DNA of 63,167 nt, filler included. It is 11 parts of 11 records of this genome, joined end to end, with 100 filler letters (N's around TTAATTAATTAA, not from the genome) between each part and the next. Parts side by side here need not be neighbours in the genome. Positions count along the whole stretch, not along the records: positions 30,607 to 39,614 come from SRR15195285_1087; 10 more parts are not named here. The stretch is one strand, 5' to 3'. Numbering within the stretch: position 1 is the first letter of the stretch; every line of letters starts with the position of its first letter. The translations under genes were made by a program, and so were the position numbers. Below are positions 1 to 63,167 of this stretch, piece by piece. The notes beneath the pieces are model-generated. The model did not search any database and had not been told where the DNA came from. It worked only from the letters and a program-made list of their open reading frames with translations.

Positions 1-30
1 TCCAAGAAGCCCCGCACCGATGACTCGGCG
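1..30. repeat. Perfect 30-bp inverted repeat, partner at 3786-3815 (the two ends of contig 1)
   Basis: TCCAAGAAGCCCCGCACCGATGACTCGGCG at 1-30 is the exact reverse complement of 3786-3815. Confidence 0.95.
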
Positions 31-65
31 CCTCTTTGTGGCTGTCCTTGTCGCACTATATTCAG

Positions 66-1073
66 TACCAGAGCGTTAAGCGTGACCACGCGACGATGTT
101 GAGCTTCGCACGTGCTTTCACGAACATGCTTGAGCGCCGCCGCAAGAGGGTGACGTACGCGTATTACGACGATACAGGGTCCGACCTCTGCCCACCGGGA
201 GGATTTCCTGTGGAGTATGTAAAGACAGACCGCCCCATGATGAGTCCTCGCAGCGCTGCAGTTTCATCGGGTGATGGTGAAAATGGCGAACGTTCTCTTT
301 ACAGCAGAGGCAAGCTCAGCGTGTTCGATAGTGGCATCAAGTTCATGCCTGCAGCAGGTATCGAAGGCGTCCACGATGACGCCACCGATGTATCCGACAT
401 CCTTGCTGTCAAACAGGAGATGGGGCAGCCTCCGCGTCTGGTTCTCACTCTCAACAGTGACAAGTTCATTACAATCGCCAGCCAGTCTGCACGATCAATC
501 AAGAAGAGCCTTGACAAAGTGATGGGCGCGTTCGCGGAGAGCGGTGGAGGTAGCAACCAAGGCTCATCCCGATCACAAGAACGTATGCCACAGCTCTTAC
601 CTTCGCTCGTATGTGTTCGTTAGAGCTCATTGCATGTGGGGCAGACCCGTACCATTGATTCTGCTGACTCCTCTTCAACCTTTTCCTATGGGCTTTCTGT
701 AACTTTCTGCCGCGTGCGCGTCGTAGCACAAACGCGCCGCGAATCATCTTACTTCGATGAGGAGCCGGAGCCAGCGAAAGCTGAAGATGCCCCTGCAGCT
801 CAGCAGGTGGCGCCGATGGACCCGGCCCAGATGCAGCAACTGATGCAGATGCAGATGCAGCAACAGATGATGATGATGAGCCAAATGCAGGATCCTCAGC
901 AGGTGCGTGTCTTCAGGAGGCTCAATACTCCTTTTCTGTGCACGTATGTGTAAGCCGTCGCGTGTGTTCTGCTGGTTGTGGCGCAGATGGCTGCCATGCA
1001 GCAGCAGTTGATGGCGCAGATGGCGGGCGGGGCCCAACCAGTAGTAGGGGCGGGGGGCAAAAAGAATGACTGA
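66..1073 (+). CDS. Hypothetical protein, 3' part, with Gln/Met-rich C-terminus
   Basis: ORF 36..623 joins 630..953 via GT-AG intron 583-726, then intron 903-986, and ends ...GAGGKKND* (TGA 1071-1073). The 5' end is missing; a possible acceptor TTCAG lies at 61-65. No family recognised. Confidence 0.6.
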
Positions 1074-1407
1074 GCGAATCGAGTCTTGGTCAAGTCGTGC
1101 AGTAGAAACCAAATCAAATGGTGTGTTCTTGGGAAGTCAGTCTCTTCATTTGCAAGCAGCACAGATGAGAATGAGCCGACCTAGATCCTTCTCTAACCCA
1201 CGAAAGCCTCCCATCACGCCCAGCACCACGCTGGACAGCTGTGTGCCGCACTGCAGCTGCACAGCGTAGTCATGCCCTTCTCAATGTCCCATATCCAAGC
1301 GCTCTCTCCCGCAGCCTCTTCAGCACAGGCCAGGGCCATGCAGCTGCTGTAGTCGAGGCTACCGTCTGTGCGTGTGCTGTGAGCTCTCCTGCTCCGCTCA
1401 ACTCATG

Positions 1408-3815
1408 CTAGTGGCGGTCGAACAGACCAGCTCCTTGGAATCCAGGGCCCATGCCCCCTGCACACCGAGAAAAAGGAGCAGGATTCAGCAGACAGCGTTG
1501 AAGCAACTGAAACCTACAGTGCACAGGATTGACGTACCATGTGGGGGCTGAGAAAGAATCTGTCCTGGCTGCTGCTGAACTGGCTGCTGAAAGCCCTGCT
1601 GCCCACCACGCTGCATCTGTTGCATCCGTTGTTGCTGTTGCATCTGCTGCCGTATCTGCTGTTGTTGTTGCATCTGTGCTGGAGTTGGTGATGCACCCCC
1701 CGAGTACGGAATGCCAGCACCAGGGAACCCTGCTGGCTGCTGCTGCTGCGGCTGCATCTGCATCTGCATCTGCTGAGCTGCATTCCCGCTGAACATCATC
1801 CTCTGCTGCTGCTGGTGAGCCGCCTGCTGCCGCTGCTGTTGCTGTTGCCGCTGAGCCGCCTGCTGCCGCTGCTGAGCAGCCGCCTGCTGCTGCCGCTGCT
1901 GAGCAGCTGCCTGCTGCTGCAGTTTCCGCTGCTGTGCAGCAGTTCCAGCACCTCGTCCTCCAGCTTGCTGTCCACCTTTTCGTCCCCCAGATGCAGAACT
2001 GAATGCTCCGCCGCGGCCACCCCCTCGCCCCGCCGTCGAGGAGGCATTTGCATTGCCTCGACCAGCCCCTCCGCCGGCCCCATTTTTATCTGAGTTGTTC
2101 TTCGATGTTTTATCTGCCTGCACCCAGCCACACTTCTCCATGAAATCAAAAAGTCGAGTCGCGCGAGGCTTCTCCATATCAAGCAGCGTTTTGATGCGAC
2201 TCTTCTTCACAGGTCCGCTGGCGCCCTCACGCAAGATCAGACCCTTGCAGACTAGGTATCTGCACATCAAACGCGACAATCCATTGGAGCGTACACCCAC
2301 GGGCTGTTCAGGAGGCAGTCGTGCGTGGAGAGATACGAAAGTACGAGTAGCGACGTACTGTGCAGGTGAGAGCTTCAGGATCTTGCACATCTCGGCTTCA
2401 TTTCTCGACAGTAGCTCGATCTTCTGGAACTGGAGCGAGACCGGAGGGGTGCTGTCGTGCGATTGACGAGGGCAAATACGCAAGCCAGACGAAAAGAGCA
2501 AACAAGGGCATGTTTGTCAGAAAATGTGCAGCTTGTGAAGAAAATGTAGCAGTAGTCCACCTGCAATAGGCGTCACTAGGAGGGGCACGCCGAGCATTCG
2601 GCGACGAGCGTACGTCTTCTTGACAGCACGTGGCGAGCTCGAGACCTGCTCGTCGGCCCCAGCACGCCGACCAAAGCCGTGCGTAGATCGATAGTGGCGC
2701 GAGCGCAGCTCATCTTGACGTGCCTTCAAATCGATCTCGTACTGCTCGATCTCTGCGTGAGTTCTAATACCTAACTGCCGGTAATTTTGTAGCGCTGCGA
2801 TCTTCTTTCGCAACTGCATCTCGGTGTTAAGCTCATTAATGAACTTGTCGTGCACTTCCTTACTCGAAAATCGCTGGAAGATGTCCAATTTTTTGTGCAG
2901 TTCCTTCTCCTCGCGCCCCCATTTGCGCTTATTGTCATCTTTGTTGCGCACAAGGAGGCCCTGCTGCAAGATAAAGTTCTTTCGCCGTTCCCGCTCATCC
3001 AGTCTGTGGTTGTAGATCTCAAGCACCTTCAGCTTCAATTGCACGTCTTCCATTGTATCCTGCGAACACACAGAACGATCGTTCTGTCAGGTGTGCGCTT
3101 CAAGGGGCTGCGGCAAGAATCGACATAGCACACTAGAAATGCTAGCACGGCTGTGGTGTGATTGGTGGCAGGGCCGCACATCCTCATTGAACTCCATGTC
3201 TCCGATGGACGTCTCGCACTCGTTGTACCACTCGTACTCGAACTCATTCCGTTTGGCGATGTAGCCGGCGCTCCCATGCATCTTCTCTTGATCGTTGATC
3301 GCACGTGCTTTGGTCATCTCCTTTGTTACCTCCTTTTTGCCACGCGGAGTCCCTGAGCCCTCGATGCCGCTGGCATCCTTCCACTCGTCCTCGGCCTTAA
3401 TCATTCGGTTGGTCATCGGCATCGGAGCCTTCTCCGAGCCGTCCAGGTATACCTGATAATAGTGGGCTTTGCAAGCAACCGCGTCCTTCGTGCCTAGGTG
3501 CTCCGAAATCGTTTTCCAGGACCCGTAGCCATAAATTTCCATCGCCTCTAGCAACCGCTCCTCCTCATCTGCCGACCAGCGCTCGGAGTAGACGGAGAAC
3601 TTTAGAGCTTCCGTGACACGGTACGGGTGGTCATTCTTGTGACCACCAAGCTCCACGCCGACGCTGAAGCACTCTGGACAGAGGTCGTAATCAAGGCAAA
3701 CCGCGCACTTGATGCGCACGACATTGGACAAATCCCTGCCGCAGTAGTTGCAGTTGAACTCTGCGGCTGCATAATCAGCGACAGTCGCCGAGTCATCGGT
3801 GCGGGGCTTCTTGGA
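1408..3815 (-). CDS. ADA2: Transcriptional adaptor ADA2 (SAGA subunit), 5'-partial
   Basis: ZZ finger (CNYC..RIKCAVCLDYDLCPECFSVG..H), SANT (WSADEEERLLEAMEIYGYGSW..C..HY), ADA2 middle region (RNEFEYEWYNECE..LKLKVLEIYNHRLDERERRK) and SWIRM (LLSRNEAEMC..LFDFMEKCGW). Introns 3060-3179, 2452-2613, 2260-2358 and 1458-1537 restore the frame; stop TAG at 1408-1410. Confidence 0.93.
1560..1935 (-). repeat. CAG-rich low-complexity tract encoding the polyQ/QA tail of ADA2
   Basis: Repeated (CTG)n and GCCGCTGCTG units on +, encoding QQRQQQAAA and QQMQ repeats. Confidence 0.9.
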
Positions 3816-3915
3816 NNNNNNNNNNNNNNNNNNNNNNNNNNNNNNNNNNNNNNNNNNNNTTAATTAATTAANNNNNNNNNNNNNNNNNNNNNNNNNNNNN
3901 NNNNNNNNNNNNNNN
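3816..3915. other. Artificial contig spacer (first of ten)
   Basis: N44-TTAATTAATTAA-N44, giving stops in all six frames. Others are at 7602-7701, 11861-11960, 25645-25744, 30507-30606, 39615-39714, 44690-44789, 49754-49853, 55317-55416 and 59964-60063. Confidence 0.99.
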
Positions 3916-4139
3916 GTCGCCCAGCTGAAAAAGCTTGTACAATTTCACTGTAGAACTGTAGTCAATGAGTCTGTCTGCTGAATTGTAGTGGTTGATTTCT
4001 TGTCCATACTTTCAACATGGCGCACTCCGGTGTCAGCCCACAATCATCTGGTCTACGAACTCCCAGGAGTACTATTCTTAAGTAGTGGAACGCATTGTAC
4101 ATTCGCCATTCCAATTCATTGTGCGAATCTCTTTGTGCA

Positions 4140-7100
4140 TCAGCTATTTTCAAATGTTTCAGTCTCGAGAGGATTACGGAAAGCCATCATGCCGTCGTCC
4201 GCTGTCGGGTCAACGCCAATGTCTTTTGTTCCGGTCCTCTTCTGCTTCTTCTTGTTCTTCTTCGTCCTTTTTTTGCCGGTCTCGGCGTGTTCTTGCTCTA
4301 TGTCCGCAGTTGGGCGCGTGGCACCATCCACAGCTGGGTCCGTAGAGCCATCGTCATCGATAACGGGGTTGGCGAAGATTTTGCCGCCAAACTCTTGCTC
4401 TCCGCTGTCACCGTGTTTGGGCTGCCGTCCGATCTTCTTGGTCCAGCTTGATTTGGCTGAGCCACCATGCTCATTTCTAGCTTTCTTGTCGCCGCGGGTT
4501 TCCGTGCGCCCTGGTTTGTCCACTTTGTCTGTGGCAGCAAGGGCGCGATTTGTTGCAACCAAAGCCCTCCCTTCAACAGAGTTGAGCCACAGCATAAGCT
4601 CGTCGAAATCGATGCCACCCTCCACACCCGTCACAATCTTCTTTATATCTGCGCGTGGCACCTTCCAGGTTGACTTAAGCTTCTGCCGAAGTTCGTTCGG
4701 GGTCAGCCACCGCACACCACTTATACCACTCGAAGCCAGCCGATCTTTCATGATGCGCTCACCGTCCGCACTCAAGTTCCACGATCCAACGATGTCGCGC
4801 AGCACGTGCTCCGGCTTTTTGCCCTCGTCTACCAGAGACAAAATCTTGTCAATGTCAGTGTCAACAAGCTTTGTGTCTTTGTGGTCCAGCTGCTCCAGAT
4901 ACTCGGTCGTGCACTCTCTGAGCTCGCTCATTGTGGTGACATGTACCTTCATGCACGCCTGGCCTGGTTCTGAAACGTCGTAATCTATGAGGGCCTGCTC
5001 AATGCCATCCATGTTGCGATAATCGTCGGAGTCGATCTCTCTGTAGATTCTTTGGACCTCCTTTTCGTCCACGTCCCACCCCATCTCATTGTTGAGGAAG
5101 TTTGTCAACTCGTCTTCTTGCAGTTCACCGAAACCATGTTCTTCATCCACCTTTGCGAAACGAACGCGGTTGGTCTGAGCAGTCTCCTTTTCACGGGACA
5201 CAAACCACACTCGCAAGGTGTTCCAATCTTCCTCCTCGATGCCAAACGTTTTTGTTAGCACTGTCTGCTCCTTTTCTTGCAGCTTTTTGAACGGTTTGGG
5301 AGACCAAAGATGATTGAGAGCAAACTCAAAGGTGCAATCAGTCTTGATGTGTTGCGTTTTGTCCATTGTCGTGAGGGCCTCGCGAATGTCGTACGCCTTT
5401 CGTTCGGCTCCTGGCCAGGTGCCTGCATCACGCAATTTGCCGTTTGGTTCCATCGTATCTGAGACTGTGTACAGCAGCCGCTGCGGTCCATCCTCATGGC
5501 ACACGTCATACATCATGTGCGCAGGTAGCACTTGCTGGTTCCACATAACGCTCCGCCGCCCACTCCTGATGCTCTCTAGTAGTTCCTGCATAGAGACAGA
5601 GATGTTGTCCTCGTCGATCTCGTCTGGCGCCAGCGCATCGTCGTCTGCTGCTTCGCCTCTTTCGGCAGTCTTTTTCTGTTCTTCGGCCTTTTTCTTGTCT
5701 TTTTTGATCAGATCTCTCTTTGCCTTAAGCATGAATCTCTTCGCGTCCGTATATATTGTCTCCGAGATCACCAATTCTTCCCAGCCAATATGAGCGGCGG
5801 CTGCAAGCACATCCTGATACACTTTCTTCTCTCCCTCCGATGGCTCTAGATCCAGAGACTGTCCATCACGTTGAAGCCACACCTGCTCGTCTCGCCAGGT
5901 TTTCTCTTTGACCTCTGGCTCGGCGAGGCCTTCCAGTTTGATTACCCATGCAATGACGTCATCTTTCTGGCCTTTGTTGAAGGCCTTCAAGGCTGCCAAC
6001 TCATCGTCTGAGAGCGTGTGGTCGCGCGAAGTCTGATCGACTATGTCCTTGAATTTCATTTCCCGGAGTTCTGCCTGTCGTACTTCCCTCGTCTGCGCTC
6101 GCGCATGTTCCTTGAAGGTGTGACCTTTGCCATCCATATGGACCATTAGCAAGTCTACATTGGTCTGATACCCAAGTTCCTTGGCCCCCTCGCGTGCATC
6201 TGGATCAATGTCAAGCCAGTTGCTGGACCACAGTTTCTTCATAGCTGCCTGCTCCTTCTTTTTGCGCTGCACGTTTTCATTCTCTAGCCGTCGCTTGTCC
6301 TCATCAGCATCTCTCATGCTACGACGCGCTCTAGCAACAGACTTCGATGAGGCTTTGGTTTTGTTCTCCATTTGGACACGCGCCTGAAGCAGCAGGCGTC
6401 TTGTTGTGCTGTCAAAGCCAGCGTCCACCGCTTTCACAGCGTCATCAACGAGTTTCACAAAATCGGCTTTGCCTTCGCCCTTATCAAACAAGTTGGTGTA
6501 TGACGACAGGTCCCTTGTGGCAGCTGTCTTCTTCGCACCCTTTTGGATATTTTCAGTCAAGAAGGTCCTGCATAGACAGTGGCGACAAGCGCACACACGG
6601 GTCAGGTCTATCTAGCCTAAGGAATAGCAACGCAGCCCAGAACAGCATGAGCGCATCGATTGTTACCAACACATCTCGCAGATCCGCAATAAAATGAAGG
6701 GTGCTACAAGTTATCTGCAACAAGCATGTTCATGCTAGGCAGAGTTGGCTGAATTACCATTCTGACGCGTCAATATCAACACTTAGCGCCACATCCATGA
6801 CATCATCATCGAGATTCTTCCACACAGTTTCGCCGTGGTCAGCTAGAATGTTCCATCGTGCCTTCATATCGGCGTCTTTGAGATTCCAAAGATGACGAGC
6901 AGCTGCGCGGATTTCGGCTACCTGTTCGACTCTCGCCTGTTCCTGCTTTTCGCGCTCGGGTAAGTCAAGATCCTTTTTCTTACGTGAAAACCTTTTGGAC
7001 TTCAGCTCTGCGGCTGTCTTCTCTACTTTCGACTTCTCGTCTTCCTCACACGTGTCAACTTCATGAATTTCACCTTTCTTATCAACGGGGCGGATGGATT

Positions 7101-7601
7101 CCCAGCGCTGCCTTGTTATGGGTGTATGTGTGCGTTTGTTCCAGGACGTTTTGTCGAACTTGAGCAGCATTGCCCGCTTTTGTTCCACTTCGGAAAGATC
7201 GGTCCACAGCTTATGATCAACGTCACCCATCCAGTCTCGCGGTCCAAGCATGAGGCCAAGAAGCGCGTTGTGGATCTGTGCCTGCATGGTAATTAGAGGG
7301 AAGAATTTCCCGACGAAGTGCTGCCCAAGCAGTGGAATCTCGGTCAGCAGGAACCCAAGAATCCCCCCACCTTCAAAGCCTTTGCGGAGAATTGGTAGGT
7401 TGCAACCGTATCGCTGTAGGGTCTTGTTGACTACCAGTAAAGCTTGCTTCCATGCTCGCTGCTCGTGGTTTTGTGGATCCTGTATCTGCGCCCATGTCGC
7501 TTCTGGACGTACCCATTCCTTCGCATCGTTTCTCAAGTGCCTATCTTTGATGTCCACACCCGAACCCTTTTCGACCAGGCAGCCCAATGTCTCCATTGCT
7601 C
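4140..7601 (-). CDS. Large hypothetical protein, 5'-partial, with coiled coils, degenerate EF-hands and Trp-anchored repeats
   Basis: ORFs 6754..7596 and 4140..6596 join in frame via intron 6568-6757 (GAATG|GTAATT...CAG|GACC). EF-like segments RFAKVDEEHGFGELQEDEL..IYREIDSDD and GGIDFDELMLW. Confidence 0.75.
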
Positions 7602-8340
7602 NNNNNNNNNNNNNNNNNNNNNNNNNNNNNNNNNNNNNNNNNNNNTTAATTAATTAANNNNNNNNNNNNNNNNNNNNNNNNNNNNNNNNNNNNNNNNNNN
7701 NTTCCAATTTTGCGCAGTCTGTACTGGAAAAACGTACTATCCCGTACTTTCTGTTCATTGTAACTCTCGGAGAGGTGCTGGTCAGTAGTATAACTCAGGG
7801 CGTCGCCAGGCTGTACTGATCAAGAATCGACCTGGGTTTGGCCATCGCATGGATGGGTCCTGCGCGACGACCAGCAGTAGCTACTATTCATGGTATTATT
7901 ATACTGATGCAACACTGAGGGTTTGCCCGTTTGCCGCGTTTGGGTCGAATTGAGAAATGGATTGTTTGGGTCGAAGGACGAAGGACTGGGTCATTTCAGC
8001 GCGGGAATCCCCTGTCGGGCGGGTGAATCGAGTGAAGCGAAGAACCGCCGCCCATGCGCCCAACGCCCGCGGGAACGCAGGGCAATCACACTACCGTGCA
8101 CGCCGGCCGCCGGGCACGCGCCCACGCAGCGCACGCACGCGGTCGCGGAGAGGCGCCGGCAGTCCGTCGTCCACACTGGCACGCGGGCGCGACTACTCTC
8201 TACTGGAGCGGACACGCGCGATGCAACGAAGTGCCTGGCCAGGCCTAGTGGGGAGATGAATGCGAGCTGAGACAGATATCGCTAGCTGAGTGTCGGCGGG
8301 TGGTGCGGCCATGAGCTAACGTGTGCCCGCTAGCTGCAAG

Positions 8341-10331
8341 ATGGGCAGCGAGGCCAGCGCTGCGACGCAGTGTGGCGTCGTCACGGCGAAGATCGACGCG
8401 GGCGAGGTGGAAGGGACGACATGGACAGTGCCTGCGCCTACCGGTACCGCGCCGGTCCATCGCTTCCTTGCGTTGCCGTACGCTGCGTCACCGACTGGGC
8501 CGCGGCGTTGGCGACCGCCGCATCCTGTCGAGTCCTGGGAGGGCGTGCGCAAGACTCCCAATAAGCTGCCAGTGTGCCCACAGGTCGGCGGCATGGGGAG
8601 GGCGTCGTTCGAGGGGTACACCAACGAGCAGACCGAAGACTGCCTGATGCTGAATGTGTTCACGCCCACGCTCGACCCAGCAGCCAAGCTTCCCGTATTG
8701 TTTTACATCCATGGTGGGTCTGGGAAGCACGGTACAGGCATGACTCCGCGGCTAGGCGGCGACACCCTAGCAGCCACCGGCGCTTGCTTCGTGAACATCA
8801 ATTACAGACTTGGCGTATTTGGATTCTGCGCTCACCCGGAGCTGGCTGCGGAGCACCCGCGCGGCTCATCGGGAAACTACGCCATACTGGACCAGATAGC
8901 TGCCCTCGAATGGGTGCAGCGTAACATCGTGAACTTCGGTGGAGACCCAGACAGAGTGACTATCTGGGGACTCTCCTCCGGCGCACAGTTTGTGTCGACC
9001 CTCGTTTGCTGCCCGCTTGCGACAGGGTTGTTTCACCGTGCAATGATACAGTCTTGCACAGATCTTGCAAATCTGCGCCATTGCAAAATCCGCAGCGACG
9101 TCTGGCTGAACAAATCGGCCGAGGTATGACGATTGCAACCAACATTGTCTATCGTGTGTGCTCGCATGCCTGCTCCTGCCTGCTCTGGAAACGCGGGGCA
9201 AACTGCTCAATCTGGCTGCTTTCCAACGTGTGGCTGTCCAAATTACTCAGGAGTGGGGTGTAGAGTACGGTGCACAAGAGCTTGGGTGTCCAGCAGGTCC
9301 TGGTCAGATTGAAGCGATGCGGCATATCGGCATTGAGAAGCTCCTTGCAACATCTGATACGGATAGCGCGACGGACTTTTACGAGAGCTGCATAGATGGC
9401 TACGTGAAGCGTTCTGGGACGGCTCAGCTTCTTGCTGCAGGCGAGTTCAATCATGTGCCACTCATGATCGGGTATACAGGAGACGACGGTCTTGGTTCGG
9501 ACGAGCTGGAGCACCACATGTACGAATTGGAAAACTTGTCAGCTTCGAAATACAAAGCCCTGATGACGCGGGAGTTTGGCGAAGAACACGTGGCAGCGGC
9601 GCTGAGCTTTTTCCCGGTCAGCGATGACGATGATGACGCAGCTGTAGACGTACAGCTCGCTGCTTTTTCTCGTCAGCTATGGTACGATGCCTCGTCTTGG
9701 ATCATGGCAAAGGCAATGACGGATCACTCTTGTCCTGCGTGGTTCTACATTTTTGACGAGAAGGTTCCCTCACGGGGTGGGAAATCGTCTTACCACGGAG
9801 CAGACGTGCCTTTCTGTAAGCTACGCACATATCACGTTTCATTTCGCTTGCAGACCTGGTCATGTGTCACCTTTGTCCGTGTGTTATGATTATCCGTGCT
9901 TTGACGCATTGTGAAACTTGTGTCTCGCAGGGCACGGATCGGATCCAGCGGCCTCTGCGACACCAGTGGGCAACGCAATGATCCGATACTTAGTACAGTT
10001 TGCTGCCAATGGAGATCCAAACCGGGGTGTGGCTGGTGCGTGCACAGCCTTCGCGATCCTCACAAGTCTACGCCTTGCGTCTCAGCTCTAACCCGCCGGT
10101 GCTGTTGTAGAGGGCCTGCCGGAGTGGCCCAAGTTCGTTCCCGGCAAGGTTGATGGAGCGCTGCAGCTGGGAGGACTTGGACCGGACACTGTCGCGTCAT
10201 ACGTACCGCTGCGACAGGAAGACAGAGCACTTTATACCTTCATGGATGAGCGATACTTCGGGGCGTCCGGACGCATGGGCAAAATTCTTGGACCTCTACC
10301 TGCCGCACCCGGGCCTCAGCCGGCAATGTGA
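8341..10331 (+). CDS. Carboxylesterase type B (alpha/beta hydrolase, pNB-esterase-like)
   Basis: FLALPYA..RWRPP, EDCLMLNV, HGGS oxyanion motif, NYRLGVFGF, DQIAALEWVQRNI..FGGDP, nucleophile GLSSG, His in YHGADVPF, and GDPN..WP tail. Introns 9124-9250, 9816-9930 and 10036-10110; stop TGA 10329-10331. Confidence 0.92.
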
Positions 10332-10539
10332 TGACGATTTCTGGCAACGATGCCGCGCGAGGCCTCATAATTGGCACGATTACCTAAGAATCTACTGGAG
10401 GCGTCGCAACGCGTTTGGTTCTAATTGATGGCTGCCCAGACTATACTGGGGGTAGCTCGAGACTCTAATCTATAAATCCACGATACATGTTTACACTCAT
10501 CGCATGCAAATCGTCGATAGTGGCAGCCGGGTTGGTCCT

Positions 10540-11286
10540 TCAGCCACGATCCGCTTTCGCCTTTGCACACATATCAAGGAAGTAGCCGTGAAAACGCGGG
10601 TCGTTTGTGAGCTCTGGGTGGAAGGCACAGCCCAGCAAATGGTCCTGCTTGACTGCTACGTGGACCTCCTCCGGCTCCGGTTGGTCTGGTCTTTGGTATG
10701 TCATTTTGCAAAGTGATTCACAGCCCTCACCGACCTCCAGAATGGCCGGGGCGCGGATGAACACGCCACGATACGGGTCCTCGCCCAGACACGGGGCCTC
10801 CAGATTTGCTTCGAAGGACGCAAGCTGTCTCCCAAAGAAGTTGCGGCTCGAGCAGACGCTCAGGCCACCAACGACTCCCTGGCCTCCTTGCTTGGTTGTG
10901 CCCGATGCAAGCTCGTTAGATAACAGTATCAGGCCTGCGCAGGTGCCCCAAGTCGGCATCTTCTTCTCCTGAACCCAGGCTGTAATGGCGTCAAGGATCC
11001 CAGAGTCTTTTGCGACCTGCTGCACCTTGTCACCGCCGCCGTGACCACCTGGCTTGGCGATGAGCACCATCGCTGTGCTCTCTCCGCCAGGAATGGCAAG
11101 GCCATCGCATCCCTCCATCTCGGCGGCTGTCCTCACCTCTCGCACCGCTCCCACTCCGAGCCGGCGGAACATCACCGAATGCTCCGCAAACGCACCCTGC
11201 AGCGCGAGGACGCCGACTGTAAGCTCCGCCCATTCGGCCTTGCCTTCCAGCGACCCCAGCGTCGTCTCAGCCACGAGGGAGTCCAT
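10540..11286 (-). CDS. PDX2: Pyridoxal 5'-phosphate synthase glutaminase subunit (Pdx2/SNO/PdxT)
   Basis: GVLALQGAFAEH, PGGEST, WGTCAGLILL, RNFFGRQLASFE, FIRAP and FHPEL motifs. The start is taken at ATG 11286 (MDSLVAE) and is uncertain. Confidence 0.93.
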   Translation of the reverse strand: MDSLVAETTLGSLEGKAEWAELTVGVLALQGAFAEHSVMFRRLGVGAVREVRTAAEMEGCDGLAIPGGESTAMVLIAKPGGHGGGDKVQQVAKDSGILDAITAWVQEKKMPTWGTCAGLILLSNELASGTTKQGGQGVVGGLSVCSSRNFFGRQLASFEANLEAPCLGEDPYRGVFIRAPAILEVGEGCESLCKMTYQRPDQPEPEEVHVAVKQDHLLGCAFHPELTNDPRFHGYFLDMCAKAKADRG

Positions 11287-11960
11287 CTCAGCCACACACA
11301 GGCACTGCTCACCCAGTGCAGCTGGCGACTGACACACTGCTACGCTGCCCCTTCCCCCCCTCCCACCCCAACACCCGAACACACACACGTTAGCGCAGCC
11401 CAGCGAGCTCCCGGCAGGGGACGAAGCGCGCCTCGCGTGCCAGCAGCCCGAACGTGTCGTTCGGGAGGCCACGTTCCTCCCGAGGTCGGTGCCAGCGCGC
11501 TGCTCCGTGCTCCGCTGAACGCAGTATTGCAAACTCACTGATGGATGCACCCCTCTGAGTCTGACCACCTCGAGTCGCTGCTTTTTGATGCGCATTGCTG
11601 CTGAAATTGGTGTTGAATTCTGACCCAGCCTCCAGGTGGCGTTGAAGACCCTGCAGGCAGCAGGCAGGATTCGGGCAAGGATGCGATGCGTTGAGAAGTG
11701 AGATCACCCGAATCACATTTCACAGGGAATTCCATCAATGTTTTGTGATGCGGGAGAAATACTCAAATGGTACAGAAATGCCAATACCGGTAGAACAGTC
11801 AATCGAGTAGATCTACCCACCCGCGCCCTCCGGCTTCGTTAAGGATTAATTCGAGTTTTCNNNNNNNNNNNNNNNNNNNNNNNNNNNNNNNNNNNNNNNN
11901 NNNNTTAATTAATTAANNNNNNNNNNNNNNNNNNNNNNNNNNNNNNNNNNNNNNNNNNNN

Positions 11961-14789
11961 TGACGCGGCTTGTCTTTGGCCTCCGGTGTCCAGTGTTGGC
12001 ACGCAGCGGCGCAGCTATCCTTTGTCAGTTTCTTTCTCAGGTCGCCACATGAGCTCTTGGGCATCCACAAGCAACTATGATTGGGGTCGTAGCGCCACCC
12101 CTGCTCACGTCACGGCAGAACCTCAATGAGCCAGCAATACCTATTCAGGTGGAGTTGCAGGGAACATACCGCACTCGTCTTATGCTCGGTGTTGTTCGTA
12201 CATCCAGCGTGGCTCACGTCGTAACACCCTAAGGGTGTCGGGTCAGGCGTGCAGACGGGCGGTGGAGCTGGTGGTGCTTCATCGCCGCAGTCGCCAATCT
12301 GATATATATTGTGCGAGGCAGCGTCGACGTAATCCTGTCCGACAGGTGCACTGCCTGGATGAGAACACATTATTGTCGCCTACAAAGCCCAGATGTGTGA
12401 GCAATGTGTTGCGGCACACCGAGAAGGTTCCATCCGGAGACACCGTGATAGCGTAGTCCGCCTCAAACATACGGACGACGCGCATCGACCACCAAGTCGT
12501 ATTAGCAGGGAAAGAGCCCCCAAGTTTCAAGGTGAAGGACTGCGATGATTGCTCGGCACCATTCGCGACGACGATGTGACCTATCATAATCATGTAGAAA
12601 GCGTCTTTCAAGCTGAATTCTTGTGTCGGAGTTTGATCTCATGCATGAGGCAAATTGGCAAACTGGCAAATGAGTGTCAATTTTGAGTACGTACCGCAAT
12701 ACGTTGAGTTTCCACCAGGGCCAGTCACGAGCCCTGGAGCTTGGCGCCAGGCCCGTGCACTGAGAGACTCGCCACCTGCCCAGCCCCTCACACCCGTAGG
12801 GGGGACTAGAATGGTATGATTGAGAACTGTCACATTTGGCTGTGGCAGTCCAAACGGCGCTGAAATGCTTGGCAGGATGACTCGCATCTGCGCTGCATAC
12901 GTCTCCACCGCTGCATAGAGTGGCATGCTCGCTTTGCTGCCTGTCACACCAGGTACACACTTCCTTGTCAGAAGTTTGAAGCGCTAGTGTGAAACAACTG
13001 AGGCCTTCTCACCCCAAAATGTCCTCTCCGGGTGAGACCCTGCGCCGCCCCAAGGTGCGGAACCCATCGGCATCGGTTGCTCCCCAGCAAAGATTAGCTG
13101 GTGTGGAGTTCCTGCGGCTATCACAGAGATCCACATCAGGGTCTGCAGCACGCGTGGTGACTTGTGCGGGGTCAAGCCTTCCTCGAGTGTGTAACTACCG
13201 TCACAATTGACCATAGCCTGCCACGGAACCTGCGCGAACAACAATCAGAGCAGCAAGCGGGCTGATGCTCGAGGAACTCAAGGGGTCGATTTTGACACAG
13301 ATTGAACTGTGTACCGTGGCCATTCTCGGCATGAGGCGAACGTACCCCTCTTCGCAGGGCCCCATCATCGTCTTTCGCGTGCTGGTCCATGGAGGGCGAG
13401 TAGTTTTCGATCATGACTATGTCCAGCGACAAGCCCGTTACGGGTTTGATCGGGGCTAGGTCTCCGCAATCGATGCAACATCCCCCGCCCGTCGGATTCT
13501 TTGTGCGATCACACGCTGCTGGGTACCGTGATTCACAGGGTTTGGGCGGCTGCGCCCCTTGGGCTTCTGTGCAGGTGATAGAAGGAAGCATTGGAAGCGT
13601 GTCCAACTTGTGCTGTCCGTTGCCGATGATCTGTGAGTCGGTGTATTGTGCTTTGTTTCCCGCAAAGCCAGCGCCCACTGAAAGGTGAAACGGATCGAGC
13701 TGGCGAATGGTGTTGTATGCCGATGCCATATCGGCCCCGGGCCCGCAGTCATCGCACAGATAGTATGCCAGCAAGGCTGGATGGTCCTTCACAAGCGCCA
13801 CGTTTCGTTCGATCACAGAGAGTGTCACATCTGAGACACCGCATGCGAAACCATTAGAAGAGACTCGTACTTCAAGATCTTGCCCTGGCCAATCAGACCT
13901 GGAAGCTCACGCTGTGCTGGGAGGGTGGGGTTTGGAAGGGCAAGGTCTTGCGAACCCAGCAAAGCGTGAGATGTTCCACTGAATGAAGCTCACTTGTATA
14001 ACCATTGCGATCGAGGCCCTGCCCAGCCATGTGGTGCAGAATCTTCACGCCATGGGCATGGGCAACGTCGAAGTAATTCAGGATGAGTAGCTCGAGCTCC
14101 TCCACTGGCAAGCCTCCAATACCATCATGCTCATATGGATCGAGGTTATACGGCATGACCGCGGTGATGCCACGGTCCCCCATCGCGGCGACGCCAGCTG
14201 TCATGTTCCCTACTCCCCAGCGGATGCACTCGGCGGTGCGATTAGCATAGCCAGGATCCCCCTTTTTCGGAAAGTTTGGGGAGTTCGCGTCGCAAGGTCC
14301 GCCGCGTGGGCCTTCCCAGTCCTTGGCGTTGTAGATGTACCACCCCATCAGAGCCCATGGCTCACCGTCCACACGCAACCCTCGCGTCGTGTGGTCCACC
14401 TGCGCCGTGTTAGTGCTGTTTGATTTCCATGCGCGTTGGAAACGCCTCCGAATGTTGCCGCTCGCCGCTCCGGCGACGGTGATGTTCATGTCATTGTTCA
14501 GCAGTTTCGGCAGCGGACTGAGTGAGAAGGGGAGGATGTACTGCTCTTGGCCAGGCTTGGCAATCAACGTCCAATTCCAGGACGCGCCCGCGCAGGGTAG
14601 ATCCGCAGTGATCTGCAGCGGCTTGCCATCCGAAAGCGCCGGGTCTAGCTGCACCAGCAACTCGCCCGTCGTCTCCGTGATGTAGGGACGCCGACTGATC
14701 GCGATGTCCCAGGACAAGCCTGCCGTATTGTATTCTGCACCGGAGGCGGCGCGTGCGAGGCTGCTCAGGGCGAACGTCGTCAGCATCAT
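11961..14789 (-). CDS. Secreted putative glycoside hydrolase (TIM-barrel-like, family unassigned) with C-terminal WSC-like domain, 3'-truncated
   Basis: Hydrophobic N-terminus; LRVDGEPWALMGWY, GITAVMPY, VKDHPALLAYYLCDD and YNTIRQLDPFH; PPAPPP linker; LGCYD...LTKDSCAAAC (WSC-like). About six introns, including 13831-13993, 13230-13345 and 12941-13012. The ORF runs off the contig. Confidence 0.6.
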
Positions 14790-15447
14790 CCGCTGCGTGC
14801 CGCGACCGCTTGGACGCGCTAGTACACGTACCCCTAGCAGATCTGCGTGAGCTACGCGCCGGTCGTCTATCTTCTACATATATACATCATGCAGTTGAAG
14901 CGAGTACCCAGCAGTACCGCGCCCTGCGCGTGCGCACCCATGCAACTCCCAAGTTGAAAGTATCATTATAGTAACATTATTGCAATAGTATACAATCAAT
15001 ACCGTATGCCACGCCGAGAAGTGCCCAGGTGCCAGTCCGCTCTCTCGGGATAGCGGCAACGCGCGCCGGAAATCAACGCAGTCTCGTAGCGGAACGCTCC
15101 AACGCCTCGGCGCCGCCACGAGTATAATAGGAATTGTTGATGGACATCATTTCGTCGAACTGAACGTACGCGCCGGTACCGGCGTATTACTCTCGATCAT
15201 CGCAGAGGCGCGCGCGGCGCCGGCGCTGCCGGCGAGGCACGGTGGCACGGCGCACGTCGGCAGCAGGCGCTCGGTTTGCGCTGGGGAGCTGGAGGCGCGC
15301 CTCGCTGCGGTGCCACTCGCCACTCGCCACTGGGAGAGGGCGCGGTGAGGCTGCAGCGACGCGCATGGCTGGTCGCGCGCGCGCCGAGTGAGCAGGAGGC
15401 GATCACGGTTTGAGAGCGTGAGAGGCATTTTTGTGGCTCGGGACCGG

Positions 15448-16110
15448 ATGGAGTTGAGCGAGGCAGTTGAGGCCCGGACTTTTGAAGGCCGAGCTACGTC
15501 AGACCTTTTTGAGGAAGTCACGGTTGCCCTCGGTGATATCTCGGACGGCGCCCGTATCCGTTGGAGCGGCGTAATCGAGGGAGTGACTGCGGCTGCAAGG
15601 GATGACGCCGCAGGTGCCACAGCGGGCTCGGTCTTATTGGCGGTGGTTGGCTCCAGCGATACTGCCCTTGGCAATGAGCAAGGCGAGACCTTACAGCGTG
15701 TTCGGGCTGCCGCTGCACTAGCGCTTGAGCCCGAGCCTGAGCCCGAGCATGCCCAGGCACAGCTGGCTGGATCGGAAAGTCCAGACGGAGGCATGCGACA
15801 GATGCTTGAATTCCAGGCTCAGCGAATCGTGCAACTCGAAACTGAGAAGCGGCAGCTGGAGGAAGAGGTCGAAAGATTGCGCAGAGCGTCGCTAGCCCAG
15901 TCGCCACGACCCGAGGAGGGCGTCCCTCCAGAACAGGTAACAACTTCGGCGCGGGCCACAGAAGATGTTGGAGACGGCGCGGCATTGGTGGCCCGTGGCC
16001 AGAAGCAGATTGCAGAGCTTAAGGAGCTCCTGCAACGTTCACTTGCCCAGCTGGACAAGAACGACAGTTTGCCCTCCAGGCCTGCTGCCGCTGCAAGCAC
16101 GGTACCCTAA
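15448..16110 (+). CDS. Hypothetical coiled-coil protein
   Basis: ORF from ATG 15448 with an EPEPEPE linker and heptad-rich segments (IVQLETEKRQLEEEVERLRR). The start is uncertain. Confidence 0.6.
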   Translation: MELSEAVEARTFEGRATSDLFEEVTVALGDISDGARIRWSGVIEGVTAAARDDAAGATAGSVLLAVVGSSDTALGNEQGETLQRVRAAAALALEPEPEPEHAQAQLAGSESPDGGMRQMLEFQAQRIVQLETEKRQLEEEVERLRRASLAQSPRPEEGVPPEQVTTSARATEDVGDGAALVARGQKQIAELKELLQRSLAQLDKNDSLPSRPAAAASTVP

Positions 16111-16180
16111 TCCCAGCCCTACCGCAGGAGCTACCGGTAGTACGCGAGACATGGATGCAGTAACAATTGCGACTTCATTA

Positions 16181-19100
16181 TCACAGGTCCGGCGATGGCT
16201 GATGTATCCACTGTAGGTTGAACGCAAAATGGTTTCGCGACGTAATGACATGAATCGTTCCGTCGAGACCTTTGTGCGAACGCACGCCAGGCAGTCACCT
16301 CAGCAGTCACACACGTACACAATGAAGACAGATGCACATGTAGACACAGGCAGGCTCGAAGATAGACGCCTCTCGCCCTTACTTTGTTTTGTTGCTACGT
16401 AGCCATCGGGTTCTGAGTGAGTCTTGCTCATATTATAGTAGACCCCTGGATCAGAAGAAGACACGCCTACGGTGAGACACAACAGAAAGTGTTGATCGCG
16501 TGCTGCGTACCGTCCATCGCCTCGACCATCTGACCAGCAGCACGATTGTCGCTAACCAGCTTGTGCGCTTCCCAGCTCGAACCGTCATCGTACGAGAGCG
16601 CCGTGTACAAGCCACACACCTGCGTAGCGTTAGCAACAGTATAGACAGCCAATCAGACTACTTGAAATCAGGTAACAAAAGAGAAGTCTTGGTATTGTGC
16701 CTTTGCATGCTTCTCGTTTGTGTGGACACGCACCGGGCGCTCCTTGCCCGAGACAGTTTTGACCAGCACTGGTGGGTACATTTTCGGTTTCTCCTCCGAG
16801 TTTGCGAAAGCAGTCATCAACAATGGACCCTGACAGAATATGTGCGCACAGACGCAATTGTCTCTCGCCATCTTTTTGAAAGTAGTCATTATGTCAAGGC
16901 GCAAGAAAGCCAATCTAGTGCAGAATTATGCATGTGCGTGCACTCATGTACCTCCTTCAGTCGCAACAGTGTTTCTCGTTGCCCGGCATGAATGCCAGGA
17001 AACGGGCTGACCCCATATTCCCAAGACTGACCCATATCGTCGCTCCTGGACATTGCCATGCACGCCATATTTGCGGCGTAGGGGCAGGGGCCATCGTGAG
17101 CTCGACCAAACGCCTGCGACATCATCAAGAAGGGAACATCAAAGAAATTCCTTTGATTCTTTCTTGCTACCGCTAATTCATCTGGGATGCCCAGCCGCTG
17201 CCTATCAAAAACAAGTGCTCCTACCAGAAGCGAGCCGTTGTTCAGCTCCACCACAGCTCCGTGCAGGCCAGCAATGTTGCCCCCAGGATCAATGAAATGC
17301 TTGCCGCTGTCGGCGCTGAGGTGGATTGCTGTGCCTGCCGGTGATGACCCGTTGTCTGACGGAAGGAGTAGCATGCCGTTCTTCAGTCGAATGACGGTCT
17401 CTACCGGCTGGTGGCTGCAGAACGGTCACATGGAAACCAATCTCATCACCAGGCAAGTCCTCGAGAATGCTCGTTGCAAGTGACGAACCAAGCTTACCGC
17501 AGCGAGTAAAAGTCCATTGATTCGACAGGCTGGACATTCCTGCAATCCACATGCCAATGGCCTCAGCAGCGTCGACGAACACCCATGCAATTTTCGAGAC
17601 AATTTTGTGGTGTATCTGAAATCGTTGGTTGTGCACTCACCATGTCTCGCCTCCGTCTGCACTGACATGCCGCAGGACAATCCCATTGCCGTAGCTTGCC
17701 TGCGGCGATTGCTGAGAAAACAGCAGCAGCTCTCCAGCCGCCTGGCCCAAAGAAACGTTTTGGTCAGACAGAACCACAGCGGAAATGTGTGCTGATACTT
17801 ACCTCGTCAGCAAACATTGCAGGGCAGCACATGCAGCGATCAGGGGGGTCGTAGAGCGACCGAACTGGCCCCCAGTCCAGCTCTCCTGCTTTCAAGGTGG
17901 CGATGGCCAGTGCTGCCTCGCGACCGGGCTCAACGTAAGTCGTAAACCAGACCGCAACGACATCGCCACTCCCGGGAACGACAGCCAGAGCAGGGTCATG
18001 GTTGTGTTTCGACCAGAGCGGGCCAGTGGAACCGTTTTTGATGTTAACGTACTGCAGCGGTCCAAGAAATAGCGCGCTTCCGTTCGTATTCCAACCTGCT
18101 ATTGTTGCCAAAGCGTGTGAGGGTGCGGAGCGCGGAGTGACAGTAGCCACAATCTGAGGATCGACCACACTGAGGAGTTTGGGTGTCGCAACAAGGCGGA
18201 ATCCTGTGAGCCAAGTGCGTTGTCCAGGCAGGTTGGCTGCACGATTGCCAGAGCGGAGGTAATAAACCTCCGTGGAGTGGCTGCCGCCACGACTCACTTT
18301 GAATGTCCTGCAAAACCGCGGCACGCGCAAATGCTCAGCCAGTCGTGTAAGCTCTGAGAGTAATCGCCCTGATTGTTGTCAACTGACGAGGCGCAACAGA
18401 TAGCTCCTGAGCTGCAATCTACTGGCTCAGTCGTGCAAGTTCAGTCTCCACTGACATAGGCCAAGTATACATGATGCACGCACCCGTTGGCTGGTCCAGT
18501 TGGATCAGCAGCAGGCGACTTCACGTAATAGTCGGCTTCATACCAATCGGACACCCACTCCTCGACGTTCCCGTGGCAATCATGTAGCCCCCAATCGTTG
18601 GGAGAGAATGATCCAGTGCGCAGGAAGCCGTCGAGCACCATCTCGTTGTCGCACGGGCTGCCGGCCGGCGCCATCTTACATCTGGGAAAATCTGTGACGT
18701 CTTGGAATCTCTGCTGCGAGGTGGGAAACACGTCCCCAGTGTTGTAGTATGTCGTTGTGCCAGCGCGACAGGCGTACTCCCACTCAGCCTCCGACGGGAG
18801 CCGCCACGCCCGCGTCGGGTCACGCTCAGTGAGCCACCGGGCATAGTTGGTTGCGTTGAGCCAGGATACGAATACCACCGCCTCGTAGTCTTGCACTGAG
18901 AAACCGAGCCGCCCGCGCGTTTCGCGGTGCGACGGGTCGAACGCTTCGTATTCCGCATTTGTCACTTCCGTCGCCCCTATCTCGAAAGGCTTTGTGATGC
19001 TTACTCTGTGGTTGTGCCGCTCGTCGTAGTCGCCGTAGAGCTTGCCGCAGCCTGTGGAATCGCGTGTCGTGTTGGTGCAATGGTGGTATGACGTGAAGGT

Positions 19101-19360
19101 CCTGTTGCGAGGCATTCAAAGCGGAGCAGCTTCAGGTCACAGCCTGATCAGCGCTAGCGCTGGCGCTGCTGCGGCCAGTACTATATAGTACGGCAGCGTT
19201 GCTAGCAGTCTGTGCGAGTGGCGCACATTTCCAGAGGCAGTGGTGTTCGTCCAACGCCCATCTCGAAGGCCCCAGCAGGAATTGGCACCGTGCGCGGCAT
19301 CAATGTTGATGCGGCAGCCAGAGCGGCAGCAGCGGCGGTGAGAATCAGTGGTATTGCCAT
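16181..19360 (-). CDS. Secreted FGE-sulfatase (SUMF1-like) domain + BNR/Asp-box sialidase-like propeller fusion
   Basis: 11 exons: 19227-19360, 18484-19101, 17803-18307, 17641-17741, 17498-17539, 17225-17414, 16952-17113, 16734-16829, 16511-16619, 16383-16445 and 16181-16269. Signal peptide; FGE motifs IPAGAFEMG, EVTNAEY, RLPSEAEWEYACRAG, PNDWGLHDCHGNVEEW, RGGS and GFRLV; Asp-boxes SADGGETW, SADSGKHF, SDDMGQSW and SYDDGSSW. Confidence 0.88.
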
Positions 19361-19985
19361 CGCGCACGGCCGCGACGGCACTAAGCTGTAGTAGTGCGCT
19401 CCGGTGTACGTGCGTGCCTGTACAGCACTCACTACTACGGTACCTTCGATACGCGCACCGCCCCCTTGATGTTGATCGACCTGACGGACCGTACCGGTAC
19501 GTACCGCCGCGCGCGCGAGCGTTGCGATACTACCCGCGGACAGCCGTGCAACGGTACGGGGTACGCGTATAGGGGGGTTGCCGGCGGGTACAGCCGGCGT
19601 GCTAGCCGTACTTGTTCTTGTACACGTTCGGAGTGCCCGACTCTATTTCTTATTGACCGAGAATCAACCCAATACTAGTAAGTCGTGTTGCTGCATTGTG
19701 TTAATCCGAGTTGAATATACTGTACCCAATATTGTGAGCCTAGTGCTCCTTCGAATTCTACCAGTTTCGCTAGCTAGTATCTTTTGCAGTACCCAGATTG
19801 ACAATAAAGCCGCGCGACGATATCGATGGCGCTTAGATGCAGCCTGGAGGCACCCCCGGCGGCGCCGGCTAGCTAGTGTGGGCGCAGGTGCACGCTCCAT
19901 CGTCGACGGCCAAGGAAACACCCAGGTCGCCGTCTCGAGTTTATAGAGGCGGTCGCTTTGTCTGCTGTTTTGAGAGGGAGCGACG

Positions 19986-22900
19986 ATGGACGACAGCGAA
20001 GAGGAGAACGCCGGTGCCCTGTACCAGGAGGCGCAGGTGACGGTCGTGTCCGGCGCTGGCGGCGGCAATCGATTCACGGGAACGGTGGCGGCGTTCGGTG
20101 CAACCAGCGCGGGTGTGAGGGGGCGGAGCACCGTACCGGCCAAGCCGCGATACGCAGAGAAGAAACTGACCGCGCCGAAGATTTCCGGCAACGTGCTTCT
20201 GGTGGAGCGCGGCAGGGTGACGTTCCAGCAGAAAGCCTTGCGAGCACAGGCTGCCGGCGCGGTAGCCTGCGTGTTCATCAACTCGGACAATGAGCCGTTC
20301 GTTCCCTTCGGCGACGGTGATGACGACGAAGAGACGATTCGGATCCCCTGCTGCTGCATCGGCCAGTCCGATGGTGCGTGGCTGCTCAAGACGGCTCCGA
20401 GCAGGGTGTCGATTGATTTTGAGCCGGCAGGGGGCTGGGGATCACAGTCTGCCGTGCCTGTAGTAAGCAGCGGTACTGCCAGGTTGCGTGGCTTATCTGG
20501 TGAAACGCGCAGTAGCTACAGTGACGCATCGACTGCCTCTAACCAGATGCGGCTCTCGGTCGCCACGTCTGAAAATTCCGTCGCTGGAGAAGATGCTGCC
20601 CCGACGGTCGAGACGTTTGCACGGGCAAAATTCAGCTGGAAGTCAGACCATCCGCGCGATCTGGTGTTCAAAAAGGGCGAAATCATTGAAGTTCTTGATG
20701 GTGAGCTGGACGTGGCCTGGTCTGTTGCCATCAGTGGATGAGGAGTGTGTCGCAATTGCCGCCCTTACTAACACGCGGACACACATGGTCGTGCGCAGCA
20801 AACAAGCCTGGTGCTGGCTGGTCAACCGGGCGAATTGGTGATAGATCGGGGATTTACCCTGCTAATTATACCGAGCCATATGTCAGTGCAGCTTCAAGCA
20901 ACCGTCTACCGCCGAGACAGTTCACTACGGGCAGCAGCGTGACGAGCCGCAATGGAGAAGTTTCATCTCCACCCGGGTCTTCCGGCTCTCGCTACTCGTC
21001 AATGCCAAGCAGCCGCAGTAGCTTGTCAGTGGACGAGTCCAAGAGTTTGGCTTTCGCTGACATTGCAAAGCACCAGCAGAAGTTAAAGCATCGCGCGGTG
21101 CAAGCCTGGATGAAAGTGTACGAGCGCGCCATCGCGTCTGGCAACCCGGGCGAGATTGAAACTGCGATCCGTCGGTCTGAAGCTTTTGCCGATGCAGTGA
21201 GTTCGCAGCTGGCTGAGCTGAAAAAGACAGCTGATAGAATAGCAAAGTATGAGATGCGACGGTTGCACGCTCAAGCTGATGCAAACATGAAAATCAAGTT
21301 CCAGGAGGATGCACTTAGCTTAAAGACTCGCGTTGCTGACTGGCGCCGACAATATCGTATAGCAAAGCGTCAGGCCCGAGAAGAGGGCAACAGCGGCCCA
21401 CTGTTCAAAGCTTACTTGGCGTCAAACGATTTTCCGCACGCTGTCGGACCACAGCGAGAGAAAATGCGTGCAATCCTCGATTCTCTCGATGTGTGGTGGG
21501 AACTACCGCGCGTATTTCACGTTTCTTTGGTGGAAATTTGTCGCTCCGGTCGGGTAGAATTGGATGCAAGCGGTGTACCTGACTTTTTCGACCATTGGCT
21601 TAAACAATTGGAATCTACAGGTGCTGGACAAACAGAGGGCTGTTTCCGCGTGCCAGGTCACCAGGAGGACGTTATGCTGCTCAAGAAATACTACGAGCGA
21701 GATAGCAAAGCGACGGGCTTGCCGATGTCACAACTGCACAGCAAGGGGCGCACTTGCCACGAGTACGTCTGCATTCGCACATTTATCGCGCACGCCCATA
21801 CGTCAGCACGCGAAACATCAGAAAAAGACTCAGAGATACGGAGAACTTGCTTTGATGTGGTGGCGATTCGATTACCTATGTGCGTGTCTGACTTGTAGGT
21901 ATGCTAGTTTGCTCAAGATGTGGCTGCGGGAACTTACGGAACCGCTGGTACCAAGTCGTTTGTACGATGATGCAGTCGCTGTTGGACGGCAAGGGCCTGC
22001 AGCAGGACACAGGCAACTCGCGAAGTTCTTGGCCAAGATGCCAACGGACAACAAGCGCATCGTGACTCGGTTGAGCGATTTCCTCAAGAATATGGATGTG
22101 CGTAAGACGCGAATGGACTTCACCAACTTGGCGATCGTGTTTGCTCCTTGCTTTCTTCGCCATGACGACGTCAACGTGTTCATGGCAAATCGTGATTTTG
22201 AGGTCGAGTTTACACGCCGTGTACTTGTCTACGCGGGTGGTGAGGGGTCGACTTACAAGCATGCGACCACACCAGCAATAGCAATTGCGCGAACATCCAT
22301 CAGTGGGGCGTCGGCACCCGAAACATCCGTGCCCAACTCACAGATGCCGGTTGTTGACGGCATGCTGCAAGTTCCAGAATTTACCCCGCCACTGAATCCT
22401 GATGCTGTGCCGCAAGTTGACGCTGAATTGAAACCTGCAAGCTCGCTGACGCTCGCTGAGCTGCGCAGGGAGAGGCAGCAGTCAACGCAAGAAGCTGCAG
22501 AACAGGCGTACGAGGTGGAACATCAGGCGCGCTTAGCAGCAGAGGCATGTGAGGAGCTTGCAGAACGAGAAGAACAAGAAGCGGCGGAGGAGCTAAAGCA
22601 GACTGAAGCGCAAATACGTAGTCTGTCCAGCAGCAGCAGCACAGGCAGCATTGTGAGGTTATGCAGTGTTCTATCGCATGACGTAGTCACAAGTATGTGG
22701 GTAATCTTGGTATCATGCCTGTCGGTGTTTTGCTAATTTTCTTTGCAGGCAACATTCGGCGAGATTGCGAACGTCCAGAAGGACGACTTGGACTCGGGGT
22801 CGAACGACTTGAGTGAGCAGGCGATACGCAGCTTTCTATCACAACGCGAGAACGATCTTGGTCGATGCGGAGGCTATCAGCAAGCTACATCTATTGCTAA

Positions 22901-23746
22901 AGAGATCATGAATCTGCGGAAAGATCCAGCTCTGAAGGCACAGCCAATTGAGGTGCAAGATTCGGTGCGCCCTACTACCCCACAACAACCTATGCTTTTG
23001 CTGAACACTAGCAATACGATGCAGGTGGGCAACGTGGCGACGCACGCGATCGAGCTTGCTGAAAGTCTCCGATATCCGGCATACTCCGAACCGGAGCCAG
23101 AGCCAGAGCCACCGGCCACAATGTTTGCAGATGTTGCAAACACTGTGGTCAAGTTACCAGAGACGATTCGTGCGGTTGAACGCACACAGCGCCATATGAT
23201 GGAACCAGTCCGACGCGGCCGGGCACGGAGAACAAACACGGTGTGATCCTCCGCGCTGCTGTCACGCGCTGCTGGCTTCATGCCTCTGAGATGCCACAAC
23301 CTTCTTTCGCAGCAACCTGCTGACAGTTCTGTGCCTGCCATTTCCATGCTATCTCCCGGTGCAATCAGATCGGCGGCAACCGTAGCGCCACTAGGCAAGA
23401 GAACGAGCAACTGCAAGGCCCACATTCCGAGTCTGACCAGGAGACACAACTGGCTCGACGTGACTCAGGGAATGGGTCCTCGTCTGCTACGGTGCTCTAC
23501 GATTTCACTGGGGCTGGCGCGGGTCAGATTGACGTCAGAGCTGGAGAAAAGGTGCAATTGCGAGCAGATGCACCGGTGCGCCTCGCTTCAGCATTCAGTT
23601 GTGTGCTGCAGTTAAGCCAGCAACCACCGTGGGCTAACAATAATCTCGCACGGTAGGAGGGGGATTGGTGGCTGTGTGCAGCGAGTGGCCAAGTTGGCTG
23701 GGTGCCAGCCACGTATCTTAGTGCGCAGCAACTCACGCTTCGGTGA
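19986..23746 (+). CDS. PA domain - SH3 - RhoGAP - SH3 protein
   Basis: PA (VLLVERGRVTFQQKALRAQAAGAVACVFIN), SH3 (ARAKFSW..DLVFKKGEII..W..GIYPANY), RhoGAP (EGCFRVPG, ASLLKMWLRELTEPL, RMDFTNLAIVFAPC) and a second SH3 (ATVLYDF..WW..GWVPATYL). Introns 20701-20798, 21763-21898, 22653-22748, 23241-23368 and 23576-23656; stop 23744-23746. Confidence 0.88.
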
Positions 23747-23818
23747 GCTAGTGACCCGAGGATTTTAATGGGCAGTCAAGGATCGTGCACAGATTCATCG
23801 GTTGTACTAACGAGTTGT

Positions 23819-25493
23819 TTAAAAGCGCACAACAGCCCCTCGCGCTCGCCCGGCCTTGCCCTTCTTCGCCACGGGGCGTTTTGACGAAGCATCGTCTGGC
23901 AGAGTGGGTGCTGGCAGGATTGCTACACTTTCGATACTCTCTGGCTGCGCTGTACTGTCGTCGTCATCGTTGTCGAAACCATCATCACTCAGTGCGTCTC
24001 CCGAATCCATTCGCCGCTTTTGCGGCTGCGTATTTTGACGCAAAACCGATTGGTCTGTCTTGTTGCTGTTGCCGTCGTCGTCATCCTCGTCGTCGTCACC
24101 GTCGTCGTCTGAGCTGCTTGTGTCGCTCGCCACTGCCCCCTGGGCGGGAGCCTGAACACTAGTTTCATCTTCGTGTGCTGTATCCTCAGTCGCATCAGCT
24201 GAGTCATCGGAATCAGATCCACTATCATCCGAGGCGTCCTCACCCGAGCTGGTCGTGTCAGAATCCTCGCCACTCGAACCGCGCTGGTGTTTCCTGCTTG
24301 GCTTCTGCTCCTTGCCGTGTGACGAATCGTCACTATCGCTGCCATCGTCACTGCTGCTGTCACTGTCGCTACTGTCGTCATCGTCACTTGCGTCCGACCC
24401 GACTACAGCAGTGCCAGCGGCTACCTCTTTTCGACGCTTCGTTGGTGGTGCACTGTCTATCGCACCAACACCAGTAGCAAGTGCGCGCTTGCTACTGGCG
24501 CTGCTAAGCTCCGCCGCGACGCTGCCTTCCCCAGCCACGCCGGGTGTGATCAGCGACTCTTTGAGTTTGGAGATACGAATCCGCTCCTGGATGTTGATGA
24601 GCAGGTTGTCATCGTCGTCGTCCTCAGACGGCGGCGCAGTGGGCACTTCAAGCCACTCAAGCTCGACGGGCGACAGCTTCTTCAGGGTTTTGAGCAGCGC
24701 GCGTCCGAGCAGCGGCGAGTCAACTTTGACCACAGAGCTGTAGTCTTCCGGCTTCGAGCTCTTCACAACCTTGCACATCTTTGACTTGACCTCTCTCATG
24801 CCGATCTCAATCCGCAGGTGCACGCCCGCCTTTTCCCAGTACACGTATTTCTGGCCAGGCGTCAGTGTGGAGCGCATATCCACCCACACCATGAGCTTGT
24901 GCGTTGCTGCGGAAACGACGACCACGATGGGGTTCAGTGTGCAGAAAAGTGCGCGCTGGGACCGAGAGAGATGATGGCAACGTCGAAGCGCGCAGGCCGC
25001 GCACAACGAGAAGCTCACCGCAGAATGCTTTGACCGCAAGGCATACGTCCACTACGGCAGCTCGCTCGCCCTCCCGCTGCTTCCAGTAGATCGGAATAAT
25101 TACGAGGTGCTGGAACCCGCTCGGAGGATCCTCCACACCGTGTTCTTTCGCATCACGGCCGCTCGTGTCCAGCTCGGACGCACCACGCCCGCGGCCGCGA
25201 CCGCGACCCCCACCGCGATCTCCACCGCGACCACGACCTCGATCACCGCCACGACCACGTCCTCGATCACCACCGCGACCACGGCCTCGATCACCGCCAC
25301 GGCCACGTCCTCGATCACCACCACGACCGCCACCCCGTCCACCCGACTCCGGCTTCGCTCCCGCCGGGTGCGAGGGCTGCAGCCCGCTCGCCGCGCGCTC
25401 CTTCGCCCGGCGGCGCTGCTCCTCGCGCTTCCGGTTCTTCGCCGCCTTCCCAGAGCCCGGGGCCGCTGCTGAGCCCGAGGCAAGCTCGCCCAT
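23819..25493 (-). CDS. Stand-alone prolyl-tRNA-synthetase-type anticodon-binding domain protein with RGG repeats and acidic Ser/Asp tail
   Basis: HLVIIPIY...VWVDMRSTLTPGQKYVYWEKAGVHLRIEIGMREV matches the eukaryote/archaeal ProRS anticodon-binding motif (D.R...PG.K...WE..G...R.E.G). Intron 24907-25018 joins ORFs 24807..25517 and 23819..25039. No class II catalytic motifs. Confidence 0.75.
25190..25335 (-). repeat. 24-bp tandem repeat encoding (GGDRGRGR)n
   Basis: About five copies of a CCTCGATCACC(G/A)CC(A/G)CG(A/G)CCACG-type unit on +. Confidence 0.9.
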
Positions 25494-25909
25494 AGGTAAG
25501 CGACGGACGCCGGTCACAGGCGGGGTCAGAATTCAGCGGCATTCCGCGGAGTCAAAAAACCACCAATTTCGGTAGTAATGCGCAAGAAAAAGAAGTGACT
25601 CGAGGCGGTCGGAGGGGTGCACTGCAGTTCTCAGTGAGGTTTCCNNNNNNNNNNNNNNNNNNNNNNNNNNNNNNNNNNNNNNNNNNNNTTAATTAATTAA
25701 NNNNNNNNNNNNNNNNNNNNNNNNNNNNNNNNNNNNNNNNNNNNCGGAGTCCGCTGCATTTATCAGTGCGTTCTTTGTACTCCACAAGAATGCTTGCCCA
25801 TACAGTACCCGCCTGTATTGCGGCTCGGGGCGCCTCTGGTTGCAGGGCTCCTGGGCGGGGCTGCTGGGTGCTGGTGGGGGAAAGGGACGGCTGGGCCAGG
25901 AGCCATCGC

Positions 25910-27639
25910 ATGAGCTCGCCTGCCGCGCCGCCGCCACCCACTGCGACGGAGGCGTTCACGGAGGCGTTCGGGCAGGAATCGCGGCAGGAGGCTCTGACGG
26001 GATGGATCGAGGAGGTTCGCGACACCGAGCTGTGGTGGGTCGGAGTCCTGCTGTCGCTGCTCGGCTCGATGCTGGCGACGATGGGACTGAATTTGCAGCG
26101 GTATTCTCACCGTGTCGAAGCGGCGAAGCCACTGGTCGAACGCTTGCCGTATTATCGCCAGAAGCCGTGGATCGGTGCGCACCCCTGTCGCCACCCGGCT
26201 GCGTGAGCGCACGGTGCGAACTAACGCCGCCCGCTGCGTCACCACGCGCACTCGCAGTCGGCTCTGTTCTGGTGGTGATCGACGCCATCCTCGATGTTCT
26301 GTCGTTCGGCTTCGCCGATCTATCACTCGTGGCGGCGTTGGGTGCCATGTCCCTACTTTTCAATGCTGCGATCGCCACTCGTTTTCTTCAGGAGCAGATG
26401 AGCCAGCGTGACACGATCGGCACCGGCCTGGTATTCGCTGGCACCACCACCTCCGTAATTTTTGCAAACCGGAAGACGCCCGCGTATGCTGTAGACGAAC
26501 TTGTCCGGAACCTGCTAGAGCCCACGTTTTTTGTGTGGTTCTCATTCGTGATGCTGGCGCTCATTGCTGGCGCTGTGACAATTCGTAAGCTGAAGCGGCA
26601 AGCGATCGAGCGCAACCCGGAGCTGTCACAGTCCATCCACAGGCGCTCGGACTCAACAGAGGACGCTGAGGCAGCGGCGGCGGCAGCAGCCGCCCTTGCG
26701 GGCAGCGACCTGGACGCAGCGAAGACGCAGCTTCATCGCAGCGAGCTGCTCGAGTTCTTGCGCAACTACCACGCGCTGCTGTACGCTGGCTGTGCGGGCT
26801 TGGCGGGCGGACAGGCGGTGTCTTTTGCGAAGGCTGCCGTCGAAATCGTGAAGAGCGCTGCGTGGGGGGGGACAGATGAGTTTGTGAGCGGACCTGGCCC
26901 GTGGCTGATCATCCTGGGCACGGTCGTGATGGTGGGGATACAGTTTCACTTCCTCAACGAGGGCCTGCGGTTGTTCGATTCGTTGAGTATCATTCCTGTG
27001 TATCAGGCTGCGTGGATATTTTGTGGGGTTATGGGCGGGTTCGTGTATTTGGGGGAAGCAGAGGTTGGCGAAACCACGCGAACAACGTGGCAGTTGGCTC
27101 TGTTCGTGGTCGGTGGCGTCGTAACGATAGTGGGCGTGTCCATGTTGATCAAGCACCAGCCGGGCGGGATTGGTGATGGGATGGTTGGAGGTTTGGTTTC
27201 CGGAACAGGTGCGAATGCATCCGAAACCGGACGGCCTACACCACTGAACATGCTGGGCGACACGTTACAGATCCACCAACCTTCGGATTCTGCGGGCACC
27301 CGCGGGGGCTCAGCGGCGTCCGGGAGCTTCGAGTTGTCGCGGCAGTCCCTGGAGTCCATGGCATCACATGATCGAACCACAGTAGAAGAAGCGATGGCAT
27401 ATGCGCGACGCGAGCTCGCGTCGCTGCAACAAGAGAACGCCTCGCTGCGCTCGGACGTAGCGTGGCGCTCTGAAGTGCTGGAGCGTGCGGAGGCTGACTT
27501 GGCTGCAGCTACGGGAGACTCATATCTGTTCGCGGAACCCGATGGTTTCCGCACCGGAAAACTGAGCGGTGAAGCGGCTCTTGAAATCGACTTAATTCCA
27601 GACTCAGCGCAAGCAGCAGCTCAAAGGTTCTCTCCGTGA
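25910..27639 (+). CDS. NIPA-family magnesium transporter (DMT superfamily)
   Basis: GLNLQRYSH, YYRQKPWIVG, SFGFADLSLVAALGAMSLLFNA, QFHFLNEGLRLFDSLSIIPVYQ and about nine hydrophobic helices. Intron 26175-26257. Confidence 0.88.
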
Positions 27640-27816
27640 GGTTTACCGAACGTAGGGAAGCACTGGAACTTTGCATGGGTGATCGTCGTGGTTTCACAAA
27701 TGCGAGAAGACTGTTTGCCGAGCTCTATGCCAACTGTACACTGCACCCCGCTGTCTGCTCTGTATCATTTGTATTATCAGTTCCCTCCGTTTACTGTCTA
27801 TGAGCACCTTGCGCAA

Positions 27817-30092
27817 CTACAGCTCGTCCTTCAGCTCGCCTGTCGCTGGGTTCACGCTCGACAGCCAATCGATCTCCTTTGCCAAGTGCTCCCAAATCCA
27901 GGTTGCATCGGAGAACTCGCCGCCGTGACTGACCATACTAACGTTTTCTTTGTCGTCCGCCGGAATCCAGTAGAGTGTGGGGTACGATCCAGTGAAGATC
28001 TGAACGCGCGTAGCACGGTTTTAGCAGCGAAGGCAACGAGAAATAGAGTTGCTAATAAGCAACACGCATGACCTCGATGCGATATGAGTAATGTACCAAA
28101 CACATGTTTCTGAGATGGGGACAGACCTGGAAATGTGCCACGTCGTTCCGTACGGTGTTCATGCGAATAAGCGAAACCTCTACCGAGCCGGCTGGGCGCT
28201 TCTTGTTGAGAACACTGAGCTTGGTCGCCACGTCATCCCACACGGGCTCGAGCTCCCCACAGTGTGGACACGTCGGCATGTAGAAGAACGACAAGCAAGC
28301 GCGCCCCTTTTTGGCGATATCTGGCAGGACAAGTGACACACACAATCGTTGCGCATTGCTCAGTCATTTCGCGTGGGTGTGACAGAGAAAGATTGGGCAC
28401 GTGGAAAGGTGGACAAAACAGCACTCACAGCTATCGTAGGTGTTGCCAACCAGGTCGACTACGTGAGGATGACTCTTCATTGGGCGTGGCTCAGAGCGCA
28501 AGAAAGGGACGGTCAATCGCCCGCCCTTGAGAGGATCACCTTTCGCAAGGTGATCCGCGACGAAAGCATCGAATGCTTCCTTTGTGCGCGGTTTGTTGTC
28601 CTGGTAAATGCTGTACTGGGTGGCCTGTCATTCGAAGAAGCGAACCCACACCAGAGCGACGTCAGTGCGCGAAATGGAGTAGCGTGACCCAGGTGTCTAG
28701 ACTAATTTGGTATCTATGGGACATACGTCCTTGTCTGGCATGAAGATTTCCATGCCGCCTCCCTGTCCTTCCGGGTAAATCTGAGCGACGCGCATGCACG
28801 GGATCATCTGCGCACCCACACCGAAGCGTCCGAGCACCTGCGAAAGGAGAGGTAGACACGCACAGTTGCCACCAGTGGTTCGTTAGGTAATGACAACGAA
28901 GGCCACGGGAATAGGATCGATCCGCAATGCCGTCTATCTCCGTGTGTCGCTTACTGGCTTGTTGCTCGGGTCATCGATGTCTACGTAAAGCATGATGATT
29001 TGTCCTGCGAACTTCTCTGCTGTGGCCTCCAGGTCCTTGAGTGCCGACTTGTACTGGCCGCTGCGCTCCGAGTAAAAGAACGCAATCTGCGATTTGATCT
29101 TGTGCTCCATCAGTTTGGATGAGCCTGTTCGCCACGCAGGTATGTGCAGCGCAATGAACAGCACCGGGAAGAGAGAACTGTTAGGCGCACAGAACTGACT
29201 GCGCGGACTGCGAACAAGAGGGCAAGTGCAACTGGAGCGGCCGCGTTACCTTGCATGTCAAACTTCATGAAAATCGCTGCAGTTTCAAAGCGCAGACCCG
29301 AACGTGAGCTGGTGGTCGGCAGCGTACAATACGGGCTGCTGCGCGCGGTTCGCACCTGCGCCCGGCGGCGGCGGCGGCGGCTGCGCAGCTTCGTGCTTCA
29401 CAATCTGAGCGATCCGGTCAACGGTGCGCTCCTGGGGCTGTTCGAGAATCTTGTACTGCTTCTCCCCAGCACGAAACACAAACACGCTCGGAAAGCCTGT
29501 AACGCTGTACTTTGCCTTGGTGTTCGCGGCGGTTTCCGATGTGGAGTCAACCTTGGCGAAGCGAACGTTGGGCTGCTCAGTGGCAAGCCGCTTGGCCGCG
29601 TCAGCGTACGTGGGTTCAAGCTTCTTGCAGTGTCCACACCACGGTGCAAAGAACTCAACTACGACGATATCCTCGCGCTCGACGTACTCTCCGAAGGTCG
29701 AGTCGTCCAGCTCCACCACAGTGCCGTCGTACGGCGGCGAGGCCGCCTTGGCGGCGGCCGCGCACTCCTTGTTGGGGAAGGCGCCGCATTTGTTCTTGGT
29801 CGGCGACCAGCCCCAGCCAGCCTCGATGCACTTCTCGCAGGTGTCGTACTTGTCAAACTTACCAGCCTGCAGCGACAGCACCGCGCGAACAGACACTATC
29901 AGTGGCTATCATCAGTGGCACTATCAGTGGCTGCCTCTGCGTCCTCCGCCGACCGAGGCGGCCTCGACCCGGCACGCCGCCGGTGGAGCTCTCTGCAACG
30001 GCACCGTCCGTAGCAGCGCCCCTGTCTGCAGCACACGCACGCACCTGAGCCGTCGCTGCGATGGCCAGCGCCAGCGCCAGAGCTCTGAGCAT
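27817..30092 (-). CDS. Protein disulfide isomerase family, ER-resident (KDEL)
   Basis: Signal peptide MLRALALALAIAATAQ; EFFAPWCGHCK thioredoxin domain; b'-like domain; second site FYMPTCPHC; last exon ends GELKDEL* (TAG 27817-27819). Multiple introns, e.g. 29867-30044 and 29277-29355; the internal exons at about 28300-28950 are not fully resolved. Confidence 0.9.
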
Positions 30093-31079
30093 CGCTGTCC
30101 GCCACGCAGTCGACCTACAGTTCGTTGGACAGGCAGGCAGCCCGAGCACCAGGACGCAGGACCAGTCAGCAGTCGCGAGGCAGCATGCACGATTCGAACG
30201 ATGCGCAGGCGGGGCGCGCTGCATGGTCGGTGGTGCGCGCGAGAGAGAGCCCTGACTCCAGACCACAAATGATGTGCGGTACTATTCATAGTACGCTGGT
30301 TCCGTTCGATTCATGATCGGGCGCGTTCGCATTCACCGAGTCCAATTTTCTATTTTGTCCGGCGCATGCAAAATAGAGTTCATCATTTGAATCCGCCAAA
30401 CGTTGTTCGATTTTAGCGACGGTGGCTCTGGGAGTGCGAAGTGGCGGGCCGAGCGTACTTCCCAGAATGGGAGACCTGACTGGCGGTCACTTACAAGTTC
30501 GTACTCNNNNNNNNNNNNNNNNNNNNNNNNNNNNNNNNNNNNNNNNNNNNTTAATTAATTAANNNNNNNNNNNNNNNNNNNNNNNNNNNNNNNNNNNNNN
30601 NNNNNNGTGCTCGTGTACGGTACGTACGACAAATGGCTCAACCTGGGCACTTCCCGACAATTTGCAGAATCGTTCGATTTATTATAAGGATATATGCATT
30701 TGCATCTACTTATGAATCATGTCGTTTGTGTGTAAATTGATATGTAATTTGTGTTTCAACGCGAGATCGAGCTCTCGCGAGGCTACGTACCGACCTTGTG
30801 CGTGTACACACGCGCGGCCCGGCGGCGGCGCGCGTACAGCGAGCGATTTCGTTGGTCCGGCGTCTCGCTCACGCGCATCGCGCTGCGCGTCAGCCCGCGG
30901 CGGTCTGCCCGACGACGGACACCGCCCCCGCCTATCTAACAGGCTATATAGAGCAGCGTCTACACGCGATACAGCAGACGGCTGTCCGTCCTGAAGTCAA
31001 ATGACCGCGGTACACGCTCCACGCTGACGCGTGCCTCGTCCGGCGTGCGGACGTGTACCGGGGCAGCACGTGTTCGGTT

Positions 31080-32146
31080 ATGGAGGGCGGCGCTGGAGCT
31101 GATAGCAGCAGTCTGCCAGTCGCGACGCGGCTGGAGTCGCTGCGCCCTCTGCTCGCGAAAAAGGCGACCTTTGTGCGCGGTGTCGGCGAGCTAAAGGCGC
31201 TCGTGCTCGAGGCGTAGCGACTCCGCTGTAGATTGCTTCTTTTCACCACTGATGAGTCGTGTATTGGAATTCTGCGCTGATTTTTAAAGTGGCGCTCAAA
31301 GTTTGTTTTCACCGGACCAGGTATGACACTGCGGAGCTTCGGCAGCAAGAGGAGATGTTCTCGCTCGTCGCGCGGGTGAAAACGTTGCTGGTCTCGCGGT
31401 ACACGTCGCCACCCGCTTGGCGTGCAGGTTGCGGGCTCTTCCTCAGTGCGATCAGTTTCATGGAGGATCCTGCGCAGCAGAAGAGTCTGCAGGAGTGGGT
31501 GCTGCTGGCCGAGAACGAGGTGCAGGAGGGTGATCTGAAAGAGCTGCATCGCGAGGCTGCAGCGCGATATGCAGCGCAGCATCCCACCAAGAATGACCGT
31601 CCACCCCTTGATCCAGCTGCACTGGCGATGCCGCAGGCAGTCGCTACTGGAGGAGCAGCTGTAGGAGGCACGGTTGAGCAGCTGCTGCCAGCTCTCCACG
31701 ATCCTGCCGGAGACCTCAACCCAGAGGAGATTGCGTCACGGCTCGGGGAGTTTCTGACAGAAGCTGGCCTCGGTGGCGCTGAGGCGCTCAGTGAAGGTAT
31801 GGCAGGTCTCGATATCAGAGGAATGATGGACATGATGATGGGAGAGGCTGAGCCTGCCGGCGCACCTCCCGCGAGTAGAGATGCCAGGGACGCGCTGCTG
31901 CTGAAGACCATTCATGCCCCTGGCCAGTCGTGTGCGATCTGTCAGGAAGATTTTGCAGTCAAGGAGAAGGCCAAGCAGCTGCCTTGTCAGCACCTGTACC
32001 ACGAGACGTGCGTACTGCAATGGCTCGAGAAGCACAATTCTTGTCCTGTGTGCCGGTTCGCGCTCGAAAGCGAGAAACAGACCTGGGATGCGGAGGCATC
32101 CAATGTGCAGAGCCGAGATGGCGCATCAACAGGCCTGTACTCGTAG
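31080..32146 (+). CDS. RING-H2 E3 ubiquitin ligase, AIP2-like
   Basis: C-terminal CAIC..LPCQHLYHETC..WL..HNSCPVCR. The N-terminal region (KKATF..RVKTLLVSRYTSPPAWRAGCGLF) resembles plant/algal AIP2. Intron 31214-31320 has a weak donor. Confidence 0.85.
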
Positions 32147-32248
32147 GCGGTGGCAAAGACGGACGCTCGAAGGTGAAAAAAAGGCGGCGGTCACCTGAGT
32201 TCAATCAAACGAAATATGATGATTCTTAGGGAAACACATCTACGTATT

Positions 32249-35200
32249 TCAGTCGCTTTCGGCCTGCTCTTCCTCGCATTCTTCTAGGATCTGGCGGTGC
32301 AAGCTGGTCTTTTGCCTCAAAAGAGGCTCCGGCCGTGACATCGGTCCAAGTAGCCACTCACTCGAGAGATCCGAGCCTTGAGCAGAGAAGTACACACCAG
32401 CTACTGATTCCTGCACATTGGGTTGGACCAAAGTTGATCCGTCCGGTAATCCTCCTGCGTCCTGCATCACTCTGGCAGCGTCGTCAGCACCGGTACCATC
32501 AGGGCCTGTGAAGTGAAAACTCTCGCGTGGAGTCGTCCCTCTTGAGTTGCCTGGAGTGCTCTCCGGCGTGCCGGACGACGGCATGTCTGAGATCTTCCTA
32601 CGGTAGGCCAACGCTTTTAGAGACTTAAGCATGAGCTTTTTGTGACCGAGGACATCCACACCAGCTTTTGCGAAGTCTGAACTCTTCGCCTGCAAGAGTC
32701 GCTCTCCAGTTAGGCAAAACTTCTCAAACTTCTCAGCATAGTACCCTGCAAGGCCGAGTTCCTCTAGCCACCGACGCACATCCCCAATCGTCCACCGAGC
32801 AACATCGATCGCGAGGTCGCCCTTGATTACATTTCGCCACCGTCCAGGTCCCAGTGCTGCACTTCCTAGCGTCGGGCGCTGTTGCTGTGTCCCGAAAGCC
32901 GAGAGAGAGCCAACAGGGCTCTTGGCCGCTGCCTGCGCTGCCGCGAGTGCCTGCGCTGCCTGTCGGGCCTCAAGCTGACGCTGACGCTGTTCCTTAGCTT
33001 CGCGCTGGACCGCTGCGTGTCGCAGCGATGCAAAGATTCGACGACAGAATTTTGGCTCTATACCGCCACCATTCGCCTCCACAGCGTCGACGAATTGCTC
33101 CGCAGTGGAGACCTGTTGGTAGCCCCCGCCCACCTCAGATGCTCCCGCGAGTTCGAAGAGGTAGACTGTCAGCTCGTGAGCATCGGAGAGCCCAATTCCA
33201 AGTCGACCTCTGAGCTCGTCACGAATCTCGAAAATTGTCATCAAACCCTCGCCCTTCACCACATCACTATCGGTGCTAATGCCGCTACCTAGATTGCTAG
33301 TGGTGGCTTGCGGATTATTTGCTCGGATCTGCATACTTTCTCCAACCTCGCCATCTTGCATCCAGTCGGACCCCATGAGCTCGTCAATCGTCCGCAACCC
33401 GTCGTTCTCATCATCTAAAATGTTGCCTTCGGCCTCGTCGTTGCTCTGTGCAAGGAGTGCCGCCTCAGCTTGCGATGCAGATATCGCTGCCTGCACCTCC
33501 TTGTTCTGCATGGCGAGTTCTCTCAGTGCAGCCCGCTCTTCAACGCTATCCATGACTGCAGGCAGGAGCACGTCGAGGACGATCTTGTCGCGTACCAAGA
33601 CGGAGTCCTCCGCAAATTCCACGGCGTCCTCAACGCAGTCCCACACCACCTCGCTCGCCATAGCCATCCGTGTACGCCTGCGCTGACGGTGTCTTCGACC
33701 ACACGCTCGTTTCTTACCAGCTTGCTTTCGGCACTGCCTTCGCAGGATGTTCCGCGCCTGAACAAATTCCGACTGTTCCCTCAGGCCAGCAAACGCTTGG
33801 AAAGTCTTCACTTCAGTGAGCATCACGAATGAAGGCTTGTCTGTCTCCTCCTCCAGACCCCAAGCAATGCTCAGCTTGAGCCAACGCATTGCTTCCTCAG
33901 GATTGCGCAGAAAGGAATAAGACTTGCACAAACCGTACGCAGTTTCTGCATGTTGTGGCCGAATCTCAAGGCAGGATTCGTAGCACGCCAGTGCTTCTGT
34001 GTAGCCTTGCTTGGTACCCCTGGCCAACGCTCGTGTGGCGTCCTCACACAGCTGTTTCCACGCAGTCTCGTCTTCCGCCGTCTCTTTTTCCCGTGCCAGT
34101 TTAATGAGATGTTCTGGTGTGGCCAGATTCTTGCGAACAGAAATTCCAGGAGTCTGCAACTGTTGCCAAATCTGCTGAAAGCGTTGCTCGTGTGCTACCA
34201 GTGTAAAAAGACCCATTACATCGATGTCGTCGCGCACATCGTCATACGTCAGCCCGATATTGACTGCGTGTTCCAGCCATTTCAAGGTAGCATCACTGTC
34301 GCCTTGGGTTGCACTGATGGCAGCAAGATTGTAAAGCACAGTTGGATCACTCGGGTGTAGCTCATGACACTTGCGGAACGCTTCAGTGGCAGCATCCCAT
34401 CGCTTGAGATATACAAATTGAAGCGCAGCTCGAAGTAGCTCGTCGAAACCCAACCCGAGAATATCTCGCACGTTAAGACCGCCCTGGACCGCAAGCGGGC
34501 CGATCAGCCTGTCGAAATCTGGCCGAGCAAGTTCAAGAACGCGAACATCCGTCGCTGCCCAGACGGAGGCATTTCGCTTGGCGTCTCGCAAGAGAGCCAG
34601 CTCGCCGAAAAATTCACCACGACGCAGGCGGTTCAACTCACCAACCGACAACGATGTCACGACACACTCTCCCTGTTCAATTATGTAGAAGCTCTCACCT
34701 GAGTCGCCCTCACGAATGATTGTATCGCCTGGCAGGTAGGTACGCAGGGTCATACCTTTTGCAAGCCACGAGCGCTTCGACGGTTCAAGACTAGTTAGAA
34801 GGGGCACCTGCGACAGGAGCCGCTCGATGTGCTCTGTGATAGATTTCTCAAAGCGACCACGTGTAAGCTCCAAGCAAACGCAGCCATCTCCTGTAGCCAA
34901 GACCGATGCCGTGCGTGGTGCGTTGTTGACCAGAGCCTGCTCTCCAAAGAACTGGCCACGGGTCAGCACCGCCACCTCCCGAAGCCCGAATTCATCCTCG
35001 ATCCAGACTCCACATTTTCCTGCCTCAACGACGAACATTGACTCGCCGACATCGCCTTGATGCATTATCTCATCTGCATCGTTGAGCTCTCGCCTTCGCA
35101 TCTGTTCAGCAAGCTGCAGCCGTTTCCCCGGTTCAAGATTGTTCAGCAATGGAACTTGTGCAAGCCACAGTTCAATTCGAGCAAGTGGACCCATCACATC

Positions 35201-38200
35201 AAGCACATGTGCGTTGAACGCGTCTCTACCAAGCTCCAGGCATTTGCAGTTGCCTTTTGCTACCACAGTTGCAGAACGCTTTGACCCATGTAGTAAAGCT
35301 GTTTCCCCGAACCAGTCACCACGGCTCTTGACAGCCACGGTCCCTACACCATCCACGTTTACATTGGCCTCGCCACTTTCGACGATGTACATTCGATCGC
35401 CGTCGTCGCCCTGCTTCATGATCACATCATTCTGACGAAACGCTTTGGAGACCATCGTCTTCGCCAGTGCAGCACGCCGATCTGCAGCGAGGCCTTCCAT
35501 TAGCGGAACCTGAGCTAGCAGCAGCTCAATCGGAGCAGTGCGTCGATCAAGATCACCTGCGACCAGCTTCATGAAGTCCTCGCGCCGAAGTTTCAAGCAC
35601 TTTGTCGACACAACGACCCCAGACTTGGTCGATCCACTCATAGAAGCAGCGAACACATTGGCTGCACGCGGCTTGTTGTTGAGAAGGGCGAGATCGCCAA
35701 AGAAATCACCTCGCCGGAGTGTCGCAAGTTGCTGGCCTGCCTGATTGGACACCATTGCTGACCCCTCGGAGACGATATACATGCAGTCTCCTGTTTCTCC
35801 TACTCTCACAATTGGTTCACCGTCAAAGAAGCTCTTTTCCTCCATTAGGGAGGCTAGCCGCATTCGCTGGTTCAGGTCCAATTTGCTTAACAAAGGCACT
35901 TGCGCAAGGAGCAGCGAAATTTGTGCAGGCCCAGCCATCTTATCGAATATCAGGTCGTTGAATGTATCTCGCTCAAGCTTGAATGCTTTGACTTCTCCAG
36001 CTGCTGAGATGGTTGCATTTCGTGGAACATCACTCAACAGCGACGCTTCGCCAAAGTATTTGCCCCTACCCAAGCGCGCAACATCACCTTTGCCTTTGAT
36101 GTTGACCACGCACTCTCCTTCTTCGATAATGTACATGGAGTCACCGATATCACCTTCCGCGATGACATTTTGGCCGTGCCTGAATGCCTGGAGCTCCAAC
36201 TTGTGTGCCAACTCAAGTCGAGCATCTTGGTCTAGTCCAGCCAATAACGGAATCTGAGACAACAAGAGTTCTACGCGTGCAGAGCTGCTGACATACTGTT
36301 CAAACGTGGTCCTTGACAGCTCGAGGCAGATAACCTCGGGACTCGTGGCGGTGATTGTTGCGCTGCGAGGTGCGTGGTCCAGTAGGGCAGTTTCACCGAA
36401 ATAATCACCCTTGTCTTTGCGTGCGACTTCGCCGATGCCATCAACGCTGACTACGCACCGGCCCTCCTCTACGATGTACATGGACTCACCCGCGTCACCC
36501 TCTTTGATGATCATATCACCAGCTGCGTATTTCCGTGACTTTGTGGCTTGTGCTAGTCGGGAGAGTTTGCCTCGATCCAGCTTACTCAGCAATGGTACCT
36601 GGACAAGCACCATCTCAATCCGAGCAACTGGTGCCAAAACTTGCACCACAATTTCATCAAACTGTTTACGTGATAGTTTCAGACACCTGCACTCCTCGAG
36701 AGCTGTGATATTCGCTGTGCGAGGAGCATCGTTCATCAGTGCTTGTTCACCGAATGCCTGTCCCTCTTCAAATTGAGCTACCTCACCAACACCTTTTACT
36801 TCAACCTTAACCGAACCTGATTCGAGTACGTACATACAGTCCCCAACCTCTCCTTGGCTGATAATTCTTTGTCCTTTGTTGTAATTTTCCGCTGTCATTT
36901 CAGCAGCCAACTGCGAGCGCTGCTTTGTCGGAATGCCGCTGAGCAGTGGGACTTGAGCTAGCACCAGCTCTGCTTGGGCATGCGGATTTTCCATGTGTCC
37001 AAACACGTGTGCGTCAAAAGCTTCTCTCGAAAGCTCCAGGCACTCAACCGTGCCTACAGCGGTGATAGTGGCAGCCCTCGGGGCGTCTGTCATCAACGCA
37101 CCCTCGCCAAACCAATCGCCCACTTTGCTCCTGCCCACTTCACCCTGTCCTTTGATCTTAACGGACACCTCACCTTTCGTAATGATGTACATTGTCTCCC
37201 CTGGATCTCCCTGAACCATGATATCTTTGCCAATGAACGTCTTCTTTACCACCACTTTGGCCAAGGACAGTCGATCCTCAAATGATAGCGGCGCTAGTAG
37301 AGGTACTTGTTCAAAGATGAAGACAGTACGAAGGGTCGGCCCAATCAGCTGATCGAAAATGTTGCGAGTGAGGGCCAAGCATCTCGTGTTGCCAATGGCA
37401 CGAATGCTGGCGTTCCGTGGTGCATCCCTCAACAGCGCCACCTCTCCGAAATAACGGCCCCTATGCAGCTGGGCGACTTTGGTGCCCTTGATGATGACGT
37501 CACACACCCCATCATCGATGATGTACATCTCACTACCGTCTTCTCCTTCTTCCATCACAAATTGTCCATCTTCGAAGTCACAAGGCCGTAACGCTGATGC
37601 GAGCTTGTCGAGCTCCAGTGCATTCAGGTGCGATAGAATTGGCATCTCAGCTAGCAAATGCTTCGCATCTCGAACCTCGTTGAGCTGTGAAATGTCAAAA
37701 TTCGGAAGATACCGGACTTGCGCGCGGCAGAAGTCGCCCAGCTTCTCAATGGTGTCGATCGCTTCGATCTTGGGCAGAATCTGTCGGTACTTCTTGCTTT
37801 TCAAGCCCAGCGAAACTACGATCTCCTGGCGTACAGCAAATAGCAACTCTTTGAATCGATGCTCCCGTTTTTGCAGCCTTTGTCTGTCTGCCTCGATCCT
37901 CGCCGCCTCAGCTTTTGCTAGTGCCTGCTCTCGTTCAAGTGCGCGTTTGCGTGCTGCTTCTTGCCGTTGTTTCTCGTATATTCCCTTCGCTGTGGTACGG
38001 AACCACTCTTCAAATTCTTGAAAGTCCATCAATCCGTCTCCATCGGCGTCGGCAGACTGCATAATTCGGGCAACTTCCAGGTCCTTTTCTTCGTCGGATA
38101 GTTTTTTCCCACCAGGAGTAAAGCTTGAGAACACCCATTCCGCAAGATTCAAAAGCTCGTCTTTGTCAAGGACGCCGTTCCCATCTGCATCCATCTGCAT

Positions 38201-39614
38201 GAACTTTTTCCGCGCCCGAGCCATCTGTTTGTCAACTGCCTTTGAGACTCGTGAATGGTGTCGTTCCAGCGCCTTCTGTTCCGTCTCACCTGCATTTTCT
38301 TGGTTTTTGGCTCGATTGACAATGTTCATCGTCGTGCCAGGAATATGCTCCACGACTTTAGCCATCAATGCCGCCCCCTGGCGAAACCAGCCCAAAGAAG
38401 AAAAAGATTCAGTTCTCCAAACCAGTCACACTCAAGAAGAAACGTTCATGTTGGAACGCACCAACTGCACTACTGGGCTATCTTGTCCGAGCTGAGAGTG
38501 TCGACCCAGTGCGAATGAGAGTACCTGCTGCGATCTGCACAGCGTGCGCACCTTCAACTCCTGAAGCTCGAGCTTATCCATCGCGTTTTGCATGCGTTTA
38601 GCACGCTTGTCTTGAGCACTCTCACTCTCATCAAGGTTCTTCTCGAGGCTCTCTGCAGCAACCCACCCGGTCTCGATTCGGATGTGCAGCTCATCATCTA
38701 CAAAACCCTGATCGAGCTCCACGACCTCATCACCCAGATGTAGCTCCGACCTCTCCTCTGAGGTAAGATCCAAAGCAGCTCGCACGATGCACGTCTCGAG
38801 CACCCGCCAGTGAGGTAGGTTTTGGACCTCCTCTTCAAAACTTGCTTCGTTCTGAAGCTCCTCACGCACGAACTGAGCCATTGCCAGCGCATTGCCATCG
38901 TCCGTCAGAAGCCGTGCTGCCTCCTGCTCACACTTGAGCTTCTCCACCTCTAGGGCCTGGATTTTCATTCGAAGGCGATCACCAGGCTTGTTTTTATCGT
39001 GCTTTGCAACGAAAGTCGTCCGCTCAATCTCTTTCAGCTGCTGCTGCAGCGTGGCAATTTGCTTGGAGATGAGACGTGCCTTGTCTGCTTCCTGCAAGGA
39101 TGAATGCGTCCTAGCTACTTTCAGCTGCTCCATACGATCTTTCACACGGGCCTGGATGCGCTGATGTCTCTTATCGGCAGCAGTCTGCTCCTCAACTTCG
39201 TGCTGCGCCACTTCCAGCAGTGCTTCTCTGCGCTCCATGCGTCCAGTGTTGTGATGAGACAGAAAGGTCCGAGTGTGCTTGCGCCGTCCTGCACCGAGCA
39301 GATGCGCCATGTTGTCGACTTTAGCAATGGCTTCCTGTGCCATCAACGCCATCAGTGGCGAGAACTCAAGAAGCGCCAAGTCCGGAAGAAATCGACCCTC
39401 CGAAGGCTCACCAACTACCCTCTCGCCAGCCAGGTATCCCTGCCACCAATCTGCAGCAGACGCGTCTGTCACGACCAGCCGTTGGCCAGGCAGCACGACA
39501 AATTCAGTACCGTCATCTGCAAACATCGTCAGATCCTTTTTGACGGTCGCAACAATGTGATTTGAATTTGTTGGCACGAACTCAATTTCTGGCTCTGGTT
39601 CCGGCTCCGGCTCC
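32249..39614 (-). CDS. Giant multi-domain protein, 5'-partial: SH3 - coiled coil - SH3-like - 2 EF-hands - 9 cyclic-nucleotide-binding domains - TPR - SAM
   Basis: ORFs 38432..39577 and 32249..38395 join via intron 38378-38551. EF loops DADGNGVLDKDE and DADGDGLMDFQE; nine (V/I/M)P(L/I)L...G...MY...FG(E/D)..L....R repeats; YNLA/YGLC TPR-like units; SAM WTIGDVRRWLEELGL...GVDVLGHKKLML. Confidence 0.9.
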
Positions 39615-40686
39615 NNNNNNNNNNNNNNNNNNNNNNNNNNNNNNNNNNNNNNNNNNNNTTAATTAATTAANNNNNNNNNNNNNNNNNNNNNNNNNNNNNN
39701 NNNNNNNNNNNNNNGTAGTGCGCACTATCCGCCAGGATCGGATCATCCGAGAAGACATCGCCGCTGGCAAGCGCTAGCAGCTGCAGTAGCGCAATCTGCT
39801 GGGGTGCTCGCATCTTCTCAGCCCGCCAGCCGACGACGTGCAGCACGTACGTCGGTACCCGACCTGCGTGGCGCCCTTTCGCGCGCGGGCGGCGCCCGCG
39901 CGCGCCGCGGCGGCCCCGCGTGGTGAGCTCGCTGCCCGCCCTCTCCCCTCTCCGGTCGCTGGGCTATCATAATGTGATTCCTGGGTCGGCGAACAAATCA
40001 TCTCGAATCCTCGATCGGGCGCTGGTTCTGCGGGTGTGCTGCTGATCACCATCCGGCGATCACGGGTGAAATGATTTCACCTCAGCAGTCACGGTACATG
40101 TAGAATTTGCGAAGGAATTCTCACACTACAGTGTGTATCCGTACACGCTGGGAACTACAGTAGGAATTCCGATGTCCGATATTTTCGTACAATTCTATGA
40201 ACCATCATTCATATATAGGAATTCCTACATTAGATCGAATAGATGTACTAGTACGGTACCCAGTACGGCAGAGCGGGTACACGCGTGAAGGCGTTGGCCA
40301 TCCAGAGCGTGGCCGGCGACGTGTGTCGCCGAGCGCCGTTGGTGCGCAGGCTAGCGTGCCTACGATACGCTGCTCGGCCAGTGCTGCTGCCGGCACTGAG
40401 CCGCACTGCTGCTGTCGCGAGGGCAGACAGTCAGTGGCGCTTCTTCCGGTGCGGTGGGCACTGAAGGACGTGGGTGTACGGAATAAGGCGGCGTCGGTGG
40501 CTGGAGGGTGGTGGCTGCGCTGCGTCGAGGAACGGAGGAGGAGAAGGGTGGACGCGCTGCGGGCGTGTGTCGGCTGTGGTGGACGCGCCTGGAACGGGTG
40601 AAGGTGCTGGGCGGTGGGCGATGGTGCCTCAACGGCAAGGGCCAGCGTCGATGCAGTAGGGCTCCCCTTGAGTGCGGCACGGCGCG

Positions 40687-43600
40687 ATGGGAGTGTGCGG
40701 CGGTGGCAGCGACCCGGATGATTTCGAGGCTGATATCCCCATGCTGCCCCGACCGACAGTGCCGGCGTGGCTCCGGCAGCTCTGCGAGGAGAGCAAGCAG
40801 AACGGTGCTCTGCAGCCAGAAGGTCCCGTCATACCCACGTGGGCGCTGGTGTTCAAGCTGAACGATCCAACGCGCGCCCACTGTGCGTGGAGAGCATCCC
40901 TGCTACCGATTCCTCCTTTCAACCTGCCCCTCTCACCACCTGCGACGCCCAGCCCGCCGCTCGATCAAGCTCCCGCTGCTCACCGTCGCATTTGTGTATG
41001 CGCAGACGACGAGCTTGGAATTGGCAAGTGCCATGAAGAGCTCGGCACGAAGAGCTCGCAAGCTCAGGATGCAGAGAAGAAGTATCAGGAAGTTCTTCGT
41101 AAAAAGAAGGAAAGACTGATTAGCAAACTGCGCGGCGACGATGCCGAAGAGAGGCGGCAGGCAATCCAGGAAGGATACGACGTGCTTTCTGACAAGTCCA
41201 AGCGCACACTCTACGATCAGGGTGGCAACGAGGCTGTGCAAGCCGGCACTGTGGACGGGATCGAAATTCGCTTTGTGTCAGAAGAGTGCCGGGTCATACT
41301 TGAGCGCGTGGTCAAGGCCGGTCTTGCGATGGAAGTATTCTTTTCTCGTGACGAAGACGAAATTTTCGTCACGCTCGGGGCTGGTGAAAGCATTCTCATG
41401 GACGAGGCTTCGCATGCCGCAGATGCCGACGGTGGTAACACTAACAGCCCCATGCAACTTCCCCTGAAGCTGAAGTACAAGAATCCAGCGGACGCCACGA
41501 CAGACGATCGTCCCAACGGTACGTGCTTAACCTGTCCTCCCTGCGGTTGCGTGCTACCGTGTGACAGCTGGCTGTCTACAAGATGCGGCACTCCTGAATG
41601 TCCTGTAACACCCTGCCTGCGTCCCATCAGGGCGTACCATGGACGGCACGTACCCATTTCACGAGCAGCTCCGTGAACATTTTACCAGAGCAGCCGAAGA
41701 CCGCTTCTTCCATTCAGGGTAACCCCTGTTTTTGCACGCAATATATGTGTCACCTCGATATCTGACAGGGCGCTGTTTGTTCAACTTGTAGTGCGCAGCA
41801 GAGGCTGCTGATGCATCGCTTTAACCGGTACTGCCGCATCACAATGGAAGAACGATTGCAAATGCCACCACGCCAGCGGTTGCTGAAAACCGCGCAGCGT
41901 TTCATTGACACGGGTACTGCGATCCAACTGTTCCGGCTGAAGCAGCTCCTTGAAAGCTATGGCTGCACACACCCAGAGTCTGCTATTGCAGACGAGGTGG
42001 CCAATCGGCTGCCAAAAGCGATGAAGAAGTTCCAGGAATGGGGGAAGGCAAACCCATCGCAACTCATTAAAGTTGCTGAGTTTGCAGAGGTCGTAAAAGA
42101 ACTTGCAGATCGGGATCGGTCACGGGACAAGCGTACGACCAGTGGATCGCTACGGGATTGCTTTCCGCTGCACTTTGACGAAGAGCTAACACAGCTTAAG
42201 TTGAGGTGGGGCTCATTTTCTTCGGGGTTTTTCATGTCATGCTGCGGTGGGTGGCTACATAAAGAAAAGGAAGGCGAGTACATCGGCTCTTTTACGGGCC
42301 GGAGATATGACAACCACTTAACACTGACGATTTTCGGCCCGCATTATCAGCCGTTGGATGAGATACGCAACTACTTCGGAGACCACGTGGCCCTGTACTT
42401 CGCATGGGCGGGACTGTACACTTCACAATTGGTTATGCCCGCTTTCCTTGGGTGTTGTACTATGGCCGGAAACTTCGTGCACGAAGGAGGCGTGGAGGAG
42501 AACCCTTTGACGCTTTACTACAGCATTTTCCTATCGCTTTGGTCTACTTCGTTCTTGGAGGCTTGGAAACGCCGCGAGAACGAGCTCAAGTTCCAGTGGG
42601 GCAGCGAGGGTTTCGAGACAACAGAGCGACCCCGTGTACAGTTCAGTGGGAAGTTTGAGGTCCATCCCTTGACGGGAGTGGAGAAGCTTGTGCATAAGTA
42701 CATTTTCCAGTACTACGGAAAGATTCTCGTCTCGAATCTGATCGGGCTGTTCATGATAGTGTTTACGAGCATAGCTGCACTGAACGCGTACCTTGTACGG
42801 GAGCTGTACAGCACGGAATATCAAAACAGCCTAATGGCTCTATACCGGAACGGCACGTCGGAGCCTGTGTGGGATGCAACCGTTGGGGCAATAGAAGGTC
42901 AGGAACGCGTACAACAAACTGAATTCAAGATTGCATCGGCAATGATCTCACTGATCGTGATCCAGACGTTTTCGCAGATATACAAACGCGTCGCCGAACG
43001 GATGACAGATTGGGAGAATCATCGTACCCAAACAGAATACGAGGACTATCTGATCGTCAAGAATTTGCTCTTCGAATTTGTCAACAACTACTTCACACTG
43101 TTCCTCATCGCGTTTCTGCTCGACCCACTCCGGAAGATCGGCGTGCCTTCCATCGCTCAGATTCTACCAAAGGTCATTCTTCCACGCGTCATAGGCAACG
43201 ACCTCAAATTTCCTGACAAGATATCCTCTTGCAACCCGGGTGCCGCCAGCTGCATGAGCACTCTGCAGCGACAGCTGCTCATCGTCTTCACTCTCAAGTC
43301 GATGATGTCTCTGGTGAAGCAGGTGGTAAAGCCATACGTGAAGCGGAAACAAAGGCTGTGGGCAGAAAATGAATCCATCAGAAAAGCTAACAGAATTCGG
43401 CCGAGCGATCGCAAGTTTCCCTACAAGATCGAAAATGAAGTTGAACGCCAAGCGATCAATGAGCCTTACGATTCGAACTTCGATGACTTTAAGGAAATGT
43501 CGCTGCAATTTGGATACGTGACGCTGTTTGCGGTCTCGTATCCGCTTGCGGCTCTGTTAGCGTGGTTGAACAACATTGTCGAACTGAGACTGGATGCTTA

Positions 43601-44689
43601 CCAGCTGTGCTCTGTTCATCAGCGGACGAAATGGCGCACACAGGAAGACATCGGGAGCTGGGCTGGTGTGTTCCAGGCACTCTCGGTCATAAATGTGATC
43701 ACCAACGCTTGTCTTATCGGCTTTGTCGGTAGCCAGCTCGCGCAAAAGGACTTCTTTGTCGAAGATCAGCCTGAACAGGAGGACCTAGGAGCCACGCAAA
43801 CATTCGTGGACCGCTTTAAAATGTGGAAAATGTGGATTGTCGTAGTGCTGGTCGAACATGCTGTGCTGATGCTCAAGTTTGGCGTGACAGCATTCAGCGC
43901 GAGCGTGCCTGAATGGATCGGTGATGCACGCGACGCAATAGCTCATAGGAAGGACAAAGACTTGCACATTGACCTGTCGAAGGTGAGTGTCACTTCAGGC
44001 GCGAAAGCTCGGGGCGTGGTTGCAAAAATGAGAGCAAATCTAAAGAAAGGAGAGGGCAGCAGCGGACTGGCTGCGGCGGTGAAAGCCTTGACACCGACGA
44101 GCTCGCCTTCTTCGAGTCCGCGAGCACGAGATGCCATGGCAGCCATGGCAGCCATGAAGCCAACGGAGTCTGCTGGGGCATCAGAACAGACCATTAATCC
44201 GTTGTCGAGCTCGCCGAGTGCACCAGTAAGCCCTTCCGGTGCATCGCAGTCGCACGTCCAATGGCAGCCACGGGCACAGCAGGCGCCAGCACAGCAGGAG
44301 CAGGTGGTAGACCGACTGCTTCCGACAGTTTCCGCAATTCCGCGAGAGACGCCTGCGCACTTTGACGGTCCAAATATCGACCTTACATTGGACCCGCGGA
44401 CACCAGTCAGAGGTCCTCCGACAGGACCCGTCGTGGAGGCAATGTGGGATTTTGAGCCTCAACAGGCAACGCAACTACGGCTTCGTAAGGGCGACCTGGT
44501 CAAAGTACTTGAGCAGACAAATGAGCACTGGACGCTAGTACAGGGACTCGGGACAGATAATATGGAAAGCAAAGGCCATGTGCCCACGTCGTACATTGCT
44601 CTCAAAGACCAGCAGGCTGCACATCCACAGATGTCTCTACAGCAACAAGGTATGCAGCAATCACAGCAGCAGCAGCAGCAGCAGCAGCA
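40687..44689 (+). CDS. Anoctamin/TMEM16 family channel or scramblase with J-like insert and C-terminal SH3, 3'-truncated in polyQ
   Basis: QPLDEIRNYFGDHVALYFAW, FLEAWKRRE, WENHRTQTEYED, FEFVNNY, DDFKEMSLQFGYVTLF..PLA..NNIVELRLDA and DIGSW; SH3 EAMWDF..QLRLRKGD..HW..GHVPTSYI. Introns 40883-41005, 41519-41630 and 41719-41791. Confidence 0.92.
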
Positions 44690-44789
44690 NNNNNNNNNNN
44701 NNNNNNNNNNNNNNNNNNNNNNNNNNNNNNNNNTTAATTAATTAANNNNNNNNNNNNNNNNNNNNNNNNNNNNNNNNNNNNNNNNNNNN

Positions 44790-44819
44790 GTCGGGACGGA
44801 CACATCGTGTCCTCACTGG
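44790..44819. repeat. Short dispersed repeat at a contig end, related in inverted orientation to the end of contig 10 (about 59930-59959)
   Basis: GTCGGGACGGACACATCGTGTCCTCACTGG versus reverse complement GTCGGGACGGGCACATCGGGTCCTGAGTGG, 26/30 identical. Confidence 0.75.
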
Positions 44820-44966
44820 ATCTGTGAGTGAGCTATGCTACTACGCGTAGCATAGTGCGCCGGCGCGTACACACCGACACACACGCGTGATCGCGACGTG
44901 GCGGGTCGATTCACGCGCACTCCGTCGCCGTCGCTCATCAGCTGGCGCACTTGCCCCACCCGAGCG

Positions 44967-47131
44967 ATGAGGCGCTCCTCGTTGATGCTGCTGCTTCCTG
45001 CGAGTGCTACAGCCGCCAACTGCGACCTGGCTGGCACCTGTGCGCACCCATTCATTGATTCACGCGCCCGGCTCACCGCTGCATGCGATTCGTACGACAC
45101 TGAAAATGCAGCTAGAACCTGCACAGCAGCTTCGTTAGCGAACTGCTGACTGACCGCTGCGTGCTCCACTGTCCTCACCCATCCTGGCCGTCTCGTAGGG
45201 AATATTGACGTCAACGTTCCATCGCGCCCCATCCCACTCACGCTTGTCCAGAAAAACGCTAACTGCACGCTCACTTGGGGAGGTCAGACCGCCACCGGAA
45301 CCATTGCCGACCATCAGTTTGCATTCAACAAGCTCACCGCCGTGGCGTCTCCGTCGCCGTGGGGCGCCAGCCAGAGCAGCGGCGTCGCCAAGGCCCCAGA
45401 CTGTTCACTTCTCACTTTCAACGAGGTGGACTCTGTGGGACAACAACCTCGGTGGTGCAAGCAGCCGTACTGCCCGGCTGCTCCGCCAGCGCCGCCGGCG
45501 CCACCACCAGGACCTGCAGACCCCGAGACGGCGATGCCTCACTACATCGTGCCGGGAGCTGCAGCCATCGGTGCAGTTGATCCAAGCGGCAAGCCGGCCA
45601 ACTACTTCCTCAACTACACTGGTTCGAACGGCTGGGTCATTCACCTATCTGGCGGCGGCTGGCGGTTCCTTTCGAATCACGATGGCACGGATGCAGACCC
45701 ACTGGGCACCGACCTCCCTCCAGCACTGGTCTCGGACGGTACCGTGCCACCTGGAGCAGCGCCGGATGGCCACTGCTATGGCAAGTGTGATGGGATCTTA
45801 TCGGACGATCCCATCCTCAATCCACTTTTCCACAGCTGGAACAAGGTCTGGATCCCGATCACAGGCACATCGTTCACGGGCGATCGTGCTTCTGACAAAC
45901 CATACCCCGTCCGTGGGAAGCGTTTTCAGGAGGCGGTGATTAAAGACCTGCAGACGCGCTTCAATATGGTACGCCGATTTTCATGCTCGCGTTGACTGCG
46001 CTTTTCTGTGGGAAATACGCCTACCTGCTTTTCTTTCCATGTTGGTGCTACGACTGCAAGGAACACTATCTTTTTTACAGACAATTTGTTGGTGGACGTC
46101 CAGGACACCGCTGCCGAGGTGATTCTAACCGGCGGATCGTCTGGAGGCCTTGCGGTCTATTTGACTTGTGACAGAGTAGCCGGACTGGTTGCTGCGGCAA
46201 ATGCTACCACGCGGTACACCTGCTTGGCCGATGCCGGTTACTTTCTGTACGTATCCACGTATGCAGTTGCGCTCTACGGCTATCGTCCACCCCAGTGGGC
46301 TGTGAAAGCGCCATTGTATTGCGTGCTTCGCCGTGTCTGTTGCAGGGATCACCCTGACATGAATGGGAAGTCTTCTACTTCTCCGCAATTTACCGAGAGC
46401 TTTCACGCGTGGAATAGCAGCGGAGGCACCAACCAGGCATGCATCGATCACTACACTCCGCTTGGTACCCCTGAGAAGTGCATATTTGTGAGATGCCTTG
46501 AGGAGTAATTTGCCACGTGCCGCCACTCGGTACTAGTGACTGCATCGTGGTGCGTGAGCAGGCGCAATATGTGTTTCCATTCATCAAGTCTTCGATCTTC
46601 GTATTTCAGAACCTTTACGACAGCTGGCAGATCAACAATATTCTGAAAATCGGTTGTTCCGGCTACAATCAGCCGATGACCAGCTGCTCAGCTACTCAGA
46701 TGGACGCGTTGGAGAAGTACGGTGCAACCATGCGATCAGCTCTGGCGCCTGCAATATCTAGCCCGAAGGTCCGTTTCGCGCTCGTATGCGCAACATGTTT
46801 TGTGCTACGATGATGCTTTTCATTCGCTGATCCATGTGAGTTGTTTTCATCTACTGCGTGAAAACGCGTTTGTCTGTGCCATCGGTGTGGTCTTTTGCAG
46901 GTCGGGATGTTCACGCCCTCTTGCATCGCCCATTGTCAGAGTGTCATGAATGAGCACCCTGAGGCGCTGTGGGATTGGCCCGAACGCTGGGGCATCAACG
47001 GTCTGACACCTCAAGCGGCGTTCAACGCATGGTACAGCGCGGGAGGCGTGGGTGGCAACGACACAAAGCACGTGCAAGAATGCGACTGGAGCCCGAAGTC
47101 GTGCAACAAATTGTGTCCAATGTGGACTTGA
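44967..47131 (+). CDS. Secreted pectin acetylesterase / Notum-like hydrolase (CE13-like)
   Basis: Signal peptide; GGGW, GILSDDPILNPLFHSWNKV, GGSSGG nucleophile, DAGYFL, YDSWQ (Asp) and SCIAHCQ (His). Introns 45040-45198, 45969-46103, 46247-46345, 46488-46561 and 46769-46900. Confidence 0.87.
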
Positions 47132-47318
47132 GCAGGCTTCTAGTATGATTGTAAAGTGCGGGACTGTGCTCGGTGTTGGTCATGCTCGCGCTTCATTCAA
47201 ATGAATGACCATGAAAAGGGTTGCAGATGCGGTGTTGTTTGCCACAGCACCACTCCAACCCTTTTTGACAAAATTGAGGATCTTTAGCTTGGTTGAATGA
47301 TCGTGGCCAGGTGACCTC

Positions 47319-48932
47319 TCAAGGCACGATTGTGTTGTTGTGTAGCGCGATGTCCGTGGTCCAAGGCGTGTCCAATTCGCAGCTGCGGCATGCGGAGCAG
47401 CTGTGGCGCTCCCATGTCCCGCTCGGTCCTCTCACATCTTGACAACCAGCCATCTCGCACAGTGGCCCGCAGTGGATTGGTTGCGGCCCATCGCCAGCTA
47501 TTGTGTTGTTTGCCAGCGTGATGTTGCGGATCTCTACTGGCCCTTCAAAGAATTGCGGCAAATACCTGTGGAACCGCGTTGAGTCAATTCACGATTGTGG
47601 TCGCAATCGCACACTTGGTAGGGACTTGTGGCAAAAATGGCTTTACGTTATTTCCAGATTTGGGATCCGCGCATTTTCAAACGTGCACCCGCGGACGAGC
47701 GCATTCGAGCTCTTGAGTCTTCCAAGATTGCATGTGGTGTTGATGAAGCGGGTGTTGATGATACTGGCACCAACGTTCGAGATGGTGTCGATGGTCACAA
47801 TGGCAGTCGGACCGACTCCCATTGGGACGCTCCCAGAAAATGTCACCTTCCACAGCTCATCCGCGTTCCATCCGACTGTTTTGTTTGTGAACTCCGTCCA
47901 ACCACCCAACGAATCCCCGATTAGGCTAGAACCTCCTTCGAGCATTGGGACGAGCTTCGCTGCTTCAGCCAGCAGCGTCGGATCGCTGATGGCTTCCGTT
48001 GAGACAACACGCAACGGCTCTTGTCCCTGACGACGAGGCACCATGTCGGCCTCTGGCCAACGGTAGAAGGACATCTCATCGCCAGGAACGACTGTACCCA
48101 TGACACTGTTCGTCCCGTAGGCTGTGTTGCGAGGAATGCTGAACAAGTGCGGATTAATGATGTAGCAGCTTGATGTCTCGCAGCTGAGGACGAGCATCAA
48201 GGTGGTGTGTATCTGCAGACGCAAGTACAAGCACGATTCATGAATGCAATCGTTCCCTCGAATTAGCTGCAGAAGATCAATGCTCAGGATAGACACTCAG
48301 GCGCTCACGTTGAAGAAATCGTCGCCAGTAAAGCCAACGACAGAATCGACGACGGTCGGTCCGATTCTCTGATCAGAGAAATGCATAGCATCTCGGAGCC
48401 CCACCAGCCCTCGAGTCGCCCCCATTTTTGGCGGTCCAAATGTCAGCCTTCGAAAGACGTGGGCACCGCCGCCGTTCCATGCAGTGACAGCCATATACGG
48501 CGCGGCACGGATGGTCACATCTTCCGCGAGCACACGCGTGCAGTTCAGCAGATTGAGAGTGGAGCCTGCTAGCTCTTGCTTTGCTGGCGACGGGTCGTAG
48601 TCCAACGTCCACGCTCCTGTGCCGCCATCACCAACAAGCTGCACGTCACTGGAGTCCGTAATGTTGACCCCAGCGCTTCCAGCGAACCACAGTGTCACGC
48701 GGCCCAGCGCACGAATCCGCAACCTGCTCGCCCCGAGGACCAAAAAATCGATCCCTCCGGAATGGTTGAAGAGGTAATCGCCACCCGGCACATCCACACT
48801 CGCGGCCCGAGACACGATGGCGGAGTCGACCCTGTGCTGCAGCTGCTCCGCTGTCAGTGGCTGCCCCAGTGCACGGCCGGCGCTTCGCGGCATGGCTCCC
48901 GCCACGGCGCAAAGCCACATCAGCGGCAGCAT
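47319..48932 (-). CDS. Secreted right-handed beta-helix carbohydrate-active enzyme, GH110-like
   Basis: Signal peptide; DAMHF...GDDFFNIH motif as in GH110-type beta-helix enzymes; Asn-rich beta-helix coils. Introns 48213-48308 and 47566-47646. Confidence 0.7.
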
Positions 48933-50479
48933 TTGAAATGTTCCACGCCACGCACGCTGCGGGTCTACGAAATTGCAGTTCACAAAGACACGATCGACAT
49001 ACTAGCAAGATAATGGCACAAGCGCAACCCTAAGCCATCTCCTTACGATCGCGATGCTATACGCGCGTGAATGGATCGGTGCAACGATAATGAAACTCCC
49101 GCTGGGCGATGCCTCGCCCCTGCAGCTGGGTGCGTGCGTGCCGCCTGCTCGGCGCGACGGCGTGGCGTCCGCCGGCGTGTTATACTTAGTTCTATATTAT
49201 ACTACTGGTACGCACGCGCGTGTATGCGATAGACGGCGCCCGCGGCGCGGGAGCCCGTGGAATATCAATCATGATGCGCGCGCCATGCGCTTCAACGCGC
49301 GAACGAGAGTCGCGATGGATGAGAAGTCTTTCACGCGCAGTGCCCAGATTGTTAGAATCGTATTCAGAACTCTGGCAAATTGCATGCGCACGCAGGCCGC
49401 CGCGCGCGCATGCCCACGCGCGCGTGCACGCGCTCACGGTGTGTGGGCGCTGCCAGCCATGTGGGTGGAGCTGAGGAGGCCAGAGGGTGAGAGTTGCAGG
49501 AGGGAGCCTCTTGTAGGTGCGCGGGCACAGGTACAAGCCGGTAGAGTGGCACGCCAAGATGGACGGATGGGCGTGGCTCCACGTCGGCATTCTCTTGCTC
49601 AGTCTGTACAGCTTTCCTGGTCGCGCGTCTCGCGGCCGATAGTGGTTGTCGTCGAGCAGGCGCGCACGCACAACCCCGCCGCCCGCCCGCCCGCCTGCCC
49701 GACTGCCCACCCGAGATACCTCGGCGGTGCTGCCGCCGCCGCTGCCGCCGCCGNNNNNNNNNNNNNNNNNNNNNNNNNNNNNNNNNNNNNNNNNNNNTTA
49801 ATTAATTAANNNNNNNNNNNNNNNNNNNNNNNNNNNNNNNNNNNNNNNNNNNNCAGGCTCATGACCAAACAAGCCTGTACGGTGTGTCCACTAGATCTAG
49901 CATTCGAATACAGCTGTTTCATAATCTCTGGGTAGCGGGTATGTACCGCGGTACCCAGTGACTTACGTGTGTACTAGTACTAGATCTAGTACAGGCTACA
50001 GCTACAGATGCACACGCTGTACCAGCATGCAGGAGCGGGTAGTGGTGACTGATCGACCCCCCTGCTAGCTGGCTGCCTGCGCGCGATGCACGCCGCGGCG
50101 GCGCCGCCGCCGGTGAGGGCATGAGCTATGCGCCGGGCAGCTGCCGCCCTGGATGACTGGCTAGCACGGCCCTAGCACGAGACGATCTTGCCTACGCACG
50201 TACGACACAGGGGGGCTGTGGTGATGCGTGAGGCGTGAGCGGTGCGATGTAGTGGAGCGTGGTGAGGCGTCGTGGGACACGATGTGCGAACTCGCGGCGG
50301 CGGTGCGAACTCGCGCCGTTGCGATCGCTGGAACTTGAGAACTGAACGGGATTGAATCTGGGCGCCAAGGGTTGGGCGTGCCGAGCAGGACTGAGTGGAC
50401 TGGGCCGGGCCGGGCTGGGCTGGGCTGAGCTGGCTGGGGTGGAGTAGATGGGGGATCGAAGCTCTGCATTGGCGGTGCA

Positions 50480-53400
50480 ATGATTGGGCGGATGGACGGG
50501 CGCGTAGCCTCGCGCTCCCGTCCGCTGCGGACGACTACACGGGGCGTGCTCCTGCACGCGCTCTGTGTGTCGACAGCGGCCCAGGATGATGCATGTAAGT
50601 CATCATTTCTCATTCCGCTTCCTCTTGTTGTGCGCCCCTCGCCCGGGTGTGCGGTCTGTGGCTAATTCGCTGAGCATTGGCTCAGCCGCATGCATCAGCC
50701 TCTCGTGCTCCGTGCGACACCACAGCTGCTGTATGTGCTGCCGCTCTGACCCAGCTGTCTCCTGCGATGCACACCAGCTTGCGACGTTCTGTTAAGTGGG
50801 ATCCAGAGCGAATTGTCGGCTGGCGGGAGGTGTGAAGCTACCTGCCAGGGGCCATGCGTTTCGCAAATTCTCGATTACTTGACAAACTGCGAGGGCGTAC
50901 CTGAGCACAACACCGATACCGGCCAAATGCGCACGTTCATGGATGATTGTCTAGGTACGTGCACCGCCACTGCTCGATAGCCAGCATTTGTTGCTTTGAG
51001 GGGCTGCTCGCTCTGCTACCGACCTGTGGTTGGCTCAGATTTCGCTCGCTGTATCGTGCGCAGTGGTTGACGGCTGTATGACTCCCGGCTACTCAAACTA
51101 CGACATCAATGCAAATTGCATCTTAGCCTCGTGCAGCGCGAACGCCTGCCAAGGTAGTTAGCCAGCACGTCCTTCTCTCATATCAGCATTGTGTACGTGG
51201 CACCTGCATGACGTGCTGACTCGTCGGTGCCTCTGACTGTCGCAGACCTCCACCCTCCTGAGCTGACACTGGTTGGAGATGCAGAAGTTTCTATGCAACA
51301 GGAATGTGGACGGTCGTTTCAGATGATCGGTGATAGTTGCTCGGCGGGATCGTATTCAGACCCAGGCGCTACTGCGCAAGATGCAGTCAGTGGTGATGTG
51401 ACGAATTCCATCACAGTCGACCGTACAGTCGACCTGACAATAGCTGGGGTGCAGCAATTGACGTACACAGCGCGCGACGAGGCAGGGCTGACGGCGAGCA
51501 TCATCCGTGTTATCACAGTGGTCGGTGTCGGTTGCATGGATAGCGCGTGCGCGGCCTTTTTTGTTGTTGCTCTGTGTGGTTTCTGCCGTGTGTCATTTCT
51601 CGATACCTTTCCTGCAATACTGGCTTAGTCGTTGCGTGCTCTGTGCGCAGCATGTTCAATTACGACTACGAAGCGACAGACCAAGGCGACGCCCAATGCG
51701 TCCCCTTTTCATTCGGTTGCACCGAGACCCTGGCTCACAACTACGACCGTTCTGCAAATAGTGGTCATTGCAGATTCGGAGATAGCTGCACAGGAGTGGA
51801 AGTGACTGCTGCAGTAGTCGACTCAGACGCATACCCAAACCTGCAGTTCAGCTATCCGAATATCGATGCCTGGTGCATTTGTGCAGATGGCTTCTCTGGC
51901 AACTACTGTGATGTGAATATCGATGGCTGCGCAGACAGCCCTTGTCAGAACGGAGGTGCATGTCATGACAGCACACCAGGCTACTTCTGTGATTGTTCAC
52001 AGACCGATTATCGAGGTGCCACTTGTGAGATGCCTGCTGAAGCGTGCCTTGACCAAGTGTCACCATGTGGCTCCGGATCAGCCACGTGTAAAAAGGTTCC
52101 TGGCGAGAGCACAATCGATTGCGTGTGTCCATTCGGGCAAGCTTATGATGCGAATGTCGAAGACTGCGCGGTTGTCGATGAATGCGCGAGCTCACCGTGC
52201 TTGAATGGTGGAACATGCGTGGACCAGATTGGGACCTATCGATGCTGGTGCGTGGATGGGTTTTGGGGCATGCGATGCGGCTTGAGTACTGCTGGTTGCG
52301 GCCAAGAGTCCTGCGCGGCAAAGATTGCAGGCTGCCTTGATCCCACCATGTACACTTACGATGCGTCGGCAAATGACCATACCGAGGACCTGTGCGAAGA
52401 GGTCGTGTACGGTTGCACAGACAGAAGCATGTTCAACTGGGATGAAAATGCGAACACTCTCGACGGCACGTGCGTGCCCTTTGCATTTGGCTGTACGGAT
52501 CCAGAAGCCATCAACTATGATCGCAATGCCAACTGTGCCTCTGAAATTGACCCCCCGAACAACTGTGACAACACTGCTAGTGTCTGTGAGGCCCGTGTTT
52601 ATGGATGCACAGATCAGACGATGTCGAACTTCGATCCAACTGCCAATGTTGATGACGGCAGTTGCCAATCTTTCATGTATGGTTGTATGGATACACGCGC
52701 TACTAACTTTGATCAATCAGCGAACGAAGATGACGGTAGCTGTGTGATAAGGGGCTGCACCTACACGATGGCTGTAAACTACGAAGAATATGCGAACGAA
52801 AATGACGGTTCATGCGAGGTGAATGGGTGCACGAACGTGCGGGCAAACAACTATCTCGAGATTGCCACCAACGACGACGGTTCGTGCATTGTCAATGGCT
52901 GCACCGACTATCTTGCAGTGAACTATAACTATCACGCAACACTAGCAAATCCAGACGCTGCAGAGTGCGAAGGTATGCGTCTAGGTTGTATCGATGATCC
53001 TACGGCGTCGAACTATAACTCGTTGGCCAATGTCCACGATGGCTTTTGTGTTGGGGCTTGCATCAATGACTATCAATGGCTCGATTCCGACGGACAGGGG
53101 TGTGCGAGCTATTATCTCGGTTACTGTGGATTTGAGGATTCCATCACACGCTGCCCGAGCGTGTGTGGAAAATGCGACACAGATGTCCGGCCAGGATGTG
53201 ATAGCATTGCTGGAAGCGTACTGCAGCTAGACACGTGTGGTGTCTGTGACGGATCAGGCACTGATTGCAACTTTCAACATGCCACTCAAGCAGAACGGTG
53301 CCAAGCTGCGGCTACCCAGGTTTGCGAAAGAAATCTCATCATCAACTCGGAACTCAGGTTCGAAAACACTGCAGCGTGTCAGCAGCGCATTGCTCAGCTA

Positions 53401-55316
53401 GGCGGGCGCATAATTCTACGAGAGATACTGCTTGCTGCCACCGATTGTGGACAGACGATCGCGGCCTGGCAAGTGAACGGATACTCAGGACTGCGAGACT
53501 GTGTGACAGCCCAGACAGACTGCATTCCACAAAACGCGCAGACACGCCTAGACCACACATGCAAGCAGACAGTGCAAACTTTGGATGCCAGTACTTGGCA
53601 AGAAATGTGCCCTGGCGTCAGTCGGACGGGCATTGTCTGTGATTCCGCAACATCCGGGTACTCAGTATACGATGCGTCCATGCCCGACAGTGCCGGCACG
53701 TTCACCGCCAACGTTGCCCAGGCCCTTGCAAACGGAATGTTTAGTGATGGAGTAACGATGGGAGACTGTGCTGCCACTTGCGTTCACGACATGGTTCAGA
53801 CAACTACAGCGGCTTGGTCATGGCATAGCGTCGGCAAATGCTGGATGGTTGCTGACAGCAGTCATGATTGCCTGAACACCGATATAGTGGCACTTGCAAA
53901 CATGGCCGCGGATGGGCTGTGCCCGACTCGTGTACAGGACGTGTTAAAACCAATTGCATTCTTGAGCGCACCTTCAAATATAAAGCAGTACTCGACGGCT
54001 GCTCAGGAGCCAAATCCGACTGCGCTCGAAGAAATTGCAGCTCCGAGCAGTTTGATTGGCGGTGAATGGCTGCGCAACCCAGAGACATTTGATGCGGCAG
54101 GCGTCGTTGACGTTGCTACAGTAGACGTTGTCTCGGGCGTGAGTCATTACGCTTGGCAAATCGAGGACTCAGCGTCGTCCGCATCAGCAGCTCAAGATCG
54201 CCCTGCTGGTGGTAAGGCAGCATACTACAAAGCCATTACGACCAAAGAACGTGAGACGGCGCTGTCATGTGGATGGTCAGTGCATGCGTCACTGCGAATA
54301 GTCTCTTGTGCGCAAGCGTCTGTAATGATCTTAGTGAACTTTGATAACGCTAGAGTGTGGCGTTTTTGGCTTTGCGTCAACGGGGATTTAAACGTTGTCG
54401 TTGAAACATTTGGGCACGATGATATTGTGCTCACTTCGGACGGCGAAGGGACAGTGAATTACCACAGTTACATGTTCACTTACAATCCTGCAAGCGCAGA
54501 TGGGGTTATAATTTCTTTTGATGACGTCGAGATCAACGCAGCTTCACCGATTGCGTCCCAAGGCTTCAGTAGCAGTGATCAGACTGCCAACACTGTCCAA
54601 TGGGGAACTGGGTCTACGTCTGGCAGGGCTGCTGCAAATTTTGAGCTGATCGAGTGGCAGCTTCTTGACCTTCCCTGCCTGACGTCGTTTAGCACATACG
54701 AAGGCTGTATGGATGCACGGTACACTAATTTCGACAGCAATGCAGCTATGCAGAATGGCCCTGACTCCTGTGTCGACTCTGATCCACCAATTATTGAAAT
54801 CGGAGAAACTAGCGTTGATGTTGTACAGTTTTCCACATATGAGTTTGCTACGGCTACTGCAATAGATGATGTGGATGGTGACGTGAGCTCACAGGTCCAA
54901 CGGGAAGGATCAGTAGATACCAATGTCGCTGGACTGTATGCCGTTACGTACACAGTGACAGATGCTGCAGGCAATGCGCAGAGAGTATCGCTCACAGTGA
55001 CAGTCACTGAGTTTGATGAATGCGCCAGCAACCCCTGCCGTCTCGAGAGTGGGAATGCACTTTCGTGCAGTCAGTCTGATTCACAGAGCTATACTCCCAA
55101 AGCCGAGCAGCGTTTTGTGTGCAGCTGCGCAGCAGGTTGGCGAGGAGACACGTGCAGCAATGACGTCGATGAATGTGAAACGGATCCTTGTTTGAACGGC
55201 GGTGCCTGTGTGGACTCTAGTGACGATCAAGAAGTTGAGATTGGAGAGTTTGAATGTGTTTGCGACGCTGGATTCACAGGTACCACCTGTGAAGTTGATG
55301 TCAATGAATGTGCCTC
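50480..55316 (+). CDS. Large secreted/surface protein, 3'-truncated: Ca-binding EGF repeats, GCxD..A.N(Y/F)D..A..DDGSC repeats, two DUF5011-like Ig domains and a CBM40-like lectin domain
   Basis: Four short exons splice (donors near 50595, 50955, 51154 and 51547) into ORF 51547..55316. EGF DECASSPCLNGGTCVD..YRCWC..G..G..C; about ten GC(T/M/L)D repeats; PPELTLVG..DPGATAQDAVSGDVT..TYTARDEAG and PPIIEIG..ATAIDDVDGDVS..YTVTDAAGN. The start is ATG 50480 or 50492. Confidence 0.85.
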
Positions 55317-55416
55317 NNNNNNNNNNNNNNNNNNNNNNNNNNNNNNNNNNNNNNNNNNNNTTAATTAATTAANNNNNNNNNNNNNNNNNNNNNNNNNNNN
55401 NNNNNNNNNNNNNNNN

Positions 55417-56593
55417 ATGTACGAGCCGGCAGGAAGGCAGACGCAGGGTTCGAAGAGGTCTGGCTTCTGGGATGCGTCTCCCATGCAGAACTTGTGGAAG
55501 TCCGCGCCATCGCAATCGGCACCCGTGCGCAGCTCCAGCTCCTTCACCATGCAGTCAGCCTTGCCGAGGTCGTAGTTGCCCTTGATCTGGCAGAAGGATG
55601 CCGCCTGGGTGTCGTTGACGCAGAACCAGTCGTACAGGTACAGACTCATGACGTTGTTGACAACGAGCTCAACGCCGAAGCAGTGTGCGTACTGGATGAA
55701 CAGCAACCAGGTGTTGTAGTTCTTGGCGACGTGTGGGCCAGACTCAGTGGGTGCGCCAGCAGCGGAGCCAGTCTTCGCCTTCAACCTCTGTTCAGCTTTC
55801 AGGTCCTCGTACTTGCCCTGGGGGCAGTCGTCGCATCCGAAGTAGGCAAAGCAACCGACAAGGAAGAACATGACTGCCGGTACGATCATCGCGCAACGCC
55901 ACGCGTTCTTCTCCTCGACACCGAAAGCGACGAACATGCCCATCACGGCAGGCATGAAGATCTGCGTCACACCGCCGCCGAGATTGCCCCAACCGGCCGA
56001 GAAGGCGTTGGCGGTCCCGACAATGCGTGGGGCGAAGAGCAGAGAGGTCCAGGCTTGGCAAGGCACGAAGGTAGCTCCGGCAGCGCCGATGAAGCCGCGG
56101 ATGACGATCAGGTAGGTGCCGCCAGTGCAGAAGGCGCCCAGGGCGACCGGGATGCTGCCGTACCAGAGGAGACCAGCCATGACGCGGCGCGGTCCGTAGA
56201 TGTCGATGAGGGGTCCAACGAGGAAGCGTGTGAAGATCGTGGTCCCGACGGAAACGATGCCGGCTGTGCCGATCTCGGACTTGGTGATGTCGATGTGGTC
56301 GCGGACGGTGGTCATCAGCGGCGCGAAGGCGAACCAGCCGAGGAAGGCCACGAAGAAGGACATCCAGGCACCGTGGAAGCCGCGCATGTATGGCCGCATG
56401 CATGTCACGCCGCTGAAGATCGGCAGGGCCTGCACGTGATAAACAGCACGCAGGGTGAGACACTGCGACGCTGGTGCATGGGCGACGGTACGAGCTGCGT
56501 CAGCAGCAGCAGCAGCAGCAGTCCAGCACGCACCTGCGCCTTCATGTTGTCGTTCACCGGCACACCGCCGTTCATCTTGTCCTGGCTCGCCAT
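55417..56593 (-). CDS. NRT2: High-affinity nitrate/nitrite transporter NRT2 (MFS, NNP family), 3'-truncated
   Basis: RPYMRGFHGAWMSFFVAFLGWFAFAPL, YGPRR, FVPCQAW, nitrate signature GTANAFSAGWGNLGGG, and FGVEL. Intron 56430-56533. Strongly C/G-ending codons. Confidence 0.95.
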
Positions 56594-57630
56594 CTTCGAA
56601 GCAGTTCTTCGGTAAGCACGCTGCAGGTCCGTTGTTGTTGTGGTTGGGGCGGTGCAGCCCGGTGGCCTCCGCCGATCGTCAACGCCGATTTTCCAACGGC
56701 GGTCGCAAATTCGCAAAATGAGCTCACCTGCCTGCAGAAATCATTCGATCCTGAGCTCATACGGCGCTTCCTGTCATCGAATAGGATCAGATGTGAGAAC
56801 AAAGAACTGAGATGGAGCGCAAGTGGAATCGAGAGGGAAGTGGAGGCGCTGCCCCGCAGTCGTACTCTTTTATATTCTAAATGAAATTTTAATGAATAAT
56901 TGAAAACGAAATTCATGGAACGCCACTCAAGGTCAGTGGATTCACGATCACAGCAAAGATCCTATCTCAGAAGTGAGAAGAGCAGACCTCAGTCAAGACC
57001 CCTCGCGTTCTCACTGCTGCCGGCAGTGAAGTCATCCATCAGTGAGGAAGTTCAAAAGTCTACTGCGGTTATAGCTAGAGGCAGTTCCAAAGAGTACTAG
57101 TAGGAATTCCTCTCTAAATAGGAAGTGAGGTCGATTTGGAAGTAGGATCCTACTATTACAATCGGATTCCTAGCTAGCTATTCATACTAGTAGTAGGAAT
57201 CTCCGGTTCTATCGAATGCCAAAATGCATGACCTCATCAATCTCTTTTTCACCCACGCTGACGCTCTTGATCAGCCTCAGCAGTGAGAAATGATGTAACC
57301 CTACTAACCGGATAGTACCGGTAGTAGCAGCTGAACAGTAGTGAGTGAACTGGTCGCCGCGCGTATCATGATCATTGATATATTACTACTGCATATTGAT
57401 AATGGTAGGCGGGATTGCCGCGCGGTGACGACGCAGCGGGTATTAATGCGGTCGTGGCTCTTGCGATGCATGCGTGCCGTCTGCGCTTCGGTTGCGTTGT
57501 GCAGACTGTGGGTATGGGGGACGTGCGTTGAAGGTGGAGAGGCGCGGAGAGGGCTTGAGATGGGTGGGCGATGAGCGTGTAGAGCTGTAGCAGGCGAGGA
57601 GACTAGAGGTGGGCAGCGGTGCGCGCGGGC

Positions 57631-58512
57631 ATGCTGGAGGAGGAGCCGATGGCGCCGTCGCGGGCACTGGTCTGTGGGACGGCTAAGACGGTGCATAGGT
57701 ACCGCGCCGCCGTGGAGAATCTGTGCCCGAGCGTGGAGGCCCGGGCGCTGGAAGTGCTCTGCTTTCAACCCGACCCAGCTGCCTTGCGACGCGCCGCCCT
57801 GCGGGTGCTCGAGGCGCAGGACCAGGCGCAGAAGCAGAAGGAGACTCCCGTGTTACACGTGATAGTCACATCAGCAGCCGCTGTGCGGATGCTGCAAGAG
57901 ACCATCGATGAGATCCGGGGCGGGAGCCACGAACGCACCGAGTCCAAGTCCTGTGTTGGACCGGCAGTGCTGACGATACGAGGGTGCGGGACGGAGGCGG
58001 CGTGCAGGAAATCTTCCTCATTTGCCAACGTGCTGTTCTGCGGCGACAGGCTATGCGATGTGTACGCCTACCTGACGGAGCGCACACTCACGCCTACGCT
58101 GCTCTTGGGTGTACGGAGTGGCGGCGACCGCTCCTATCGCACAGACCCCATTCTGCGCACGGCCATTGAGTTCATCGGTGTCTACGATACCTGCGAGGCA
58201 CCTAGTGCCACTACTGCCGTAATGGATGCGCTCAAGTGGGCAGGTTCGAGGTGTCATGTGGTGGTGACATCATCTAAATCAGCAGAGCTCGTCGCACAGG
58301 TTGTGAAATCCGATAGAGGGGCCATACGGCGAGAGATCACGTTCATCGCACAAGGCAAGTCGACGGCTGCTGCACTTCAAGCATCTATACGAAAGCAATC
58401 CCTTGAATGTGAGCAGTACCGCGTGCTTGTCGCTCCAAAGCCAACTGCGGAGGCGGTCGCTGCTGTAATACACGATCATCCGACTGGCGCTTATACGGCT
58501 GATTTTGGGTAG
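57631..58512 (+). CDS. Uroporphyrinogen-III synthase-like (HemD/UROS), divergent
   Basis: VIVTSAAAVR, IRGCGTEAA, VYDT, VVVTSSKSA, QGKSTAAAL and VAPKPTAEAV match the HemD motif order (TS..AV / G..T / vY.t / TS.S / G..Ta.aL / a..Pt). Confidence 0.72.
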   Translation: MLEEEPMAPSRALVCGTAKTVHRYRAAVENLCPSVEARALEVLCFQPDPAALRRAALRVLEAQDQAQKQKETPVLHVIVTSAAAVRMLQETIDEIRGGSHERTESKSCVGPAVLTIRGCGTEAACRKSSSFANVLFCGDRLCDVYAYLTERTLTPTLLLGVRSGGDRSYRTDPILRTAIEFIGVYDTCEAPSATTAVMDALKWAGSRCHVVVTSSKSAELVAQVVKSDRGAIRREITFIAQGKSTAAALQASIRKQSLECEQYRVLVAPKPTAEAVAAVIHDHPTGAYTADFG

Positions 58513-58602
58513 GGAGGAGCAGCAATGTGCCTTGTGAGTTGAAATAATAACGGAATGCAGTGGTAAAGGTGACACATCTGCCGCTACTTACGCCCGCAAG
58601 TG

Positions 58603-59694
58603 CTACCGAAAGTACCTGTCCAACCACTCGAGTAGCTGGGCCGTGCTGAACCCAATGTGACCGCCAGCAAACTCTTCGAAAAAGAGCCGACCTTCCCCGT
58701 CCATGCTGCGCAGTCCAAATAGATCGTTCATCCACCAGTCGGTCTCTCGCATTGTCTGAATTGCTTCCCACTGCCCGGGCGCCGGTGCTCCCCACTGCTG
58801 TCCCACCACTGGCCAGACCACAGCATCCTGTAGCGCCATCACTGATATCAGCTGCTGGGTCCTCAGCATGTTCTCCCGAAAGGTGTTGTTGACGAACAGG
58901 CCTTCATTGTTCCAACTTGCGAGCTGAGAATGCTCGCGGTACTCTGGAGTGTCAAGCTTCGTCGGGTCTCGGAAATAGTTGGCCTGGAACAGAAAGCTCT
59001 GGAACAACGGCAGGTAAGCGAGAGAACCAAGAAACTCAGCGAGGACCTGGCAGATGACACCGACCACCGGTATGTCTGGGGCACAGTACGGAAACGCGGC
59101 AACACCAACAATTGGCGAGGACAGTGACATGAAGCCAACGACGGGCGGGTCGTTGTAGCGTTGAATGTAGCCACGGATGACATTAGACCCTTGTGAGACT
59201 CCGAATGCGTAGAATCCAGCGCGTAGATTTTCGTCAGCCCGGACTCGAGTGGCAAATTCGTCCACGTTGCCGTCCATGGTCATCAGGAATGAGTTCAGCG
59301 TGTCGGTGATCACGTTGTCACCAGTGGGGATGCAGCGGGAGTACACGCCAAGATGTTCTCCGGCGATACTCGCCAGCGACAGCATGCCCGCGTTGAAACA
59401 CGAGTCGCCCATGCCAGAGGCGGCGACAATTGGAAACGCAGCTCGCTCCCCCGCCCGGGCACGTTTCCCACAGCCTGTGGTGGCGTTGCACGAATGCACG
59501 CGCATGATCTCGGCGTTGGGATCGGAGCGCAGCTCATGCGCGACTGCAGCCCCCTCGCCCGCGTGAACTCGGCGGTGCAGATTCCCCAGCCGCGGCGCGT
59601 GCGTCGCGAGCTCATCCACAGCGGATGAGGACACTGCGTAAGCCATCGTGACGACCATCGCCACGGCGGCGGCGAGCGGCGCCGGCGGCACCAT
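58603..59694 (-). CDS. PPT1: Palmitoyl-protein thioesterase 1 family (secreted/lysosomal)
   Basis: Signal peptide; GMGDSC, GVSQG nucleophile, FQANYFRDP, D..V.P, DLFGLRSMD..GRL and GGHI. Intronless. Confidence 0.9.
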   Translation of the reverse strand: MVPPAPLAAAVAMVVTMAYAVSSSAVDELATHAPRLGNLHRRVHAGEGAAVAHELRSDPNAEIMRVHSCNATTGCGKRARAGERAAFPIVAASGMGDSCFNAGMLSLASIAGEHLGVYSRCIPTGDNVITDTLNSFLMTMDGNVDEFATRVRADENLRAGFYAFGVSQGSNVIRGYIQRYNDPPVVGFMSLSSPIVGVAAFPYCAPDIPVVGVICQVLAEFLGSLAYLPLFQSFLFQANYFRDPTKLDTPEYREHSQLASWNNEGLFVNNTFRENMLRTQQLISVMALQDAVVWPVVGQQWGAPAPGQWEAIQTMRETDWWMNDLFGLRSMDGEGRLFFEEFAGGHIGFSTAQLLEWLDRYFR

Positions 59695-60592
59695 CCTTGA
59701 CTCTCGCTTCCAGTTTCCCCCGCCGCGTCTGATGGAAACTTCTCTCTTGTGTCAGCGAGAGAACCCTCCTGCAACTGCAAGGAAGTAGTGCAAGGCTTCG
59801 CCCAGCAAGCACGGAGCGCCAGCACCGCCCGTGCAGTCGGTCCCGCGGCGACGCGCGCACGCGCGCGTGTGCGCCGCCCGGCGCGAACACACACTGAACC
59901 CACACACCCAGCAGACCCATGCCTGCATGCCACTCAGGACCCGATGTGCCCGTCCCGACCGGGNNNNNNNNNNNNNNNNNNNNNNNNNNNNNNNNNNNNN
60001 NNNNNNNTTAATTAATTAANNNNNNNNNNNNNNNNNNNNNNNNNNNNNNNNNNNNNNNNNNNNTCGAAGACCGGATCGTTGCTGCGGCGCCCTATCTAGG
60101 ATATATAGCCTGGCTGGCGGCCGGGTCTGTCTGGCGGCCCGGCGGCGGGGGGGGCGTACGACTACGTAGCTAGTGGTGGGCGCGTGGCGTGGTGGTTTCT
60201 TCGTGTTTAACCCGCGCGGGTGTTGAACAGGCTGCTACTATAGTAGCGTGTACACGCGGTGGGCGTGCTTTCTACAGAGTACATTCGCGTAGCTCGATCG
60301 GGAGCATTGCCGTTTGCCCTATCTTTCCGTACTAGCTACAAGCCGATTCTCGCGCGGATGTGACGGCTAACAGCACCTCGTCTTGCTCAGCCTGTCGACG
60401 TCAGGGTTCATGATGCGCTCCCCGATGCGATGCGGCGGCGGGGAAGCAGCCCAGCAGAGAATCGTGTTCCATCTGACATTCGACCGATCGCCGGCCGTGG
60501 TGGAAGCCGTTCAGCACGGGGCGAGCTACAGTAGCTAGTGGAGTAGCAACGCAGACGCTGCTGGCGATCTCACAACACGAAGCGGTTTCTTT

Positions 60593-61741
60593 ATGATAAC
60601 GGCGCTGGCGCGCCGCCTAGGCATTACGCGTGGCTTGCAGGCGACGATTCCCGCTCCCAGACAGTTGCAGCTACCAGTCACGGCCCACGCTGGTCGCAGC
60701 AGGCTGCCGACAGCAACGCGGCTGTCTGTTGAAGACCCTGTGGCTGAACAGCCGCGGGGCGACCGCGAACGAGGGCCAGCGGAGCACGCAGCGCTGGTCG
60801 CCACGCTCCGACACGAGCTTGGCCTGCAGCTCAATACGCAGTGGGCGATGAGCGATCCTCCCGCCTGCTCGAATTCATGGCCGGTCGATCTGCTGCGAAG
60901 TTGGTTTGAGGACGGAGGCAACCTGACCACCGATGCCCTGAATGCACAACCTTCCTCAGCTGCGATGCGGCCACTGATAGACATGGTCGGTTGCGGCCTT
61001 CCGGTCGCCGAGCTTGCTCCATTTCAGATGGGTCCAGGTGGGCTGCTCGGTGCGATACAGCGCGGTGATGAAGCTGGTGTCTGTTCGCTTGTCGAACACC
61101 TTGCTGAAAACAACTGTGTCACCTGCGATCTTGGCATGATGCCGAGCACTTTGAGCACTATCATTCATGAGGGAAAGCTTGCCTGGCCAGCGATGCGACC
61201 CGGTGAGCTCCGCGCTCCCGATGGAGGCACTGTTTCTGGGCGTTCTCCATCAAACGCGCCGCGCGGCGATCGGTTTGTGCTATACAGAAGCCTCGATGGT
61301 GGTCCAGCATCCTGGCCAGCGCTGGCCGAAGCTGACGGCGTCCTTGGCACCGTGGGTGCGGCTTTGTCACCACATCTGGTGTCTACTGGGATGAAAAGCA
61401 TAGCGAGCCGTTCGGACACGTTTTTTGCTTGCTTTCCGGGCGATGGGCTCGGCTATGGCAGCCACTACGATACCAGTACTCTCACTGCGATCCTCTACAC
61501 CACTCCGGACTGGCAGAAAAGTCATGGAGGTCGCGTGCTCATGCTTGACGAGCGGCAATCCTGCTGGTGGGCAGTGCCACCTCGTAGCGGGACGCTTGTG
61601 ATCTTTCGTTCCGAGCGGGTGCTACACAAAGTGGAGCCTTGTTTTCGTAGGCGATACGCCCTGACAGTGTTTCTGCATGCTAAGCCAAAGCATGTGCCAG
61701 TGGTGCAGGCTGGAGTCGGCTTTCTGTCAGGCGGCTACTGA
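60593..61741 (+). CDS. 2-oxoglutarate/Fe(II) dioxygenase, EGLN/PHD-like prolyl hydroxylase domain
   Basis: RGD, ACFPGDGLGYGSHYD (HxD), LTAILY..W...GG, P..GTLVIFRS..LHKVEP..RRYALTV. The Arg-rich N-terminus could be an organellar targeting peptide. Confidence 0.85.
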   Translation: MITALARRLGITRGLQATIPAPRQLQLPVTAHAGRSRLPTATRLSVEDPVAEQPRGDRERGPAEHAALVATLRHELGLQLNTQWAMSDPPACSNSWPVDLLRSWFEDGGNLTTDALNAQPSSAAMRPLIDMVGCGLPVAELAPFQMGPGGLLGAIQRGDEAGVCSLVEHLAENNCVTCDLGMMPSTLSTIIHEGKLAWPAMRPGELRAPDGGTVSGRSPSNAPRGDRFVLYRSLDGGPASWPALAEADGVLGTVGAALSPHLVSTGMKSIASRSDTFFACFPGDGLGYGSHYDTSTLTAILYTTPDWQKSHGGRVLMLDERQSCWWAVPPRSGTLVIFRSERVLHKVEPCFRRRYALTVFLHAKPKHVPVVQAGVGFLSGGY

Positions 61742-61840
61742 GAATATAGTTGTTATCCGTGCCTGTGCCTAGGAAGACTAGAGAGTGTTCACCTTGAATA
61801 CGCTGGCAAAACTCATTGGCAACTGCTATACATACTTCAC

Positions 61841-63001
61841 TTAGAGGGACGCTGGGGTGTACTTCAGCAAGTCCCCATTGGATTCGCTCTTCTTGAGCTG
61901 CGCGACTCTCACATAGTCCACTCTATGATACCCCGGAAAAACCGTAGAAAAGCCCGGCGGCTGCGGCCAGGGCCCTCCTATTGCCGTGTTGATGAGCAAG
62001 TGGTAGCCAACGTCGAAAAACTCCCCACAGTGCGTGTTGTTTGACGTCGCAGTGCATTTGGGCACATCAATCACTTGCGTCCCGTCCACATAAAACGACG
62101 CAGCAGTCGGAGAGTACTCGACCGCGTACTCGTGCCAGGTGCTAAAGTTAGCGACAGGAATGCTGTTCCCATCGTGTAAGTTATGTGGCGCAACAGAGCA
62201 GTTGGGCTGGCTGTGGTAAGTCGTGTGAGCTATCCCGTCGCCATCCACCATCTCCAAGATGTCGAGCTCTGCCGCAGAGCAACCTCCGCCTTGGACTCCG
62301 GCCTCAGGCTTACAGCCTGTTGGGCAGCCCGACGGAAGCAGCCAGTGCGCTGGCCAGTACCCTGTTCCTTTGCCAGCTCCTCCACCACCCGGCAGCTGAG
62401 CGCGAACGCAGACTCGAGTCGTCTTGCCACCCCCGCCGAACGCCCGCTTACCGTTTGTTGTGACGGCGGCGCTGGTGTAGTTGAAAGTTGTGTCGCCGTA
62501 CAGCTTCAGTGGAATGCCCTCAGTGTATGCACTGGCATGCTCACGCTGCGACCGGATGACGAGCATGCCATCTTCTACCCATACGTTCTCCTGCAGATTC
62601 TTGGCAATGCGAAGCGAACTACGGGTGTCCCAGCCCATATCGTTGCTCCAAGTCAAGTTGTCGAGCGCATTGCCGTTGAACTCGTCTGCGAAGGTCGCCT
62701 CCCACCCCACCATACCACAGAATGATTCACCAGGCGCCAACGGTGGGGCTGGTGGCCTCGGGACGGTGCAGCCACGGGGGTGCTGCCCTTTGTTGCCGTC
62801 TTGGCAGCCGTTCCGTGTATGGCTGAAAGGCGGCTCGCAACCGGCCGTGCTGCGTGGGCAGCCTTCCTGACAGCTCCCGCATGGGACCTGGTCGCAGCTT
62901 GGGCAATCGGACGTGCTCTCCGCTAGTCGCTCCACGCCAGCAAGAGCAACGCCGCCCGGCACAGCAAGCAGTGCGAGCATCAGCGCGTCCTGTGCGACCA
63001 T
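61841..63001 (-). CDS. Secreted glycoside hydrolase family 16 (laminarinase-like)
   Basis: Signal peptide; FADEFNGNALD..W, NVWVEDGMLVI, YTSA, GYWPAHWLL, catalytic ELDILE, WHEYAVEY, LLINTAIGG.WP and VDYVRV. Confidence 0.92.
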   Translation of the reverse strand: MVAQDALMLALLAVPGGVALAGVERLAESTSDCPSCDQVPCGSCQEGCPRSTAGCEPPFSHTRNGCQDGNKGQHPRGCTVPRPPAPPLAPGESFCGMVGWEATFADEFNGNALDNLTWSNDMGWDTRSSLRIAKNLQENVWVEDGMLVIRSQREHASAYTEGIPLKLYGDTTFNYTSAAVTTNGKRAFGGGGKTTRVCVRAQLPGGGGAGKGTGYWPAHWLLPSGCPTGCKPEAGVQGGGCSAAELDILEMVDGDGIAHTTYHSQPNCSVAPHNLHDGNSIPVANFSTWHEYAVEYSPTAASFYVDGTQVIDVPKCTATSNNTHCGEFFDVGYHLLINTAIGGPWPQPPGFSTVFPGYHRVDYVRVAQLKKSESNGDLLKYTPASL

Positions 63002-63167
63002 CTGCGTCCGGGCAGGTACGTCGACTACAGAGTGCACGCACGCGCACAGACCGCGCGCGAGACCCGGAGCGCGGGCGCGCCCGCGGCGCCGGCGCGCAGC
63101 ATGCAGCCATGCACGCGCGCAGGGCGCCGCCCCAAGCATGCAGAATTCCAAACCAATTCCTTCAGGC

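Follow-up and report, generated by a model that had tools for sequence, protein, structure and literature searches.

Cyclic nucleotides are usually held to act via kinases, exchange factors and channels, and the locus described here raises the question of what a giant protein with nine cyclic-nucleotide-binding (CNB) domains might do when no such effector is in view. The window, that is, the whole stretch of DNA analyzed (63,167 nucleotides), consists of 11 contigs joined by 100-nt linkers (44 N, TTAATTAATTAA and another 44 N). One of these contigs, 9,008 bases long (window 30607-39614), carries the gene on its minus strand, and the visible part of the gene spans 32249..39614; all coordinates given are window positions and all features lie on the minus strand. 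The visible gene is made up of two ORFs in the same frame and a putative 66-nt intron: ORF A (38432-39613; 393 codons) is open into the contig edge, and ORF B (32249-38395; 2,048 codons) ends with the stop codon TGA at 32249..32251. A hexanucleotide repeat coding for (EP)n at the contig edge (39587..39613; translation EPEPEPEPE) causes the assembly to break, so that the 5' end of the gene is lost; depth in run X4 is 412 at position 39599, and the loose ends found there consist of this same repeat. In a window of joined contigs this is a real edge, and the N-terminus is missing there, as the first-pass annotation had stated.

Relatives of the encoded protein bear EukProt labels of Picozoa, which are uncultured marine heterotrophic flagellates. 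Of the 23 runs listed, 19 contain near-identical DNA; they come from 15 studies and are for the most part metagenomes of marine or seawater origin, six of the 19 being RNA libraries. The 25 coding differences listed for the gene comprise 13 synonymous and 12 non-synonymous polymorphisms, with 32 further differences lying beyond this listing, and the ratio (13:12) is only weak evidence of constraint.

Clearly, ORF B encodes nine consecutive CNB domains, as had been proposed for about 34500-37650. The Pfam family cNMP_binding (PF00027) matched it in nine stretches with an E-value of 6.3e-168 and 545.7 bits (cut-off 27.5), and the domains were placed at residues 242-1308, corresponding to window 34472-37672, where they follow each other head to tail without linkers at a spacing of 113-130 residues. 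Each domain was assigned by Pfam, motif and tree: CNB1 (residues 242-354; 37334..37672) with the cassette FGEVALLRDAPRNAS, CNB2 (355-472; 36980..37333) with FGEGALMTDAPRAAT, CNB3 (473-590; 36626..36979) with FGEQALMNDAPRTAN, CNB4 (591-705; 36281..36625) with FGETALLDHAPRSAT, CNB5 (706-823; 35927..36280) with FGEASLLSDVPRNAT, CNB6 (824-953; 35537..35926) with FGDLALLNNKPRAAN followed by an insertion of about 11 residues, CNB7 (954-1071; 35183..35536) with FGETALLHGSKRSAT, CNB8 (1072-1187; 34835..35182) with FGEQALVNNAPRTAS and CNB9 (1188-1308; 34472..34834) with FGELALLRDAKRNAS. The domains are 33-46% identical among themselves, and the phosphate-binding cassette, which the annotation had ascribed to each of them, is intact in 9/9 in the form F-G-[ED]-x-[AS]-L-x4-[PK]-R-x-A, with Glu replaced by Asp in CNB6. 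Similarly, the Gly-Glu...Arg-x-Ala cassettes are intact in the relatives P0003, P0004, P0005 and L001. The cassette Glu (to the ribose 2'-OH) and Arg (to the phosphate) are described as essential for cAMP binding (PMC10354285). Cyclic-nucleotide binding is predicted from these motifs. The residue following the cassette Arg differs between relatives, so that either cAMP or cGMP may be preferred, and other ligands are possible for CNB domains, a trypanosome PKA being reported to bind nucleosides (PMC10959531).

Upstream of the array, the first of two SH3-like modules that had been annotated had tentative support from fold searches. In the AlphaFold2 model of ORF A, residues 20-84 (39362..39556) form an SH3-like beta-barrel of seven strands (pLDDT of 63-87 in 10-residue blocks); the Foldseek matches were almost all SH3 (E 0.0075-0.08, none reaching 0.001; TM to the target about 0.6-0.7), and structure alignment of model residues 18-88 with the N-terminal domain of 2evr_A gave Z 7.8 and an rmsd of 3.4 over 66 aligned residues. 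Pfam searches of ORF A and ORF B detected no SH3 match. Long helices, probably a coiled coil according to the secondary structure of the model, occupy residues 86-263 (38825..39358). They are followed by a second conserved module (residues 266-325; 38639..38818), which is SH3b-like by sequence pattern only. It is kept in P0005 and P0007 and aligns to repeated modules of P0026 and P0027, which weakly touch Pfam SH3_3; its AlphaFold2 fold has a pLDDT under 50, and a PDB profile search with this module gave no match. The EF-hand pair (37994..38218) was identified by EF-hand_7 with an E-value of 4.8e-12. Both 12-residue loops, DADGNGVLDKDE and DADGDGLMDFQE (at 38156-38191 and 38015-38050), are canonical, with Asp at position 1, Asp or Asn at 3 and 5, and Glu at 12, in agreement with the earlier description. 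A charged stretch (37826..37993), seen in the sequence, separates the EF-hands from CNB1.

Downstream of CNB9, TPR-like units had been suggested as well. The first helical block (ORF B residues 1309-1414; 34154..34471) is TPR-like by its structure model and by matches to TPR_14 and TPR_2 below cut-off. The second block (1427-1531; 33803..34117) reached 30.5 bits with TPR_19 (cut-off 25), and its fold resembles three-repeat TPR domains such as those of Sgt2 (5lyn_B; Z 11.1) and PP5 (1a17_A; Z 10.4); all five Foldseek matches at E <= 0.001 were TPR proteins, which confirms TPR units after the array. Next, according to model and sequence, comes a long helix (33446..33772) that contains a strongly basic stretch, RRQCRKQAGKKRACGRRHRQRRRTR, and then a small helical domain (1721-1825; 32921..33235; pLDDT about 80), which is conserved in relatives and has weak EF-hand-like leads (Atlas scores of 0.89-0.92, to be taken as a lead only). 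The SAM domain (1867-1929; 32609..32797), also annotated before, was verified by SAM_1 (E 5.4e-9; 36.7 bits, cut-off 23) and by its fold, with VIA-align values of Z 11.5 and rmsd 2.0 over 74 aligned residues for 6o0s_A and of Z 11.4 and rmsd 1.2 over 68 aligned residues (32% identity) for 3bq7_A; the fold matches include the SAM domains of SARM1, DGK-delta and Shank3. Directly after it, a basic motif RRK[IL]S (32588..32602), present also in P0003, P0004, P0006, P0150 and P0162, is a candidate basophilic-kinase site.

When the same architecture was sought in other proteins, nine CNB domains together with EF-hand, SAM and TPR, and without a kinase, were found in four full-length relatives that fall into two 90%-identity clusters (P0003 and P0150; P0004 and P0162). 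P0162 carries the JGI name 'cGMP-dependent protein kinase', yet it has no kinase domain. In a tree of 47 CNB domains from six proteins (the window protein and five relatives), each of the nine domain positions formed one group with a support of 95-100; identities to the same-position domain in relatives were 51-94%, those to other positions 32-55%. As each position groups with its counterparts in the five relatives, the array is old and no assembly artefact. In agreement with this, no DNA-level tandem repeat was detected in the contig, and most of the gene is covered, in the same order and with short gaps, by contigs from another DNA run. These results bear out the view of the first-pass annotation that mis-assembly is unlikely.

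The visible protein thus reads, in order, SH3-like barrel, coiled coil, module 2, EF-hands, nine CNB domains, two TPR blocks, basic helix, helical domain and SAM domain. The Pfam families of kinases, channels, GEFs and cyclases gave no match to ORF B at E-values up to 0.01 or to ORF A at E-values up to 1, so that the claimed lack of such domains in the visible 2,400-odd residues stands; DEP, REM and RasGEF domains, as in Epac or Rap-GEF, were likewise absent from both ORFs. We favor, at a probability of roughly 0.5, one nuclear picozoan gene whose product, more than 2,400 residues long, is a non-enzymatic, multivalent signalling scaffold that would sense Ca2+ and cyclic nucleotides. We infer ligand binding, conformational coupling, partners, self-association and location for such a scaffold along the following lines: cAMP and/or cGMP would bind along the array and Ca2+ to the EF-hands. 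Ligand re-packs the inter-domain helices of the CNB tandems in PKA-R and PKG; ligand binding here might likewise re-pack the helices joining neighbouring CNB domains, and the array would then change its shape and with it the way in which the flanking docking modules meet partners. The coiled coil and the SAM domain may tie the protein into a larger assembly, and nine sites per chain could in addition buffer cyclic nucleotide locally.

ORF A and ORF B are separated by TGA GTG TGA, which the first-pass annotation had not mentioned, and the two in-frame TGA stops lie within a 66-nt stretch (38378..38443) that we read as a putative short GT-AG intron: its ends are GT and AG, its 3' part is rich in pyrimidines and its length is a multiple of three, and at its position P0005, P0007 and the L001 ORF continue in a single frame without interruption. 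Otherwise there would be two neighbouring genes, one for an SH3/coiled-coil protein ending with TGA at 38432-38434 and one for an EF-hand/CNB/TPR/SAM protein starting with ATG at 38366-38368. The two TGA codons are invariant in the four runs compared, TGA is also the gene's own stop codon, and gene callers began P0004 at the equivalent Met, all of which would suit two genes; however, P0003 has no Met where P0004 starts, the spacing would be only 63 nt, and in L001, a relative, this gene contains two short GT-AG introns, and together with the intron-like features and the uninterrupted relatives this makes two genes quite unlikely. An RNA-library contig crosses the stretch unspliced, which also suits two genes, and no spliced joint was seen at this position, so that 'one protein' rests on colinearity with the uninterrupted relatives. 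With the 5' end lost, the gene may encode a catalytic or membrane part further upstream, and a kinase, cyclase, phosphodiesterase or ion channel there would make the protein an enzyme or channel under the control of an unusually long regulatory arm, not a scaffold. Such a part precedes the CNB domain in CNG and HCN channels, where the catalytic-equivalent part is N-terminal; moreover, the ORF runs off the contig, a loose end of 30 letters from DNA run X4 extends it stop-free by ten sense codons, and P0019 (47% identical) extends about 200 residues further upstream. However, SH3-like, coiled-coil and EF-hand parts already fill about 630 residues before CNB1, and no ion-transport domain was found there or in the roughly 200 residues that P0019 adds. 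Apart from a match to the EP repeat, which is spurious, the added residues of P0019 and P0184 contain no Pfam family; they match no other contig of the window, and none of the relatives found is longer at the N-terminus than these two. An upstream enzyme or channel therefore appears improbable to us.

The absence of an effector domain from both ORFs and the nine intact cassettes would also suit a protein that is mainly a high-capacity cyclic-nucleotide buffer, in which nine high-affinity sites, anchored by the other modules, shape local cAMP or cGMP transients and transmit no conformational signal. There is a precedent in an engineered 'cAMP sponge', in which CNB domains of PKA-RI-beta are reported to buffer cAMP in cells (PMC2766031). 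A mere buffer would have to be abundant, however, and a plain sink needs neither each CNB domain kept as its own positional lineage nor conserved EF-hand, TPR, SAM and small helical domains, so that we give this explanation a small chance only. Alternatively, the protein might be structural and associated with the cytoskeleton, by analogy to Toxoplasma PCR12, with the array acting as a spacer, whether rigid or elastic, and with ligand binding incidental. Long coiled coils and the SAM domain would fit a spacer, and among the PDB sequence matches the fifth best (E 1.7e-40) is the PCR12 chain 9ya0_MA, which carries EF-hand and CNB domains and is part of a cytoskeletal structure, the preconoidal P2 ring. 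In contrast, a pure spacer needs no nine intact cassettes, yet they are intact in every relative compared, and the BLASTP similarity to the Eimeria giant P0009 covers the CNB domains only (26-29% identity), with no homology found beyond them and therefore no evidence of orthology. On balance, a spacer is hard to credit. The signalling scaffold remains our preferred reading, and in its boldest form, a long shot, the nine coupled CNB domains would be a cooperative switch driven by cyclic nucleotide, like a spring or ruler, that together with Ca2+ gates SAM/TPR/SH3 assembly at the picozoan flagellar or feeding apparatus and times the abrupt phases of the 'jump, drag, skedaddle' motility of Picozoa. 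If true, this would be a second-messenger effector that acts through a large-scale change in the shape of a domain array instead of an enzyme or a channel.

Proteins that combine binding domains with docking modules only form a poorly understood fourth class of cyclic-nucleotide effectors, exemplified by PCR12 and CARP1, and a conserved protein with nine intact sites per chain is an extreme case of it. It offers a natural system for asking whether CNB arrays are cooperative switches, local buffers or structural elements, and it is one of the few lineage-specific signalling proteins that can be named in Picozoa. We know of no culture of this phylum and of only one description of its cell biology.

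Among solved structures, the best sequence relatives are the ligand-regulated CNB domains of PKG (5dyk_A; E 1.4e-41) and of PKA-R chains (E 1e-33 to 1e-28), which as tandem domains share the cassette and the linker-free head-to-tail packing of the window protein. However, these proteins have two to four CNB domains (exactly two in PKA-R, four in apicomplexan PKG), compared to nine here. In PKG a kinase domain comes after the CNB domains, whereas TPR and SAM follow the array of the window protein and no Pkinase match was obtained. With regard to PKA-R, neither ORF contains the RIIa dimerisation/docking domain (PF02197), and no inhibitor site RRx[STAG] occurs in residues 1-241 of ORF B, before CNB1. 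The 'cAMP sponge' resembles the window protein in having CNB domains without an effector, and differs in being artificial, with two domains and no flanking docking modules. CARP1 from Trypanosoma brucei, compared by its description, has three predicted CNB domains and was recovered by a cAMP-agarose pull-down with an EC50 of about 30 nM (PMC10354285); it carries the cassette Arg in the first of its three domains only, whereas the window protein has it in 9/9.

PCR12 (TGME49_219070), located in the preconoidal ring of Toxoplasma and containing EF-hand and CNB domains (PMC12819142, PMC7951837), is like the window protein a giant of this make-up, with 2,720 aa and an entry 'EF, Crp, CAP_ED' in Table 1 of its source, which lists no catalytic domain (PMC7951837). 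Its CNB domains were not resolved and no regulation of it is known, so that this precedent says little about mechanism. The PDB chain of PCR12 was matched in three stretches, and Eimeria giants of similar make-up have four CNB stretches, as compared to nine CNB domains in the window protein, which unlike PCR12 also has SH3-like, TPR and SAM parts and belongs to Picozoa rather than Apicomplexa. These Eimeria proteins (P0009 and P0010) were likened to PCR12 by architecture only. With PCR12 and CARP1 in print, non-catalytic proteins with several CNB domains are published, and 'undescribed scaffold', the interpretation offered initially, is too strong; the architecture with no visible catalytic domain, which proved to be conserved, and the unlikely mis-assembly held. 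In summary, non-catalytic multi-CNB proteins are already known, and the nine-domain picozoan form is an unusual, conserved variant.

A Pfam search of P0001, the product of a 2,048-codon reading frame (ORF B; 32249-38395, minus strand, stop codon TGA), revealed nine stretches of the cyclic-nucleotide-binding (CNB) family cNMP_binding with an E value of 6.3e-168. The domains were placed at residues 242-354, 355-472, 473-590, 591-705 and 706-823 (CNB1-CNB5) and at residues 824-953, 954-1071, 1072-1187 and 1188-1308 (CNB6-CNB9), and the whole array occupies 34472-37672 on the minus strand, which bears out the claim of the first-pass annotation that nine CNB domains lie at about 34500-37650. As also claimed there, the phosphate-binding cassette is kept in every domain (9/9) in the form F-G-[E/D]-x-[A/S]-L-x4-[P/K]-R-x-A, the acidic residue being Asp in CNB6. 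Within this cassette the ribose 2'-OH is bound by the Glu and the phosphate by the Arg (PMC10354285), and the stricter PKA consensus presented in the same source is matched at every position by CNB1 only. The residue following the cassette Arg is Asn in CNB1, 5 and 9, Ala in CNB2 and 6, and Thr or Ser in CNB3, 4, 7 and 8, and it varies between relatives. A Thr or Ser directly after the cassette Arg would favour cGMP.

An array of this kind might result from mis-assembly, which the first-pass annotation had considered unlikely, and the evidence agrees with that judgement. Pairwise identity among the nine domains is 33-46% (mean 41%), Tandem Repeats Finder detected no DNA repeat in the contig, and 30984-39611 is covered in colinear order by contigs from another DNA run (X4) that leave short gaps between them. 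A maximum-likelihood tree built from 47 domains of six proteins resolved every one of the nine positions as a single group with support of 95-100, and domains at the same position share 51-94% identity vs 32-55% for other positions. The five relatives P0003-P0007 are 57-83% identical, and exactly nine cassettes were found in each relative that spans the entire array (P0003, P0004, P0005 and the metagenome locus L001); the combination of nine CNB domains with EF-hand, SAM and TPR was detected by Pfam in P0003, P0004, P0150 and P0162. The position-wise grouping and the identities indicate, at the level of sequence, that the nine-domain array was complete before the sampled lineages split and that every domain has been retained since. 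Of the 23 sequencing runs listed, 19 contain near-identical DNA; they come from 15 studies and are mostly marine or seawater metagenomes, and six of these 19 runs are RNA libraries. Among the coding differences listed within the gene 13 of 25 are synonymous, with 32 further differences beyond these, which is weak evidence of constraint. An Atlas search with the whole protein returned only bacterial CNB+TPR clusters at 0.78, a lead rather than evidence.

Upstream of ORF B and in the same frame lies ORF A (38432-39613, minus strand, 393 codons, encoding P0002), which is open at the contig edge; the sole separation between both frames is ...TCT TGA GTG TGA... We read the segment 38378-38443 (66 nt, minus strand) as a short putative intron and the two ORFs as parts of one gene, because P0005, P0007 and the L001 ORF, which are more distant relatives, are uninterrupted at the equivalent point, because the residues flanking the segment on either side align colinearly with these three, and because the gene in L001 contains, at other places, two short GT-AG introns (about 75 and 195 nt; L001 about 137-215 and 335-530, corresponding to 38825-39300 of the window), where the window ORF is continuous. 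The putative intron starts with GT and ends with a pyrimidine-rich run and CAG, and its removal preserves the frame; by sequence reading, three other in-frame GT donors are possible (84, 93 and 96 nt). Intron positions vary among the relatives, and the interruption before the EF-hands, present in the window and in the P0003/P0017 lineage, is absent from L001. One RNA-library contig (X13, record 7, 38225-38633) runs through the segment unspliced, and no spliced joint was found there among the contigs of the RNA libraries X13 and X15; the unspliced contig neither proves nor excludes the intron, since such libraries can contain DNA or pre-mRNA. The alternative that TGA is read as a sense codon was rejected, as ORF B contains none in 2,048 codons and TGA is its terminator.

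That the N-terminus is lost at the contig edge, as claimed earlier, was confirmed: ORF A is open and the contig ends within a hexamer repeat coding for (EP)n at 39581-39614, where the depth of X4 jumps to 412. Several assemblies have contigs that break off at this very place, in what is a common low-complexity hexamer. In X4, the loose ends at the contig edge are made of the same repeat, and translation of one 30-letter loose end extends the frame by ten sense codons. Joints in X4 between 34951 or 36149 and 39591 (side 24) were set aside as artefacts of the hexamer. A HMMER search with P0002 against 1.84 billion representatives yielded 12 proteins at E ≤ 0.001, and the sole one reaching further is P0019 (458 amino acids, 47% identical), whose own EP repeat is preceded by about 200 further residues; this extra N-terminal part begins with Met. 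A spurious match to the EP repeat aside, neither P0019 nor its cluster mate P0184 gave a Pfam family, and tblastn matches of P0019 in the window were confined to 39101-39577. A word-based search for longer proteins containing ORF A found none, which is weak evidence, and L001, the only metagenome locus found, begins at ORF A residue 114, with nothing further upstream. The sequence from 39715 onward was rejected as the 5' end of the gene, being a separate contig beyond a linker. A kinase or channel upstream, the alternative named in the first-pass annotation, was found neither in the visible part nor in the extension provided by P0019 and P0184, and Pfam analysis of P0001 and P0002 agrees with the earlier statement that the visible part contains no catalytic domain.

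Outside the array, Pfam detected EF-hand_7 (E 4.8e-12), SAM_1 (E 5.4e-9) and TPR_19 (30.5 bits vs a cut-off of 25) in P0001 and, beyond these and cNMP_binding, nothing of substance. The two EF loops, DADGNGVLDKDE and DADGDGLMDFQE, are both canonical, as had been proposed. For the C-terminal 749 residues of P0001 a structure was predicted with a mean pLDDT of 57; Foldseek gave five matches at E ≤ 0.001, each of them a TPR protein, and the top VIA-align matches were SAM domains (SARM1, Z 11.5, rmsd 2.0, 74 aligned residues). The SAM part aligned with DGK-delta-1 (Z 11.4, rmsd 1.2, 68 aligned residues, 32% identity) and the second TPR block with three-repeat TPR domains (Sgt2, Z 11.1; PP5, Z 10.4), so that the TPR-like units and the SAM domain expected after the array are indeed present. 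The two SH3-like modules claimed earlier fared differently. P0002 has no Pfam family at E ≤ 0.001 and its predicted structure has a mean pLDDT of 62. Module 1 (P0002 residues 20-84) forms a barrel in the model, with pLDDT values of 63-87 in blocks of 10 residues; its Foldseek rows are nearly all SH3 domains, none reaching an E value of 0.001, and one VIA-align row pairs it with the N-terminal domain of 2evr_A (Z 7.8). By its model, module 1 is likely SH3-like. Module 2 (residues 266-325) has a pLDDT under 50, a profile search against the PDB was empty, and the only link to SH3 is through weak Pfam SH3_3 matches in P0026 and P0027, which have similar repeated modules. These two environmental proteins contain many copies of a small module resembling module 2, combined in P0027 with PX domains; the module is apparently an SH3b-like unit that has no name and is widespread in marine protists.

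Further elements lie in the C-terminal region (all minus strand). A small helical domain at 32921-33235 is modelled confidently (pLDDT about 80) and highly conserved among relatives; it has no Pfam family, and the EF-hand-like clusters that Atlas returned (0.89-0.92) stayed below the threshold for recognition, a weak lead. Straight after the SAM domain, an RRK[IL]S motif (32588-32602) recurs in P0003, P0004 and P0006 as well as in the cluster mates P0150 and P0162. Judged by its residues, it could be a site at which a basophilic kinase of the PKA/PKG type acts; if it is, the predicted CNB scaffold could itself be a target of the pathway. The protein has an acidic tail (...EEQAESD; 32252-32290), those of P0003 and P0004 reading ...SAEEDD and ...AETTGEF. 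The second TPR block resembles the three-repeat domains of Sgt2, PP5 and Sti1. A contact between tail and TPR, within or between chains, is conceivable.

The window of 63,167 bases contains ten copies of a 100-nt linker, TTAATTAATTAA with 44 N on either side, at 3816-3915, 7602-7701, 11861-11960, 25645-25744, 30507-30606, 39615-39714, 44690-44789, 49754-49853, 55317-55416 and 59964-60063; it therefore represents 11 joined contigs and not one stretch of a genome, and being adjacent across a linker says nothing about linkage in the genome. Rfam gave no match anywhere in the window. On the 9,008-base contig that occupies 30607-39614 and carries the CNB gene, a RING-H2 finger gene (31256-32146, plus strand) converges on the CNB gene with the stop codons 102 nt apart, a spacing that fits a compact genome. 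On the neighbouring contig, which terminates in a poly-Gln run, an anoctamin (41811-44687, plus strand; Pfam E 9.6e-113) carries a C-terminal SH3 domain, and its close relatives (75-78% identical) also have an EF-hand pair; this gives the assembly a further Ca2+-linked signalling protein to which a docking module is added. A 1,274-codon ORF (51544-55365, plus strand) with a bacterial-surface Ig-like domain and EGF domains probably encodes a protein that is secreted or displayed on the surface.

P0003 is 82% identical to the window protein, and its 90% cluster includes a EukProt fragment that bears the label Picomonas judraskeda; a EukProt protein labelled Picozoa sp. is in the cluster of P0007, and the nearest named relatives of the anoctamin are EukProt entries with Picozoa-type labels (33-36% identity). 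From the labels of these relatives we infer that the organism is a picozoan. Members of the Picozoa are small marine heterotrophs with two flagella that move in a stereotyped 'jump, drag, skedaddle' pattern; their sole culture was lost (PMC3608682), and what is known of their genomes comes from fragmentary single-cell assemblies (PMC8599508). In the three leading Picozoa papers the term 'cyclic nucleotide' does not occur. Seven of the 14 proteins at E ≤ 0.001 were scanned with Pfam, and apart from the close relatives none of these had more than four CNB stretches. By sequence, the closest relatives of the protein are labelled Picozoa, and these searches gave no member in another lineage.

We consider it about an even chance that the protein is a non-enzymatic sensor-scaffold with predicted ligand binding. 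Cyclic nucleotide would bind along the array and Ca2+ to the EF-hands, and both together would change the shape of the chain and thereby affect how far the SH3-like, TPR and SAM modules reach or how available they are; through its coiled coil and SAM domain the protein would be retained in a larger assembly, and with nine sites on each chain it would also act as a local buffer of the messenger. Such a protein is hard to test and by itself opens no long-standing question.

By sequence, the closest solved relatives of the CNB domains are PKG (5dyk_A, E 1.4e-41) and PKA regulatory subunits. Like the tandem domains of these proteins, those of the window protein adjoin without linkers, and in PKG and PKA regulatory subunits ligand binding is established to re-pack helices common to adjacent CNB domains (PMC6726620). 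An identity as a PKA regulatory subunit was rejected on account of the nine CNB domains, the missing RIIa domain and the absence of RRx[STAG] from the 241 residues before CNB1; the protein is not PKG or Epac either, nor, as far as visible, a channel. The fifth-best PDB match (E 1.7e-40) is PCR12 (TGME49_219070), a Toxoplasma protein of 2,720 residues that is a subunit of the preconoidal P2 ring; its CNB domains are described as not resolved and thought flexible (PMC12819142), and EF-hand and CNB are the domains listed for it in Table 1 of PMC7951837. The giant proteins P0009 and P0010 of Eimeria, each about 3,000 residues long, contain four CNB stretches, and one of the two proteins has an EF-hand as well; they align with the window protein in the CNB domains only (26-29% identity). 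By these sequence comparisons, PCR12 and the Eimeria giants are of the same kind as the window protein and of a different family. The cAMP-binding protein CARP1 of Trypanosoma brucei carries three CNB domains (PMC10354285). In open-access text, exact-phrase searches turned up no publication describing more than four cyclic-nucleotide-binding or cNMP-binding domains in one protein and none naming all five domain types together; database entries with many CNB domains may exist. From the scaffold proposal of the first-pass annotation, a real and conserved multi-CNB giant without a visible catalytic domain stands, and the word 'undescribed' does not, the general kind, with several CNB domains and no catalysis, being known already from PCR12 and CARP1. 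The protein is striking in degree, combining nine intact sites with a rich set of docking modules in an enigmatic phylum.
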